Shown: piece by piece, positions 1-64,000 of the stretch
Position numbering within the stretch: the first letter of the stretch is position 1
How the letters are laid out: each line of letters opens with the position of its first letter
Assembly (NCBI RefSeq): GCF_037042905.1
Contig: NC_087251.1
Span: forward strand, 24,120,001 to 24,184,000
DNA: 64,000 bases
Direction: 5' to 3'
DNA from: Lytechinus pictus
Taxonomy: Eukaryota
The notes under the pieces: model-generated
Told to the model about the DNA's origin: nothing
What the model saw: the letters and a program-made list of their open reading frames with translations, nothing else
Database searches by the model: none
Position numbers and translations under genes: made by a program

Positions 1-477
1 AATCGTCATTTAATACTCGAAATAAAAGTTTGTGAAAACTATCAAAATTCGAATTTATTTTACAACTTAAATTCTTCGATTTAAATGCATTTATCTATTG
101 AATATACATGTATATCAATCGTCCTAATGTCACAAATATTTAAAAAATTTCAAGTAAGATGGACGATATATCATGGTATGTTATCCGAAAGGGGACATGC
201 ATAATTTATCGGGTGGGCATTTTGAAGGTAAAATTGAATATACCGTACATTATAAACACAATTACATGTATAAGTACATACTTAAAACGAGTTACAAAAT
301 TTCTGGCCGCAACTGCCCCTGCCCCCCCCCCCCGGGCCCTGGGATCGATATTTTGACTGGGGGTGCTGATGTAAATATGACAAGCAGAGGTTGTATATAT
401 CTTTTAAAACGCTGTTTAACTATTACCAATGCTGTAAACCCTTGACGCCGATCATACGCCGGGCTGAAAATAGTTAA

Positions 478-1011
478 AGGAGAATGAAACCCTTGGAGCA
501 AGTTAGCTTTGGTGAAAGCAGAAAAATCAAAGAATAAGATCAACAACAGTTTGAGTAAAATAGGACTAGCAATAGAAGAGTTATGAGCATTTGAATGTCG
601 AGATCACTAATGCTATGGAGATCCTCCCATTGGCAATGCGACCAAGATCTATGATGTCACAGATGAACAACATCTCTTTTTGCTCATTCTAATCATTCAT
701 CAATGATATAATGTTGTGAAACCTCTGTACTTGTCCTCTCATAAAGAGAACACCTCACCTTGTGATAGACTCTATAAAAGTGAGAATATAAGTGAAATAA
801 GTACTAAAGTAATGAGGGAGTTGTACGTGTGTGATGGCACAGATCTTGGTCGCATTGCCAATGGGAGGATCTACATGGCATTAGTGATCTCGACATTCAA
901 ATGCTCATAACTTTCTTATTATTCATTCAATCTTCCTCAAACTTTCAACAATATGTTTCTTTAATTTTTCTCTTTGATATGGATTCAGCTGGTTTCAAGG
1001 GTCTTTCTCCT
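478..1011. mobile_element. Palindromic non-autonomous DNA transposon (Kolobok/piggyBac-like MITE, TTAA target)
   Basis: TTAA on both sides (474-477, 1012-1015); imperfect TIR aggagaatgaaacccttg / caagggtctttctcct; ~80-bp internal inverted repeat (580-660 vs 830-911). Confidence 0.7.
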
Positions 1012-1504
1012 TTAACTGTAAATTAAATGTAAATAAAAATATAAAAAATGAAATTTCACTGCGTAAAAATGTGGCATAATCTGATAATAACAAAGTTATT
1101 GATTTTTTTTAAATTTAGCATTGTGAAAACAGTTATACGTACGCCGTCATGATATATAGGTGGGCTCATGATGTCATGTTCCTACCTTCTTTTTCTGTTA
1201 CATGAAATTGAATTTATTTGAAGTTTTCATACAATAGCCAATAGGGAGGAGCGGAAAAATAACTTTCTCTACATTTCCCTCCGTAATCATGATAAAGGAT
1301 AAATTATGTGAGCGCGAGCTGAGGAAATTTGATATTCCGATCTGAAAAGGGGGAAATTTAACATGATTCAATGATGCGAGCTCGAAGTGCATGCTATCTG
1401 AAACTATTTGATATTCCGACCTAGGACTATTCGTAGGAATTCATGAAAAAGATATATATCTCATCAATTAATTGGCCTAATGAGAGTGCGATCTTTAAAT
1501 ATAT

Positions 1505-4500
1505 TGTAACGTGAGACCCTATCAAAATAACCTTTTAAAAATAGTATGCTGCCACCACAATAGTTTAGAGAGTTATTGAGCTCTTGGCCAAGCATAATTT
1601 AACACTTGACCGTAATGAAGAAACTTTTCTTCGATGAGAACTTTAAAGAGCTAGTGAACCACCAATCAGAATAGCTATCTCATGATCCATAATATCTGAG
1701 TTCTACTACGAGCTCCGCGATTGGTCCATCTTCTTGCATCGACCGCCAACTTTTAGCCTCTCCATTCTGCCAGAACCACAGAGGTTGAAGGAGCTCCGAT
1801 GATCTGAAGAAAACCGTCTTTTCTCCCATCACAAGACTTCTGTCATACTCCAGCGTCCTGACCTTCACAGCAGAATTTAACTGGTGAGTTTACTCACTAA
1901 GTGATTTAGTAAGATTTAATTATATAACCATGATATTTCTCATCTTTCATCGATAGAGTTAGCCCTGAACCAAATCTCTATTTACTCACATACAACACGT
2001 TTTGTTCGCCTCGTGTTCTACACACACACGATCAGGCATATCCAGATCACACACGTGCAGTCGTATGGACATAGGCAATCATAGAAGCGGTCAGTCCTTG
2101 CTTCGCAATCAATCATTCTAGTCTTTTCCTCAGTTCTCAAATCTGCTCTTTATCACTGGGTTTCACTAGGTAAGCGTAGTTTTCCAAGCTCGATGACGAG
2201 TTCCGTTTTCTTGCAATATACAAGGTTGGTCTATAAATAAACTAAGAACCCTAACTTAAATAATGCTTAAACTAATTGTACGGTACTTCTTATCCCTAAT
2301 CACATCATCAATCAATCATCACTAATCAATTGATCACCATTTCTAATTCTAAGACTTAACAACAAATCCAATTTATTGGATTCATCATTCTCAACAAACA
2401 CTGATCACTAATCATGTTCCTTCTGTTCAAGTGTGCAAGTCCAATTACTGATTTCCTAAGAAATAACAAGTAAAGTTCAACTGAACTTTAATATAAGAAA
2501 ACTTGAAGTTAACAATTCTGAAACATTTCAACGATAAAATTTTGATATTTACATCACTTTGCATAAGTATGAAAATTCATTGAATATATGGAATGAGCAA
2601 TATAAAATTGTATAACTTACTCTACATAGTAAAGAACCTAAATGTAAGTCTGTGCATGTCACTCTTAAATTGATAGAATGATAAATAGAATAATAATTAA
2701 TTACTAACTTAATAAATCCTATGTATTCACTGTTTTGAATACACTAAGCAATAATCTGTATCAATTGTAAATATCGAGCTGTAGCTAAACTACATCCTAC
2801 TTAGTTCTGTACTTTATACTCCGTAGAGTTGTGTTCTCTCTAAGAATTATTTCAACTTAAGACTGTAATCTACTCTCCACAAAAGTTCCAGGACCAATGG
2901 TTCTTTTCTGTCGTTCTGACTTATGTGAGTAATCCTATCTAAACTGCCAGCAGTTACTCAACACCTTTCTCCATCCAATGTCACTAACCCAATACAACAC
3001 ACCAATCTCCAATAATATCCTTATCCTATCAACCTCTCAACGGGCCTTGTTTACCAGCCTTACAGCGCCTACAAAACTTCCACTCACTTTGTCGGTGTGA
3101 AGTTTGTAACAACATCCAACATTCTGTGTGATGAAAAGCCTCAGAAATCCGTAAATATCTCTAATCATCACGGGTTCAAGAATAGACTCACATAGTACCT
3201 TTCTTAGCATTAAAGCCTACCAGAAACTTTAACCTCGTCCCTGCTGTCTGAGAATACAGCTAAATGAAAACAAGTCTGAAAGACCAACACCTAAGCAATT
3301 ATTCCTATTTCACTGTAACTAAATTTACCATCTATTAATACAGTGTCAATATTCTAAATGAAGAATTAAGCTTCATCTATAAACTGAGTTTACTTCAGTC
3401 TATGACTATAAACATCAAGTATTCTTAATAAAACATGTGAATGACTGCACAGAGAGTTTAAATTATTTACAAGTTGTTTACAAATGCTTTCTGATTGATA
3501 ATCAGCTATTTACATTTCATTGATTATTTACATAGATTACCTTGTAATCAATATTCTAGTTACATTGTATTTGTCAGATTATCAGAATTAATATTCAGTA
3601 TTCTGATCTGAATAACATTAAGTATTCTGATATGTATAACATTAAGTATTCTGATCTGTATAACATGAAGTATTCTGATCTTATAACATGAAGTATTCTG
3701 ATCTTAACAACTACGGGAATAGCATGCTTGACACCTAAGTAACACGTGATCTTAACATCCGAACACTCATGATGACTAGCTTTGTTTAGTGTGATCCTAT
3801 TTGTATATGATGTAAGAAATGTAAATAAATAATCAAAGTCATTAATCCTGAAATTAGAATTGAGTTAACAACTCTATCAATAAATATCCTTTAAACGACC
3901 AATGTGGAAAAATCCCAAAGTCAGATCAATATTCAAAGCGATACCAAAACAACACACATTCCAGAACAACTTGACAGTTTTATGTCAAATGTTACTGACC
4001 AAAAGATAATCTCTGTTTAAAGATTGAAAATCTGACACTAGCCTTTTCCACGTTGGTAGAATAATTCTATCAATGCAGTAATTTAATTTCTCTGACTAGA
4101 TAATTTGATTAAATATTCAGACTGTCAAGAGTCCTAAAAAGGACTGCCTAAATATTGTCATCAAGTCAGAAATAAATTCATAATAATATAAAATGCATAA
4201 ATTATCCAATTTCATAAATAAGGTAATTAAATATCCATTCAGGAGATTCCTTGAAAGATAAATTAACAGTCAGCATTCATGTTCACTATTGTGACTATCA
4301 ATTAATTTCTATCTGCTCCAAACAATTGTTTTCATGTCAAAAAGAGCACTAGTAAGCACCAATAAATGCATTCATATCTTCTCTAGATATCTATCAAACA
4401 ATTAGTAGACTTGACAAATCAATCAAAGTCTGCTAAAGAATAACAAAAGCTGCCCAATTTCTGTGAACAACTGATAAATCCAAGCTGACTATAAAGAAAT

Positions 4501-5493
4501 TCAACAGAGTATTGGTTGCCAAAAAAATCATCACTAATCCCAAAAAGGTGACGAATGATTTCAAATTCCTAGCTAAAATTCATCATTATTCTCACTGAAT
4601 TCCCTGAATGAATCTAAGTGTCATATTATGACGTAATGTACTCACAGAAGAATGTACAATGTAGAAAGAGAAACAGAGAACGAGAATTCTCGAGAGAGTG
4701 AATGTGAATTGTGACTAGGAGAGCTAACTTAACTCGAGAGAGCTTCCAGACGATATGACAAACTCCTCAAACCTCCCCTATTTATAGACTTTTGGCCCCC
4801 CAGGATTTTGGCAATTTCTGAGCTCATTGCATTACGCGGCGGGTTGTTATGTAATTTTAGTGCTTTAAAAACCACTCTTTCCACATAAACATTACGCAGC
4901 AGGATGCTATGCAAATTCAATACTTTAAAATACCAATGATAGCGCGTCTGTGCGCGTATGCGCGCATCAGAGCTTTAGATCCAAGGAAGAGTTCAAAATC
5001 CTGGCGGTAATTGTCTCAGAATAAAGGAAAATAACAGTATCCAAACATGAATGAAGAAATTCCAGCAATAAATTAATGCTGTCATCAACATCCAGAGAAT
5101 CTACACAAAAGGTAAGATTCTAATTTTGACTTAGAGCTATTTAAACGCTCATAAAATTTCATAACAGACCATACCGGTCCCATAAATAGATCATACTGCT
5201 GGCTCTACGTGAATATGGCGTGACTCAGCAGAAATATACCAATTCCTCTGCGCTAACACGTATGCGCGCACACTAGCAATTAATCCAAGTAAATTCACCA
5301 GTCTCTCTCCGGAATTCAGGTCACAGTTCACGTAGTAAAAACAGCTGATCGCCGGCATTCAATGACTATACTGGAGTTCAGTTACGTGATGTAAACAAAC
5401 AAAGCTCAATATTAAAAAATGGAATATGGGGAAATCTAAATCTTTATTTTGAAGATTAGATCTTTCTTTTAACGAAAAGGGGTTTTCTTCACA
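1505..5493 (-). repeat. 3' LTR (3,989 bp)
   Basis: tgtaacgtga...ttcttcaca, repeated at 11737-15725; the only difference noticed by eye is g2045 vs c12277. Confidence 0.97.
3597..3708. repeat. 24-bp tandem repeat (~4.7 copies) inside the LTR; also at 13829-13940
   Basis: Units of agtattctgatctgtataacatta. Confidence 0.85.
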
Positions 5494-5505
5494 CTACCCC
5501 CCGCC
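5494..5505 (-). other. Polypurine tract (PPT)
   Basis: Minus strand ggcggggggtag immediately precedes the TG of the 3' LTR. Confidence 0.85.
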
Positions 5506-5645
5506 AAATAAAGTCACTGTCCCAGTGACTACATTAAAATAGCATTAAATATCAATATATAGCAATACATGAATATTCATGTACATAAAAGTATTCTTAA
5601 ATATCATAAAATACATAAAGATCATACAAAATACATGACAACAAA

Positions 5646-6716
5646 TTACTTTGCAACTTTTGGTCTTTTCTCCGGATAGTGAGAGTCAATTAATCTTCTT
5701 TTTAGAGTGTATCCATTCTTGGTCTTGGTATAATACGATGTCGCAATTGTAACCTTTGATACTATTTGGATCTGTTCACTTTGGCACCCAGGAAGTTTTA
5801 TAGAAATATTCTGTTTATCACCGACAAGTTCAACAATTCTACTTTCTGGTTTATCTTCTGTGTTGCCTTCTGCAATCTGTCTGATTTCCTCCTTCAATCT
5901 CTTCTCCTCATCTTCTAATCTTTTCTTCTCTAACTCCCTTTCTTTCTCTAGTCTCTCTTCTTCCTGTCTTTTTGCTAACTCCTGCTTGGCTTCTTTTTCA
6001 CGTTTCCTTCTCTCTAGCTTCCTCTTTTCTTCCTCTAATCTTTTCTCCTCCTCCTCTATCTTACGTTTCTCCTCTTCTAGCTGCTTTCCTTCCTCATCCA
6101 GTTGCCTCTCCTCTTCTTCTTTCTCCCTACTTTCCTCTAGTTTCCTTCGTTCTTCTATGATCTCTTCGTCTAACTCGTCTACTGTACTCCTATCAACCCT
6201 TTTCCAAACTCTTTCCTGACTATCCTTCCTCCTTCCTTCCTCTATTGCTTCTTGTCGCCTCCTTTCCTCCTCTTTCCTCTTCCTCTGTTCTTCTCGTCTG
6301 TTCTTCTCTTTCTCCCTTTCTTCTTCAATCTGTCTCCTCTTCTCCCTTTCCTGCTGTTCCTCCATCCTGTCTTTAGGCTTAGGCAAAGTTGGGCTAGATC
6401 GTAGCGTGTCTACTTCTTTGGTATGAGCTCTATGATGTCGTTTGTAATGCTGTCTCATTGTCTCTCTTCTCTCAGTCTCGTGATTACATCTTTGACAGTG
6501 AATAAGAAAAGTCATTTGATGAACCTTCCGTAAATGATAGTTTAATTCCGGATAAGTTGAAAATACTCTTTTGCACTGGCTGCATATATAACTTCCATCC
6601 TGGTACTGTAAGATACAAATTACAAAGTATACAAGGCATATAATTGTATGTTGTCATACATACAATAAAAATGATAAAGGAATATTGTTGAATAAATTTC
6701 TGAATACAGTCATCAT
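5646..6716 (-). CDS. Retrotransposon accessory ORF3: two C2H2 zinc fingers + E/K/R coiled coil + basic C-terminus (~322 aa, predicted spliced)
   Basis: The frame of ORF 5646-6515 extends 30 codons upstream to the acceptor tcttacag| at 6605, adding YICSQCKRVFSTYPELNYHLRKVH before IHCQRCNHETERRETMRQHYKRHH. An in-frame caccATGATGACT|gt lies at 6716-6708 (candidate intron 6707-6606). Confidence 0.8.
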
Positions 6717-6741
6717 GGTGAAGATGTATTGCTTCTGTGAC

Positions 6742-8228
6742 TCAAAGTTCAATGTATCTTTGTGGTGGAACCCTGTTTCTATTTGGATTATGCCTGATTT
6801 CTTGTGTCAACCAGTTTTTCAAAGGCTTTCCAGTATAAGCCTTTAGTCGATCGATGTGCACCACCTTTGGTTTGCCTCTCGATGATTCCTGGATTCGATA
6901 TACGACATCAGAAAGTTTGGTTACTACCATAAATGGTCCTTTCCATTTCATGCACAGCTTAGGGCACACTCCTTTCTTCCTTGATGCGTCGAATAACCAC
7001 ACCCATTCTCCAGTCGTAAAACTTCGCTGAATGATATTTCTATCATAAGACTTAGCCTGTCTTTCAGCTGCAATTCCAAGTTTTTCTCTAGCACCTTCAT
7101 GTACCTCGTGTAACTTTTCCCTCACATCACTCACATAGTCTGATTCTTCTTCATTTGCAGGTGTTGGAGAAGGTAACAGCAAATCTACCGGCAGACTGAT
7201 TTCTCTTCCAAGCATCATCATAGCAGGACTCTCTCCAGTTGATTCCTGGACTGCTGATCTGTATGCCAACATCGCGAACGGAATCCTCTCATCCCAGTCC
7301 TTCTGTTCGTCATCTGGATTGAGCAATGACGACACCATACCCAGTAAGGTTCTATTAAATCTTTCTATAAATCCATCTCCTTGTGGGTGTAGTGGGCAAG
7401 TCCTTGTTTTCTTAATACCAAGCATCTTACACATCTCTGCCATCAGCCTTGACTCAAAATTCCTCCCTTGGTCACTATGTAGTTCTTTTGGTATTCCATA
7501 CCGACAAATAAACTCCTCCACTAGTACCCTAGCAACCGTCTCCGCCTCCTGATCTGGTAATGGGTACGATTCTATCCATTTCGTGAAATAGTCTCCCACG
7601 ACTAACACATACTTGTTTCCACTGTCCGTCTCGGGTAAAGGGCCCAAAATGTCCATCGCTACCCTTTCTAGTGGTGCACCAACTCTATATTTCTGAAGTG
7701 GAGCTTTATTCTTCTTTGGGGGGTTTTTCAGCTGTGCACAGATAGTACATCTCTTAATCCACAATCGCACATCTGCAGCAAGTCCAACCCAGTAATATCT
7801 CCTGTGTACTTTATGCAATGTCTTATTGACTCCAAGATGAGCAGCTGTTTGAGAACCATGTAATTCCTCCAGTACTGTACTTCGCAAAGAACGAGGGAGT
7901 ACAATTTTCCAAGTTATCTCCTTTCCATCTTCTGATTCCCATCTCCTCATCAAGACACCTTTTTGTACCTCTAGCAAAGTCCAGTTTACCCAGTAAACCT
8001 TAGTAGCTGATGATAGGTGTGAAACATCTTTCCAGCTCGGTCGCTCACTGCATATTTCCTTCCATCTCAAAATATGTTTTATGTCTCCATCTTGTAACTG
8101 TGCCTTCCTGATTTCCTCTTCAGTTATTGGCGTAAATGTTATGGTAGACATCTCCTTTTCATCACACTCTCCAGCCTCCATGTCAAAATCTCGTGTTAAG
8201 TAAGCACGATAGAATCCAATATAGTTCA
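6742..8228 (-). CDS. Integrase (HHCC, DDE core, GPY/F), in a different frame from RT-RH
   Basis: HGSQTAAH...CTIC, MDILGP, HSDQG, IERFNR, WKGPF; no chromodomain evident. The 5' end is uncertain (candidate acceptor at 8228, or ATG at 8181). Confidence 0.93.
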
Positions 8229-8323
8229 CTATCGAAAAACAATAATATAAATTCAATTAATGTCACAGATTCACAATCAAATAGAAATAAAGTCTTTTTT
8301 TTTTCTCTTTCACTTCCAGTCTT

Positions 8324-10300
8324 CTAAAATCTCCTACAATGTCGGCAATCGGTGCAAGGCCGTCTGGATAACCCATCAGCATTCAAGTGGACACGTCCAG
8401 CACGATGCTCTAAGGTGAGTTGATACTGTGTTATCACTTCAAGCCATCTGGCTAACTGTCCTTCAGGATTCTTAAACTGTAATAGCCACCTAAGTGCACC
8501 ATGATCTGTTCTAACTTTCACTTGTTGTCCATACAGATAATGACGGAAATACTTGAGAAAGTTTACAACAGCTAATAGCTCCCTCCTTGTTACGCAGTAA
8601 TTCTGTTCTGCAGGATTTAGAGTCTTACTGGCATATGCAATAACCCTTTCCTTTCCCTCTTGCTCTTGTGAAAGTACTGCTCCTATTGCAAAATTGCTGG
8701 CGTCTGTATCAAGAATGAATCCAACATTCAGTCTTGGGTAGGCTAGAATTGGGGCGGTCGTTAACAGTCTCTTCATCATCTGAAAAGCCTCCTCGCATTC
8801 TGTTGTCCAGATAAAGGGCTCATCTTTCTTGGTTAGATTGGTAAGTGGTTTCACAACATCAGAGAATTTGAGTATGAATCTCCTGTAGTAGGATGCTAAT
8901 CCAAGGAAACTTCGCACCTCTGTCTGGTTGGTTGGTGTGGGCCATGATTTAACAGCCTCTATCTTATCCGGGTCAGTCTTCACTCCATCGGACGATACCA
9001 CATGTCCCAGATATAAGACCTCCTTCTGAAATAGATGACACTTCTTGGGTTTCAATTTCAGATTTGCTTCTCTTAGTCGCTGTAGAGTTATTCTCATTCT
9101 ATTGATCATCTCAGATACATTAGAGCCATAGACTATTATGTCATCTAGGTAGATTAAGAGTATCTTCCATTGCAGACCTCTGAACACATTTTCCATCAAC
9201 CTCTCAAAAGTAGATGGCGCATTGCAAAGTCCGAATGGCATGACCTCGAACTGGTATAATCCTCCTGGTACCACAAATGCTGATTTTTCTTTAGCGTCAT
9301 CATCTAGTGGAACTTGCCAGTAGCCTGAAGCTAAGTCTAGCGTGCAAAAGTAACTTGCACCTTCAAGAGAATCCAGTGATTCAGCAATGTTAGGTAATGG
9401 AAATGAATCTTTCACAGTATTCTGATTCAGGAGTCTGTAGTCTACGCAGAATCGTTTGGTTCCATCCTTCTTATCCACCAATACTATCGGGGAAGACCAG
9501 GCACTGGATGAAGGTGTGATGATTCCACGTGTAAGCATGTCTTCAATTTGCTGCTCTACTTCTTCCCTCTGTCCCATAGGGTGGCGTCTAGGTCTCTGCC
9601 TAATAGGGGCATTGCTTGTAGTATGGATACTGTGCTTCACCTTGTCAGTACATCCAATATCATGGTCGCCTTTTGAGAATACATCACCGAAATCTGTCAA
9701 TAGGGTAGCAACATCAGAATGGTGAGCATCTTCAATGTTCGGTTTAGCTCTCTCAAAGACATCTGTCAAATGTTCTGGTACCTCCTGTTTGATGACCATT
9801 GCCAATCTGCTACTTCTGTGATTTGTGCACGAAATAGTCTCTCCATGTAAGGTTACCATCATTCGCTCACAATCAATAGTTGCATTTGTTTCTTGTAAGA
9901 AGTCCATTCCAATAATTCCATCCACATCGATTCCAGCTATAATGACAGACACATCATACATCCTTCCAGAAATGCTCATTGGAATAACTGTCTCCCCAAA
10001 TACTTCAATTGGGGTTCCATTGGCTTGTCTCAGTTGAATTTCTGTCTCCTTCACACCTGGCATTCTATCATGGTATGCTTGACCCAAAATAGCTCCAGAC
10101 ACAATAGTTATTGTTGACCCAGTGTCTACCAACATGTATTTTGTTTCACTCCTTATATCTACTGGTATATACATAGCTTGGTTAACATCTCGAATAATGC
10201 AAATCAAGGGATTCGCTGCTTCTAGTTGAAAATCTAGTTCTGTGGACCTGTCTGGTCTGGCCGTCCCGTGGTCCTGCGAGTAGGCCTTCTGTCGTTTCCC
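8324..10300 (-). CDS. pol: pol: aspartic protease - reverse transcriptase - RNase H
   Basis: LVDTGS (PR); RFCVDYR, LDLASGYWQ, MPFGL, YLDD (RT); DTDAS, TRRELLA, RTDH, NADGLSR (RH). It overlaps the gag end in the -1 frame. Confidence 0.96.
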   Translation of the reverse strand, partial: GKRQKAYSQDHGTARPDRSTELDFQLEAANPLICIIRDVNQAMYIPVDIRSETKYMLVDTGSTITIVSGAILGQAYHDRMPGVKETEIQLRQANGTPIEVFGETVIPMSISGRMYDVSVIIAGIDVDGIIGMDFLQETNATIDCERMMVTLHGETISCTNHRSSRLAMVIKQEVPEHLTDVFERAKPNIEDAHHSDVATLLTDFGDVFSKGDHDIGCTDKVKHSIHTTSNAPIRQRPRRHPMGQREEVEQQIEDMLTRGIITPSSSAWSSPIVLVDKKDGTKRFCVDYRLLNQNTVKDSFPLPNIAESLDSLEGASYFCTLDLASGYWQVPLDDDAKEKSAFVVPGGLYQFEVMPFGLCNAPSTFERLMENVFRGLQWKILLIYLDDIIVYGSNVSEMINRMRITLQRLREANLKLKPKKCHLFQKEVLYLGHVVSSDGVKTDPDKIEAVKSWPTPTNQTEVRSFLGLASYYRRFILKFSDVVKPLTNLTKKDEPFIWTTECEEAFQMMKRLLTTAPILAYPRLNVGFILDTDASNFAIGAVLSQEQEGKERVIAYASKTLNPAEQNYCVTRRELLAVVNFLKYFRHYLYGQQVKVRTDHGALRWLLQFKNPEGQLARWLEVITQYQLTLEHRAGRVHLNADGLSRRPCTDCRHCRRF

Positions 10301-11268
10301 TGGTACGGTTTGCTGCAAACACGACTGATGTGTCCAGGCTCTCCACAGTTGAAGCACACAACTCGTGGTGGACCTCCATTCCTGTTCACACTCATCTGCT
10401 TCATCATTGATTTGATTTCTTGTAGGCTTGACTTTAATTCTTGTATCTCCTTCTTTACTCTCTCATCTGCAGGTGACGACTGCACAGCATCCCCTACTGC
10501 TCTGACGTGACGTGGCCTAATCCTCTCTCGTGACTTCTCCGTCTGTAGAAAAGACTCTGTCGTCAACGCAGCTGTAATCGCCTCTTCAAGCGTTCTAGGA
10601 TGAGCCCGGAAAATGGCAGCCCTGATTTCACCATCTTCAATTGCTTCTGAAAAGTGTCCACGAGCAAGCCTCTCTCTAGCATCGTTGCTCAGCTCCGGGT
10701 AGGCTAGGCAAGTCAAATCTCTAATTGCCTGACCTAATTCCTGTAGACTCTCCTTCGGCTGTCGACGCCTAGTCCTCAACTCCAGCAAGAAATTTTCAGC
10801 ATTCTCTCTTGGTCCAAATCGTCGCTCCAAATGGGAAGTGAGATTGGAGTACGTAAGTTCTTGTCCAACTGGAATATTATTCAAGACCTTCAGTGCAGCG
10901 CCTTGCAGTCTCGTGGCAAGATATTGTCCAGCCTCGACATCATCCCAATTATTCAATCTTCTGCAGACGTCAAAGTGTCGGCAATAGTCCGTCCATGGTA
11001 CCTTCCCAGCAAACTTATCCGGCAAAACGTCCCTAGCTCCAGATCCTCTCAGTTTCTTCGGGTCGGTCGTTTGGTGACTCCCAACATAGGAAGCATTATT
11101 TCGGAATTGAGTTGGCGTATAAACCTGGCGCCTCTCCGCAGGAATAGCATCTCCATAATTTGCCATGTCTACCGCTATCTCCGGATCCTGCTCATCTAAT
11201 ACCCAGCTCCTCTGGACTCCATTATTTCCAGGATCTCCTGCTGCCAACTCAGCACTTGGTTCCATCAT
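10234..11268 (-). CDS. gag: gag with CCHC zinc knuckle
   Basis: CFNCGEPGHISRVC knuckle; capsid-like PDKFAG...RRQPKESLQELG; first ATG at 11268 (MMEPS). Confidence 0.92.
   Translation of the reverse strand: MMEPSAELAAGDPGNNGVQRSWVLDEQDPEIAVDMANYGDAIPAERRQVYTPTQFRNNASYVGSHQTTDPKKLRGSGARDVLPDKFAGKVPWTDYCRHFDVCRRLNNWDDVEAGQYLATRLQGAALKVLNNIPVGQELTYSNLTSHLERRFGPRENAENFLLELRTRRRQPKESLQELGQAIRDLTCLAYPELSNDARERLARGHFSEAIEDGEIRAAIFRAHPRTLEEAITAALTTESFLQTEKSRERIRPRHVRAVGDAVQSSPADERVKKEIQELKSSLQEIKSMMKQMSVNRNGGPPRVVCFNCGEPGHISRVCSKPYQGNDRRPTRRTTGRPDQTGPQN
10240..10300 (-). promoter_or_regulatory. -1 ribosomal frameshift signal (G GGA AAC + predicted pseudoknot)
   Basis: Slippery heptamer 10300-10294 is in the correct gag phase; 7-nt spacer; stem ggcc-ta-ctcg / cggg-ac-ggcc with loop ggacc complementary to downstream ggtcc. 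Confidence 0.8.
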
Positions 11269-11712
11269 ACCGAGTGCTATAATGTTTAATATATTTGGAT
11301 GTATGTTTATTTTCTTGTGTTTAAGTATAAACATACATGTTTTAGATTGTGTCAAGCAAACGTACCCTTACATTGTAAAAGGAATAGATACATTGTAAAA
11401 GGAGTAGATTTCCTTATTATTCACAGTGATTAATTCACTGTCATGTCCATAGACATATAAATGCTCATTTTCCATATTCAATCTTAACTTATTTAATGCA
11501 CACTTGTAATAAGGAACTCAAAACACAACTTATTTATTATACATAGCTTAAACAATACATTCTTAAATATCTACTAGTACCGTACACAACTATACATAAT
11601 AATAGCAAAATTTTTATATACTTAATACAGATCATTCTACTACTTAGCAGACAAAAATGTACCGGTATTTTTTTTTTTTCTTTTAAAAGTGGAGGGGTTC
11701 TTTGAAAAGACC

Positions 11713-11732
11713 ATCCCACCGCCGTGCCACCA
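11713..11732 (-). other. Primer-binding site, tRNA-Leu-like
   Basis: Minus strand tggtggcacggcggtgggat, 4 nt inside the 5' LTR; complementary to the tRNA-Leu 3' end as I recall it (atcccaccgctgccacca) apart from 2 extra nt. Confidence 0.75.
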
Positions 11733-11736
11733 AAAA

Positions 11737-14700
11737 TGTAACGTGAGACCCTATCAAAATAACCTTTTAAAAATAGTATGCTGCCACCACAATAGTTTAG
11801 AGAGTTATTGAGCTCTTGGCCAAGCATAATTTAACACTTGACCGTAATGAAGAAACTTTTCTTCGATGAGAACTTTAAAGAGCTAGTGAACCACCAATCA
11901 GAATAGCTATCTCATGATCCATAATATCTGAGTTCTACTACGAGCTCCGCGATTGGTCCATCTTCTTGCATCGACCGCCAACTTTTAGCCTCTCCATTCT
12001 GCCAGAACCACAGAGGTTGAAGGAGCTCCGATGATCTGAAGAAAACCGTCTTTTCTCCCATCACAAGACTTCTGTCATACTCCAGCGTCCTGACCTTCAC
12101 AGCAGAATTTAACTGGTGAGTTTACTCACTAAGTGATTTAGTAAGATTTAATTATATAACCATGATATTTCTCATCTTTCATCGATAGAGTTAGCCCTGA
12201 ACCAAATCTCTATTTACTCACATACAACACGTTTTGTTCGCCTCGTGTTCTACACACACACGATCAGGCATATCCACATCACACACGTGCAGTCGTATGG
12301 ACATAGGCAATCATAGAAGCGGTCAGTCCTTGCTTCGCAATCAATCATTCTAGTCTTTTCCTCAGTTCTCAAATCTGCTCTTTATCACTGGGTTTCACTA
12401 GGTAAGCGTAGTTTTCCAAGCTCGATGACGAGTTCCGTTTTCTTGCAATATACAAGGTTGGTCTATAAATAAACTAAGAACCCTAACTTAAATAATGCTT
12501 AAACTAATTGTACGGTACTTCTTATCCCTAATCACATCATCAATCAATCATCACTAATCAATTGATCACCATTTCTAATTCTAAGACTTAACAACAAATC
12601 CAATTTATTGGATTCATCATTCTCAACAAACACTGATCACTAATCATGTTCCTTCTGTTCAAGTGTGCAAGTCCAATTACTGATTTCCTAAGAAATAACA
12701 AGTAAAGTTCAACTGAACTTTAATATAAGAAAACTTGAAGTTAACAATTCTGAAACATTTCAACGATAAAATTTTGATATTTACATCACTTTGCATAAGT
12801 ATGAAAATTCATTGAATATATGGAATGAGCAATATAAAATTGTATAACTTACTCTACATAGTAAAGAACCTAAATGTAAGTCTGTGCATGTCACTCTTAA
12901 ATTGATAGAATGATAAATAGAATAATAATTAATTACTAACTTAATAAATCCTATGTATTCACTGTTTTGAATACACTAAGCAATAATCTGTATCAATTGT
13001 AAATATCGAGCTGTAGCTAAACTACATCCTACTTAGTTCTGTACTTTATACTCCGTAGAGTTGTGTTCTCTCTAAGAATTATTTCAACTTAAGACTGTAA
13101 TCTACTCTCCACAAAAGTTCCAGGACCAATGGTTCTTTTCTGTCGTTCTGACTTATGTGAGTAATCCTATCTAAACTGCCAGCAGTTACTCAACACCTTT
13201 CTCCATCCAATGTCACTAACCCAATACAACACACCAATCTCCAATAATATCCTTATCCTATCAACCTCTCAACGGGCCTTGTTTACCAGCCTTACAGCGC
13301 CTACAAAACTTCCACTCACTTTGTCGGTGTGAAGTTTGTAACAACATCCAACATTCTGTGTGATGAAAAGCCTCAGAAATCCGTAAATATCTCTAATCAT
13401 CACGGGTTCAAGAATAGACTCACATAGTACCTTTCTTAGCATTAAAGCCTACCAGAAACTTTAACCTCGTCCCTGCTGTCTGAGAATACAGCTAAATGAA
13501 AACAAGTCTGAAAGACCAACACCTAAGCAATTATTCCTATTTCACTGTAACTAAATTTACCATCTATTAATACAGTGTCAATATTCTAAATGAAGAATTA
13601 AGCTTCATCTATAAACTGAGTTTACTTCAGTCTATGACTATAAACATCAAGTATTCTTAATAAAACATGTGAATGACTGCACAGAGAGTTTAAATTATTT
13701 ACAAGTTGTTTACAAATGCTTTCTGATTGATAATCAGCTATTTACATTTCATTGATTATTTACATAGATTACCTTGTAATCAATATTCTAGTTACATTGT
13801 ATTTGTCAGATTATCAGAATTAATATTCAGTATTCTGATCTGAATAACATTAAGTATTCTGATATGTATAACATTAAGTATTCTGATCTGTATAACATGA
13901 AGTATTCTGATCTTATAACATGAAGTATTCTGATCTTAACAACTACGGGAATAGCATGCTTGACACCTAAGTAACACGTGATCTTAACATCCGAACACTC
14001 ATGATGACTAGCTTTGTTTAGTGTGATCCTATTTGTATATGATGTAAGAAATGTAAATAAATAATCAAAGTCATTAATCCTGAAATTAGAATTGAGTTAA
14101 CAACTCTATCAATAAATATCCTTTAAACGACCAATGTGGAAAAATCCCAAAGTCAGATCAATATTCAAAGCGATACCAAAACAACACACATTCCAGAACA
14201 ACTTGACAGTTTTATGTCAAATGTTACTGACCAAAAGATAATCTCTGTTTAAAGATTGAAAATCTGACACTAGCCTTTTCCACGTTGGTAGAATAATTCT
14301 ATCAATGCAGTAATTTAATTTCTCTGACTAGATAATTTGATTAAATATTCAGACTGTCAAGAGTCCTAAAAAGGACTGCCTAAATATTGTCATCAAGTCA
14401 GAAATAAATTCATAATAATATAAAATGCATAAATTATCCAATTTCATAAATAAGGTAATTAAATATCCATTCAGGAGATTCCTTGAAAGATAAATTAACA
14501 GTCAGCATTCATGTTCACTATTGTGACTATCAATTAATTTCTATCTGCTCCAAACAATTGTTTTCATGTCAAAAAGAGCACTAGTAAGCACCAATAAATG
14601 CATTCATATCTTCTCTAGATATCTATCAAACAATTAGTAGACTTGACAAATCAATCAAAGTCTGCTAAAGAATAACAAAAGCTGCCCAATTTCTGTGAAC

Positions 14701-15725
14701 AACTGATAAATCCAAGCTGACTATAAAGAAATTCAACAGAGTATTGGTTGCCAAAAAAATCATCACTAATCCCAAAAAGGTGACGAATGATTTCAAATTC
14801 CTAGCTAAAATTCATCATTATTCTCACTGAATTCCCTGAATGAATCTAAGTGTCATATTATGACGTAATGTACTCACAGAAGAATGTACAATGTAGAAAG
14901 AGAAACAGAGAACGAGAATTCTCGAGAGAGTGAATGTGAATTGTGACTAGGAGAGCTAACTTAACTCGAGAGAGCTTCCAGACGATATGACAAACTCCTC
15001 AAACCTCCCCTATTTATAGACTTTTGGCCCCCCAGGATTTTGGCAATTTCTGAGCTCATTGCATTACGCGGCGGGTTGTTATGTAATTTTAGTGCTTTAA
15101 AAACCACTCTTTCCACATAAACATTACGCAGCAGGATGCTATGCAAATTCAATACTTTAAAATACCAATGATAGCGCGTCTGTGCGCGTATGCGCGCATC
15201 AGAGCTTTAGATCCAAGGAAGAGTTCAAAATCCTGGCGGTAATTGTCTCAGAATAAAGGAAAATAACAGTATCCAAACATGAATGAAGAAATTCCAGCAA
15301 TAAATTAATGCTGTCATCAACATCCAGAGAATCTACACAAAAGGTAAGATTCTAATTTTGACTTAGAGCTATTTAAACGCTCATAAAATTTCATAACAGA
15401 CCATACCGGTCCCATAAATAGATCATACTGCTGGCTCTACGTGAATATGGCGTGACTCAGCAGAAATATACCAATTCCTCTGCGCTAACACGTATGCGCG
15501 CACACTAGCAATTAATCCAAGTAAATTCACCAGTCTCTCTCCGGAATTCAGGTCACAGTTCACGTAGTAAAAACAGCTGATCGCCGGCATTCAATGACTA
15601 TACTGGAGTTCAGTTACGTGATGTAAACAAACAAAGCTCAATATTAAAAAATGGAATATGGGGAAATCTAAATCTTTATTTTGAAGATTAGATCTTTCTT
15701 TTAACGAAAAGGGGTTTTCTTCACA
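11737..15725 (-). repeat. 5' LTR (3,989 bp)
   Basis: Near-identical to 1505-5493; followed on the minus strand by the PBS. Confidence 0.97.
15011..15018 (-). promoter_or_regulatory. Candidate LTR TATA box (copy at 4779-4786)
   Basis: ctataaatagggg on the minus strand ~710 bp into the LTR, followed ~135 nt later by a consensus donor gtgagt (14877). Confidence 0.55.
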
Positions 15726-18489
15726 CTATGTTCAGGCGTGAAAATGGGACATTTTACATGTGTTAAGCACCTTTTGTAATCCTGAACAGGGTGCGCGTGT
15801 TAATGAATATTTTTAACTATTAATGCGCGCGCGAACGCGAGTCGAAATTTGTTATAAACTAATATGAAAAGGAGATTTTAAGTAGTTTTTAGAATGAATA
15901 TAAAAGTATACATAAAATGCAAGCACGCAGAGCTATGAGTTTTGACAATAAGACCTGAAAAGGAATTGTTCCAATGGTTGACAGAACCTTGCTGCTACAC
16001 CAAATAAATTGGCCTAGTCGTGTTAGTAAAATTTTCAACCCACTACAAGAGAGAAGTTCATATAAGTATAAACGGACAAAGTGGATAATAATCACCTTCA
16101 CATTTTTTACAGACGTTACCAAAATAGTTGAGTCAGAAATAGCCGGTTTCCGATGTATCATTACATTTTAACCATTTAAAAATATATATCCTAAAGTATC
16201 TAGCGAATTCATTTATACGTTTTCATTGTAGATGACCATTAAGAATTTGCTATTATGACGGCCATCTTTGAATTTTTATGGAAAAATAACTTTTTAACAA
16301 AATACCATGTATATTGTCAATATACATCACTCGATATTGCTCTAAAATGATACCAGTGTGCCTGTGACAAGAGATTTCTCTTGTCACAGGCACACTACCG
16401 AATTGCTTCTTGGACTTTACTTGTTGGAATATCAATGCCTTGCTCTACCGTGTATACTGAAATTACTTAATTGCAATTCTCAATCTAGGGAAAACTGAAC
16501 AATTGCAGGACTCTTTGCTCTGATTGTAAGCTCAGACACAATTATGAAGTATAGTAGTAGTATTCATTTCCGTATTAAAAGCACAATTATATACAATAAA
16601 ATACGGTGGATAGCCCACATTCAGCGTGACTGGCACAATCACGCTGGTTTTCCGTGGGGTCCAAAACATTTAACATTAACATATAAGTTAGATACAATAA
16701 AAGCAGATTAAAATAACAGATGTACAGAAGATAAATGAAAATAGTGACGATATAATGTTTCGCTATGAACTTTTGAATTTTGGGTGCATTGTACTGTTAA
16801 TATTTATAAAACGTGGATTTAATTGAATTGGTTTTCACAATGATCTAGGACTTTGTTTACAACCACTTTCTGTTCTTCAGATTTTGAGTGTTGTCAATCA
16901 TGAGCATACGGCCACAACAAGAATTATTTGTTTGTGTGCTTTTTTCAAAAACAGTAATGTTAAAACTACACCGCCGGTTTTAAAGAGGATGATCATAACA
17001 TGGAGTAGCTCCATGATCATACCAAGCATTGTACACTACAGCGTGTCCCACAAAACATGTTAATGGCACTTTAAATGAGTATAATGTGAAATTACTCAAT
17101 CCTATTGTATATAATTTATGTAATCATAAATTAGCATTTTTTCATACAACTGGCTTGAATTTCATGCAATATTATTCATTAAACAAAGAGAGATGGGCCT
17201 TCTTTCAGATTTCATGAGAAAACCTCTCAGTCCAAGTTTCGTTATTGCATTGAATAAAGTACGCACCCAATCACGTCTTCATTCACTATTAATCTATTTC
17301 CTTTTTTTAGATTTTCGGCCCACAACTTGCGGGCCGATACTTAAATTTAAAAGGAAAATGAAGGTTTAAAAAGATTGGCATGACATCTTTAATCAAACGT
17401 GATTAATCAAACATGAAATTTACTTTAAACCAATGGGATGCACGGTTAGTGACTTGCGGTTGATTTTTAGTTGTTTTTAAAGGCAACACTTTCTGCAACA
17501 GGCCCCTGGACTAGCATTATGCAATCGAGAACATTCTGTTTAAATATTCGATCCGAATAAAGAAATATCTATTAAGTCACTGGTTATTGAGCCCAGAATC
17601 TTTCATTGAGCTGATGGTGCCTATTGTGCTGATTGTGCCCTCAGAGTAACTAAATAGGATTAGAGAACAAGAGAAACAAAAATACACGGGGGTTGGGCAG
17701 GGCCCTGTGAACGATATTTTAACTGGGGGTGCTGATGTAAATTTGACAAGCAAAAAAAAAAATCACTAAAAAAATGAAGGTCACTTTGGTCCTGAGAAAG
17801 GGGGGCACTTTTGTTTAACATTTATTAATTTATATTAGAATCCCAGGGGGTGCTGCAAATGAAGAATAATACACGCAGCACCCCCAGTAAAATATTGGGG
17901 GTTCAGCACCCCGCTTCCCAGGACCATGCCCCCCCCCTTCGCTGACTAAGGTCATGTGTAGTGCCCGAAAGGATTACATGGGGCTGAAAATATCCCGTTT
18001 TCAAAATAATCTGTTTCAAAGATATTTTGTACTATATTATATTTTTTTTCTATTTTAGTTTAGCGAGATAGGCACCCTACTCAGGATTACAAAAGATGCC
18101 GAATAAATTTTCAACCTGAGCTTCACTCTGGCATTTTTTCTTTCACAAATGAGATAAACAGCTTGCTATCTGTTAAAAGACATGCTATTGTCTGGTTAGA
18201 AAATGCAAAGTTTTTTGCTTGCCCCTCGCGCTCGCATTGTTTAGGTAAATACGCATCAAATTAATTATTAAACAAATGTGATAGCTTATCCAATTTTTAG
18301 CTCTCAGTCTCTCCCAATTTTAGCTCGCGCTTCACGCTGTCATTTTTGTTTAGTGAGATATATATTCTTTTCTGCCATGAAAGACATGTTTAAAATGCTC
18401 CGTTTTTAATTCGAGATTTTCAACTCACGGTTCGGGCTCGCATCAATCGTTTAATTAGATACTGATAATGTTCATGATTTTGTGGTGAT

Positions 18490-18831
18490 TTTTTAACCTC
18501 ATTTAAGCATGAATGCTTGTAAGCAAGCAACCAGAGGACCAACGGCTTAAGGTCCTCTCCGAGTGTTCTTTAATGTGGATTTAAATGCCTTACCAAAGGG
18601 CACAAGCGTACCAAGTGGGAATCGAAGCCAGGGGGGCGTTTCATGAAAGGACTTGTCGGGCGTTTTATCCGACAAGTCCCATTTTATCCGACAGTTACCA
18701 TAGGAACAGTGCCTCTCAGCCAATCAAAATCATGGAAAGATGTCAGATCTGACAACTTGTCTGATGAAAATATTGATGAAACGCAACCCAGGTCACCGGA
18801 ATCCCCTCTCTACCGATTGAGCTATCGCGCC
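18490..18831 (-). mobile_element. tRNA-derived SINE interrupted by a MITE
   Basis: Minus-strand head ggcgcgatagctcaatcggtagag (A box) ... cttcgattccc (B-box-like), split by the insertion at 18632-18788. Confidence 0.65.
18632..18788. mobile_element. Harbinger-like MITE (related copy at ~41564-41800)
   Basis: Termini gggggcgtttcatgaa / ttgatgaaacgcaacc; 3-bp TSD cag. Confidence 0.7.
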
Positions 18832-19861
18832 TTAGAATGTTTCCTTTCTGATTAAAAAAAAAAAGCAGCTCGCGCTTGTACTGTTTTTTAAAATAGAAAC
18901 ATAGTGTTCTTTATTTCAAAACGTCATTAAATTGGCCAGTTTACAGATTGGAATATAAGAAAAAAACAGATTGCGCTTATTGAAAAAATATGTATTAAAT
19001 GCCCCGTTTTCATGTCAGAATATTACAAATTTCTGAATGTTTTCAATATGATAAGTAGATACGAATTATGTTCATAATTACACCTACGTATTGTTTAATT
19101 TTCAGCTCTAAATTTCATGGCATATACAACAAAAATCTGCTTGCGCTTTGCGCTCTCATTATTTAATTAGGCCTTGTCAGACACCTAATCATGTTTGTGA
19201 GAATAAAACTAATATGTACTTGATAGTAAATACTTGATGAATAAATCTATTTTGGTACCCCCTGCAAAATATCAACCCCTCCCGTGCTCCTCTGCTGACA
19301 AAATCATAACTGCACTGCTGGTGAGCGTACTGAGTGACCGAGTCTTTTAACCAAAAGCCTTAATTTAGGGCAGAATTTGTGTTCAATAAGAAATCAATGT
19401 TTTAAATACAATATTACGCTCAATTTAGGTCATTTTAAATAAATGAATAAATAAATAAATTTGCAAACAAAAAATACACATTTCTATCTAGTTTGTAAAG
19501 TTATATGAGCAAGACCCTTATATTGGAGTTCAGATATAAGAAGCAATCAAGGAAAGGGCTAATAGAAAATTTTAGAAAATAAGCGAGTCGTCGACATTAA
19601 GTGAGATAAACAACAGAGGGCTGGAGAAGCAAAAATCGACAAGCGAGACAATCCGCTGACCCCCTCCCCAACTCTCTCCATTCTTTTCCTTCTGTTGTTC
19701 TATGCTTTTTCTTTAAACTTTTTGGGGCAAGTTTCCCCCCTCCCCCTCACTTCCATGCATCTTTATCAAAAGGCCTACGTCAGTGTCCATAGCCCAATTT
19801 TCTGATTTTAGAATCTAGAAGGCATTGTTTCATGCAACTACGGTCTCTTTTAATTGATCAG

Positions 19862-20084
19862 CACTGTAAAAAAATATTGGGTAAAATTTTAACCACGAGG
19901 ATAATTATGTGTCCAACCAATTTGGGGCAGTATTTTACCCAATACGGAAATATTGCAATTACTTTAGAATGGGCAAAATTTTCATCACACTGGATAAATA
20001 AAAATGCCCCAAAGAAATGCCCAATGTTGGTTGGACACATAATTACCCTCATGGGGCACTTTTACCCAATATTTTTTTAGAGTG
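19862..20084. mobile_element. EnSpm/CACTA-like palindromic MITE
   Basis: cactgtaaaaaaatattgggtaaaa / ttttacccaatatttttttagagtg; 2-bp TSD ag. Confidence 0.75.
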
Positions 20085-20884
20085 AGTTCATTAGACCAGA
20101 AATAATAAATAGATCGGTCTATAACCATTTGAATGAGCTAAAAGTCTTCATAATGTGGAGAAAGATGTTTGAAATACCCAAAGAGTAGGCTCTTAGAGTT
20201 CACATTTTAATTCTCCTTTTTCTTCAAATCTCATTTCATCACATGCATTGTCATGTTGCGAAATGCAGTCGTATGAACATCATGACAAACAAACAAGGCT
20301 GATAACTAGAATCCAGCGCAGATATTGTAATATAGATTGAATGTATAATTTTACCTTTGCACGTACAGTATACTATCAGACTATGATATATGAGCATGGA
20401 CCTATAAACAGCAAATGCGAAAATTGGAGGTAAACATAGATTTGTTATAATCAAGTCAAACATGTAAAATGAACTGAGTAAAAATCTTAACTTGCAATGC
20501 AATAGACCAAGAAACATTTATGATTATACTTATTCATATTTTCACGAAAAGATATTATTTCTTCAATAAACATAGCAGCATAACTCTACAAACGTAAACA
20601 TAACCCTCAAATCATGACGGGTATCGCACTGATCTATATACTGTATGTATAAATAGTATATAATCATGTGCAATATAGATGTATTATGCGCCGTTTGTTT
20701 TTATAAAACATGCGCTTCCGGTAAATGTACATTGTTTTCTTTCGGATCACATAAAACGATATATCTTACATCTTATTTCAATTTTTTTCGCTATATGTGA
20801 CACGACAACATTTGTTATGTGTTTATTCGATGAACGCGTTAAAAATGGACGAATTTGAGATGCGGAACACAAACATTCTATACT

Positions 20885-21805
20885 ATTGATAGTTTTCACA
20901 AATTTATATTTTGAGTAAATCACGATTTTGTGTTCCATATATATATGTTTGTGTAATATTCCAATTTGAAATGTATATTTATTAGACTTTTAATTTAAAA
21001 ATTCAAATAAAAAGGATCGCATATCAAAATAAAAAAAATGTAATAAAAAACTTTAACATATTTCGTCAAAATATCAAAAATACGTGATTTTCGACATTCT
21101 TTCAGATTTTACGCGAAAATTATGCTTTCACACAAAAGTGCACTTAGCATCCGCCCGTACGTTATTCCTCAGTTTTTCCGTAAGGCTTTAAGCTGGGATG
21201 CCAAGAAATGACACATTTTGCTATCCAAACTTCCAAAGTATAAAAACTCTTAGTATGTACTTTATACATGTAATTATGTACATAATGTAGGTATGTTTAA
21301 TTTTTAATTCAAAATGCGCATCTGGTAAAATATACATCAACCCTTTTCGGATAACATAAAATGAGATATATTCCATCTTAATTGAAAATTCTTGTAATAT
21401 TTGTAACATTATAGGACATTTACTATACATTCAATGGGTAAATCGAAGAATTTAAGTTGTGTAAAAAATGTCAAACTATTGATAGTTTTCACAAACTTTT
21501 ATTTTGAGGAAATCGCGGTTTATGTTTCACTGCGCCATATACGTGTGTGTAATATTCAAATTTGAAATGTATATTTATCAGACTTATAATTTGACAATTC
21601 AAATAAAAAGGATCGCATATCAAAGGTAATCAAAAATCTTAACCTATTCCGTCAAAATATAAAAATGCGTGATTTTCGAAATTCTTTCAGATTTCACGCT
21701 AAAATGACACTTTCACGCAAAAGTGCGCTTGGCATCCGGCCGTACGCTATTCCTTGGTATTTTAGCAAGACTTTTAGCTGGGATGCCAAGCATTAACACA
21801 TTTTG
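20885..21805. repeat. Dispersed repeat with a ~590-bp-period internal duplication; inverted homologue of 1-300
   Basis: 20885-21220 recurs at 21475-21805; 21240-21510 resembles the reverse complement of 15-290. Confidence 0.7.
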
Positions 21806-22052
21806 CCGTCGAATCCTTACCAAGAGCCCTTTTTGACGTTTGGCCGGTCTACTAATATCTAGCAGCGAGAGGTGGAAGACGCGCATTGCAATTGTCTCCC
21901 CAGCCCCCCCCCCCCACCCCGTTGGTCTTGCAAGGAAGGGCCCACCCCCATGTCCCCATCTATAGCAAGTGATATTCATTGTTTTTTCAAGTAACTCAAT
22001 GTGAGCCTCGGAAAAGAAGAAATTGAAATGGACGCGTTCTAAATACCACCTT

Positions 22053-22248
22053 CACTCTTAAAATGTTGGGCAACATACTGTCCATACAATAATTGGTTAA
22101 AAAAATTATCCAACTCTGGGTAGTTTTCAACCAATACTGTGTTGTTTTCACCCAAAGCACATATTAATGGTTTAAAACTTCCCAAAATTGGATAAAGTTT
22201 TAACCAATTGATGTGTGGACAGTATGTTGCCAAATATTTTTAAGAGTG
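22053..22248. mobile_element. EnSpm/CACTA-like palindromic MITE
   Basis: cactcttaaaatgttgggcaacatactgtcca / tggacagtatgttgccaaatatttttaagagtg; 2-bp TSD tt. Confidence 0.75.
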
Positions 22249-23810
22249 TTTATTATTTGTTATAATAATTACATTTGAAATAAAAGAAAGCATATTTTGT
22301 CCTTGTTCGCTTGCTCGTAGACACAAAATGGTTTCAGGCAGAGAGCAAGGTACCCAAATAGAGTCACGATCATAAGGTAGATAAATTATGATCAAAAGTA
22401 AAACATTAATATCTTATGAAATATGGCTATACTGGTAATGAATTTTATCACAAAATAACACTTCTTCCGTGAAAATAATTTCAGTGCGTTGTAATTTTTC
22501 GTGTATTATAATATAACGAAGATCCAATGCTTTTGGCAGACGAGGTGTACAAAATTATTACAAGGCGATACATGGCCACGGGATTTTAACCACTACCAAA
22601 ATAAATGTTAATTAATCACTCAAATATTCAGACAAAATAAACACGGCATGCGATGTTTATCAGAAATAATTTTTTATTTTTTAGCACGAAAAAGACGCTT
22701 ATTCAAATCAAGCTCACGCAAAGATGGTTGAGCAAATGCGATGATTGACAATGGTACATTTTGATTTCTAACACGAAATTGGTCATTATTTTCATTGCTC
22801 GTTACGCTCATCGTACACTTACATTTAAGAAGAAGGACGCAGGTCACGGGATGGACTGATTTTTGTTCAATTGTCAAAATAAACAAAACTATTCTCAAAA
22901 CATATAGTAATAATAATAATATTAACGTAGGGTATTTCCATTGTATTACTTTTTAAGCATTAAGCCTTTGAATCAAACTCATTTGAGACTTGATGGAATA
23001 AGGCACTGTTTTTTTTTATTACCAACATTGTAGATGAATTCATTTTCGAAAGTCGGATTTTTTAAATTTATTTATTTGTTATTTCTTGCTCTCCTGAAAA
23101 CGTTATGATACATTTGGAAACATGAAAACTTATTAGAAAATGTTTGTATCAACTTGATAAAAAGTTAAACATGATGAATATAATGATACTATAATATTTT
23201 TAAATGTGTTTGAAAAAACATTTAGAAAACAATCTCAATGCGTTTTCAAATTTTGCAATAACTGACATAATGCGATGATTGGGAATTGTATACTCATTAC
23301 AAAAGCTCACTATAAATGTGAAATTAAAGCAATGTGAAATTAAAGACACAAAAGACAAAAGTAAGATAAGACTACCAAGTATAAATTCTTGACCACAAAT
23401 GACTCTTTTCTCGATCACAATCCACTATCCATGGATGCATTTTGAAATTAATACTCATCGCCTTCATGATATTCAACTGCGTTGGCCCAAGTGCTTTCAA
23501 AAGTGGGGGCTGAAGATATAGGTCTATTAATAGTTGCTTGATTGTCGTCATAATTAGTTCAAAATAGTGAAAACCGTTACATTGATCGTCATCCTAGATC
23601 CATTCATCCAGTCATTAATGTTAAGCTCATTCAAAGGCTATTCATGATCTTCCAGCATCTCAAGATCGAGAGAACGGCTTAGCAGCCCAGCAGACCAACA
23701 CTAGACTTACGTTCTTCACGTCATTTTCTGGTCAAGTTTTGGGAGTAATTCATCCTTAACATGCTAAAGGGCGTCAAGGTGTATCGTTATGAAGCTGTCA
23801 ACTGGTTACG

Positions 23811-24251
23811 TTAACTGCTCTTCGTTTTGATGCTGATATTCCCAACATCTAGTCCTCTTTGATTCAACAAAATATAAATCAAAGCAGATCCAAATACAGT
23901 GGCGGGTATAGTATGAGATGTGGGTTCTCCTACCATCAAGAGTGTGTAGATGGCTCCAATCATGATGCCAAGAAGAGGCACGGCAGCGAACATCCTGTAA
24001 CCAGGTCTCCCGAATGCAAGTAGAGCTCCCAAAATCAATTCTGCAGCGCCAACCAGTGATATATACATAGTGGCAGTCTTGATGCCTAAGAAGTCCCGCA
24101 GTGGCAAAACTTTTATGAATTGTTCGAATCCATCATACATTTCAGGAAGTCCATGTCCTACCTGATCCTTGTCGAGGGGTAGGACTTTGACGAGTCCTGC
24201 GAGCATGAATAGCACTCCGAAGACGAAGGCGAGATAGTGACTGGTAGCCAT
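23811..24251 (-). CDS. TMEM35: TMEM35/NACHO-like (DoxX-like) 4-TM ER membrane protein, paralog 2, 146 aa
   Basis: GVLFMLAGLVKVLP, VGAAELILG, VGEP...VFG match the family pattern; C-terminal KTKSS (KxKxx ER retrieval). Confidence 0.8.
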   Translation of the reverse strand: MATSHYLAFVFGVLFMLAGLVKVLPLDKDQVGHGLPEMYDGFEQFIKVLPLRDFLGIKTATMYISLVGAAELILGALLAFGRPGYRMFAAVPLLGIMIGAIYTLLMVGEPTSHTIPATVFGSALIYILLNQRGLDVGNISIKTKSS

Positions 24252-26659
24252 TGTAACTTTGTTGCAATTAAAGGAGCTAAGCTATGAGAAGCAAAGTTCT
24301 CTGTCGATAATGATGATTCGTATGATTTGTTTATTTTATATATAACCTCAGGTGAAATATACTGCAATACGCCTCCTCTAGTCAGACTCAAAGGTCAAGA
24401 AGATAAGAATATACGTGATGAAATAATCGTAAACAATTCAGGGATGTTTCGTTTTATTACTGAGAAGTATAGAATGTAACCAACAGGCGTATAGTATACT
24501 GTGCACCTTAGTGCCTTGTTGTAGTACACACCTCAATACTGACCACCGGGACTGACCATTGTCCATGCATAGAGCTATTGGACCATCCCCCCACCTTAAA
24601 AAGGATCAATAAAAAGGGAAAGGGCCGAGTGAAATGAGATAGCTCTATGGTCCATGGTTGGTCAGGAACTCGATCGGTAATATTGTCCGCTTTTGTGTTG
24701 ACGGTACGGAAAGTTTGTGTCACTGATCTGTATTATTTCAGGTCAGTGATGAGGCCCGGGAATCATGAACACCAGTGGGGTCCAATAAATTTGTGAATTA
24801 TCCCAATAATCCCTGCAATAAGTCTACTGTGGCACTGCATTTCATCATTTTACTAAAAAATAATAACATTAAGCAGATTTTTCATTCATTATAATACAAC
24901 CATTTATATGTAAGTTTTATAGCTTTCCACTTATAAGGTTCAAAGTATTCCCCTCACGATTATTTCAGTCAGAAACTTGGAATCATATGTTTAGCCTTTT
25001 GTTTGTTTGCTTTGATAAACTAATTGATATTACTGAAATGGAAATCGTAATTCAAGGGTTCCAAATTATGGTTTTCTTTTTTTTTCTCTCTCTCTCTACC
25101 CATCTTTTTGCTATACTAGCAAAATGAGAATACGTACCCTGCATGCCTGCCTATGTTCTTTCTCGAAGGCCAATCTTACGCCCAGCAAAAAGTTTATTTG
25201 AATAAAAAATAAAACGCTGAAAAAGGGCATTTAAATTGGACTTGATGAGGTCCCATACACAAATCAACTTTTTTTTTTTTGGGGGGGGGGGTGGGGTAGG
25301 TGTACTTGACCTTTCACATTCAAGGCAAACGGGCGAAAGATGCACTTTGTTTTTTGATAAAGCGTAAATTGTATCAATATTTTGATATAAAATGAGTTTT
25401 TGTTATCTATAACCTGCTACAAGCAAGCCAATTCCTTATTTTCGGCCAATTTCGTTTTGTTTTCCTGATATGCCTATGCCGTGATCTCTCGATTTGTCTG
25501 CAACTTTCTTTTCTCTCTGTCGATCTCCCTCCCTCTCTCACTCCCTTTCCCCTCCCTCTCTCCCTTCAACTCCCTTTTTCATCACCACTCTCTTTCCCTC
25601 TTTTCACACATTCTCCCCACCCCCACTCTCCGTTCTGTCTCACCCCCCCCCTCCTCTAATTCGATCCTTTCACTCTTTCGCTGCTGCTACCTTCCTATAA
25701 TTATGTAGGCCTCATTCATGAATGTATAGCCTCACTAACAATTCCATGGTTTGACATAATTGACTCGGGAATATTGGAGAAGTATGTCTGTTTTTATTCA
25801 AAACAATTATCATGTGTTTGGATACATGCTCATGACCCACTTTTTAATATGCAAGTCATTTCTTTCTATCACTTTCCGATATTGCCCTTGAAACATAAAA
25901 GCCATTTAATTCTTAATCGAGTTGAATTTTCTTTTCCACATCCTCATTAAAAACATGTAAATATAAAGCATAACAAACAATTTAGTCAAGAAAATGCAAA
26001 AGAAACAATTTTTGAACAAACAAGAAGATTACAATGGAAATATGGTGGGATCATAACAAGTTTTGAAAAAAAAAACTTGTACACATGATCCCAATTTACA
26101 TAAACATAAAATTTACATAATAAATAATGGTTAGAGAATGATTTTAAAAGAAAAGGGGATTATTTTGTTAAGCTTAATAGAATTAATTGGTGTCCTATGA
26201 CCTTAAAGTGACATTTTGAGGTCAGTTAATACAAAACACATCTATTAAACGGTATAGTTTTTCATGGTCACAATGAAAAGAAAGTCCATGAAATAAAGTA
26301 AACTGAGCCATAAGAGCTATTTTATAATTATGTTTGTTTAAAAGTGCAGTACATAATCACAAACAATGTATGTATTCTGACTTAGTATTACTTAACCCAT
26401 TATTACACTCCTTCAATAATCGGCGTTTGTTCTTTCATGCTTTAATTGCAATCATTATTATTAACCTTTGCATAGATCTGGGCCATAATAAGGATATGCC
26501 TAATAATACAGAAGTAATTAAGATATCAAAGACAGAATATTCACCCAGTTGATACTCATTCAGCTGCTAATATTTATTCATTAATATCATTGTAACTTTT
26601 GGAGATTTATTCCTGAAATCATGATACTCTAGTCTAAGCACTTTTCGTGAAGATTGGAA

Positions 26660-26662
<3 letters not shown>

Positions 26663-26710
<48 letters not shown>
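26663..26710. repeat. (TA)n microsatellite
   Basis: Direct reading. Confidence 0.9.
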
Positions 26711-27631
26711 GCGAACAGAACTATATAGTGCACAGAATTATTATACTTTAAAAAACTGACCTGAAAAGAAGGCATTGTTTATGGACTGTTTTTTCTCAAT
26801 TCATGAAGAGAATCCGTATCTCAAACAAAATATTACTATTGTAAAAAGGATCATAAAGGATATTATTGTTTATTTGAAAGCAATGAAAATAGAATACAAT
26901 TTGAAAAAAAAGAGAGAGAGAAAAAGCCACACTGACCAGTGACCACACAGAATCAGTTTCAATAATTATGAATATATGTATTATACATTACGTTCGAGTA
27001 CTATAGATATTCTTAAGACCAACCTTATAAAAAACAATTATTGAAAAAATTGCAGTATTTCGACAAACCATTTTCACGAACCGCGGACCTTCTCAGTTTC
27101 GCACAATTCAAATTTTTTTTGTTTGAATCTGATAAAGTTAAAACTTTATCAGATTTCAAAGTGATCCCTAGATAACAACGAATGTGTACGAATACGTAAA
27201 CATGCCGGGGGACCATAATATTTCGTGTGAGGGAGGGGAGAAAGTTGAAGACCTAAAGGTAATTATTTTCTCACAGAATTATAAAGGTAAATGTCCCAAT
27301 ACTCATTGATGCTCGTCTTGCTACTTTCTTCTCACTTCTTCCCATTTTCGTAAATTTCTCCTTTCTATTTTTTGTTCACTTAAATTTTGAGAATACGAAC
27401 CTTTCGCCTCATTGCACCCTAATTGCCCCCCCCCCCCTCAGGCGCGGCCCCCTGAATATGAACAAGCACAAGCTGCAGTAGATTACTGCAATGAGAAAAG
27501 GTATATACAAAATAAAAACATAAAATGTTACAATAAATCGAAGGATTGGTGTTACAACTTCGGATCTCGGATACTAGTAAAAGTTGGGCAGCTAGGTTGG
27601 CAGCTTCGTTGATGTTGACATATATATGATC

Positions 27632-28075
27632 TCAGTCACTTTTCGTCTTGACAGTCCTTGTATAGGTGGTATTTAGATCACGTCGATTTACAAGAATAAT
27701 CAAGAGTACAATACCAAGGAACAACGGAGGAGAAGCCATTGCGATGGGATCACCAATCTTCTGATGTGTCAGGAATGCTCCAATCATGAGTATAAGAAGA
27801 TAGAAGGCGCCAGTCACCCTCCAAAACGTGCGTCCGAATGCAAGCATGCTCCCGAATACAGTCTCGGCAAATCCGACAGCCGACCTGTAAATGGTCGTCG
27901 TGATCGTCACTCCGAAGATGTGGTGTACAGGGAGGACGGAGAGATAACGTTTGAACATCGCTTTCATCTCTGACTGGCTAAATCCATTGCCAAGCTCGAT
28001 CGGTGTGAGCTTCAGAAGACCTGCGAAGATGAATAAAAACCCGACCAGCACAGCGACGTAGTGAATGAGTCCCAT
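27632..28075 (-). CDS. TMEM35: TMEM35/NACHO-like 4-TM ER membrane protein, paralog 1, 147 aa
   Basis: GFLFIFAGLLKLTP, SEMKAMFKRY..VLP, VGFAETVFG, THQKIGDP resemble TMEM35A; Kozak accATGg; C-terminal KTKSD. Confidence 0.88.
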   Translation of the reverse strand: MGLIHYVAVLVGFLFIFAGLLKLTPIELGNGFSQSEMKAMFKRYLSVLPVHHIFGVTITTTIYRSAVGFAETVFGSMLAFGRTFWRVTGAFYLLILMIGAFLTHQKIGDPIAMASPPLFLGIVLLIILVNRRDLNTTYTRTVKTKSD

Positions 28076-29840
28076 GGTGATAATGTCCCCTTTCTACATA
28101 CACAACATGTGAATTCAAGATAGATGCATTCAACCTGTCTCTAGTCTTGTGTTATGACATGGAGACCGTTTTAGTCAGCCGCGCTTGAACAGATTTTTAT
28201 TAAGGTCTTATTCCCTAAATATTTATCTTAGATGTTCACAGGAAATCTTAGAAACATTGTTGATCACATTAGATCTAGACTTGTACACAAATTGCACTCC
28301 TTTAATCGTCGCAAACGTGAAACTGTGAACATCTAGGCAGTATATACAGCTCGAGTCGAGTGTTGATAAGGGGGGTTAAAGGTTATCCAGGCCAGGACAA
28401 AGAACGCACGCCACCGCGTCCGAAGCACTGGTAGTAGTTGTAGAGCGGAAGAAAACACAATAGGAGCTCCTATCGGGGCTCCGAGCTGATCTATGATAAT
28501 AGGGCTCCGGCCTTATTCTAGTATACTTCTTTTTCCTGTTTTCATTATATGGTATGATCATAAATATATCCATGGTATATTTGGGCTTATAACCATAAAA
28601 GAAAGGCAATTAATGAATATATGAAAAACCTTATACTTGTATAAGTATTAGTATTTATGCTCATGTAATGTTTATTACATAAAGCATGAATAAAGAAAAC
28701 AATCTGTCGAATGTGGGTTCAACAAGAGATTAGCCTTCTTACGTCGACCCCCCCCCCCCCCCACAATACACGAAGGGGGGGGGGTGATAAAAGTGAAGAG
28801 AAATGAAAGTTTAAATAAGCTCTTATTATGTATATTTAAGTTACGGGCTTCAAATTTAATAAGAAATAATCGAAAGGAATGTAAAAAGCTATTAACGGAG
28901 AATTGATTCTTTAGATGGTTTGAGATAGCATATCAAAGATGACGACGTTTGCAAAATATAGTATTCTTTGAAAAAAAATTCTGACAATATGTCAAAGCTT
29001 TGCAGATATTATATTTATGTGTTAAGGTCAGTTTTCAATGCAATTAGAGGAGATGAAAGGCCTTTTGGAACACATAAACATAGAACTCATTCAATTTATT
29101 TATCATGTTGGTATAATAATTCCAACTTCAATAAATAATATGAACAACCTTAGCAACCCATTGCATATGACACCAGTTCTACCTTTTTTAAGATTCATAG
29201 ATAAGAAATAGGTTGTCTTCGAAATGTTGTTTGGTGAATAAGATATATTTTACTTACCATGATTAGGCCTTTTAGACCCGCTTTGAACACTTCCTTTCTT
29301 ATCTGATGAAGATGAGTCTAATCATTATGTACCAGAAATATACCAAGCCTTTGTAACAGTACTTTCCTGGCTGGTTATCTTATTCATTTTTTTTCTTCTA
29401 ATTTAAATCAACATCTAAATGCCTCATATTCATAGACCATTCAATTTTTTAAGCTATAAATGCATCTCTCTCACATACACACACATAAGCTCAAAACCCC
29501 CCTCCCACACACTCTATGCTCCCCCCTTAGCCTCTGCCTCTCTTTCTCTGCCTTCCTCTCTCTTTTCCTCTCTTTCAACCTCTCTGTCTACCCTGTATGT
29601 ACCACTTCTTTGATCTTGGGTTTTTTTAAGTGACATGAACACTGTGCAGTAGCACTGGACAGTGAATGGTAAGGTTTTCTCTTAACTTGTTTGGCCGACT
29701 AATACGTGTAAATAAAGGGGAAAGGAAATACTTTCATCCTATGAAACGTACTTACTTTAATGTTATACATATGAGTATTACATCTTTACCTACAAATATA
29801 AAAGATGACAACAGATGATAATCAGACATTAAAGAAAATA

Positions 29841-31509
29841 CACTGTTGGTCATAAAGGTGGAATATTTTTTTTCACCAAATTTTCTCAGCGTAATTATTA
29901 CAACATGATTTGAATATGGCATTTATGGTGCATGATAACCACTTTGCTTTATAATTCTGCCTTTTACACACGTTTGACAGTGATATTTTACAAGTTTATG
30001 TCCTAAGCGATGGATGTCATGAGCATAGAACAACACTGACGACAATATACAGTAAATTAAAGGATCATGAGATATTTATTTTCAATCTCTCTCAGTTTTC
30101 CAGATGACTTTTTTTTGTGATTTCATGGACAAATTTGCATCAAACTTGAGTCATTGTTCTTACTCAGTCACTAGTATCGGGTATGTCCACCCCTGGCACG
30201 AACCAGCGCATGCAGACGTCGTTACATGCTGTCCACTAGCTTGTTGATGACGTCAACAGGCATAGCGTCCCATTCTTCCCTCAGAGCATCTGCCAACTCC
30301 TGCAGATTTTGAGGAATGACCTCTCTGTCGTTGATGGCTCGGCCTAGGGCATCCCATGCATGCTCTATGGGGTTCATATCCGGCGAACAAGCTGGCCATG
30401 GCAACTGTACGACGCCCTCTGCCTCCAGGAATTCCTTTACTGCAGCGGCCCTTTGCGGTCTAGCGTTGTCATCCTGCAGTCGGAAATTGTGCCCATACAC
30501 TCGTCTTGCATATGAAAGACAGTGATACTCCAAGATATCCCTGTAGGCGGCGGCGTTGACGTTTCAGTCCGGAACCACCATTGGCGTTTTCCCTCCATAA
30601 TGGATGCCGGCCCATATCATCACTGAGCCGCCTCCGACTTGAGTCGTCTCGTGGATACATTCATCACAAAGGTTTTCCCGGCTAATCGACGAACTCGTTG
30701 TCTCCCATCCTGTCGGTCAAGGATGAACCGGCTTTCGTCCGTGAAGACCACATGTTGCCAATGTCCTGGATGAAGCCTTCTGTGCTCCCTAGCCCAAAGA
30801 AGACGAGCTACTCTGAGGTGAACAGACAGGCGTGGACATTTGGTTAACCGTCGTGCTCGGTAACCATGTTGGAGCAATCTGCGATTAACGGTTGACCGGG
30901 AAACGTTAATCCCATGATATCTCCTCCACAAGCGACGGAGACGGCTCGTGGGCAATTTCCGGTTTCTGCGGCTGAAATTCAACAGTTGGCGATCATCTCT
31001 TCTTGTGGTCAATCTGGGACGTCCTGGAGATTTCCGTGGCTGCACATTCCCCGACTCACGTTGACGTTTCAGGATCTTAGAGACTGCACTCTGTGATATC
31101 CCTAGGACTTCTGCGGTATCAGTCTGCTTGTAGCCCTCCTGTCGCAGTGCTACCACTCTCTCGCGTGTTGCTGTTGCCGTTGGACCAGGCATAGTCCATG
31201 GAACGTCTCTACCGATTTTTATTTCAAACGGTACAAGGAACTCGAAAAAATGCAACCTTCTTATACACAGTGCTAAATCAGGGAAAGGGACAGAATATCA
31301 TATGCATAGGCTTTTATAGTCTACAACAAAATAATTTATTACGTAATCAAAATTTCTCATGTTATAATGTCACCTGTGTAATGGGGAAACGTTATCATGA
31401 TTATGTAATCACTCAATTACCATTTTGTCTACGCGTAGCCTTTCAAATACCAACAAAACTGTCGATTTTTATTCAAAAATATTTTATTCCACCTTTATGA
31501 CCAACAGTG
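29841..31509 (-). mobile_element. Tc1-family DNA transposon, 1,669 bp
   Basis: Perfect 25-bp TIR cactgttggtcataaaggtggaata; TA duplication at 29839-40 and 31510-11. Confidence 0.95.
30171..31192 (-). pseudogene. Tc1 DD34E transposase, frameshifted with a premature stop
   Basis: HTH, GRPR, FTDESRF, QDDNARP...SPDMNPIE (34 residues between D and E); reading frame broken around 30680-30540; TAA at 30222 precedes RRLHALVRARGGHTRY*. Confidence 0.92.
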
Positions 31510-33427
31510 TATGAGCCTGTCTAAAAAGCATAATTAAATTATTTTCTTTATACTCATGCTCAATTACAACATACATAATTGACCTTTCAATTCAGTCATG
31601 CACAAATTGTTTGTGTCATACTCTTTTTTGAGATCTTATTAGATTTCAGATTACGATGCATACCATGCCATCAAATCTACTCAAGGACATCAGTGCATTA
31701 TTTATGTTTATACTCTATTACCACATTCAATAGTATTTATATTTGAAAAAAACCTCTTGAATCAAAGTAATACATGAAATAGACAACATCTTGCAAAAAT
31801 CAGTTTGAGTCAGAAAAAATAATAATGGCATTATATTTGGAGGCTCAAAGTTGTTATCTCTAATAAACTTTTAAAATTGATGTTCTTTCTTTTTCTAAGG
31901 CAATGTAAAGTGGTCAATAATCTTACATATATAGTCTTATTTTGATTATATGACTTACAAATTGTATCAAATCTCAGAGGTACTAAATTTTGTCAAGCTC
32001 TGCTTCTTTTTTAGTGCCTAGTTTCACATGTTTTCTACATCATGTGTAATCAAGCTATTGATTTTGTATATGTATCTAAGATTTCTTGCCAATTTGTCTC
32101 AAACCTTATGCATCATTTTTTGTTATATTGTTACCTTTAACATTTGACACATGAGAAATAAAGACGCTTGTACTGAATTGAACTCTAATTGAAATTATCA
32201 ACACCTTCTTCTGATTCTGCAAAGACTGTCATTTATTGACTCCAGTTTTCATCCTTGTGGAATGGTAGTCTGAACTTTCATTAATTAGCAAGAGATAATT
32301 TCATTTCAAACATCAAAATATAATTGTAATGTTTATTTGCAAGAGGAGTGAACACACACTTACACAAACAATTGTAAACAAATCATTAAAAGTGAGGAGA
32401 GCATTAACTCTTACATACAGATAAATTCTAGTTGAGGTAATCATAAAATTGGCTCAAACAGAATGCACAATAATGACCTCAGTATAATTAGGTAGCAAAT
32501 GATTCTAATAGATTAAAATTTGTTGCGTTATTATAGAAATTAGTGTTGACATCTGTGAGTATTCTGCTCATTTTCAAAGCTATAGTTAGGGCAGGTGCTT
32601 ATGCACATTTGTAAAATTTTAGTATAATAATTTCTCTGCTAGCAATCATTATTTCACTTCTGACTGGCTTAAATTGTATCAGAACTCATGAAAACATAAC
32701 TATTGGAACAAAAAAAAACCTATTGTTAAAAATACAATATAAAAAGCCTTTTACAGTCACTTTGAGACAGTTTCTATCATATTCAAATTGGCAACCACAT
32801 CTGATTTATCATGTTGACAATTGATTCTTTCTAGTTACATTTAAAAGATCATAAATGAAAATATGCCAGCGAGTTTGATACATGAAACATAAGACATATT
32901 GAAAGAAATATTTGTTTTTTAAAATGGCTATGGGTAAATAATAATAAAAAAAATTAACTGCATTTAGTATTCTAAAAAATACTGTAGAAAAACTACTGTA
33001 ACTGCATTTAAACATAGAGGCAACTGAGCATGATAAAGATTGCACATTTCATTTGATAATTCAGAAATGGTTCTGTCAACAGCTTCAGAACTTGTTCATG
33101 TTAGAGTACAACACACACACAGGTAAATAGATTTTGAAGAGTAAAATCAAATAACATGTTTTGAAGCAGTTGCACAGACATATTAAATCTACAATGAAAA
33201 TACAAAAATTTGTCATGTTTGATCCAAAAGGTTGCATGTCCCATGTACTGATGGGAGACTGACCTACTAGCAAATAATTTATTGTTAAGCTATTCATTGA
33301 TCAGCTTGAGGCAACTAGAAAATGAAAAGCTGATTCTGGTCAATGGATATTGGGTGAATTTTCTTGACAATTAGAGGTGAAAACATTATGGAGAATGTCA
33401 AGAATTTAAAATGATATCACTCATTTG

Positions 33428-33902
33428 CAGGGTTGGGCTAAATTACTTTCTTCAATTACAATTACAAGTACATAATTGAAGAAATGTTCAATTACAATTA
33501 CTTTTCATTTACAAATACAATTACCAATTACTTTTGTCAATTAAAACTTCAATTGCTTTCTAGAAAAGTCATAACAGACACCAATTTTTATTCTTAACAT
33601 ATTACCACCTATTTACGGAGAAACTGAAAAGATGAAGGTTTAGGTTAAAGAGCACGGATTCTCCCTGTTACTCTCTTTGATGCTGAAGCAGTTGACATGA
33701 AAAAGGCCAAGAAATTAAATCATAAATTAAGTAAATTTATTGTAAACTAATTGAATGTAATTAAAAGTAATTGAAGTAAATTACTTTTTTTTTTCAATTA
33801 CAATTACTTTCCCGTTCAAAACTTCAATTAAATAACAATTACTGGAAAAAATGTAATTAATTACATAATTGATCAACTACCTTGTAATTGAGCCCAACCC
33901 TG
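33428..33902. mobile_element. hAT-like MITE
   Basis: TIR cagggttgggctaaattac / gtaattgagcccaaccctg; 8-bp TSD ctcatttg / ctcaattg; many caattac subterminal repeats. Confidence 0.8.
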
Positions 33903-34068
33903 CTCAATTGTAAGAGAAAAAGAACAACAGAATTGATATATCATGATAACAACATGAGTCAACAATGGTATTGAATGCTGGATTTTGCAAAATATATAAT
34001 GCTGAACTTCACCTTTAAAAATGTTGACAGGTGAACCATTTGTAAATTGTCCATTTAAAGTAATGATA

Positions 34069-37000
34069 TCAGTTGATGTCTTCTACAGTATGTCCAATCC
34101 TCAACACGACATTAGCAATGTCCACAGCCACACAAAATGAATTGAATCTCACAGCAAAGGAGTCCAAGATCAGGCCAGTCCTGTCTCTATCTAGACCCAT
34201 GGAAGGATTCTGACCATACATCCCATTATGCAATGCAGTCCGATCTGTGCTAGTGGGATCATCATCATTCCTAGTTTCAGTTTTCTCTCCATAAGCAGTG
34301 TCAATTGTAGTCATGCTGGCATCTTTGGTAGCTTGCTCTTCCATCCTGTACTCTCCATACTTGAGATTTCCAACAATGCCCCAAGAGCCTTGCCTCATCT
34401 GATTGGCTAGCTTCATGCCACAGCCACACCCACCCATCCTCTGCAGCCAATCAGGATCCTCCATGGACTCCCGTGGGATGGACCAGCAGTGATGAGATGT
34501 GGAGTCTGTCACAATATGGCTGGTATCTGTACAAGAAGTTGCCATGGTGACTTCCTCTAAGCTGGATGCAAAGGTATCCGATAATTTCAGAAACTGGCTT
34601 TTGGAGCACCCTGCATCTCTCCATGTGCTTTCATCCATGTGCATTACCTGTACATTGAATATGTAATACAGAACATGCATAACAATAAAAAAGATAATCA
34701 TAAGAATTTTCAGTAACTACTTAAAATTGGTTAAAAGCAATGTAAATAACCTCTAAAATAGTTCAAAAGCTATTGTGGAATGTCTTATAGATGGTAACAT
34801 TCTTATTCTGAATAAGACGAAGTAGTGAACATAAAAAGTATTCATATATAAAAGTAATTTACATAATGCACCATCATCAAGTAAGAAACATCATAGATGT
34901 ATTATTTTTGCAGGCATCTGTCATCTTAATTTTACCACAATTAATTAATAATCATGAGAAATCACATGTGAAGGGTGAGAGGGATTGGATTCTGACCTGT
35001 TCTCTTATATGATGAGCCAGGATAACATGGAGACAGCCTGCTCCAGGGACAGTGGTGGGATCACTCAAGGTCAAGGCCAGGGTATGATGAGCTACATTAC
35101 AAACATGCTGCTTGTACAGGGGAAAAAAAAGCAATATACTTGACTGTTTAAGTATTATGTGTAAGCAAAGATAAAGTTCTACAACACTGTAAATGGAATT
35201 GAACTATTCAAGATATAAAGAATAGGCACACTGAATGAGTGCTGAACAATGTAATTGCAGTCCTATCTTTTCGCACTGAGCATTCAAAAGTGATTTAGGA
35301 TTCGCTGGACAGGATGTATAAAGACAATATTTAGATCCATTTGATGTAAATGTATATATACCTACTGATACAAGAATGTGTCATTCTAATCATGTATGTA
35401 TAATCACCTAGCACAAAACTACAATGAACTGGCACAAGTTATCATCTACAACGAGTTCCTCAACTAACCATTTGGTCTAATTGCCACAAATCCCAATTTA
35501 TAATTTTGTCTAATTTCCAATTCTAAAGGCTCTACTCATTTTGTCTAATATCCATTAGGTCCAACATCACTTTGTAAAGTGGTGCTCAAAGTTAGTGAAC
35601 CCCACCAGAAAATCAACATATTTAAAGTGTTTGATTTCTACCATGTTTTAGATATTTAATTGTGAAGCCTGGTGATACAATATTCCATTCAATAAATTTT
35701 GTTTCTCTGCCGAACATTGTAGTGTTGTCAACATTTAACATGCACTCAGTATGAAGGAGTGCATTGTGTGGTGGGGTTCACTAACTTTTGAGCACAACTG
35801 TATATATGATTAGATGAATTAATAATGAACTGAATTCTCATTTGACAAAGTGCAAAAGAGTAAGTAAAGGAAGTGGGTATTAGACCATCTGGGCATTGGA
35901 CTAAACAACAGTTAGCACCAGTGAGTAAACCAAGTGAAGTCTGGACCAAACAATGGTGTAAGACAATCTGAGGTTTAGACTATCTACGAGAAGAACAAGT
36001 GGTTGCAAGCCCATGAATATAGCACGAATTGACATTTACCTTCATTTCCTCCAGACTCTGCTCGGTGTGATTGCATAATACCAGTGTACAAAGTGATGAA
36101 GAATGGTTCTGGAGATGAAGATAGCTCCTATCAAACATGACAAGATGTTGGATATCCGACACCTTACCTAAACTGGACGATGGGACTGCGCAGCTGAAAG
36201 AACCAAGAACTTCTGCACCTAAAAATGAGAAATGATGAAGACATTGCGTACAGTCAACTTTTAGCTTAGACAAGTAAAACTAATCGGTAAGTCAATTCAT
36301 GGTGGCTGTTAAGCTCCTCTGGGCTACAATTGATCTGACACTTCTTCAATCAATATCAAAGACCCTTTACAAATAATAAATCATATCCATAAAGTAAATT
36401 GAACCTATATTCTTTGCTTCAAGAAACTGAACATGAAGACAATTTTGAATTTTGCAGAGACCACCCAGTTCCAAATACAAAGGTTTAAAATGTGAAATCT
36501 GTCCAAAAAATTCTATATTTTATTTAGTATGTTTAAAACTATGACAACATTTAATGCAAGGAATACTCAATCATTTAATTTCCCAATTCAATGATTGAAT
36601 AATCTATTTAATCAGTATCATTAACCCAGCATTGCTGCAGGCAAAGAAGTGTCAGTATTTACCAGTGACCTGCTGTACTGCTCCAATATGACGGATGGAC
36701 AGACGATCCATAGCTAACATCCCCTTCTGTCTGAGGTAGCTTTTGATGGATGGGTGTATGACCTTTTGACATGCTATTAATCCAACTCTCATGTCCACAA
36801 GCTGATCAAACAGATCCCTCATGGCTTTAAGATTACTAGCTTCAGCTGTCACTCCTGGGGCCAGCTCAAAACTGAAATGACAAATATAAACATTTATAAA
36901 CATATTGCTTGTACAAGCTGTGTCCTATTGTTCATTTTTCAGGTCCGAAGGTGTATACATAGGTAAGACAATGCAGGCGTGAAACATAGGTGTAATAACT

Positions 37001-38346
37001 TGCACTTTTGAATATCACATAAAGGAAACAATTTAGAGTACTAGAGAATTATTGTGCTTTTGATCTTGGCTGCATGAAACCTGAGAATTATACTTAGCCT
37101 AATGTTTTTGTAATGAATGCAGTAAAATTAATCTCTAACAATTTTCATTCTTCAAAAACTCAATGCATTTGCCTGTAATATTCCAGTAAAAAACACATTA
37201 TGTATTCCAAACATTTAACCTTTACATACATCTAATATAGAGATTAGTGAAATATGGATACAGTTCACAACTAAATCTTTCAGTAGCTCTGGATGTTTTG
37301 TCATTTTTAGTATCTGGTAAACTTAATTAATTTAAATTTGATGACTTCATGACATATCAGAGCTTTTGTCTAAAAGATATCAACAAAGGGCAACATTCCA
37401 TGTGATACGCCTTTCATCCTTGACATACAAAATATACAAACAAAGACAAAAAGCACACACTAGAATAAACCAACTCTACAGGGTATGTGTTTAGTTAAAC
37501 TGCTCTAACAATGTCTTACCGAACATCAGTGTATTCTTCACTATCCCCTGACAGAGATATGTTGAACAGCACCACTCTAACACACCCAGCATCAGGTCCA
37601 GTCTCTATCCTAGGCACTTGTAAATCCTTAGTAAAGAAAGCAGGAATATCTGGAGCTTCTATCAATATACCTTCTACAATGTGTGACTCTGAAGGCATCT
37701 CTCCCTCTACTCCGATGAGTTGGACCTCAGGAATGGTCAGTGGCTGACCGTGGTCTACACTGGGAATGGAGGATATGAAGGATTGTACGATTAATCTTGC
37801 TACCAGGCGAAGGTCCCGCTTGACCAGGCCGCACCCTGGCTTTGAAGCAATCACTGGGCGAACAAGAGACAAGAGCGTCTCCATGGAAGCCACATTGACA
37901 GGAATCCTACAGCTATCGCTGGACATCATAGTATTCTTGCATATGTCTTGCATTATTTCATTGACAGCTACACACATCATAGGATGTAGTCCTGTCTCCC
38001 AGCAACCTTGGATGAGTGAGCATGCCAGAAGAGCAGCATGAAGACCTCCATCTGAATACACTTTCAGATGTCCCTCCACTGCTGTAGATATCATCTTCAG
38101 CAGTGGTTTGGATAAGGACAGGGTTGACAGTAGTCTCTGGCTGGAGGAAGTCAGGGTAACATGACCTCCACACTGGTTCTGAATCATTTTCAAGTGCCCT
38201 TGCGGTCCGTAGCAAGATTTGATGATGGATTTGAAGGCTTGGAGAGCACGGATGTTGGATGGATGTTGCTGGTCATAAGAGCTGATGCGAGATTGTTCCT
38301 TTGGAGTTTGATAGGCCATACTTGTTCCTGGAGATGCAGCACACAT
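34069..38346 (-). CDS. MKKS: McKusick-Kaufman / Bardet-Biedl syndrome 6 chaperonin-like protein (~634 aa, 5 coding exons)
   Basis: Exons 38346-37520, 36871-36663, 36218-36040, 35107-34997, 34647-34069 join in frame with GT-AG. Motifs: SCYGPQGHLK, TSSSQRLL, YSDGGL, CQKVIHP, PGAGC, HHCW, CGCG, ILDSF. Confidence 0.93.
35576..35802. mobile_element. Tc1/mariner-like MITE (second copy ~60930-61164)
   Basis: agtggtgctcaaagttagtgaacccc / ggggttcactaacttttgagcacaactgta. Confidence 0.7.
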
Positions 38347-38663
38347 CTGGAAAAATAAAATAAAACACTTCTTAATTCAAGGCTAACTCTGATACAAGAT
38401 CTGCACTCATTTAACTAGTTGGCAGCCATCTTCAACATGATATCATTGTCATCCTTTGAATGTAAAATAAATTCAATGTAGGAAGCTGAGACAGTTAGTC
38501 TTATTTTCCAAATAAATCAAATCACCTGAAATTAGGATTAGAATGTGAACACTGACTGATATATCAAAATAAACAGCAACAGATATAATTTCTACATTTT
38601 GATAGCTGATTTGCCCAATAGTAAGTACAATTTCATAATATCTTTATAGAACTCAAAAAAGAA

Positions 38664-39629
38664 ACAAGTGGAATGCCTCTGGCCGTCTCACCTGCATCAC
38701 GCGATTCAATATAGCAGCAGTGCTGATTTTGAAAACTACTATAACTCGCACAAGATGTTCAGTGATACTTGGTTACTCTTATTTCCACGTTTTATGAACT
38801 AGACCAATACACTTATAGAGATATGATGGCAATTCAACAAATACCCCCAACGTGGCCAAAGTTCTTTGACCTTACATGACCTTTGAACTTGATCATGTGA
38901 CCTGAAACTCGCACAGGATGTTCAGTGATACTTGATTACTATTATGTCCAAGTTTTATGAACTAGACCAACACACTTTCAAATTTATGGCTGTAATTCAA
39001 CAAATACCCCAATTTGGCCAAAGTTCATTGACCCTAAATGACCTTTGACCTTGATCATGTGACCTGAAACTTGCACAGGATGTTCAGTAATACTTGATTA
39101 CTATTATGTCCAAGTTTCATGAATCAGATCCATAAACTTTCAAAGTTATGATGGTAATTCAACAGATACCCCCAATTCGGCCAAAGTTCATTGACCCTAA
39201 ATGACCTTTGACCTTGGTCATGTGATGTGAAACTCATGCAGGATGTTCAGTGATACTTGATTAACCTTATGTATAAGTTTCATGAACTAGGTCCATATAT
39301 TTTCTAAGTTATGATGACATTTCAAAAACTTAACCTTAGGTTAAGATTTTGATGTTGATTCCCCCAACATGGTCTAAGTTCATTGACCCTAAATGACCTT
39401 TGACCTTGGTCATGTGACATGAAACTCAGGCAGGATGTTCAGTAATACTTGATTAACCTTATGGCCAAGTTTCATGAACTAGGTCCATATACTTTCTAAG
39501 TTATGCTGTCATTTCAAAAACTTAACCTCAGGTTAAGATTTGATGTTGACGCCGCCGTCGCCGCCGCCGCCGTCGCCGTCGGAAAAGCGGCGCCTATAGT
39601 CTCACTCTGCTATGCAGGTGAGACAAAAA
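38664..39629 (-). mobile_element. Helentron-associated (HINE/pearl-type) non-autonomous element
   Basis: Subterminal inverted repeats gtctcacctgcat (38685) / atgcaggtgagac (39612); internal ~180-bp tandem units rich in tgacctttgacctt; (gcc)n microsatellite; A/T-run flanks with no TSD seen. Confidence 0.75.
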
Positions 39630-39692
39630 ATATCTTTCCACAAAACATAGAAATTGATTGCAATAAAATTTTACCTTGATCAGCTAGATGAT

Positions 39693-39863
39693 TTACTTCT
39701 CATCTTTCCCAATAACAAGTACAGTATCGTGTTCTTTTCTATCCTCAATCCTAGCTGAAGTTTTTGCTATCTTCTGAACATTGTAGATCAAAAGGTGGGT
39801 CGTGACCAAAGCAATTCCAACACTCATGAACTTGTGTTCCATTATAATCTTTTTGAGACCCAT
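39693..39863 (-). CDS. uMKKS2-like microprotein, 56 aa, single TM (uORF on its own exon 39958-39675)
   Basis: accATGg; MGLKKIIMEHKFMSVGIALVTTHLLIYNVQKIAKTSARIE... resembles human uMKKS2 as recalled (..GISFIGVHLGTYFLQRSAKQSV..); exon bounded by ttttttgcag| and aag|gtaaaa. Confidence 0.8.
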   Translation of the reverse strand: MGLKKIIMEHKFMSVGIALVTTHLLIYNVQKIAKTSARIEDRKEHDTVLVIGKDEK

Positions 39864-41039
39864 GGTAATAATATGTCCTTCGGAGATATTAAATTTCAAA
39901 AGTTTTTGGTATGTCCTAAATTCTCCACTGATTGCACAGGTATTGGTACTCCAGTGATCTGCAAAAAACAAAAGACAAGAAGTATACATGAACATCAGTC
40001 AGTTTTTTTAATTTGTTTTAAAAAGAAGACCAAAATAGACATTTATAGCCAAAGTCCGCAGTCACTTTGAAGAGCATCTACTCAAATCCTTAACTATCAA
40101 CCTTGTTCACTTGGACAACTCTATAACTAGCCACATCTTTCTCCTGAATAGACCCAGAAACCTTAGTAATTTTCTATTATTTCATTATTTCAGTTTGTAG
40201 ACACAAATTCAAATAGGCAGTAATTTTGTTATCATCCAGAACCCCACGAAAAAAATAATATACAGCAATAAACTCCTTTATCTATTCAACTGATGTCCTA
40301 CTATATTACTCTTATAGCTCAACATCTTACTACAAGGATGGAAAATGTTTCCTGCAGCATTCAGATAAACAAGGTTAGATAGTACTTTATTATTCCTGGG
40401 TCCTAATCCATGCAAAATCTTGATTTTATCTTGATTGTGTAGTCTTATAATATATCCCTACAAGAAGGAATAATTTCTGCTTATCTTTTCAACATTCACA
40501 CGGACAAAATTGACAAAGGTACTGGGATCAAAGTAAGCTTCCGAACATTCCTGTCATTAAGTTTAAATTAAAAGTCACAATACATTTTCAACTGTTTTTA
40601 AAAAGGATATCATCAAGACACTCGATAAAGTATGTACCGGTATGCATATTGCAGGATGCCTACTGTGTGATTTAGCTCATAATTGGAGGACACTCCCCTT
40701 TGCTGACTGTCAAACCTAAAAATACAATACTGAACACATGGGCTCTGCATGCATTATATTCTTTTACATATCATTGCTTTACATTAATATTAAATTAATT
40801 TAACAATAATAATGAAGAAATACATCCTCCAAGCAAAATTAATGAGAAAAAAAATTATCAGTGAACTGTCAAATATTGAAAAAAAAATTAAAATAAAAAT
40901 TACTACTTCCCTTCTCCTTATGAAATACATCCATCTTAAATGGTGAAAATGGGTTCCAAAAATATTGCATTGCTGTTATATATCATTACTTTAAAATGGA
41001 TAAATTTCACATTTTCTTACTACAGAACTATACTTACGA

Positions 41040-41252
41040 CTAATTGGACTTCTCAGCTGGTGATTTCAAAGCCTTTGATTTGATATAAGCTGGAAGACGA
41101 TCTGAAATTTTCTTCTTTGAGTGTCCAGCTTCTTTATTGAAGACAGGATCATTGGCAATGTGGAACCATCCAACGTGAATGAGTGAAATACTTATTAATC
41201 CTACAAAGAGTACCCTGTTACGAACAAAAAAGTTCTTCTTTGGTGGATTCAT
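41040..41252 (-). CDS. uMKKS1-like microprotein, 70 aa, single TM (uORF on its own exon 41299-41038)
   Basis: atcATG; NFFVRNRVLFVGLISISLIHVGWFHIANDPVFN resembles human uMKKS1 as recalled (NLWRDYKVLVVMVPLVGLIHLGWYRIKSSPVFQ); exon bounded by ttttatttcag| and |gtaagt. Confidence 0.85.
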   Translation of the reverse strand: MNPPKKNFFVRNRVLFVGLISISLIHVGWFHIANDPVFNKEAGHSKKKISDRLPAYIKSKALKSPAEKSN

Positions 41253-42679
41253 GATGCAGGTAACGTTTTCTTTCTCTTTCAGAACTCAAATGCAACAAAC
41301 TGAAATAAAAGGGTAAAATAAATCAAGATTAGTTTATAACTTTAGATGGAACCTCAGTTCTTCATCTTATTCAGACCAGGAGTACATCAAGTTCAAGTTA
41401 CCAGAAGTCAGAAGAAACAAGTCTTGAATGACTCTGCAATAGAAAAAAAATATATCTTCAATTCATCATTCGTTAACCAAGTCTAAGACAAATCATGTCC
41501 TGATAAAATGAGATTGAGTCCTCCTACTTAAAGCAGCACTCATATCAGGTGGATCTGATTTCTGGGGAGCGTTTCATGAAAGGACTTGTGGGACGTTTTA
41601 TCCCATTTTCATTACAGATCGAGCATCTTAAACACATAGGAGTAATGCCGAAAATTTGTTCACAAATTATTATTACCTCATATTAAAGCCTCTTTATTTA
41701 CTAAGTCGTATTTCATCCGACAGTTACCAAAGAAACAGTGCTTCTCAGCACAATCAAGGAAAGTTGTCAGGTCTGACAACCCAAACATGGTCGGGTGTGC
41801 GAGGTTATTTTAGCTATCTAAATTCTAACCTCGCACTAGTGTGAGTGCCCATGTCCTCCACCAAAATAAGCCGAATCCAATTCCCATCCACTAACTAAGT
41901 CATGAAAGGAGTACTCTACAGAATCAAATTAAGGGCTGAATAAGCACACTATACCCAGCAATCCACAAATTGGCAAAAAGCCTACCTACGATATCATTAG
42001 AGTGATATGGTGAAAATTTCTATAATAAATATTTTAGAACAGTTTCTGCTGTCAATTGCTCATGTTTGAGTGGTTAAACTAGCAGTGGGTGTCAGGTAAA
42101 AGCTTTATGCTGCATTATTGTTGTATTGCATGATTGGCATGGTTTGAATCCAGCACATGATACATTTTTTTCAGTTGTAAATTGATAACAATTCAGGCAA
42201 TGCCAATGCCATGCCAATGGTGAATTTATTCAATAAGACAATTATTGTGACATATAGGCCTATTTATTTGACAATGACCGACCATGTCGAAAACCGACAA
42301 AATATCATGGACTTGCAGTGGTTGCACTTGATCTTGTGGATATGGCAGCTGAGAGTAAAAGCCTCTCCTAAAAGCCATATTGTTGGCAGAATTAGGAATA
42401 ACAAATAAATGAATGTTACATCATCCGTCCATTTAATAAGTGAGGTAGCCCCCCCCCCCCCTTCTCTCTCTCCGCCTTACTTACTGGTCACAAGAATATC
42501 AATATGTGGGACCGAACAAAATGTGAAATTGGTATGGCAACTTGGAAGATCCGATGGGACCAATACTACTTACCGTAGATTGAAATCATAACATGATTGT
42601 GATATATTTAAGAATCCATATTATGTTCCTATTCGATTGGTAGAAATATAAATTATTTAGATCTAGATCTTGTACTTGC

Positions 42680-42798
42680 CTTTTCAGAAGTTATCAGCTG
42701 ACAGCGTCGACATCGGCCGCATCGCGCATAAATTTTGGTTACACAAGATCGCTTTGTCATGTCGCCCTCTTATGTTGAGTTAATATGAAGTTGACAAA
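42680..42798. promoter_or_regulatory. Compact bidirectional promoter shared by the MKKS transcript (-) and TIMM50 (+)
   Basis: CpG-rich patch. Minus-strand donors aag|gcaagt (42680) and acg|gtaagt (~42574) lie 120-225 bp from the TIMM50 ATG. A YY1-like aaaatggc overlaps the ATG. Confidence 0.6.
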
Positions 42799-45700
42799 AT
42801 GGCAGCGCTCAGTGGAACGTGCGTGAGGCAATGGTTACGATTTTTGGGTACGAATGCAGCAAGAACAAGGACTGCGGATCATAGCACTAACTGTAGAACT
42901 TTACCGTCTTCAAATAATCATGCCAGGCTATTAGTTCGCCCATTATCAGTGACTACATTGCTCAGAAATGAGGAAAAACAGCCTAATCAGCCGACGGAAA
43001 GTGCGATGCCATTGGTGGCAATGCTCCGCGAGGCCGAGGAGAAGGCGAAACGAGAAACAGAGGATGACCGGAAGAAGAAGGAGGAGCGAAAAAAGAGAAC
43101 GGCACGCATCCAGAAGTGGGCAATGCGCATCACGGGGGGAATGCTTGTTGGAGCATCATTATTGACTGTTTATGAATTAGGTATCCCGACCTTCACCTTG
43201 TTCTTTTTAATCTTTACTTGTCTTTTGAGTCTACTCTAGTCTTAGTACTATTCCTAACCAGTTAGTTATAACATATGTTGATGGGGTGTCCAAACTTCGC
43301 GCCCTTTTTCAAAAATATTCATCAGGCACAAAAATTTTTCCACAAAATATTCATAATTTATACAAAACCAATTCAAGAAATAGTTACCACATTGACAGCA
43401 AGATCGTAAACTATAAAATCATGGACGAAAATGTAAAGTAGGTCAAGGGGTTTCGCCGGTATCGCGATCTCAAATTTATATTCCGATCGGCGAATGTGCG
43501 CTGTGCTGGAAAACCGTTCAGAAAAAGTGTGACCTTATTTCGCGGACCAAAGTTTTTGTGGAAATTAAAAAAAAAACTCAAGCTCAAAAAGTGACATATT
43601 TATATCAGATTGATGGCAAAATGCCATAGAATCGGTTAGTACCACATTTAACTCACACTTTTGATGATTTCTGCTTGCAAAATGGTGATATCGTGATGCT
43701 TGTTGAGAATATCAGATTTCTTCAAAACGGGCGCTAACGGTGACAAATTTGCCGATCTTTTGCCAATATTTTCATGAATACTGAACTCATCCTAAAGAAA
43801 CTTACACCGAAGGGTAATTTTAGGTCGCTTTTCACGTTGATGATGTCAGATTTTAAGGATATTGGCTAGTTTTTTAGGTAATGACCGTCCGCGATGTTTG
43901 GACTCACTGCCATACTAGATCCGCTGTTTCGGAGGAGTTTTTCAACATTTTCTGATTTTTTTGACGGATGACGGCCATTTGGCCGTAGTAATGGTGGAGC
44001 TCCACTGATGCCTTAATTACAGCTTTAATGGAGAAAAGGGTGCGATTTTGCACCCTCCTGTATTACTCCTAAATTTTGCTTTTTGATGGGGGAAAAAAGG
44101 AAGAAATGATTAAAGATAAATTTATATTAAATACAATGAATCAGCTTACCTCCTTTCCGAAAAATATGCTGGAAAATAGCGAATTTTGATAAAAAACAAA
44201 TCAGGATAATATTGGTGAAGGTTTGAGGAAAAACCAACAAAGAATAAACAACTTAGATCTAGGCCTATTTGATTTGTGTCTTTTGTGACGTCATATGCAA
44301 GCAGCTTTCCTACATATCATCAATGAGTTGTCATTTTAAATGGATATCTCAGACCAATATTCATTTTTTTTTTCTGCTGTTTTTATAACAAAGTTCTTTT
44401 TTTCAGGGTGAACTTCCCTTTGAGTAAAGTAAAGTAAGCTAGATGCTATCTGATATGGGTGACCATATTAATTATTATAACACACATTTTTTATCAATTA
44501 GATATTGAAGGTGATGGTGTTATTCAATTTTTAAAAATAATAAGAAGTTCAGTACCACCTAGACATTGGCCAAAGTCAATATGGGTGACAATCTTACATA
44601 TTGATTGGAGACTTCCTTTGCAAAAGAATTCAACTTGAAGAAACAACAACAACCACTAAACAAGGCAATTTTGTTTCACTGAGGTCAGAAGACTCGGAGC
44701 TTCTCAGTTGCTCATTTATTTTATGTGTGGATGATAGGTTCACTTCTTGTCATATTGTTGTTTGCTGCCAGGGTATTCGCTTTGAAGCAAATATGAACCC
44801 CCCCCCCCCAAAAAAAAAATGGTCTCTAAATATTTCTTGTGCAGTCATGTTCTAAATTGTATCGAACATATTGAATGAATGATGTGAATGGTCTCTCAAA
44901 CGATTCCACTTTTATAAACAATAACACCTTCGTCTTTATTGTTATAATTCTTTTCTAACAGTTTTGTACAGTAGGCGAAAGGTCCATGGGTATTTATTTT
45001 CTAAATGTAACAGAAATTTCATATTCAAGCCAATTTTTGAACTGTTTTTGTTTTGTTTAGTTGAGACTTCATGCACAATCACCACACCCCCCCCCCCCAA
45101 AGAAAAAAGAATATGGATATTAAGGATGATAGTTCAGTTCTTATGCTGTTTTGCCTTTTTCAGAATTGAAAAGCAATGACATATTAATGATAAAACTTTA
45201 TTATATTGACACATTTGCTCAATGCACTTTGATGCTATATAGAAACATGACCTATGCAAAATATTTACCTTACCCCTTTTTTTATTTGTCGCTGCCCAAT
45301 ATATATTCAATTAAGATACAAATGTTAATTTCAAGTCACTCTTTACATTTCATTCTGGTAAGTTAAGGGGCTTAGCAGGTTAACTCTTTTTTTTTTAAGT
45401 CAAACCTTGCAACATTTTACTATATTGTCAACATTTAATGTGACTGTTTGGTAGATGAGGCATTATATATCCTTTTTTAGTTTGTTGCTTAATTCACTGA
45501 AGGGATTATTGCCTCATCAGATGAAAAGGAAAGATGCTGCTGGACTGGGTTTAGTTATTCATGTTTACCCATTTGATATAAATAGGATATGAATGAGAAC
45601 AGAAACAGATTATATTTTTCAGGGCATGTACATGGTAAAATAAATTTCTATAGAACCACCCAATAATAATCACAGTACAGTCAAAGATATTTGTTAATAT

Positions 45701-48700
45701 TGATTATCTACTTATACTATTCCTCTTATTTATTGTTTGGCAGGCCAACCTCAGCTAGATGACCATGGAAAAGTGGTAAGGTTCCAAATATATTTTTTCT
45801 TTCATTCATATGAATCGATTTGTGGATATGTACTTATTACGGTATTTCCTTTTTTTTCTAAAAGAAATGCCAATGAGCTATCTTTCTCTTACAAAAGTTG
45901 TTATAATTCCTAACAAATCTTGACCACTTTTGGTACAACTGTGATTTTGACATTGAAATATCAACATCTTACTATCAAACAAGCTATCAAAATAGACTAG
46001 AGAAAAAAACATTAACTCAACTGTATGTTGTAAATATGATGTGGATAAAATGTATATTACAATTCAAATTGCCCATAGATGCTAAAACGGAAGGAAACAC
46101 ACACACACCCTGAGAATCCCAATATTTTTTTCATTATGAGCAGGAATAAAACTGATTTAGTTTTATTTCGCATCATCACCAGAGATGTTAACACTGCCTA
46201 TTCCTGGAAAGCATTTCTTTTACTTTATTTTCATTTAATTTGTTTTATGCAGATTGTTGGTGAGTTTGAGAATGATTTCATCGTCTTGGCCTATTTGAAG
46301 AGGGCATTTAAAGAAATGAACACCTACAAAACAGTAAGTATTGTTTGAAATTGTGTGCTAGGAATTATAGAAGAAATGTCCAGTGTCTACGAATTCTGGC
46401 AGATTAAGATAATGCCCCTTTTTTCAAACAGCACTTTCAAATAAATTATGAAAGTGTCATACAAATGACTTGTAATTTTTGTGTCATTCACAACTTCTGT
46501 ACATAATTACATGGTTTAAATCTATACAGCTAGTCATAAAAAATAATAATTTGGCTATATTGTCTTAGCCTTCTTCTGGAAAGATTGCTATTTTGAAATT
46601 TGCTTTGGTTTATTGATATTATATTTCATGTACAGATGTACTCCTCATTTGGAAAAAAAAGTAAGTGTTGATTTTCTTCTTGATGAATTCTACCTGAATG
46701 CTATATGTCATTTACAATTTAATATTTGGTAAGCAATTAGGAAACATTTACTCATGCCCCTCTTTCATTTCTCTCTTTGTCCAGATGATTGCAGAACCAT
46801 CAGCAGAGAAACTCCTTCCAGATCCTCTTGTAGAACCATATTACCAGCCACCATACACTCTCGTTCTAGAGATGAAAGATGTCCTAGTTCATCCAGAATG
46901 GACGGTCAGTTTTACATACTCATATTAATCTATGTGTAGAAAATCCCATCAGGCTATCTCAAAATACATACATTTACTTGGTTCCTGTACATGATCTCAT
47001 AACTTTTGTTATCACTTTAATGACCAGTACTTTCTGAACTTATACTTGAATTTGTAATTATGTTATTTACAATGTTGAATTCATCTGAGAAATTCACAGA
47101 AAGTATAGAAGCTTGCCTCATCTGTTAATGTGAATGGTCCATCTTTGCTATGAAGTGCTTTATTGCAGGGGGGAAAAATTATACAGAGGCTTGGGGTGAT
47201 TTTGCCCCCAAAATGCTCATAAGAGCCCTAGAAACTGACAAAGAGCCCCACAAAATCCTCATTCACATAGTCTTAAAGCTTATCTGATGTTGCAGGCTCA
47301 AGCAGTAGGTCGTCAAAAATAGCCCCTGGAAATAAACATTGATTTTTTTGCCTATAAACATTTTGTGTTTAAATATTTGTCTAAACCTGTTGCTAAGGCA
47401 AATTTTTTCTTTGAAAAATGGGTAAGACATTGATTTTGGGGTTGTTTTTCATAATGATTGTCCAAAGCAATTAAAAAAAATTGTTCATAGTTTTCAGTCT
47501 TTCACGATTGTCTTTCTAGTATGCCCTCACTTGCATTCAAGATAGGAAAGCAGCTGGATAGTGCTCTATATAACAATATAAACAGAGGCCAAAGTACAGT
47601 CACTATAAAAAATTGTAATTTTTGGTATGATATTTAAAGAAGGGGGAGCCAGCCTTAAGAGATGCTATACTTCATATACATAATATACAGTGCGTCCCAC
47701 AAAAAACGAAACCAAGATTTAGCGATGATTTATCAGAACTTAGTCATAAATACAATAGACAAATGACCTATCATTGTAAAGCTTAGTCTCTTTTTTCTTC
47801 TGGTACAACATAGAATATTTATCATTCAAGCATGAGTGAATAAAAACAATTTCAAGAACGGATACCAAAAAGTCATTTGGCAGGGGATATCTGAATTTCA
47901 TAAAGAGAACCACATGCTTCAATATCTGCTCTTTATTTTGATTCCTCAATCACAGAAAATGGTCAAGAAACAAACTTCTGTTCCTTCGAAACAATGCTTG
48001 TATTGCAATAATGCTATTAAATAAACGTGTTTTCACCACTTTCCCACCGAAGCTATCGCATGGTGAACAAAAGACTTAATGCATGGCTGATCGTCAACAA
48101 AACAGTGTCGAGTGAGTCTGAATGCTAGCCTGTAAAATCTCTTCATTTATGAAATTATTGAAATTCAACCCTTATTTCAAATAAACAGAACTTTGTTATT
48201 ACTTGACCAATTTCTGTGATTGAGGTATCAAATTAAAGAGCAGATATTGAACATTTAAAAAATGTAATTTTCTTTTTGAAAGCCAGATACCACCCACCAA
48301 GTTACTTTTTGGTATCCTTTCTTCAAATTGTTTTTACTCACTCATGCATAAAGTAAGTGTCTTTATTTTTCTTTATTTCATAATTCAGTATGCAAATGGT
48401 TGGAGATTTAAGAAGAGACCTGGAGTAGAATACTTCCTACAGCAAGCCGGCCCACCATTATTTGAAATTGTCATCTACACCTCAGAACAAGGATTTGTAA
48501 GTACTGCCTCCAGGGGACTGTTTCATAAATTTGTTTTTTAAGTTATATACAGAACCTTATAAACACTTGGTTGGTTGCAAGTGAAATGTGTGTCTCATTA
48601 ATTTTGAATAGCATTCGCTAAAGTTTGAACATCTTGATGTTGATTATTATTCTGTGCAGTTTCAGGGAACATATATTTTTTTGTTTTATTCTAAACCTAG

Positions 48701-51700
48701 TTTCCCAAATCGATATTTGGAAATAAAGTCGAGCTTTCTTAAGCTGTCGGGAAAATAATTTTGCTTTCATTTTGGCATGTCTAATTATAGTCATTCATAA
48801 TGTAATGCATAAATTGTACAAATGCTTGTAAAGCATGACTCTTTATCGGGTGACGCAACATTTGCTCCTGCGACATTTAATCTGGTGTTAATGTCTCAGA
48901 GGGCATAAGGTAAGAGTTTGGATTGTAATAGAGTTTTATTTAGAATAGTTTAAAGATATGAATTAGGGTTTATTTAGGTTTAGAGGTTAGATTTTATGTT
49001 TGGCGTAACGTGTAGATTTTCCATCAGAGCAATTGTCGCTGGAGCAAATGTCATGGAAAACTTTATTGTTCGTTCATCTGTTGAGAAGTGAAAGGGCATT
49101 TTCACGCACTGAACTTATTAAGGTTTAGTAAGGGAAGATTGTACATGAAATCCGATAGAGCACCCTTTTTTAATAAAAAATTTTAGTAAAAACTTTTCTA
49201 TGAAATTATTAATTTTTTAACAGAAAGCAATATTGAAATATATCCTGAAATATTTGTCCAATTCCATGCTTGAAAGTTGGTTCATATAAAAAAGTAAATA
49301 TTGGTTGACCCAATTAAATTGAGATATCTTGATTTTAAACTTTACCCGTTTTTATTACATTTTAGATGACATCTCACACAACATACATTCCAAATCTTTC
49401 ATTTTATCTGATAATGGTTAAAGCTTAGAAAATTGATAATCTTTTGATTTACCAAAGCTTGAAGTGCCTTTTGATTCAAGTCAATATCAATAGTACATTT
49501 AAGAATATGATGTAAGATTTATCTCAGAATTTGAATCTACTTCATATTAGAAACGATTCATTGAAATCAAAAGTCTTTTGGGGAATTTAATTACAAGTGC
49601 ATCTTTAATGTGTATCCCATATTGTATTACTTTGCATACCAAATAGTATTAGACAGTGCAAGAGGTCTGATTAAAGCAATAATTTTCTTATATTGGAATT
49701 GTTGCTTTATAATAATCAGGTACTTTTTGTTGGGTTATATGACAATGCTTAACCTAGCCTTGAGGACTCTGCGATGATATTAAAAAATATTTTTACATAT
49801 ACTTTTACATCATGAAGCCTCAAAACCCTCCCCATACATGCCTAAGCCAACAAATTTATGTGATTTCTAGCTTTAAAGATGGATTTCCTAGGGAAATCCA
49901 TCCGTGTTTATATGTCCTGCTTAGGCATGTATGGGGAGTGTTTCAAGGCTTCGTGATGTAAAAGTATGTTTATAAATATCATCACGGAGTCCTCAAGGCT
50001 ATGCTTAACCCACTCTCAGTTTACACTGGTTTTGACAAAAGTAAGCTAGACCGACCAAAAGTACCAATAGCCCCACATGAGCTTGCCTTGAATAATGGAA
50101 GGGCTAACTCCTTACAGCGTACTTGATTTTATAGTACACAAGCTGGTACCGGACTGAAAATAATGTGTGTGAAAAGAAAACAAATGTCAGGCAACCATAA
50201 AAATCCTAATTGGATAATTTTTTGTTGTTAAATACGAATCAGATTTGTTTACATCAGATTATTTTCATGTGCTATTGTTTCATGTTTCAGACTGCATTTC
50301 CCATCCTGGATTCCTTAGATCCTAAGGGTTGTATCATGTATAGACTATTCAGAGATGCAACCAAGTATGTCAACGGTCATCATGTCAAGGTTTGGCATTT
50401 TATTTATTTTTCTTAATGATACTCTGACTCCTTCATTACTTAAATTTTTAGCAGATATTTAAAAAAGATAGCATCATAGGTATGTTATAACTGTAGGATC
50501 ATTATACAACTGGGTTAGTATTTATTTTAAACTAGAAAAGGAAATCTACCCACAATTTGAATTCTGTTTTCTTGCAGAAAAATTAGAGAAACATAAGGAA
50601 TCAATTAGATCAACTTTAAAAAAAGAAGTTATGAATGCCTAACAGTTACTTTATGCATCACATTATTATCTTATTATCTTATTCATCTTTATGTTATATG
50701 TTGTTCATTTTATATTTTCATTTATATTCTCAGAAAGATTATCCAATGAATTAATTGTGCATAAAAAAAATTCAGACACATTAATTGTACACAATTCTGT
50801 GTAAAGATCAGCCTTGGGTAAAGTTTTAGATATTGAATGTTTAGAATTTTACAACATATAGGAGAGCAGGTAGCAAGAAAAATCACAAAATTGAAACTGA
50901 AAAACAACAAAATGTTATTTTCTAATAGATTTTTGTACAAATTTCATTTATCAGGAGTCATATTTTTAAACCCTTCTTGTTACAGGATTTGTCAAGTTTG
51001 AATCGTGATCTTTCCAAGGTAATCATCGTTGATTGCAATGCTAGGTCATATCAGCTACAACCCAAGAATGCTCTTGGTCTCAAGAAATGGGAAGGCAATG
51101 ATGATGACAGGACTCTCTTTGAATTAGCTGCTTTCCTTAGAAGTAAGTTTTCACTACTAGTCAGGTCTTTTAATGCTCCTTTTAGATTGCCTAGATGAGA
51201 TTTCAAGAAAAAATAAAGTAGCAAACTTGATTACAAAAGCATCTGTTGCTAATGTCTCTATTACATAAAAAAATGTCATACAAAATTGAAATAGCATTAG
51301 TCAAAACTAAATATTTAAAGTATAGTTTGTTTTTAGTACCTTAAGAAATATTGTCTCTTTTCACTTTTGTCACATCTGTTCCTTAATATTTACTTGATAT
51401 TCCATGGCATTTTAGGTTAGAATATCATCTGTATTTGTTTCATTATGTGCTTTCCACATGCAAACATGAATTAAATCAAGAAAAAAAAGTAGGGTTCTTT
51501 AAAGATATGCTATGTGTGGGATTTGTCAGCCAGGCAACTCTGCCTATTCCAATTTTCAAGGAAGGTATTGAGCTAGATTGAAGGCTAGTCTCTGCAAGGG
51601 GTGATGGATATTTTTTTTGTCTGCATGGCCTTTAGGAATTAAAGGGGAAAGCAATCGCGAGATACTGTAGAATGCGCGATTCCGTAAGCCCCATTCAATT

Positions 51701-54700
51701 GTACACAAACCTTGTATGTCATGGGTGTTCGTCGGACTAGTCAAGCAATCTCGGAATGTTTCCGAAAACATCTGAAAGTGACCAAAGTTTGAGGCTACAC
51801 GTTCAGAAAATTCGCAGCTTGCGCTCTCACTGGATGCGAGCTTGACGAAGCTGATCGATTGCACCGAACACCTAGCCTAGCTAGCTAGCTGTTTAGCCTG
51901 CCGCGGGGCACCGTGAGGATATTTCATGTGCATGTATGCTGCAATTATGTGAGTGTTGACAGACCGAGTGAGGTAAATTCAACCAAAGACAGCAGAATGT
52001 GGCAATAATGGATTCGTTAGAGGCCGAAAAAAGGACAAAACCCAGTGCAAGGATATATCTTCACAATGCTTACAAAGAGTGGGTCCGACAAAGGGACAGC
52101 TTTCTTAAATCCCGGCCCAGAAGCAGGCTTGGGCAATCTGATGAAGAGTTCGCCCTCCACCTTCTCCATGGCCATGGCTTTAGTGGACTACATGGCTTGC
52201 AGGCCCACAGCCCGGCAGGGGTAGCTTGCATGCAGCTGCATACGCGCCGCAGCGAAATCGAATAGCCGAGATATCCCAATTCGTTCAGTTCAATTTCACT
52301 GGTCCTAAATATGGAGATTATAATGCCTTCAGTCCAGAGAAAGCGAATTGCTCGCAAATACATGAATTACCCCTGGCTGGATGCTTTAATAGAGGATTTG
52401 GTAACCTCACCGCATTGGTCAACCTTTTGTCAATTTTGACATAGAATTGTGTGAGATCAGTTTGCAATTAAACTGAATCTCTATAGTTGATGTAGAAACT
52501 CCTAGTTCTTGAAAGGAGAGATGAGAATGAATGCTGTGATAGTCACATCCCATCCCATAAAGTTGATATAGAAACTCCTAGTTCTTTAAAGGAGAGATGA
52601 GAATGAATGCTGTGATAGTCACATCCCATCCCATAAAGTTGATATAGAAACTCCTAGTTCTTTAAAGGAGAGATGAGAATGAATGCTGTGATAGTCACAT
52701 CCCATCCCATAAAGTTGATGTAGAAACTCCTAGTTCTTGAAAGGAGAGATGAGAATGAATGCTGTGATAGTCACATCCCATCCCATAAAGTTGATATAGA
52801 AACTCCTAGTTCTTTAAAGGAGAGATGAGAATGAATGCTGTGATAGTCACATCCCATCCCATAAAGTTGATATAGAAACTCCTAGTTCTTTAAAGGAGAG
52901 ATGAGAATGAATGCTGTGATAGTCACATCCCATCCCATAAAGTTGATATAGAAACTCCTAGTTCTTTAAAGGAGAGATGAGAATTAATGCTGTGATAGTC
53001 ACATCCCATCCCATAAAGTTGATATAGAAACTCCTAGTTCTTTAAAGGAGAGATGAGAATGAATGCTGTGATAGTCACATCCCATCCCATAAAGTTGATA
53101 TAGAAACTCCTAGTTGTTGAAAGGAGAGATGAGAATGAATGCTGTGATAGTCACATCCCATCCCATAAAGTTGATGTAGAAACTCCTAGTTCTTTAAAGG
53201 AGAGATGAGAATGAATGCTGTGATAGTCACATCCCATCCCATAAAGTTGATATAGAAACTCGTAGTTCTTTAAAGGAGAGATGAGAATGAATGCTGTGAT
53301 AGTCACATCCCATCCCATAAAGTTGATATAGAAACTCCTAGTTCTTTAAAGGAGAGATGAGAATGAATGCTGTGATAGTCACATCCCATCCCATAAAGTT
53401 GATGTAGAAACTCCTAGCTCTTTAAAGGAGAGATGAGAATGAATGCTGTGATAGTCACATCCCATCCCATAAAGTTGATATAGAAACTCCTAGTTCTTTA
53501 AAGGAGAGATGAGAATGAATGCTGTGATAGTCACATCCCATCCCATAAAGTTGATATAGAAACTCCTAGTTCTTTAAAGGAGAGATGAGAATGAATGCTG
53601 TGATAGTCACATCCCATCCCATAAAGTTGATATAGAAACTCCTAGTTCTTGAAAGGAGAGATGAGAATGAATGCTGTGATAGTCACATCCCATCCCATAA
53701 AGTTGATATAGAAACTCCTAGTTCTTGAAAGGAGAGATGAGAATGAATGCTGTGATAGTCACATCCCATCCCATAAAGTTGATATAGAAACTCCTAGTTC
53801 TTTAAAGGAGAGATGAGAATGAATGCTGTGATAGTCACATCCCATCCCATAAAGTTGATATAGAAACTCCTAGTTCTTTAAAGGAGAGATGAGAATGAAT
53901 GCTGTGATAGTCACATCCCATCCCATATAGTTGATATAGAAACTCCTAGTTCTTGAAAGGAGAGATGAGAATGAATGCTGTGATAGTCACATCCCATCCC
54001 ATAAAGTTGATGTAGAAACTCCTAGTTCTTTAAAGGAGAGATGAGAATGAATGCTGTGATAGTCACATCCCATCCCATAAAGTTGATATAGAAACTCCTA
54101 GTTCTTGAAAGGAGAGATGAGAATGAATGCTGTGATAGTCACATCCCATCCCATAAAGTTGATATAGAAACTCCTAGTTCTTTAAAGGAGAGATGAGAAT
54201 GAATGCTGTGATAGTCACATCCCATCCCATAAAGTTGATATAGAAACTCCTAGTTCTTGAAAGGAGAGATGAGAATGAATGCTGTGATAGTCACATCCCA
54301 TCCCATAAAGTTGATATAGAAACTCCTAGTTCTTGAAAGGAGAGATGAGAATGAATGCTGTGATAGATGCTGTGATAGTCACATCCCATCCCATAAAGTT
54401 GATATAGAAACTCCTAGTTCTTTAAAGGAGAGATGAGAATGAATGCTGTGATAGTCACATCCCATCCCATAAAGTTGATATAGAAACTCCTAGTTCTTTA
54501 AAGGAGAGATGAGAATGAATGCTGTGATAGTCACATCCCATCCCATAAAGTTGATATAGAAACTCCTAGTTCTTTAAAGGAGAGATGAGAATGAATGCTG
54601 TGATAGTCACATCCCATCCCATAAAGTTGATATAGAAACTCCTAGTTCTTTAAAGGAGAGAAGAGAATGAATGCTGTGATAGTCACATCCCATCCCATAA

Positions 54701-57114
54701 AGTTGATATAGAAACTCCTAGTTCTTTAAAGGAGAGATGAGAATGAATGCTGTGATAGTCACATCCCATCCCATAAAGTTGATATAGAAACTCCTAGTTC
54801 TTGAAAGGAGAGATGAGAATGAATGCTGTGATAGTCACATCCCATCCCATAAAGTTGATGTAGAAACTCCTAGTTCTTTAAAGGAGAGATGAGAATGAAT
54901 GCTGTGATAGTCACATCCCATCCCATAAAGTTGATATAGAAACTCCTAGTTCTTTAAAGGAGAGATGAGAATGAATGCTGTGATAGTCACATCCCATCCC
55001 ATAAAGTTGATATAGAAACTCCTAGTTCTTGAAAGGAGAGATGAGAATGAATGCTGTGATAGTCACATCCCATCCCATAAAGTTGATGTAGAAACTCCTA
55101 GTTCTTTAAAGGAGAGATGAGAATGAATGCTGTGATAGTCACATCCCATCCCATAAAGTTGATATAGAAACTCCTAGTTCTTGAAAGGAGAGATGAGAAT
55201 GAATGCTGTGATAGTCACATCCCATCCCATAAAGTTGATATAGAAACTCCTAGTTCTTTAAAGGAGAGATGAGAATGAATGCTGTGATAGTCACATCCCA
55301 TCCCATAAAGTTGATATAGAAACTCCTAGTTCTTTAAAGGAGAGAAGAGAATGAATGCTGTGATAGTCACATCCCATCCCATAAAGTTGATATAGAAACT
55401 CCTAGTTCTTTAAAGGAGAGATGAGAATGAATGCTGTGATAGTCACATCCCATCCCATAAAGTTGATATAGAAACTCCTAGTTCTTGAAAGGAGAGATGA
55501 GAATGAATGCTGTGATAGTCACATCCCATCCCATAAAGTTGATGTAGAAACTCCTAGTTCTTGAAAGGAGAGATGAGAATGAATGCTGTGATAGTCACAT
55601 CCCATCCCATAAAGTTGATGTAGAAACTCCTAGTTCTTGAAAGGAGAGATGAGAATGAATGCTGTGATAGTCACATCCCATCCCATAAAGTTGATATAGA
55701 AACTCCTAGTTCTTTAAAGGAGAGATGAGAATGAATGCTGTGATAGTCACATCCCCCATAAACTAAAAATGTGCCTTGTAGAATGATCACCTATGTCAGA
55801 GAAACAAATCTTCAGTCATAATTTCAATCAGTTTGATATACTATGTTAGGCTATTTCTTTAAAAGATGACCATGATTATAAAGTATGAAAAATATTGATC
55901 TATATCACTCTCTTACAGTGATTCCTAAACATCAATGGTATTCAATTTTGCTGACGTTATTAGATGATTTACAAAAAAAAAAATTCTCATATTTTCTTCC
56001 CTTTGCGAAGCCATTGCTGCTAGTAATGTTGAAGATGTCAGGACAGTACTGGAATTCTACCAACAGTTTGATGACCCAATGGAAGCTTTCAGGATTAACC
56101 AGGCTAGATTACAGGTCAGAATAATTATATCATATTGACTGTCCTGAAAGGGATACCACACGTATATATTTCCCAAAGTAGTCTCATATTGCCCCAAGTT
56201 GTGACAGGAGTAATATGGGTCTTCCGAGGAAAATATATTTGTGGTATCTCCCAGAAACTAACGCCATTCAATATTATTAATACCTACAGCTGGATGATAT
56301 GTCATTCAAGCAATTATTTGTAGCAGTTTATATGCCTGCTTGTTTTTTTCCTACTGCTGATTTCAGGTTATTAATGAAGTAATCCTGGCTACCGGTATAT
56401 CATGTCATAAATTGTTATCGTGCAGGCAAGAACGATGCGCTGCATGCGCATCCAATGTGCACACAACCTTATGCTTGGGTTTGATCAGCTGAGAATATGG
56501 ATATTATGGGCTGAAATTTAGTACAGAGGTGCAATAGGAAAATAACAAATCTCATCGAGGAGGGATGTATGAATATTACGTTTTACAGTTTAGAATTATT
56601 AGACCACTTTCCTACTAATGTTCCATACGGTATGGTCTAATAATTATTACCAAAGCTGTAGTTTTTTTTTTTTTCTGAATATTTTGTCAAAATCTAACAC
56701 AAAATGAAATTTTCATTTGAAAAGTTATAAATTTTCCCCCCACTTCGCTAGCTTGGCACTTTTAAGAAATTTGTCACACACTATTTTGTGCCCCCCTCAA
56801 TTTTTGGTTCACTAAACCACTGATTGTAACTTTGTCATTATGGCAAACTACTGTAGTAACATGGCTCAGCAGCCAATCTCAATCAAGGATATGGTGGTTG
56901 CCATAATGGCAGTGCTACTGAAGTTGTAACTCTTTATATGAAACAGGCCCCTGAATATTAGATCAACATACTCTTGATGATTAATATTTCATCTTCATTT
57001 GATGTATTTTAGAGAGAGCAAGAGGAAGAGGCAAAGAGACTAGCAGAAGCCAAAGAGAAAGGTGGTACATCACTAGTAGGAGGCTTGACCAAGGGATTGA
57101 TTGGAAGAAGATGA
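42799..57114 (+). CDS. TIMM50: Mitochondrial import inner membrane translocase subunit TIM50 (~394 aa, 9 exons)
   Basis: Exons 42799-43180, 45744-45775, 46253-46333, 46785-46904, 48389-48496, 50291-50389, 50986-51142, 56011-56114, 57013-57114. Arg-rich presequence, TM segment, [50 protein letters not shown]. Confidence 0.96.
43283..43912. mobile_element. TIR-bounded non-autonomous element in TIMM50 intron 1
   Basis: ggggtgtccaaacttcgcg vs cgcgatgtttggactcac inverted termini. Confidence 0.5.
49755..50001. mobile_element. Palindromic MITE with 9-bp TSD (AcademH- or Mutator-like)
   Basis: tagccttgaggactc / gagtcctcaaggcta; perfect TSD tgcttaacc (49746-54, 50002-10). Confidence 0.85.
52485..55761. 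repeat. 76-bp tandem array, ~43 copies, in TIMM50 intron 7
   Basis: Unit agttgatatagaaactcctagttctttaaaggagagatgagaatgaatgctgtgatagtcacatcccatcccataa; two recurrent variant sites; one 12-bp duplication near 54360. Confidence 0.97.
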
Positions 57115-59914
57115 AACTCCTTGTGTAAACAAATCCGTCTTGTCATCACCTTATTCATTCAAACTTTGCCTGTCTACTATCTCAGATGTATGTTTGTCAA
57201 GGAGAAACCAGTTTTTACCTCCATATGCAGCAATTGTATTTTCCTTTTGCACTTTCCGATTGGACCGGGGAAGACTCGCGTATAAGACACTACTGAAGAG
57301 TCGAATTTGGGGCTGTTCAGGTTTTGAAGAAATTTGTTTCTATGTTGGAGAATGAGTACCTATCTGGCTCTTGGTCGATTGATATCAAAGTCTTGCTGCA
57401 CTTTATTCAAATTGATCTCAACTATGGAAAGCCAGTGACACCATAATTTGTCATCTAGAATGGAATTCGAGTGACCCGCTATTTAAAAAAAATATAGATT
57501 TTGATCAATACTTAAATATTCCAAAATTTTTGGCATGAAATGTTTAATTCAAGACAGCATCAGTTCCTGTGCATGTGCGTGCATCAGATGTGCATTCAGT
57601 CATATTACACTGTAATTGCATTGTCTGTGTTGATCTGTTTGTTCATCTAGCTGGTTCTTGTTTTTCCTGCAATTAATTTTCACAGAAGATGAAAATGAAT
57701 GTATATTTCATGCTGCACTTCCCTTGTGTCAATAGGGTGAATTATCTGCACGGATTCATGAATGGTGGCAATAATTGAAAATTGAATTAGCATGATTAGT
57801 GATAATTCTCTTATTCAGAGTTTGCTGTGATGAATGCCAGGTAAAAAAGCTTGCTGGCAAAATGTTGAATTGCATGAAGTGTCCAAGCATAGTTCACTCA
57901 TTTGACATTGATTCAACCAGTTATGCTCTATTTTGCTTATAAGAGGGCAAAATCATTCTATATGATAGATAGGTCATCACTGGCATTCCATGGGTAAGAT
58001 TAATGAAATTCGTTGTGAATCCTTGTAAAAGAAGGCCTTTGTTTGTTTGTCATCAATAACTAGCTTTGCATACCAGTTGGTAATAATGTCCATATTTCCC
58101 AAAGCATCTTCAAATTCTAGTACTATATGTTTTTTTTTCTATATCTTCATATATATGTGTTTAATGGGGGTCCATCCTGACTTCCAAGTTGGTTTGATAA
58201 AGGGGAAAATGAGAGATTTAATGAAAATCCACCACAGACTATCAGAGTTAAGAACACATGAGCAGCAGCACCCGCTGAATGGAATGCAATATCACGATGA
58301 ACCACATATAAAAAGTCAATTCATGAAATTCATAGAGCGGCTTGCATGTGACATTTCCCCAAAAAAGTCTTGGTGGACCTCCCCTCAAGACAATTGTCAA
58401 TTGTGAGATAATTGAATTTGAATATTGAATCTGGTAGAATTAACCAGTGCATGTAGAATGTGTATGTATGTACTGTAAAGGAATAAATCCCTGCGCCAAA
58501 ATTTTGGTCTCTTGGATGTAATTTAGATAGTGAATTGTTTCATGCCATTAATAATTAAATAACAATTCGCAAGAGAATGTGATGATTTTATAATAGATTT
58601 CAAACTATCAAAATATCTTCAGATTTTTGCAGTAATGACAATTTTTAATGGTTGTTACTTAAAAGCTACGTTCACATATACACCTCTACGATCACTGTAC
58701 AAAAGATTTTATACCATTTATTGCTATGTATAAAAATAGTTTGTATGGTGTTTGTAAAGGTACATGTATTTGTGACTGTAGTACAAGTTTCAGGCCTTGG
58801 GAATTGCTGGTTGGACAAAGTAGTAATCTTGTATTTCATCTTAATAAACCAGAATAAAGTACTGATTTTTTTCTCAAGTTTATTAGCCAATCAAAACCAA
58901 GGATTTCTCTGATGTCAGAGAAAGACAATTTGTTAGTTTGTAGGGTCGAATGAAAATTCTATGAATTACTTGTTAAAATAGGCAAACGTGGCCTGTCTTA
59001 TCCAGTAAGTATTTTATATATTGACACTATACATTTGTTATATAGGCTCATTATAACTGTTATATGGTTTGATTCTTAAAACCACACTGGTCATATGGGG
59101 TTTAATTTGTCTTTTTTTTAAATACAAGATTAGGCCGGTAGGTTGGTCAATTTTATCTTATTGAATATTTTGAGTGCATGACGGCTACAGAGCGCATAGA
59201 ATATTATCATAACACAAGTTTTACCAACATTTTCGGAGCTTTTAAGGTAGATACTTTAAATTGGTGAGTTGAAGTCTACTTAAATGACCCCTACATTTTT
59301 GCTTGTGTAATATTTGTGTATTTATTTTCTAACCATGAGCAAGGGCAAACTTAAATTGTTGGGTCTGCTTCTGTATAAATGAAGTCCCACACTTTATACC
59401 TGTATTTTCTTATTTAAATGTGCACTTATGAGCAATGCTACATTAACCTTTTTTTTTTTAAGATATACATAAAATAAAATAATGATAGAAACTTGAGCAC
59501 TCTTGCAGCTTTTTACAGTGAAAAACACCAAATAAAAATAAAATTACATATGGAAATTAAATGTAAAACGATGATAATTCAAAACGGTATTCAGTTTTTT
59601 TTTTTTTAGTTTAAATGACTACTTGCAAGACTTTCCTGAATTCCTCTGATTACAACAGGTAAAAAAAAAAGATGGATGTGCTGTTAAGGACTGGGCCAAA
59701 TATACTGGTATATTAGACTCTTCAGTATTGTCTGACACCTGGGGCCCATAACGCAAAGCTTAACTATTGATCATATCACTGTCAAAATCTGCCATATAAT
59801 CAATCACAGAGTTTTATGTAGCAGGTCCCAGTTGTCAGATTTTACATTTGACTTCAAACGATATTTTGAAGCAGATATAATGGTTACCCAGTACTAGTGT
59901 CTGCTGTCTGCACA

Positions 59915-60593
59915 ATGCTACTATTACACTTGCATGATATTGGGCCACGACTAGTTCACGCATCGAGTCGTGCCACGTCATTCCATGTTGTGAAGTGTGC
60001 GGGCCAGTGCGGACAATGCTTGAAGTGTCATGCCAAAATTTTAGAATTTCTAAAATCTTGGCACGACAAATTTCTGGGATTATTGGCGTGAACTATTTGT
60101 AAACTGTGGTGCGCAACCTCGTGCCATGGCACGCATTTCATAACTAGTTCACGACTAGTTTACGAGTAGTTTGTGACAAGTTAAACAATAGTTTGCGCAT
60201 AGTTCACGCTCGCATAAGAATTGCCTCAAAGTCATACGCATGCGCAGTTTTGCTATATCAAACAGCAATTCATGAAGTTTGATTTTATGCTCCAATGAAT
60301 GATAATGAATTGAATGACGTGACCAATAGCATGTACAGCATCAACTTTGACAAAGAAATGTAAGGGCCATACACAAGCAAAATAGTTACTATTGTCCCCA
60401 GACAATATTGGGCCCATCTGATGCTCGATAAGCACCTGGTAACAGTGCACGAACTATTTGTAAATAATGCGTAAACTAGTCGGGACTATGGCACGAAGCA
60501 ATGACCCATTTCATGCCTCACATTGTCACAAACTGGCACGATAAAATCGTGCCAATGCGGGAACCCAAAATCGTGCAAGTGTAATAGCAGCAT
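59915..60593. mobile_element. TIR-bounded non-autonomous element (Harbinger-like)
   Basis: atgctactattacacttgca / tgcaagtgtaatagcagcat; internal cacga/tcgtg repeats. Confidence 0.7.
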
Positions 60594-61268
60594 AAGTCAA
60601 TCTTCTTTTAAGATAGTTGCCAAGGTTAAAGCAATTTTTCTGGACTAGATTTTGCAAAGCATGTGTTATTCATATCTAAAGTCAAGAAGATATCTGTGGT
60701 CCTAAAACATGACTTCAGCAGGCTCACCTGTATGTAATTCATAATTATATTTTTCATTTGGCAGTGGCTATAACAATCATATCATATACCTTTTGTAACA
60801 CGAGTGATAAGTGCAAAATTTGTCAAATTGCAGTTAGTAAGAAGCTCTTGCATATTGTATCAAGGCTTTTATTCAGCCTCTACCTACTTGATAAAAATGG
60901 TATCAGTATTTCAGTACACTATTTCATATAGAGTGGTGCTCAAAACTTGGTGAACCCCACCCAAAAATGAACATATTTAAAGTTGTTTAGAGTTCTGCCA
61001 GCATTTAGATTCCTCATTTTGAAGTCAGGTGATTAAATATTACATTCAATAAAGATTGTTTCTCTGGACCCACCGAACATTGCAGTGTTGTTGTTTACAT
61101 TCAACACTTGGCATGGAATAATGCATTTTTTGAAATGGCTTACTAACTATCGAGCACAACTGTATGATTATATAAGTAATCGAGATAGAGAGAGACTGAT
61201 ACAAGAGACACTAGGTCAAGTACCAAACATCAATACAGTCAAACATGCTTATTAAAATGAAACCTGTT

Positions 61269-61480
61269 GGGGTGTCTCACAAAGATTTAAGTGTGACTTA
61301 AGTTGCACTTAAACCCTGACGCATACACGATATGCAACGCGCAATCTTATTAATAGTAATACGCGGTAGTGCACATTCTCTTGGCATGAACTGACCAATA
61401 TGGTCATGCCTTTTATAACGCACGCAATTAGGCATTTAAGTGCGACTCCAAGTCATACTTAAATCTTTGTGAAACACCCC
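61269..61480. mobile_element. Harbinger-like palindromic MITE
   Basis: ggggtgtctcacaaagatttaagtgtgactt / aagtcatacttaaatctttgtgaaacacccc. Confidence 0.75.
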
Positions 61481-63952
61481 TTGTAAAATTAAAGATTTTT
61501 CATCTATAAAGGCTGTATGACCCGGTAGTATAGTTCTAATTTAGACAGCAAAGCTGCCAATGAAGACCACCTGCCTATAAGAACTACATTTTGTTTCTTT
61601 GAGTAGTATGTGCTATGCTGAGTTTTCTGAACATATTCTTGACCAAGTGAAAACTCTGATGAATTGTTTGTTTTCATCTTAACTACAAATTGCAGTAAAA
61701 ATATTCTTTGCAAAAAAATGCTCTTCAGATGCCCTAACTTTCAAAATATGACAAACATTTCTGTGTGCAGTATATACATTTATAACCACAATAAAGAGTT
61801 TTTCATGATTATTTTTGTGATTAAAACAATTCTGATGGTATACACTCATTCTCATTTGCATCATAATCAAAATTTCCCAATCATTTGGAGGCTGCTTCTT
61901 CTACAGCTAAATTGGCATAATAATTCCAATTATTTCAACACGATCATATTGCATAAAAATTGAAATTCACTCATTTCAAATATGAACACTTATGAGGTCA
62001 CATAGCTTTGATTGATTCAGTAGTCAACCACACTATGAACAATTATTTTATCCCCCAACATACACAGATGAGTTGTCATAGCGATTATAGGAAATGTATT
62101 ACCTATTCAAATACATTTAATTGGAGTACATGCATGAAAAAGGTTTTCCTTACATTATAATTTATTTCACATTTGATTCAGATAAGTTCATGCTAAAAGT
62201 GAGAATATATATTTTCCAATCCTTATTATTTGGAAATAGGTATTATGTAATATACTACATTTACTACTTGTTTACTTATCCTATAACTTGGATATACCGG
62301 TATTTTCATTTACCACAAATATAACAAATGAAAGCATCTTTGACACACCTTTGTGATAACAAAACTTAATCAAATCATGATTTTCATCTCAACAGAAAAA
62401 TACTGTATATATGTACCAGTATTCAATTCTCGTCATTTGTCATGTTGTCGTGCAATGCCAGCTTCATTTTACAAATGATAGATATCAGAAAAGTAAAAAT
62501 AATATAAACAATGAGCAACCACAATTTTTTTTCACTTTGTCCATATGGCAAGATTTTTTCTTGGCACTTATTCAATTCCATCAAACAATATCAATCTCTC
62601 TTGATTCTAGACGTGTCATGGTCGTCAATTGGCAATACATAATAGATAAATCCCACTTCTCTAACATTTTAAAAAAGAGATACATATATATTCATTGATG
62701 AATGATACCGGTGGTTGTACAATAATGAATTTTGTATACAGAAAGAAAATAGTTCAATGTGATAGAAAATAAGGTTCAAGTTGAAGTTACTATTGTAGCC
62801 TGATTATGATCTTAATTTCATTTGATAAATTTTGTAAGACAAGATTTAAATTGAATAATTATAGGTTTTTCAAACTGCCCCACAGTTTTAGCATATTTTG
62901 CACAAAATTTTTTTTATATCCCCAAATCATTACATCTCTTTCACCCTCTCTCTCACACATTCTAGAGCTTTGTAAATTCAAAGGTATACCTTGAAGAAAA
63001 ATAGTTAGTCCTTACAAGAACGAATAAAGGTGTAAGTTTTCATGTGAGAGAATGTGAAAACATTTCATGATTTTGGAAAGAAATTTGTAGCTTGGCTGAA
63101 CAAATAATATTCCCAGCATTTTATTTATAAAAAAAAACCCAAAAAACAAATAACTCTCAGAAAAAGTAAAGGGGTATCATTTAAGTTCAAAGCACTATCC
63201 CCCCCAAAAAAAAATATCAAAGTAAAAATACAAGTTCTAACAATATAATCATGAAGACCTGAATTAACGAAATTGGTGTCAAAACCAATGAATTGAGTTT
63301 GAAAAATAGTTTTTAGATATGAAGGGTAGGTTCTGCACTACACTGATAGTGCATGCAAGTGTTTGACAGAGGGAGCCTAATTTGCTCTTGGTATTCAGAC
63401 TACTGAAATAACCCGTGATTATTGATTTAAATAAACTTGTTTAAAACCAGAGCAAAAAAAAGCATATATTTAGCATCCAGGACATGTGTTCACATATAGG
63501 CCTACCAATGCATCCTTTTCTATCTATATGCTAAATCAAGCACAAATTTCAGTGCAAAAAATCTACAAGCATACTGCATATACCGGTACTGCATGGTTTC
63601 AAATGCCTTTTCAAAACCACCTTTGTGAATTCAAGCCCAATCATTGTGAAGAATCACAAAGGATTGTAGGGTTTCATGACCATCACGCAATTAATATGAA
63701 GCACTATATTATTAATGATTACAATTTTGGTTGGTCACAAACCTATGTCAAAGTATACTCCGGTAGTAGCTTAACTTGCTCAATGGCAAAAAGTGTGAAG
63801 AAATGTAATTATGCCAATTTTTTTTTTCTTCAAAGTGAACATTCTGTAGAATAAAAGAATCCCATGGTCGCAGTTTGACTGAACAATGATGAATATTATA
63901 ATCATTAAACAAACAACAGTTCATTAAAATCCTCAACCAAGAAAAGCCATGG

Positions 63953-64000
63953 TTACAGCTTGCCTGAAACAATAGGCGGTGCTGCACCATCCCGAGTTTG
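63953..64000 (-). CDS. Possible last codons of a convergent gene beyond the window (..QTRDGAAPPIVSGKL*)
   Basis: GC-richer, coding-like edge ending in TAA and followed on the minus strand by ~3 kb of UTR-like sequence; only 15 codons are visible. Confidence 0.3.
   Translation of the reverse strand, partial: QTRDGAAPPIVSGKL

Follow-up and report, generated by a model that had tools for sequence, protein, structure and literature searches.

The window—the whole stretch of 64,000 nucleotides of Lytechinus pictus DNA analysed here—contains a very young Ty3/Gypsy element from a sea urchin of the Lytechinus type. The element is 14.2 kb long and lies on the minus strand, with the gene order gag, protease–reverse transcriptase–RNase H (PR-RT-RH), integrase (IN) and a third gene, ORF3 (Table 1). 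In pol, the Pfam matches PF13975/PF13650, PF00078 and PF17917/PF17919 are followed by PF17921, PF00665 and PF22938, which is the PR-RT-RNaseH-IN order of Ty3/Gypsy elements (Metaviridae). The LTRs are likewise those of a Ty3/Gypsy element: direct repeats of the form TG...CA, with a short target-site duplication outside and primer-binding-site-like and polypurine-tract-like stretches inside. In a self-BLAST, 1505-5496 matches 11737-15728 at 99.975% identity, and the LTR pair carries a single mismatch (2045 G, 12277 C). The true LTR ends were fixed from six other copies, among which the first three matched bases vary. The partner of the upstream target site is ATAT at 1501-1504, three of its four bases agreeing with ATAG, and four other copies have exact 4-bp duplications (GTAT, ATAT, CTAC and GTAC). 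A similar primer-binding-site-like stretch follows the LTR in the C14 family.

The reverse transcriptase–RNase H frame and that of integrase do not overlap, and frameshifting therefore cannot join them. The stop-rich spacer between them may be an intron: it is bounded by GT and AG, and its removal would join both frames. This break between RNase H and integrase is common to three lineages, whose LTR identities are 97.8-99.97%, at least 99.86% in two of them.

Table 1. Coordinates of the element and of ORF3 in the window
Feature	Position	Strand	Remarks and basis
Target-site duplication, upstream copy	15726..15729	-	ATAG on the element's strand
5' LTR	11737..15725	-	3989 bp, TG...CA on the element's strand; self-BLAST
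Primer-binding-site-like TGG... stretch	11714..11732	-	4 T past the LTR; read from sequence
gag	10234..11268	-	first ATG 11268-11266; CCHC knuckle, PF00098 E 2.7e-6
pol part 1 (protease, reverse transcriptase, RNase H)	8324..10462	-	-1 frame overlap with gag
Stop-rich, AT-rich spacer, RNase H to integrase	8229..8337	-	GT 8337-8336, AG 8230-8229
Integrase ORF	6742..8256	-	H2C2 finger, core, C-terminal SH3-like domain; first ATG 8181-8179
3' splice-acceptor-like site	6606..6626	-	pyrimidine-rich tract and CAG, 7 nt ahead of ORF3 ATG
ORF3 family start codon	6596..6598	-	A at -3, G at +4; sister alignment and translations
TA run	6584..6590	-	two bases more than in 4/4 close sister copies and L006; alignment, translations
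C2H2 finger 1	6519..6590	-	residues 22-45 of translation P0001; pattern, Pfam, AlphaFold2, profile match
C2H2 finger 2	6432..6503	-	residues 51-74 of P0001; pattern, AlphaFold2, profile match
E/K/R-rich long helix	5871..6371	-	approximate ends, transferred from sister protein
C-terminal conserved beta-hairpin VTIATSYYTKTKNGYTLKRRLIDS	5679..5753	-	pLDDT 91-95; purifying selection
ORF3 stop codon TAA	5646..5648	-	sequence
Polypurine-tract-like GGCGGGGGG	5497..5505	-	3 nt ahead of 3' LTR; read from sequence
3' LTR	1505..5493	-	3989 bp; self-BLAST, ends from other copies
Tandem repeat in 3' LTR, 24 bp x 5.5	3581-3711		

Architecture of ORF3

ORF3 lies in a stop-to-stop frame of 335 codons (6653..5646, minus strand) directly after the integrase ORF (8256..6742), and this frame contains the 320-codon stretch 6605-5646 that an earlier note on this DNA had singled out. 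In the intact protein of 322 aa, two N-terminal C2H2 fingers are followed by a short basic stretch and a long E/K/R helix, and a conserved beta-hairpin lies at the C-terminus. For the two tandem fingers, which the earlier note had claimed, pattern, AlphaFold2 and family profile agree. Their spacings in the ORF3 translation are C-x2-C-x12-H-x4-H and C-x2-C-x12-H-x3/4-H, all eight zinc-ligand residues are invariant in 10 family members, and AlphaFold2 places two beta-beta-alpha units at the finger positions. In the window protein, Pfam reports finger 1 only, under the gathering cut-off (20.2-23.3 bits versus 25-27; E 6e-5 to 8e-4). With a profile of the 10 members, both fingers match the CTCF, ZNF64, ZFAT and ZBTB7A chains (best E 6.7e-11, profile positions 3-58), and PF23225 (ZNF462 finger 7) matches six of the 10 (best E 4e-10). 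Outside the fingers, the family profile matched no solved chain, and a protein atlas search gave no usable match for the C-terminal part.

The middle of the protein had been described as a coiled coil of about 170 aa. A long charged helix is indeed predicted: in the intact sister protein, AlphaFold2 gives helices at 76-146 and 150-248, with pLDDT mostly 86-95. The coiled coil, however, failed a heptad test, as at most four of the eight a/d positions are hydrophobic in any 28-residue window, and usually two or three. About 70% of the helix is E, K or R and 11-15% is L/I/V/M/F/W/Y, and it is rich in i/i+4 opposite-charge pairs; an ER/K single alpha-helix would fit this composition better than a canonical coiled coil. 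The basic tail LKRRL..EKRPKVAK, also pointed out earlier, is present in the window but unconserved in the wider family, where other lineages end acidic. In other lineages, the E/K/R helix is replaced by a shorter basic helix and an acidic Ser/Asp/Glu-rich stretch, and most family members carry such a stretch.

Although ORF3 occupies the position of env, it shows no signal peptide, membrane segment or fusion domain, and Pfam searches of the window protein and of family members gave no env family. As the earlier note had said of the signal peptide and membrane segment, the protein lacks any hydrophobic segment, with Kyte-Doolittle means over 19 residues that peak at 0.21. The same domain searches likewise detected no RNA-binding domain.

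The start codon of ORF3 and the supposed intron

Where does ORF3 begin? In all four close sister copies (L002, L003, L004 and L005; 96-97% identical), the TA run after ATGGAAGT is two bases shorter than in the window, and the ATG at window position 6598-6596 reads M-E-V-I/T-C-S-Q-C directly into finger 1. The start of the diverged copy L006 reads MMEIKCKFC. Altogether, the ATG is in frame with finger 1 in five of the seven other copies covering the region; the remaining two aligned fragments (L014 and L019) are cut or rearranged at the 5' end, without a recognisable start. Three more lineages have an ATG immediately ahead of finger 1 (MPRCRKC, MTYLYCHIC and MMIICHHC). Moreover, in a Logan contig of run X2, from another species, the 15 letters after ATGGAAGT are in the ATG frame, with Cys at codon 5 and TG- at codon 8. 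In the window copy the frame shifts four codons after the ATG, and the two extra bases of the TA run thus leave its fingers without an in-frame start. An assembly error within a dinucleotide run could account for these two bases.

The earlier note had instead proposed an intron-containing gene, in which a GT-AG intron of 102 nt (6707-6606) or 55 nt joins a caccATG (6716) to the finger exon. Its landmarks do exist in the sequence: the caccATG at 6716-6714 stands in the ORF3 frame, separated by an in-frame stop at 6656-6654; GT at 6707 and AG at 6607-6606 are present; the segment is AT-rich; and removing the 102 nt puts the upstream ATG in frame in the window. However, splicing would give the fingers in the window copy only. 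The window's insertion is private, and the sister copies, with their in-frame ATG downstream, carry an insertion inside the supposed intron (4 bases in L002, L004 and L005, 3 bases in L003), so the proposed splice would miss the fingers' frame there. The in-frame ATG in five of the seven copies and the starts right before finger 1 in three other lineages also argue against the intron, as does one run X2 contig that continues unspliced through 6606-6707, though it may represent DNA or genomic RNA. To judge from the sister copies, the 102-nt intron is an artefact of the 2-base frameshift private to the window copy, and we consider such a splice scarcely credible. A private 2-base indel yielded a convincing but false intron, which is a warning for any reading of a single copy.

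Recurrence, selection and expression

Genomic context was inspected in one genome, and here ORF3 homologues lie 3' of integrase in four other Gypsy lineages, that is, in at least five lineages with the window's own. Homologues after integrase include L026, L027 and L028 (271-aa frames, all three open), L029 (265 aa), the copy at C5:55.41 Mb and L006. In addition, L002 is a deletion derivative that lost PR-RT-RH and kept IN and a fully open ORF3 between LTRs of 99.96% identity. A profile search returned 80 proteins at E<=1e-10, and the layout is common to most of the 20 inspected. Among these 20, all seven relatives with a named organism come from Lytechinus pictus, Diadema setosum or D. antillarum, and one L. 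variegatus model also matches. Word-based protein searches with ORF3 gave at least two hits each and carry little information on distribution, as E/K-rich words fill the 8,000 candidates considered. NCBI names family models 'NST1-like', 'trichohyalin-like' or 'H3 lysine-79 methyltransferase-like', misleading names that arise from the low-complexity middle of the protein; our result on ORF3 corrects the public annotation of these models. In the literature outside subscription journals and Repbase entries, we found no published description of the family.

Between diverged ORF3 copies, dN/dS is about 0.05-0.27, as measured in the finger and C-terminal regions only, because HSPs slip in the repetitive helix and inflate dS. 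The finger region gives pN 0.14, pS 0.67 and an omega of 0.09 (bootstrap 0.04-0.28) against L019, and pN 0.26 and pS 0.80 against L011; several pairs are saturated at synonymous sites (dS undefined), and for these only pN and pS are given. For the C-terminal 70 codons, omega is 0.11 (0.03-0.26) with L008, 0.13 (0.05-0.31) with L012 and 0.27 (0.08-0.79) with L006. Both regions are thus under purifying selection. Could ORF3 nevertheless be neutral sequence, either a piece of a host gene picked up by the element or a frame that happens to be open in GA-rich low-complexity DNA? The low-complexity middle and the NCBI names quoted above would suit such an origin, and antisense frames are open across the region too (5734-6219). 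On the other hand, the finger and hairpin regions, which are not of low complexity, have pN well below pS, and the three-part layout follows integrase in five lineages and recurs in Diadema. A neutral origin is accordingly very improbable; an ancient capture of host fingers is possible, yet would not make ORF3 neutral. The element itself encodes ORF3, a genuine gene that is under selection and has an ATG of its own at 6598-6596. The claim of the earlier note that a third gene in the env position is not Env-like and carries C2H2 fingers holds, given this recurrence, the selection and the lack of a hydrophobic segment.

The gene is broken in four of five close sister copies (L003-L006), besides the frameshift in the window, which means that many copies spread or persist without an ORF3 of their own; ORF3 may act in trans or be dispensable. 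It also diverges much faster than the rest of the element. Between lineages, identity is about 25% in ORF3, as compared to 51-55% in gag, 64-65% in RT-RH and 63-66% in IN, and in the recombinant L006, identity drops from 96% in IN to only 44% in the finger region. Proteins locked in conflict with a host typically turn over in this way, and ORF3 might oppose host piRNA or chromatin silencing, in line with the anti-silencing idea of the earlier note. The selection signal between diverged copies is, however, purifying and not diversifying, and fast divergence also occurs in plain accessory proteins such as CERV (PMC10309623). We consider a role in counter-defence rather unlikely.

How would ORF3 be expressed? 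In four lineages, a pyrimidine tract and CAG precede the ORF3 ATG by 7, 1, 0 and 0 nt. In the same elements, an equally good site lies 0-8 nt upstream of 4.4%, 1.1%, 0.3% and 0.6% of positions—a background drawn from the whole internal region, although the tracts sit in AT-rich non-coding spacers of different composition, and four fractions that are not independent, because the lineages are related by descent. In a fifth lineage, about 40 nt of T-rich sequence and a CAG stand 1 nt ahead of the ATG. On this sequence pattern, the acceptor at 6606/6605 does look real and conserved in kind in five lineages, and it would fit the expression of ORF3 from a spliced subgenomic mRNA. Among the junctions suggested earlier, one from a donor in the LTR or leader to 6605 is plausible, while the 102-nt and 55-nt segments fall with the sister copies. 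A donor scan of three lineages ran from the primer-binding site across the leader and into gag; in the window and C14 families, it found no site matching MAG|GTRAGT at 8 or more of 9 positions. The scanned stretches share a TACAATGTA motif.

Four runs were compared with 5497-15728 (10.2 kb), two of them raw RNA reads and two Logan contigs. The raw runs gave 32 and 42 reads, mostly on the LTR and almost none on ORF3, with a depth of 0-0.39 on 5497-6864. At this thin coverage, neither reads nor contigs showed a joint at 6606 or 8229. The sole relevant joint, 8412 to 10471 (2058 nt), is that of the deletion derivative, which also exists as DNA copies. The NCBI model P0089, which joins IN to ORF3, was rejected as splicing evidence, as the inferred segment has neither GT nor AG at its ends.

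By analogy with retroviral and errantiviral env, we think it somewhat better than an even chance that a subgenomic mRNA, spliced once, serves for the translation of ORF3. Splicing would join the conserved acceptor immediately ahead of the ORF3 ATG to a donor located in the LTR or leader, and this ATG would then be the first AUG past the junction.

Proposed role and comparison with known systems

The DNA-binding-type fingers, together with the acidic Ser/Asp/Glu-rich stretch, would fit a transcription regulator, and we infer that ORF3 is a nucleic-acid-binding regulator of its element. More specifically, though still tentatively and at well under an even chance, we propose that ORF3 is a nuclear protein whose fingers bind a short DNA site, likeliest in the element's own 4-kb LTR, and that it raises the transcription of the element. 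After translation, the protein would enter the nucleus, and its two fingers would bind this site. Since two fingers read only about 6 bp, binding would probably take place within a larger assembly. The charged or acidic middle would then raise transcription in the manner of foamy-virus Tas, and the C-terminal hairpin could serve as a docking strand for a partner. On their own, two fingers confer little specificity, and RNA or protein can be ligands of C2H2 pairs as well; moreover, the Pfam scores of the window fingers fall below the cut-offs. Taken as a whole, an element-encoded, selected ORF3 that is expressed from a spliced subgenomic mRNA and acts as a nuclear DNA-binding regulator is our best explanation, to which we give slightly less than an even chance.

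Alternatively, ORF3 might bind RNA and serve as an adaptor in the export or packaging of unspliced genomic RNA, on the model of CERV of Cer1 or retroviral Rev/Rex. CERV has the same position and the same likely spliced expression (PMC10309623). The element appears to hold splice sites—the likely ORF3 acceptor and the possible pol intron would make its genomic RNA intron-containing—so that full-length RNA would need export help, and RNA could be bound by two basic parts of ORF3, the stretch behind the fingers and the C-terminal hairpin. Nevertheless, the finger pair matches DNA-binding fingers best, and the domain searches point to no RNA-binding domain. An RNA adaptor is therefore possible, but on the unlikely side.

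A tether for integration, with the fingers on a genomic site and the C-terminal hairpin holding integrase, would also use DNA-type fingers, and has precedents in the N-terminal C2H2 fingers of R2-type non-LTR elements and the chromodomains of chromoviruses. The ORF3 gene always adjoins integrase, and the deletion derivative retains exactly IN and ORF3. We tabulated the insertion flanks of seven copies and used the five whose flanks were properly sampled on either side (window, C5:37.69, C13, C4 solo and C7:7.68). In this small sample, the insertion sites have in common only a 4-bp NTAY duplication (the four exact duplications given above and ATAG/ATAT in the window). Regional targeting, by chromatin or repeats, would be compatible with the dissimilar flanks, but we regard a tether as distinctly improbable.

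The preferred reading, a DNA-binding regulator made from a spliced mRNA, may be extended from the single gene to its clade. A currently active echinoid Ty3/Gypsy clade would then live in an envelope-less, complex-retrovirus style with two splicings, one joining RT-RNaseH to IN and one producing the mRNA of a C2H2 zinc-finger trans-regulator, which would act on the element's own 4-kb LTR or RNA. This extension is speculative, and we hold it to be unlikely as it stands; if true, LTR retrotransposons would have in ORF3 their first DNA-finger regulatory gene, and nematode CERV a counterpart among deuterostomes.

Complex retroviruses provide the functional model. Tas/Bel1 of foamy viruses, Tax/Rex and Tat/Rev are small and non-structural; their genes lie 3' of pol and are expressed from spliced RNAs, and these trans-regulators act on the element's own LTR or RNA. 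To our knowledge, none of them uses classical C2H2 fingers. They have no sequence or fold relation to ORF3, and the analogy is functional only. Fingers of the CTCF, ZFAT, ZNF64 and ZNF462 type share with ORF3 the spacing, a 7-residue linker and the beta-beta-alpha prediction, but ORF3 has only two fingers, and its linker is H-x-T/S-x-L/M-T-x-x-C, not TGEKP-like. Retroelement-encoded C2H2 fingers also occur in R2-type non-LTR elements, where they lie within the RT protein and direct site-specific insertion; ORF3, in contrast, is a separate protein, and its five insertion sites have no shared target.

In errantiviruses, the mRNA for env is subgenomic and arises by splicing to an acceptor right in front of the ORF. 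Env combines a signal peptide with a fusion domain and a membrane anchor, whereas ORF3 has no hydrophobic segment. In plant LTR retrotransposons, additional ORFs and splicing have reportedly been treated by Steinbauerova (2008) and by Vicient and Casacuberta (2020). The env of Drosophila gypsy and its relatives is, like ORF3, a third ORF after integrase, and env-carrying Gypsy elements occur in most metazoan phyla but are reported absent from Echinodermata (PMC13524379). Plant elements likewise carry extra ORFs, mostly of unknown function, at the env position or close to it, and in Ogre and EVADE introns allow splicing to make subgenomic RNAs or to join pol parts (PMC12786077). The plant proteins are unrelated to ORF3, and an animal Gypsy element with a stop-rich RNase H/integrase spacer would be a separate case from Ogre and EVADE.

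The closest parallel in description is CERV of Cer1, a Ty3/Gypsy element of C. elegans (PMC10309623). CERV has 517 aa and is translated from a five-exon mRNA that shares exons with gag; it is needed for Cer1 genomic RNA to be exported. Like ORF3, it is lineage-restricted and fast-diverging, as compared by description. CERV is a nuclear protein translated from a spliced mRNA of its element, and part of it is rich in Cys and may form a zinc finger. Unlike ORF3, it is built of helix-hairpin-helix, M and G domains with a possible C4 finger, with no C2H2 pair in the same account, and its export function was demonstrated, whereas the role of ORF3 is proposed from sequence (PMC10309623). Third ORFs of unknown function are common in LTR retrotransposons, and CERV is the one animal third ORF with a worked-out function in the literature that we found. 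ORF3 adds a second family, unrelated to the first and spread over echinoids, in which one domain can be read, namely the two zinc fingers of DNA type. It is still carried by very young copies, in a host organism where embryo mRNA injection and reporter assays are routine, which makes the question of whether non-retroviral retrotransposons have evolved their own trans-acting regulators directly testable.

Organization of the element and its repeats

A complete LTR retrotransposon lies on the minus strand of the window (35.8% G+C, zero N), and its domain order is that of Ty3/Gypsy elements. In the self-BLAST, positions 1505-5496 match 11737-15728 with 99.975% identity, the sole mismatch being at 2045/12277. 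When six other copies are compared at their outer ends, the final three matched bases prove to be flank; each LTR is 3989 bp long (1505-5493 and 11737-15725), with the termini TG...CA. In four other copies, the surrounding 4-bp duplications are perfect (GTAT, ATAT, CTAC, and GTAC); the window reads ATAG/ATAT.

Coding regions of the element in the window
Feature	Position	Strand	Remarks
gag	11268-10234	minus	CCHC knuckle
PR-RT-RNaseH	10462-8324	minus	overlaps gag, -1 frame
integrase	8256-6742	minus	
ORF3 (the ORF of the earlier note)	6653-5646	minus	

Within the 4-kb LTR, a 24-bp unit is repeated 5.5 times (3581-3711, and at the corresponding position of the 5′ LTR), and the LTR of the C14 family, another Gypsy lineage of this genome, has repeats of about 128 bp. 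Both are candidate enhancer-like repeats. Twelve matches to the LTR 3′ end (84-87% identical, one strand, roughly 13-19 kb apart) occur at G000 C1:17.52-17.74 Mb, which looks like a large tandem array holding an LTR fragment. The motif TACAATGTA(A/C)G is common to the otherwise unalignable leaders of the window element (about 11375-11390) and the C14 lineage. Its window copy makes ATG-TAA, then GTAAGG; for the motif, a role as a weak donor, as a minimal upstream ORF, or as a packaging signal is conceivable. The open plus-strand frames of 161 and 91 codons at 5734-6219, opposite the GA-rich part of ORF3, are by-products of low-complexity sequence and not genes. A satellite occupies 52482-55755, with about 43 copies of 76-bp units at 97-99% identity, as judged from self-BLAST offsets in multiples of 76.

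The ORF3 protein, its conservation, and its start codon

The earlier note's description of the ORF and of its content holds: two C2H2 units with canonical spacing are followed by a charged helix, and the protein lacks a signal peptide or membrane anchor (hydropathy at most 0.21 in every 19-residue window). The finger pair is predicted to fold into two beta-beta-alpha units, and the family profile of the fingers matches those of CTCF, ZNF64, ZFAT, and ZBTB7A, with E-values down to 6.7e-11; Pfam, searched with the single window protein, returned finger 1 only, below the cut-offs. The predicted helix 3′ of the fingers spans about 170 residues. Its designation as a coiled coil is doubtful, with about 70% E+K+R, 11-15% large hydrophobics, and no more than four of eight core positions filled in any heptad register; it resembles an ER/K single alpha-helix. 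The C-terminal motif is predicted, from an 8-sequence alignment, to form one long beta-hairpin (pLDDT 91-95). In the profile comparison with solved chains, the fingers were matched and the rest of ORF3 was not.

Selection, recurrence, and breadth mark ORF3 as a genuine element gene. The dN/dS comparison suggested in the earlier note indicates purifying selection between diverged copies in the finger and C-terminal regions, the two that are not of low complexity, where non-synonymous change is far below synonymous change. For the fingers, pN is 0.14 and pS 0.67 against L019 (omega 0.09, bootstrap 0.04-0.28), and 0.26 and 0.80 against L011. For the C-terminal 70 codons, omega is 0.11 (0.03-0.26) against L008, 0.13 (0.05-0.31) against L012, and 0.27 (0.08-0.79) against the diverged mosaic copy L006. 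The 96-97% identical copies, compared among themselves, give wide intervals and are thus uninformative on selection.

Homologues after integrase, another check suggested earlier, were also found: in Gypsy families with an integrase only 59-66% identical to that of the window, an ORF3 homologue immediately follows integrase. The 271-aa ORF3 frames of L026, L027, and L028 are open in all three (LTRs 99.86%), L029 has a homologue of 265 aa after integrase, and the C5:55.41 Mb lineage also has one there. Between these lineages, the identity is about 25% in ORF3, 63-66% in integrase, 64-65% in PR-RT-RH, and 51-55% in gag. A four-sequence profile run against 1.84 billion representatives matched 1559 proteins at E<=1e-3, of which 80 had E<=1e-10. 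Among the 150 matches listed, most are ordinary multi-finger proteins matched through the finger pair; most of the 20 inspected, which have at most three matched stretches, show the ORF3 layout. In a 10-member alignment, all eight zinc ligands are invariant, and the common plan is a finger pair, a short basic stretch, a charged helix and/or an acidic Ser/Asp/Glu-rich stretch, and the C-terminal motif. Organism names looked up for these 20 gave seven (L. pictus, four; D. setosum, two; D. antillarum, one), and the named relatives of the element's proteins are from Lytechinus and Diadema sea urchins only. One L. pictus model aligns to the genome, in two parts, with 99-100% identity. Public models of the ORF3 family carry misleading low-complexity names.

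How is ORF3 started? The earlier note proposed an intron at 6707-6606, which proves to be an artefact confined to one copy. Searched with the ORF3 protein, the genome (812 Mb, 368 contigs) gave 40 matches, including four close sister copies (L002, L003, L004, and L005; 96-97% identity over the region). In all four, the TA run after ATGGAAGT (window 6590-6584) is two bases shorter, and the ATG equivalent to window 6598-6596 (A at -3, G at +4) reads MEV(I/T)CSQCKRVF directly into finger 1, unspliced. The supposed intron carries an insertion of four bases in L002, L004, and L005 and of three in L003, so the 6707/6606 splice would miss the finger frame there. L006 starts with MMEIKCKFC, and three more lineages with MPRCRKC, MTYLYCHIC, and MMIICHHC. 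A Logan contig from another species departs from the window exactly after ATGGAAGT, and its next 15 letters, in the ATG frame, place Cys at codon 5. The fragments L014 and L019, cut short or rearranged 5′, are uninformative on the start. The start is thus in frame in five of the seven other copies examined, and the splice is needed in none. In the window copy, translation from the family ATG would end after 18 codons, and the next in-frame Met is 3′ of finger 1; the two extra bases are either a genuine mutation in this very young copy or an error of assembly in the dinucleotide run.

The break in pol and rearranged copies

The break between RNase H and integrase may matter more than ORF3. Because the RNase H frame closes at 8324 and that of integrase begins only at 8256, the two do not overlap, and a ribosomal frameshift cannot join them. 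An equivalent stop-rich, AT-rich break exists in the C14 and C3 families (L033/L034 and L035/L036). In relatives elsewhere, pol is continuous, with a 44-residue linker at the break point. The GT (8337-8336) and AG (8230-8229) are retained in all six window-family copies aligned in the right orientation, the spacer length differs by non-multiples of three, and no copy lacks the spacer. A seventh copy, entered in reverse, was left out. Excision of 8337-8229 (minus strand) would link the frames (...CRH|LNY...). Either this segment is a candidate pol intron, comparable to the one within pol of plant Ogre (PMC12786077), or integrase would be translated alone from the ATG at 8181.

Several derivatives were observed. 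One lacks PR-RT-RNaseH (2058 bp, window 8412-10471) and retains part of gag, integrase, and ORF3; it has at least four copies (G000 C7:7.68, C3:76.25, C5:36.85, and C13:23.19 Mb), with LTRs 99.96% identical in one, and its joint also occurs in a Logan contig and one raw RNA read of another species. The mosaic L006/L015 (C10:8.35 Mb) has an integrase 96% identical to that of the window, an ORF3 finger region at 44%, which resembles that of L014, and an ORF3 C-terminus at 81%, which suggests recombination between lineages within ORF3. At C2:33.92-33.96 Mb (L025, L030), the unit of a tandem array joins an integrase C-terminal fragment to the N-terminal half of an ORF3 homologue, and several units are open; NCBI L. 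pictus models from such arrays are named 'histone-lysine N-methyltransferase, H3 lysine-79 specific-like'. The repeated units at C8:1.88 Mb (L010, L022), a gag fragment (residues 60-279, about 90% identical) joined directly to an ORF3 fragment (44-60% identical), are a rearranged or chimeric derivative.

Possible function and expression of ORF3

An additional ORF in the env position of an LTR retrotransposon is of a kind already known. No description of the ORF3 family was found in the full-text literature, and the family is new as far as could be found; a 2026 survey (PMC13524379) gives env-carrying Gypsy elements as absent from echinoderms. Our tentative preference is for a nuclear regulator, given the DNA-type fingers, an acidic or charged middle, a position like that of env, and the lack of any enzymatic or structural domain: the protein would enter the nucleus, bind DNA, most likely the element's own 4-kb LTR, and raise transcription of the element. 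Four of five close sister copies have a broken ORF3, and the window copy carries a frameshift. If ORF3 is needed, it must be able to act in trans. The fast turnover of ORF3 and the recombinant L006, which pairs a 96%-identical integrase with a 44%-identical finger region, would suit a counter-defence factor, which we regard as rather improbable. Slightly less probable still is an integration tether, as the five insertions sampled on both sides share nothing but the NTAY duplication.

The acceptor noted earlier survives as a signal before the regulator candidate: a pyrimidine-rich tract and CAG precede the ORF3 ATG in every lineage examined. The distance from CAG to ATG is 7 nt in the window family, 1 nt in L006, and 0 nt in the C14 family, the C3 family, and units of the C2 array; in the C5:55.41 Mb lineage, a T-rich tract some 40 nt long leads to a CAG 1 nt from the ATG. 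Across the respective elements, 4.4%, 1.1%, 0.3%, and 0.6% of positions have an equally good site 0-8 nt upstream; owing to the common ancestry of the lineages, these figures are not independent, and the background used is not matched to AT-rich spacers. The acceptor signal is retained where the surrounding sequence is no longer alignable between lineages. RNA data contained zero junctions, at coverage far too low to expect any.

By analogy, ORF3 is probably expressed from an RNA spliced to this acceptor. For CERV, the third-ORF protein of the Caenorhabditis elegans element Cer1, PMC10309623 describes an RNA spliced to an acceptor 5′ of the 3′ ORF. That ORF3 would serve, like CERV, as an RNA export or packaging adaptor seems unlikely, although it is the most probable of the alternatives to the nuclear regulator. 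The proposed mode of expression, splicing to an acceptor before the 3′ ORF, is the same as that of retroviral and errantiviral env.

Follow-up and report, generated by a model that had tools for sequence, protein, structure and literature searches.

A sea urchin clade of Ty3/gypsy elements with an integrase frame separate from pol

In textbook LTR retrotransposons and in orthoretroviruses the integrase is packaged within Gag-Pol and is freed by the protease. In the element described here, which lies in a stretch of 64,000 nucleotides of the Lytechinus pictus genome (the window, from whose first letter all positions are counted), the pol frame ends just past RNase H (RH) and an intact integrase (IN) follows in a different frame. 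The question is whether the two parts are rejoined by splicing, whether this copy or its assembly is damaged, or whether the integrase is a gene of its own and, if so, by which route it would be translated.

The element and the break in its pol frame

The element belongs to Ty3/gypsy (Metaviridae) by its LTRs, its domain order and its position in phylogenetic trees. It is 14.2 kb long and occupies the minus strand from 1505 to about 15725; all features given below are on that strand unless the plus strand is named. It has two TG...CA LTRs, a primer-binding site, a polypurine tract, the order gag, PR (protease), RT (reverse transcriptase), RH, IN, and an RT and an integrase of the gypsy type. 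The usual position of the integrase, as the C-terminal part of a single Pol frame, does not define the lineage and is absent from this element. The 5' LTR (11737..15725, about 3989 bp, in a repeat block that reaches 15728) and the 3' LTR (1505..5493) are near-identical, as the preliminary description had it, with 1 mismatch in 3992 aligned letters. The element is a recent insertion. Its target-site duplication, expected to be 4-6 bp long in Ty3/gypsy, matches in 3 of 4 letters. The primer-binding site (11713..11732), which begins with TGG 4 nt past the 5' LTR, is presumably of the tRNA-Leu type, and the polypurine tract is located at 5497..5505.

The gag frame extends from stop to stop over 10234..11367 and contains a CCHC zinc knuckle. 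The pol frame is -1 relative to gag, and the slippery heptamer G_GGA_AAC (10294..10300) within the gag/pol overlap is the probable site of a -1 frameshift. The residues QGND are also present in the S. purpuratus gag sequence P0370. The pol frame (8324..10462) encodes PR, RT and RH, as recognized by Pfam, and stops at a TAG (8326-8324) just past the C-terminal CxxC motif of RNase H. It is followed by a non-coding spacer of 142 nt (8182..8323; 27% G+C) and by a stand-alone integrase frame of 479 amino acids (6742..8181) with the zinc-binding domain, the rve core and the C-terminal domain, the ATG of which is found in GACATGG. Relative to pol the integrase lies in the +1 frame, where two stops, TGA 8265-8263 and TAA 8259-8257, interrupt the spacer. 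The end of RT-RH at TAG 8324 and the intact integrase in another frame, beyond two further stops and an AT-rich spacer, had both been reported earlier, and these coordinates hold on the minus strand. Past the TAG, the pol frame itself is open for 46 codons, until a TGA one base ahead of the integrase ATG. The last frame, ORF3 (5646..6605), encodes a pair of C2H2-like fingers plus a charged tail. It sits behind a strong acceptor (AG 6607-6606), and its first in-frame ATG falls after the first finger.

The preliminary description proposed that a 109-nt intron (8229..8337) is removed from this region, with RH and integrase fused in one polyprotein. A GT at 8337 and an AG at 8230-8229 do bracket these 109 nt and both ends are in phase 1. 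Since 17 of the 49 GT/AG pairs in the neighbourhood also give in-frame joins, which is no more than chance, the phase match of this pair carries no weight.

Conservation of the split in sister copies and relatives

Sister copies were compared over 8060-8800 in four runs, X1, X3, X6 and X11; for X1, X3 and X11 the kind of run is a guess or goes unrecorded. A second organism, organism B, is represented by a DNA contig (X6) and by a contig that is probably RNA (X11). The contigs give neither strand nor level, and rare forms are dropped from them. The DNA contig of organism B is 2294 nt long and covers 8160-8800, with 22 substitutions and 5 gap letters in all. None of these changes touches the stop, the ATG, the GT or the AG. 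Within the 142 nt of its spacer this contig has 3 indels and 11 substitutions, versus no indels and 11 substitutions (8 synonymous) over 474 nt of the RH part (p=0.007), and the X1 contig has 6 changes in 62 nt of spacer versus 10 in 427 nt of RH (p=0.009). Compared with RH, the spacer has diverged at 3-4 times the rate, and its length varies modulo 3 among the copies; it evolves like non-coding sequence. Runs of two organisms independently retain the stop. Both X6 and X11 lack 1 nt at 8207, between the candidate acceptor and the ATG, and the proposed RH-IN fusion is therefore out of frame in organism B. Thus, of the comparison with other copies that had been suggested earlier, the stop and the GT/AG (the latter in the DNA contig of organism B) were found again, but the frame of the fusion was not.

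Relatives of the RT-RH part were collected with residues 400-712 as the query, and the best 120 of 7854 matches were examined. In this set the 24 nearest relatives, which match nearly the whole query at 72-84% identity, are all without integrase domains. They end 17-31 residues past the start of the NADxxSR motif, and the window's protein ends 19 residues past it. Of the 32 cluster members examined, 11 are without the motif (gag, integrase or partial sequences); all 21 that have it end where their representative ends, and contig ends therefore do not explain the stop. In a FastTree phylogeny of 201 RT-RH rows (155 fused, 30 short-tailed and 16 between), the window and the 24 relatives form one clade with a local support of 0.99, the sister row of which is fused; five short-tailed rows fall outside this clade. 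The integrase gives a concordant picture. A tree of 225 rows contains a clade of 23 with a support of 1.0, no member of which has the RH motif upstream, and the 12 best integrase matches are stand-alone proteins of 474-506 amino acids (61-80% identity). The split is a trait of the clade, far beyond chance, and the clade comprises at least some 20 families, counted as clusters at 90% identity. Named matches come from Lytechinus variegatus (97%) and Strongylocentrotus purpuratus (66-73%). The length and the signals of the spacer are known for near-identical copies alone.

Fused relatives were also sought among longer proteins, where the best 120 of 1303 matches have at most 55% identity; this blank is weak evidence alone and agrees with both trees. 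DNA of the clade was looked for in metagenome contigs, about a third of the collection, which yielded 79 loci with a best identity of 63%, none of them in the clade. The viral contigs held no locus belonging to the clade, and the prokaryote genome contigs gave 8 loci of 37-47% identity, again with none in the clade.

These results bear directly on the possibility that the linker is damaged in this one copy, which would then have moved in trans, or that the assembly is in error. The imperfect target-site duplication would fit such an origin, as would the T-run at 8295-8304, over which raw reads are nearly absent (mean depth of 0.1 in one of three raw runs). However, an indel in the T-run cannot explain the split because one stop precedes the run and two follow it, and the same run serves as the pyrimidine tract of an antisense acceptor, described below. 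The same stop is found in all 24 nearest relatives and in the runs of two organisms, and no fused member of the clade was found. With a stop present throughout the clade and both trees in agreement, damage and assembly error, which the preliminary description had raised, are rejected as hardly credible. The split that it reported is genuine, belongs to an active element and is shared by the nearest relatives.

Splicing and translation around the spacer

The integrases of the clade appear to have a start codon of their own. All 20 that were examined (the window, one N-truncated row or model and one duplicate were left out) have their first conserved motif 18-48 residues past the start, and the corresponding distance in the window is 23. 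In an alignment of 17 rows the first Met hardly varies; gene callers, which also write GTG and TTG as M, assigned the starts of the homologues. The second residue comes from a GNN codon in 15 of the 20 integrases versus a background of 31% (p=7e-5). A start context of the eukaryotic kind would produce such a bias. The integrase is very probably a separate gene, made as a free protein from ATG 8181, and the use of this ATG, which had been offered as a secondary possibility, has gained in weight.

Against this background the intron that would fuse RH and IN is very improbable. In its favour, the GT and the AG exist with agreeing phases, and the DNA contig of organism B preserves the two. Its frame is shifted, however, by the missing nucleotide at 8207, the in-frame join is no better than those of many neighbouring pairs, and the integrases of the clade have a start Met of their own as well as a start-context bias. 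A joint between 8338 and 8228, or a loose end there, occurs in none of the contigs of the four runs (rows listed), and the X1 and X3 contigs retain the stretch. A search for joints to 8228 from anywhere in 5497-15728 gave none in X1 or in three shallow raw RNA runs (32-35 reads each on 10 kb). The contigs of X1, X3 and X11 pass unspliced over the candidate acceptor region at depths close to that of the integrase start. The absence of joints lowers the likelihood of splicing, and rare or stage-specific forms may be missed. Of the two observations named beforehand as decisive against the intron, one was made, as no junction uses 8228, and the other was not, as the sister copies keep the stop and have no continuous RH-IN frame. 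An X1 joint from 8753 to 14321 was considered as a splice; it has GC..TT ends without microhomology and is read as a deleted copy.

The one splice observed in this region lies on the opposite strand. The X3 and X11 contigs have loose ends that depart from the reference at 8320, and the continuing letters map to plus-strand positions 7314-7343 and 7334-7343. The skipped 976 nt (7344..8319, plus strand, antisense to the element) start with GTAAGG and end in the T-run at 8295-8304 followed by CAG, with the run as the pyrimidine tract of a GT..AG intron. A microhomology deletion between 7343 and 8320 was discarded, for the joined letters lack a shared G and fall exactly on GT..AG. The spliced antisense RNA may be a product of the element itself or the result of cryptic splicing of read-through transcripts. 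In most stranded libraries a first mate on the minus strand corresponds to plus-strand RNA. The few internal raw reads of X22-X24 have their first mate on the minus strand; they suggest antisense RNA and were counted against the case for reinitiation.

How the integrase would be translated can be stated with less certainty. There is about an even chance that it arises through reinitiation, with the genomic RNA as its message, by analogy with ORF2 of LINE-1. Ribosomes would finish Gag-PR-RT-RH, scan the 142-nt spacer and restart at ATG 8181. After a -1 frameshift and a restart the integrase would be scarce, and its synthesis beside the RNA to be packaged is a predicted route into the particle without fusion to Gag. 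The composition of the spacer is consistent with scanning. It contains no ATG, while 3.2 are expected (0.7% of 2000 shuffles), and the other three AT-rich spacers of the element have 5, 9 and 14 ATGs. No stable fold was found in the spacer (z=+0.49). Two of three sister alleles, one of the three being a pair of two overlapping contigs, do carry spacer ATGs, each of which opens just 1-4 codons; the ATG-free state is thus not strict, which counts against reinitiation. So does the gap of 142 nt between stop and start, and reinitiation after a long frame is generally inefficient. In caliciviruses the TURBS motif is UGGGA, and in TURBS-type reinitiation the stop and start overlap or lie within a few bases of each other. 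The urchin element has a 142-nt gap and no UGGGA upstream, none being found on the sense strand between 7941 and 9005.

The integrase gene may instead be translated from a subgenomic mRNA, produced either by a splice that joins a donor of the 5' LTR to the acceptor at 8229 or by transcription that begins at an internal promoter within RH or the spacer. This route, raised for the same acceptor in the preliminary description, is somewhat less probable than reinitiation and still a serious candidate. The DNA contig of organism B retains the U-rich tract and the AG at 8230-8229 without change, a GTGAGT donor is present in the LTR about 140 nt behind a TATA-like motif, and a monocistronic message would agree with the strong start context. 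ORF3 requires a splice or a start of its own in any case, and the env of Oikopleura Tor elements offers a precedent (PMC4402516). Against this route stand the lack of joints to 8228 in X1 and the shallow raw runs and the lack of loose ends at 8228 in the four runs (rows listed). ATGs are also absent from the 93 nt that such a splice would remove (0 versus 2.3 expected), an argument that is weak alone. An internal ribosome entry site in the spacer, or read-through combined with frameshifting to give a continuous polyprotein, is improbable. The AU-rich, unstructured spacer and the pol frame, open for 46 codons behind the TAG in the window, would suit one or the other, but the rapid divergence of the spacer is unexpected for a structured entry site, and the shifts of its length modulo 3 and the loss of the open stretch in other copies exclude a conserved recoding path. 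Read-through of the TAG and a stop-start at TGA-C-ATG (8185-8179) were dropped, as the open stretch is not kept in the sister copies.

Comparison with known systems

The element is thus of a known kind, and what is new is an animal gypsy clade with the integrase uncoupled from Pol. Canonical Ty3/gypsy elements (e.g. Ty3, matched by PDB 7q5b, and the fused relatives from marine invertebrates) have the same LTRs, primer-binding site, polypurine tract and CCHC gag, the same -1 gag/pol overlap and PR-RT-RH-IN order and a gypsy-type integrase. The urchin element differs from them in its separate integrase frame, which follows a stop and a non-coding spacer and opens at an ATG of its own, in the extra C2H2 ORF3 and in its 4-kb LTRs. 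In Ogre the intron lies between PR and RT, unlike the one proposed here. A spliced junction between pol domains in a conserved phase, as in Ogre, was not found; there is no joint in the four runs and the phase is broken in organism B. Plant Ogre and EVADE/BARE are LTR elements with a demonstrated intron, which in EVADE makes a short Gag (PMC12786077). The urchin element departs, like them, from the single Gag-Pol scheme, whereas no sense-strand intron is seen at its RH/IN boundary.

Other systems share single aspects of the arrangement. The Pol of foamy viruses is an enzyme unfused to Gag that has its own message and needs its own way into the particle. The env of Oikopleura Tor comes from a spliced message or from one started at an internal promoter, which lies in pol or just behind it (PMC4402516). 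In these cases env or the whole of Pol is uncoupled, whereas in the urchin clade it is the integrase alone. LINE-1 ORF2 is a second enzymatic frame that follows a stop and a short spacer in a single RNA and is reached by low-level reinitiation (PMC4091050). LINE-1 is, however, a non-LTR element, and its ORF2 has no need of an AUG (PMC4091050), while the urchin clade keeps a Met in a strong context. Gmr1 is an animal gypsy element with PR-IN-RT-RH in one frame (PMC2582038, PMC2774666). It shares an unusual placing of the integrase; the urchin element keeps the normal order, with a break in the frame. Its integrase is not between PR and RT, and two loci with IN before RT that were examined are not sister to the urchin clade. 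The name Troyka does not fit, as Troyka has CG ends and a 3-bp target-site duplication (PMC12440569).

A second lineage with a stand-alone integrase was encountered in the metagenome loci. In 9 of the 63 informative loci (L041, L042, L045, L049, L051, L065, L068, L069 and L078) the pol frame stops right past RNase H and the integrase starts at its own ATG. The stop and start overlap, or nearly so, in six of these nine soil-lineage loci (offsets of -17 to +2) and lie at +22, +46 and +90 in the others; the distance in the urchin element is 142 nt. In an RT tree of 111 rows (FastTree, midpoint root) the soil lineage is a clade of 17, which meets the urchin clade at a node of 107 leaves. As the two occupy separate branches with fused elements between them, the stand-alone integrase of the urchins likely arose independently of the fungal/soil lineage. 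A second, likely independent origin beside the fungal one suggests that uncoupling is an accessible and repeated step.

In the open literature no description of a gypsy integrase split from RH was found; subscription journals and Repbase reports lie outside this scope, and prior annotation there is possible. The accessible portions of PMC2582038, PMC5006619, PMC2774666 and PMC13524379 describe other splits, or none. A separate integrase gene that is kept would show that coupling to Gag-Pol is dispensable in animals, and the clade raises two questions, the route by which the frame is translated and the way in which a free integrase enters the particle. Pipelines that require an unbroken pol frame, as that of PMC13524379 does, would score these active elements as dead.

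A wider reading can be put forward only tentatively, as rather unlikely in the form given. An old and still active echinoid gypsy clade would have uncoupled its integrase from Gag-Pol independently of the fungal lineage; the integrase would have to enter the particle without fusion to Gag and could be spliced to ORF3 as a switchable DNA-binding tail, and a spliced antisense RNA would cross the same spacer. The sequence P0362 was considered as a spliced integrase-ORF3 product and is better read as a variant copy. Candidate splice sites between the integrase and ORF3 are a phase-0 donor at 6864 and a phase-0 acceptor at 6606, and RefSeq models from two urchin species join the integrase to ORF3.

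Integrase as a separate frame in metagenome loci

The integrase is a separate open reading frame in 9 of the 63 metagenome loci that have both RNase H (RH) and integrase matches (L041, L042, L045, L049, L051, L065, L068, L069 and L078). A further 11 split loci among the 63 have a layout that is damaged-looking or not clear-cut. In the nine, the integrase ATG lies between -17 and +90 relative to the pol stop.

A candidate join between integrase and ORF3

ORF3, the extra frame of the element (5646-6605, minus strand), has no in-frame ATG ahead of its first zinc finger and is directly preceded by a strong splice acceptor. A phase-0 donor is found close to the C-terminal end of the integrase, and the span from donor to acceptor is 6864-6606 (minus strand). 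Judged from the sequence, splicing of this span would place integrase and ORF3 in one frame. Predicted RefSeq models fuse the integrase with ORF3 in Strongylocentrotus purpuratus (P0133 and P0358-P0360) and in L. variegatus (P0136), and an ORF3 homologue is found in S. purpuratus with E=2e-12. In sequencing run X1 the 6864-6606 region is present in the unspliced form.

An antisense splice and a deleted form

An exact GT..AG junction, 7344-8319 (plus strand), lies on the strand opposite to the element, the evidence for it being loose contig ends in runs X3 and X11, which represent two organisms and two studies, the kind of run being guessed. The X3 end matches across the splice over 30 letters with one mismatch; the X11 end matches over 10 letters, for which 0.11 matches are expected by chance alone. 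On the RH side of the splice the X3 contig is about 87% alike to the window, and its source is therefore a sister family. The junction may come from read-through RNA spliced at cryptic sites, or it may belong to a transcript that the element itself makes in antisense.

Run X1 also contains an abundant form in which position 8753 is joined to 14321, the ends at the joint not being splice-like. This form is devoid of most of the rear part of the 5' LTR, the primer-binding site, gag, PR and RT, and retains the end of RH, the spacer and the integrase.

LTRs, target site and other repeats

The LTRs (1505-5493 and 11737-15725) are about 4 kb each, and their length and layout leave room for introns within the LTR. 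A TATA-like motif is located only about 700 nt in, with a GTGAGT donor soon downstream, and a 24-nt tandem repeat is also present. Just three of four letters match in the target-site duplication (1501-1504 versus 15726-15729), even though the two LTRs differ from each other at just one letter. The element is flanked by a 53-nt direct repeat (334-386 and 17700-17752, 92%). Elsewhere in the window, 52330-55700 is occupied by a tandem array of about 44 copies of a 76-nt unit, 97-99% alike, with one phase slip.

Follow-up and report, generated by a model that had tools for sequence, protein, structure and literature searches.

The leader of the human MKKS mRNA is a standard example of a eukaryotic mRNA with multiple protein products. 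Upstream of the main open reading frame (ORF) it contains two small upstream ORFs (uORFs), namely uMKKS1 of 63 aa (Q9HB66, LOC128706665, 'micro-MKKS63') and uMKKS2 of 50 aa (V9GZ13) (Akimoto et al. 2013, as cited in PMC11837024). LOC128706665 corresponds to the UniProt entry 'alternative protein MKKS' (bioRxiv 10.1101/2024.10.01.615885), and the sequences of both peptides are given in Supplementary Data 1 of PMC7066179. The uORF peptides are reported to localize to mitochondria and the translation of MKKS to be repressed (PMC11837024, PMC7066179). A 2026 study describes the 63-aa product, and not MKKS, as what the locus mainly produces and as required for respiration, and reports that its loss lowers oxidative phosphorylation (PMC13577902). 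Conservation of the human leader ORFs is reported across mammals in PMC11837024, and the known range of MKKS uORFs may already include invertebrates (Fig. 2a and Table S2 of PMC7530721).

MKKS is grouped with MIEF1 and SLC35A4, whose uORF proteins are also mitochondrial microproteins (PMC7530721; bioRxiv 10.1101/2024.11.14.623419). The locus studied here resembles these two genes in that its 5' leader holds a conserved small ORF, the main ORF has a different job, and translation of the latter would be lowered by the leader ORF. Unlike this locus, MIEF1 and SLC35A4 each have one leader ORF and not two in series, and the likeness drawn here concerns layout.

This work describes a locus with the layout of human MKKS in a window of 64,000 nucleotides (the whole stretch of DNA that was analyzed). 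We report the exon chain of its transcript, compare its two small ORFs with uMKKS1 and uMKKS2, and classify the main ORF that follows them.

Results

Exon chain and transcript

The locus has a tricistronic-type layout, in which one spliced minus-strand mRNA carries two small ORFs ahead of an MKKS-like chaperonin ORF; all transcript features lie on the minus strand (Table 1). The first-pass annotation had placed one complete small ORF (70 and 56 aa) in each of two upstream exons and had proposed that these exons can be spliced in series onto the MKKS ATG. Both exons and their ORFs were confirmed on the minus strand, the serial splicing was actually seen in an assembled contig, and stranded reads cover the exons.

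Table 1. Features of the MKKS-type transcript, with positions in the window.
Feature	Position	Strand	Evidence or remark
Exon 1, non-coding	42680..42850, 5' end approximate	-	X1 contig joint 41299/42680 and reads of stranded run X19
Exon 2, carries uORF1	41038..41299	-	X1 contig, boundaries exact, 0 mismatches
uORF1, 70 aa + stop	41040..41252 (ATG 41252, TAG 41042-41040)	-	relative of vertebrate uMKKS1, by sequence
Exon 3, carries uORF2	39675..39958	-	X1 contig, boundaries exact
uORF2, 56 aa + stop	39693..39863 (ATG 39863, TAA 39695-39693)	-	candidate counterpart of human uMKKS2
Exon 4, opens the main ORF (276 aa)	37520..38346	-	Pfam Cpn60_TCP1
Further exons coding for the main ORF	36871-36661, 36216-36040, 35107-34995, 34645-34069	-	read joints, continuous frame

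The contig (X1, 2354 nt, public RNA run) is intron-free and aligns as the chain 35007-35107, 36040-36216, 36661-36871, 37520-38346, 39675-39958, 41038-41299 and 42680-43171, of which the last has 3 mismatches and the other six have 0. It is a short-read assembly and not a single molecule, and its last piece enters the head-to-head neighbor gene, so such contigs can bridge separate transcripts. A contig from a second run (X5, organism B) joins 39682-39884, over which it has 6 differences, to 38150-38348. The exons are bordered by the acceptor TTTCAG and donor GTAAGT (exon 2), the acceptor TTGCAG and donor GTAAAA (exon 3) and the acceptor TTCCAG (exon 4). The donor of exon 1 is a GC (GCAAGT), which makes intron 1 of the GC-AG type. 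Among the read-level joints listed (15 of 617), main-ORF joints with CT..AC ends (GT..AG on the minus strand) occur in all four runs, and 38346/39675 and 39958/41038 are not among these 15. Two exon cuts of the main ORF may lie 2 nt further right, with an identical mRNA, and the 3' UTR extends to at least 33795.

In the stranded run X19, three bins of the main exon and two of the three bins of the uORF exons contain first-mate-on-plus reads only (0 opposite), and the third uORF-exon bin (41182-41515) has 6.63 versus 0.19. Bin 42518-42851 contains reads of the minus-strand type (1.77 versus 0.03), which are nearly absent from bin 42852-43185 (0.09 versus 9.63). Scaled to exon share, the depth is similar over the three coding regions: the uORF exons give about 19, 19 and 14, and the main exon gives about 16-17. 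It is 0 in the fully intronic bins 40180-40847. The read depth shows no excess of uORF-only transcripts, whereas short leader-only isoforms are described for the human locus (PMC11837024, PMC13577902). A retrocopy was ruled out, as uORF1 and uORF2 are each matched once in the organism's own genome (811.7-Mb assembly).

Start codons of the leader

The start contexts are fair, as the first-pass annotation had stated: uORF1 has an A at -3 and an A at +4, and uORF2 has the optimal ACCATGG. The ATG of the main ORF has an A at -3 and a T at +4, and a second in-frame ATG at 38319 has an A at -3 and a G at +4. uORF2 starts 97 nt past the uORF1 stop, and 18 nt separate its own stop from the main ATG. 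Exon 1 contains up to four small ATGs, including that of a 33-codon ORF from 42760 that ends 26 nt ahead of the uORF1 ATG. Up to four AUGs possibly precede uORF1, which would complicate simple scanning; they are comparable to the human uMKKS0 (PMC11837024).

Both small peptides also show the basic N-terminus and single hydrophobic stretch noted in the first pass, and human uMKKS1 and uMKKS2 have the same build. The first 12 residues have a net charge of +3 in uORF1 and +2 in uORF2. The hydropathy maximum (Kyte-Doolittle, 19-residue window) is 1.99 at residues 14-32 of uORF1, which on this basis is a predicted small single-pass membrane protein, and a weaker 1.34 at residues 12-30 of uORF2. When the mononucleotides of exon 2 were shuffled 5000 times, a complete ORF (ATG to stop) as long as uORF1 appeared in 9 cases; the same treatment of exon 3 gave one as long as uORF2 in 92 of 5000.

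uORF1 and its relatives

The sequence of uORF1 makes it an orthologue-grade relative of the uMKKS1 (micro-MKKS63) of vertebrates. It also occupies the corresponding place, in the 5' leader of an MKKS-type chaperonin mRNA, where the identity of the main ORF is set at family level. A word-index search with uORF1 returned two close relatives. Seven proteins reached E <= 1e-3 in a search of 1.84 billion representatives: three are further relatives (E 1e-12 to 6.7e-11) and the other four are long proteins of 323-902 aa. A profile built from six uORF1-type sequences found eight proteins among 5.8 billion and matched the lamprey 'uncharacterized LOC128706665 homolog' with an E of 2.1e-3 in that space. 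This lamprey protein is the one named relative from the named-database search, and its 90% cluster holds three lamprey species. The nearest named sequence is XP_061429831.1 of Lethenteron reissneri, next to XP_078734883.1 of Lampetra fluviatilis. Alignment of the uORF1 family with the lamprey protein by hhalign gave a probability of 97.6% (E 3.9e-12, 33 columns), versus 0.24% for the same profile against uORF2 as a control, and BLASTP of the window peptide found 10 of 33 residues identical (pairwise E 1e-6).

The peptide is conserved in at least seven further sequences at 42-77% identity. Nine columns are invariant in an alignment of ten uORF1-type sequences whose overall identity goes down to 24%; R11, R13, V14, L15, H26, G28 and W29 are the same in all ten. 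The lamprey homologue is of similar size (67 aa) and has the common core, but its identity to uORF1 is 24% over the whole alignment and 30% in the core, and its tail is Gly/Pro-rich and not basic. Human uMKKS1 shares the core RVL.V ... LIH.GW..I...PVF, with 13 of 32 core positions identical in an ungapped comparison by eye, whereas its C-terminal tail is unrelated. The motif P.Y.K.K is present in the window peptide and seven relatives and absent from the lamprey proteins and, by eye, from human uMKKS1. None of the nine non-lamprey relatives has a name in the searched databases, and of nine relatives compared with Pfam none matches a family.

uORF2 as a candidate uMKKS2

uORF2 is probably the counterpart of uMKKS2. 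It is located on the same mRNA between uORF1 and the main start codon, which is the position of uMKKS2, and in an ungapped comparison from Met1 11 of 40 residues are identical by a count made by eye, not by a program-scored alignment (Met1, I7, G16, I17, H23, L24, Y27, Q30, A33, K34 and S36). The shared pattern GI.....HL..Y..Q..AK.S has identical distances from Met1 in both peptides. When Met1 and position 40 are left out, 10 of 38 positions are identical at zero offset versus 3.7 expected, for which we estimate a Poisson-binomial tail of 3.0e-3 (varying with the match rate assumed, from 1.7e-4 to 1.2e-2), or about 0.06 when 21 offsets are allowed. The word-index search with uORF2 returned no candidate, the best score in the Atlas was 0.84 and the metagenome scan was empty; the exhaustive HMMER search covered uORF1 only.

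The first-pass annotation had claimed that both peptides match uMKKS1 and uMKKS2 in the same order and that the ORFs are ancient. The motifs that it cited are truly present in the human peptides of Supplementary Data 1 of PMC7066179, and both the likeness of uORF1 to uMKKS1 and its conservation in relatives are borne out by the profile match, the by-eye identities and the further sequences. For uORF2 the claim is only plausible (11 of 40 by eye, p about 3e-3).

Main ORF

The main ORF begins at the ATG at 38346, the first base of exon 4, and its spliced frame of 634 aa ends at 34069. The first coding exon matches Pfam Cpn60_TCP1 (PF00118) over residues 39-271 (E 1.5e-26, 93.6 bits), and all 30 Atlas matches of the ORF fall in clusters carrying PF00118 that are named only TCP-1/cpn60. 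Its best solved relatives in the PDB are thermosomes and CCT subunits (E 2.8e-11 to 4e-4), with an ancestral group II chaperonin at the top (E 2.8e-11) and solved CCT subunits at E 1e-7 to 4e-4. No close match to any CCT subunit was found among solved structures. A true CCT subunit would be expected to match far more strongly, and the main ORF is therefore unlikely to be one of the eight canonical subunits. These comparisons classify it as a diverged group II chaperonin-like protein, not a CCT subunit. It is probably of the MKKS/BBS6 kind, an identity given at family level.

Discussion

We consider it likely that this is an MKKS-type locus, in which one spliced mRNA carries three successive coding regions: uORF1 as a relative of uMKKS1, uORF2 as a probable uMKKS2 and a chaperonin-like main ORF of 634 aa. 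As in the human locus, one mRNA carries two small ORFs in the same order, followed by a chaperonin-like main ORF, and the sizes of the small ORFs are close (63 versus 70 aa for the first, 50 versus 56 aa for the second).

Three other readings were weighed against this one, and they differ in which of the three ORFs they dispute. That only uORF1 is an ancient protein gene, and uORF2 a lineage-specific regulatory or chance ORF whose likeness to uMKKS2 is a coincidence between short basic-hydrophobic-basic peptides, is unlikely but deserves some weight: relatives are missing from the word-index, Atlas and metagenome searches, shuffles of exon 3 yield an ORF as long at the rate given above, the hydropathy maximum is low, and the tail probability rises to about 0.06 over 21 offsets. 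However, the identities at zero offset are nearly three times the number expected, and uORF2 has the order and position of its human counterpart (after the uMKKS1 relative and ahead of the main AUG), a length near that of uMKKS2 and an optimal start context. Doubt about the main ORF is less pressing. Its evidence, from Pfam, from TCP-1/cpn60 clusters and from PDB matches at E 1e-11 to 1e-4, is family-level and would also suit a different diverged gene of the chaperonin-like group, such as BBS10, BBS12 or a CCT offshoot specific to the lineage, in which case it would not be the MKKS/BBS6 orthologue and the linkage to MKKS would not be conserved as such. We regard this as improbable, as the chaperonin ORF is co-transcribed behind a relative of the very peptide that marks the vertebrate MKKS leader, and the main start codon follows a 5' leader that contains the small ORFs, as described for the human locus (PMC11837024).

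The least probable of the three, in our view very improbable, holds that the small ORFs are only translational brakes on the chaperonin ORF and that their peptides have no function in themselves. Human reporter assays in which the uORFs repress MKKS translation (PMC11837024; PMC7530721) and the end of uORF2 just 18 nt before the main AUG are consistent with such a role, but the uORF1 peptide is kept over the ten aligned sequences with its nine invariant columns, and human uMKKS1 is described as the main protein product of its locus, with lower respiration in human cells upon its knockout (PMC13577902).

If the MKKS-type reading is right, scanning ribosomes would, by analogy with the human locus, start at both upstream AUGs, and the products would be two small single-pass membrane proteins working at mitochondria. 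Few ribosomes would get to the chaperonin ORF, via leaky scanning or reinitiation, because the start context of uORF2 is optimal and its end is so close to the main AUG. The leader would both encode proteins and throttle chaperonin synthesis.

The ancestor shared by this animal and vertebrates would already have had the three-ORF arrangement, which is probably far older than vertebrates. No match to MHC class I was found in the genome, only four weak C1-set matches, and a host without MHC class I is probably not a jawed vertebrate. An invertebrate is probable, and the identity of uORF1 to the lamprey proteins is only 24-30%. In the proposal of the first-pass annotation that an operon-like layout predates vertebrates, the shared transcript and the kinship of uORF1 are supported, whereas the kinship of uORF2 is plausible only. 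A bolder idea, which we put forward tentatively and hold to be possible but doubtful, is that uMKKS1-uMKKS2-MKKS goes back to an ancestral animal 'operon' and has stayed intact for over half a billion years. It would persist because the output of the ciliary chaperonin is mechanically coupled, via shared ribosome flow on one leader, to the synthesis of two respiration-supporting mitochondrial membrane microproteins, and the small ORFs would be the primary, ancient genes of the locus and not accessories of MKKS.

Genes of this type go unnamed, as illustrated by the non-lamprey relatives of uORF1. The same leader, with the same splicing and expressed, in a probably non-vertebrate genome would date the arrangement before vertebrates. 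Such a leader outside vertebrates would speak for selection on the linkage in addition to the peptides, and it would offer a non-vertebrate system to study why the same mRNA encodes both a ciliary chaperonin and a mitochondrial microprotein.

Organisation of the leader and of the main ORF

Three consecutive minus-strand exons with good splice signals carry uORF1, uORF2 and the opening of the chaperonin-like main ORF (see the feature table). The first-pass annotation had placed one complete small ORF, of 70 and 56 aa respectively, in each of the two upstream exons, and both are present. It had also described each peptide as having a basic N-terminus and one transmembrane helix: the basic N-terminus is found in both, and what is seen of the helix is a hydrophobic stretch behind it, with Kyte-Doolittle maxima of 1.99 (uORF1) and 1.34 (uORF2). 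When the exons were shuffled, an ORF of uORF1 length arose by chance in 9 of 5000 shuffles and one of uORF2 length in 92 of 5000.

In the modelled mRNA the uORF1 ATG lies 228 nt from the 5' end, with A at both -3 and +4. The uORF2 start, in an ACCATGG context, follows the uORF1 stop after 97 nt, and the uORF2 stop lies 18 nt before the main ATG. Positions -3 and +4 of the main ATG are A and T; 9 codons further downstream the main ORF has another in-frame ATG, with G at +4. Spliced through four more exons, the main ORF forms a 634-aa frame that ends at 34069. The non-coding exon 1 has a GC donor, making intron 1 a GC-AG intron, as confirmed by a spliced contig. Depending on the true start site, exon 1 contains up to four extra ATGs, one of which starts a 33-codon ORF terminating 26 nt upstream of uORF1. 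Rfam yielded no matches over the whole window.

Coordinates of the features of the leader, the main ORF and the rest of the window
Feature	Position	Strand	Details
Exon 1, non-coding	42680-~42850	minus	donor GC (GCAAGT) at 42679
uORF1 exon	41299-41038	minus	acceptor CAG, donor GTAAGT
uORF1, complete, 70 aa	41252-41040	minus	within exon 41299-41038
uORF2 exon	39958-39675	minus	acceptor CAG, donor GTAAAA
uORF2, complete, 56 aa	39863-39693	minus	within exon 39958-39675
First main-ORF exon	38346-37520	minus	acceptor CAG; bases 1-3 of the exon are ATG
Head-to-head neighbour gene, first exon	42784-43239	plus	151-aa open frame, Met at codon 6
High-copy repeat	38660-39630		in the intron that separates exons 39958-39675 and 38346-37520; contains tandem units of 163 and 192 nt (38743-39549)
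Intronic stretches with very high read depth	41516-41849; 35504-35837		both orientations, many loose ends and joints
Long open frames	5646-11367	minus	377, 712, 504 and 335 aa
Adjoining open frames	30222-31297	minus	225 and 113 aa
Paralogous frames of ~155 aa	23811-24281; 27632-28093	minus	weak DoxX / DoxX_2 matches, E 4e-5 to 8e-5, near the cut-offs

The first 276 aa of the main ORF match Pfam Cpn60_TCP1 (E 1.5e-26), and the protein belongs to the group II chaperonin family. Matches to solved CCT subunits and thermosomes reach only E 2.8e-11 to 4e-4, and its neighbours in Atlas are generic TCP-1/cpn60 clusters, so the protein is not a CCT subunit but a diverged, chaperonin-like member of the BBS type.

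RNA evidence for a single spliced transcript

Raw reads of two RNA-seq runs, together with two sets of contigs, were aligned to window positions 33500-43500. A 2354-nt contig from the public set X1, itself an assembly of short reads, aligns in pieces at 35007-35107, 36040-36216, 36661-36871, 37520-38346, 39675-39958, 41038-41299 and 42680-43171, with zero mismatches except in the last piece. This last piece enters the head-to-head neighbour gene, so that two transcripts are bridged there; strandedness flips at ~42852. The serial exon chain put forward in the first-pass annotation is exactly that of the contig, which adds the upstream non-coding exon. A retrocopy was considered as the source of the contig and is ruled out, because both small ORFs are single-copy in the species' own 811.7-Mb assembly; as the contig also lacks six introns, it represents spliced RNA. 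A single mRNA carries the three ORFs in series.

In the stranded run X19, almost all reads over the exons have their first mate on the plus strand, the orientation that standard stranded libraries give for RNA from the minus strand. Scaled to the exonic share, read depth is ~19, 19 and 14 across the uORF exons, compared with 16-17 across the main one, and 0 in the wholly intronic bins at 40180-40847. Given these similar depths, the uORF exons are regular components of the transcript in that sample rather than rare variants. The two leader-intron joints are not among the 15 listed of 617 read-level joints. The uORF2 exon is also spliced to the main exon in a contig of X5, which derives from a second organism (~3-5% diverged).

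Relationship of uORF1 to uMKKS1

A word-index search with uORF1 returned two relatives with 76% and 68% identity. The resulting three-sequence profile, searched exhaustively with HMMER against 1.84 billion representatives, retrieved seven proteins at E ≤ 1e-3. Three of these are small (62-66 aa, E 1e-12 to 6.7e-11); the remaining four, 323-902 aa in length, were left out of the later uORF1 profile. A six-sequence profile run against a database of 5.8 billion sequences retrieved eight proteins, the single named one being an 'uncharacterized LOC128706665 homolog' of the lamprey Lethenteron reissneri (E 2.1e-3), whose cluster also includes Lampetra proteins. The human LOC128706665 product is listed in UniProt as 'alternative protein MKKS' (bioRxiv 10.1101/2024.10.01.615885), and this protein is uMKKS1, 63 aa, Q9HB66 (PMC11837024).

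In a BLASTP comparison, the uORF1 peptide and the lamprey protein share 10 of 33 residues (pairwise E 1e-6), and hhalign of the uORF1 profile against the same protein gives a probability of 97.6%. The control comparison of this profile with uORF2 scored 0.24%, hence the profile does not match just any small membrane peptide. Identity to the lamprey proteins is only 24-30%; M1, R11, R13, V14, L15, H26, G28, W29 and P54 are invariant in a ten-sequence alignment. Supplementary Data 1 of PMC7066179 gives the human uMKKS peptide sequences, and residues 5-36 of human uMKKS1 match uORF1 residues 7-38 by eye at 13 of 32 positions, ungapped. The LIH.GW and PVF motifs cited in the first-pass annotation both fall within this match. 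None of 118 pattern matches to uORF1 in metagenome contigs was confirmed. Pfam returned sub-threshold noise only for uORF1 and uORF2 (SWIB 0.11, DUF7790 0.13), and none of nine uORF1 relatives matched any family at E ≤ 0.1.

Probable relationship of uORF2 to uMKKS2

Relatives of uORF2 were sought by word-index search (no candidate), in Atlas (best score 0.84, under the useful range) and in metagenome data, where none of 332 pattern matches was confirmed. Placed Met1 to Met1 with human uMKKS2 (50 aa), without gap or offset, uORF2 is identical by eye at 11 of the first 40 positions (M1, I7, G16, I17, H23, L24, Y27, Q30, A33, K34 and S36) and at none of the last 10. With manually calculated match rates, based on residue counts in three regions, 3.7 matches per 38 positions are expected and P(≥10) is 3.0e-3, rising to ~0.06 once 21 possible offsets are allowed; flat match rates of 0.068-0.12 put the chance at 1.7e-4 to 1.2e-2. 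Taking this by-eye match together with position, order and size, we consider homology of uORF2 and uMKKS2 likely. The candidate explanation that uORF1 and uORF2 are old duplicates of each other was rejected (hhalign probability 0.24%; no BLASTP alignment at E ≤ 100).

Neighbouring gene and other features

The first exon of the head-to-head neighbour gene begins at most a few tens of bases from leader exon 1, so that both transcripts have a bidirectional promoter region in common. Pfam assigns the neighbour no convincing family (best Rv2743c at 0.0012, under its cut-off). RNA reads reach depths in the thousands over the high-copy repeat, nearly all in one orientation in the stranded run (e.g. 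3436 vs 17), so members of this repeat family elsewhere in the genome, or here, are transcribed at high levels from one strand. The two intronic stretches of very high depth look like dispersed repeats. By eye, the long minus-strand frames look like an LTR retrotransposon with gag, protease/reverse transcriptase and integrase, and behind these a Glu/Lys-rich zinc-finger-like ORF, and the adjoining frames resemble a Tc1/mariner-type transposase with a frame break. The paralogous frames are probably tandem genes for small multi-pass membrane proteins.

Elsewhere in the own genome (loci L007-L009), G000:C3:72769425-72772298 and 72814938-72817820 hold stop-free frames of 1133 and 1165 aa, each with three phosphagen-kinase domains in tandem. 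Among solved structures they match a two-domain 'arginine kinase' (4rf6) best and creatine kinases next. Against solved structures, three phosphagen kinase stretches, the intronless three-domain ORFs among them, fall in the creatine-kinase lineage. Three myosin exons of this genome matched unconventional myosins only, and neither COX1 nor a chitin synthase was found in the assembly. A search for MHC class I gave no match and one for C1-set domains gave 4 weak ones, a result that speaks against a jawed vertebrate, with prokaryotic genomes serving as the controls of these searches.

Implications for translation of the main ORF

It is from its leader that we infer the main ORF to be MKKS, not BBS10 or BBS12. 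In the available portions of the literature on MKKS uORFs, no statement on conservation beyond vertebrates was found; two sources that may bear on this are Akimoto et al. (2013) and the table of taxa in PMC7530721. The human leader ORFs are reported to be translated, to yield products that reside in mitochondrial membranes and to lower MKKS translation (PMC11837024, PMC7066179, PMC7530721). The 63-aa product is described as the main protein of the human locus, with respiration falling on its loss (PMC13577902), and has been tied computationally to complex IV (bioRxiv 10.1101/2024.10.01.615885). Because the uORF2 start is optimal and only 18 nt separate its stop from the main AUG, the chaperonin ORF would be reached by leaky scanning or rare reinitiation. 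By analogy, the dual role of the human leader, which both encodes peptides and lowers translation of the main ORF, may hold in Lytechinus pictus too.
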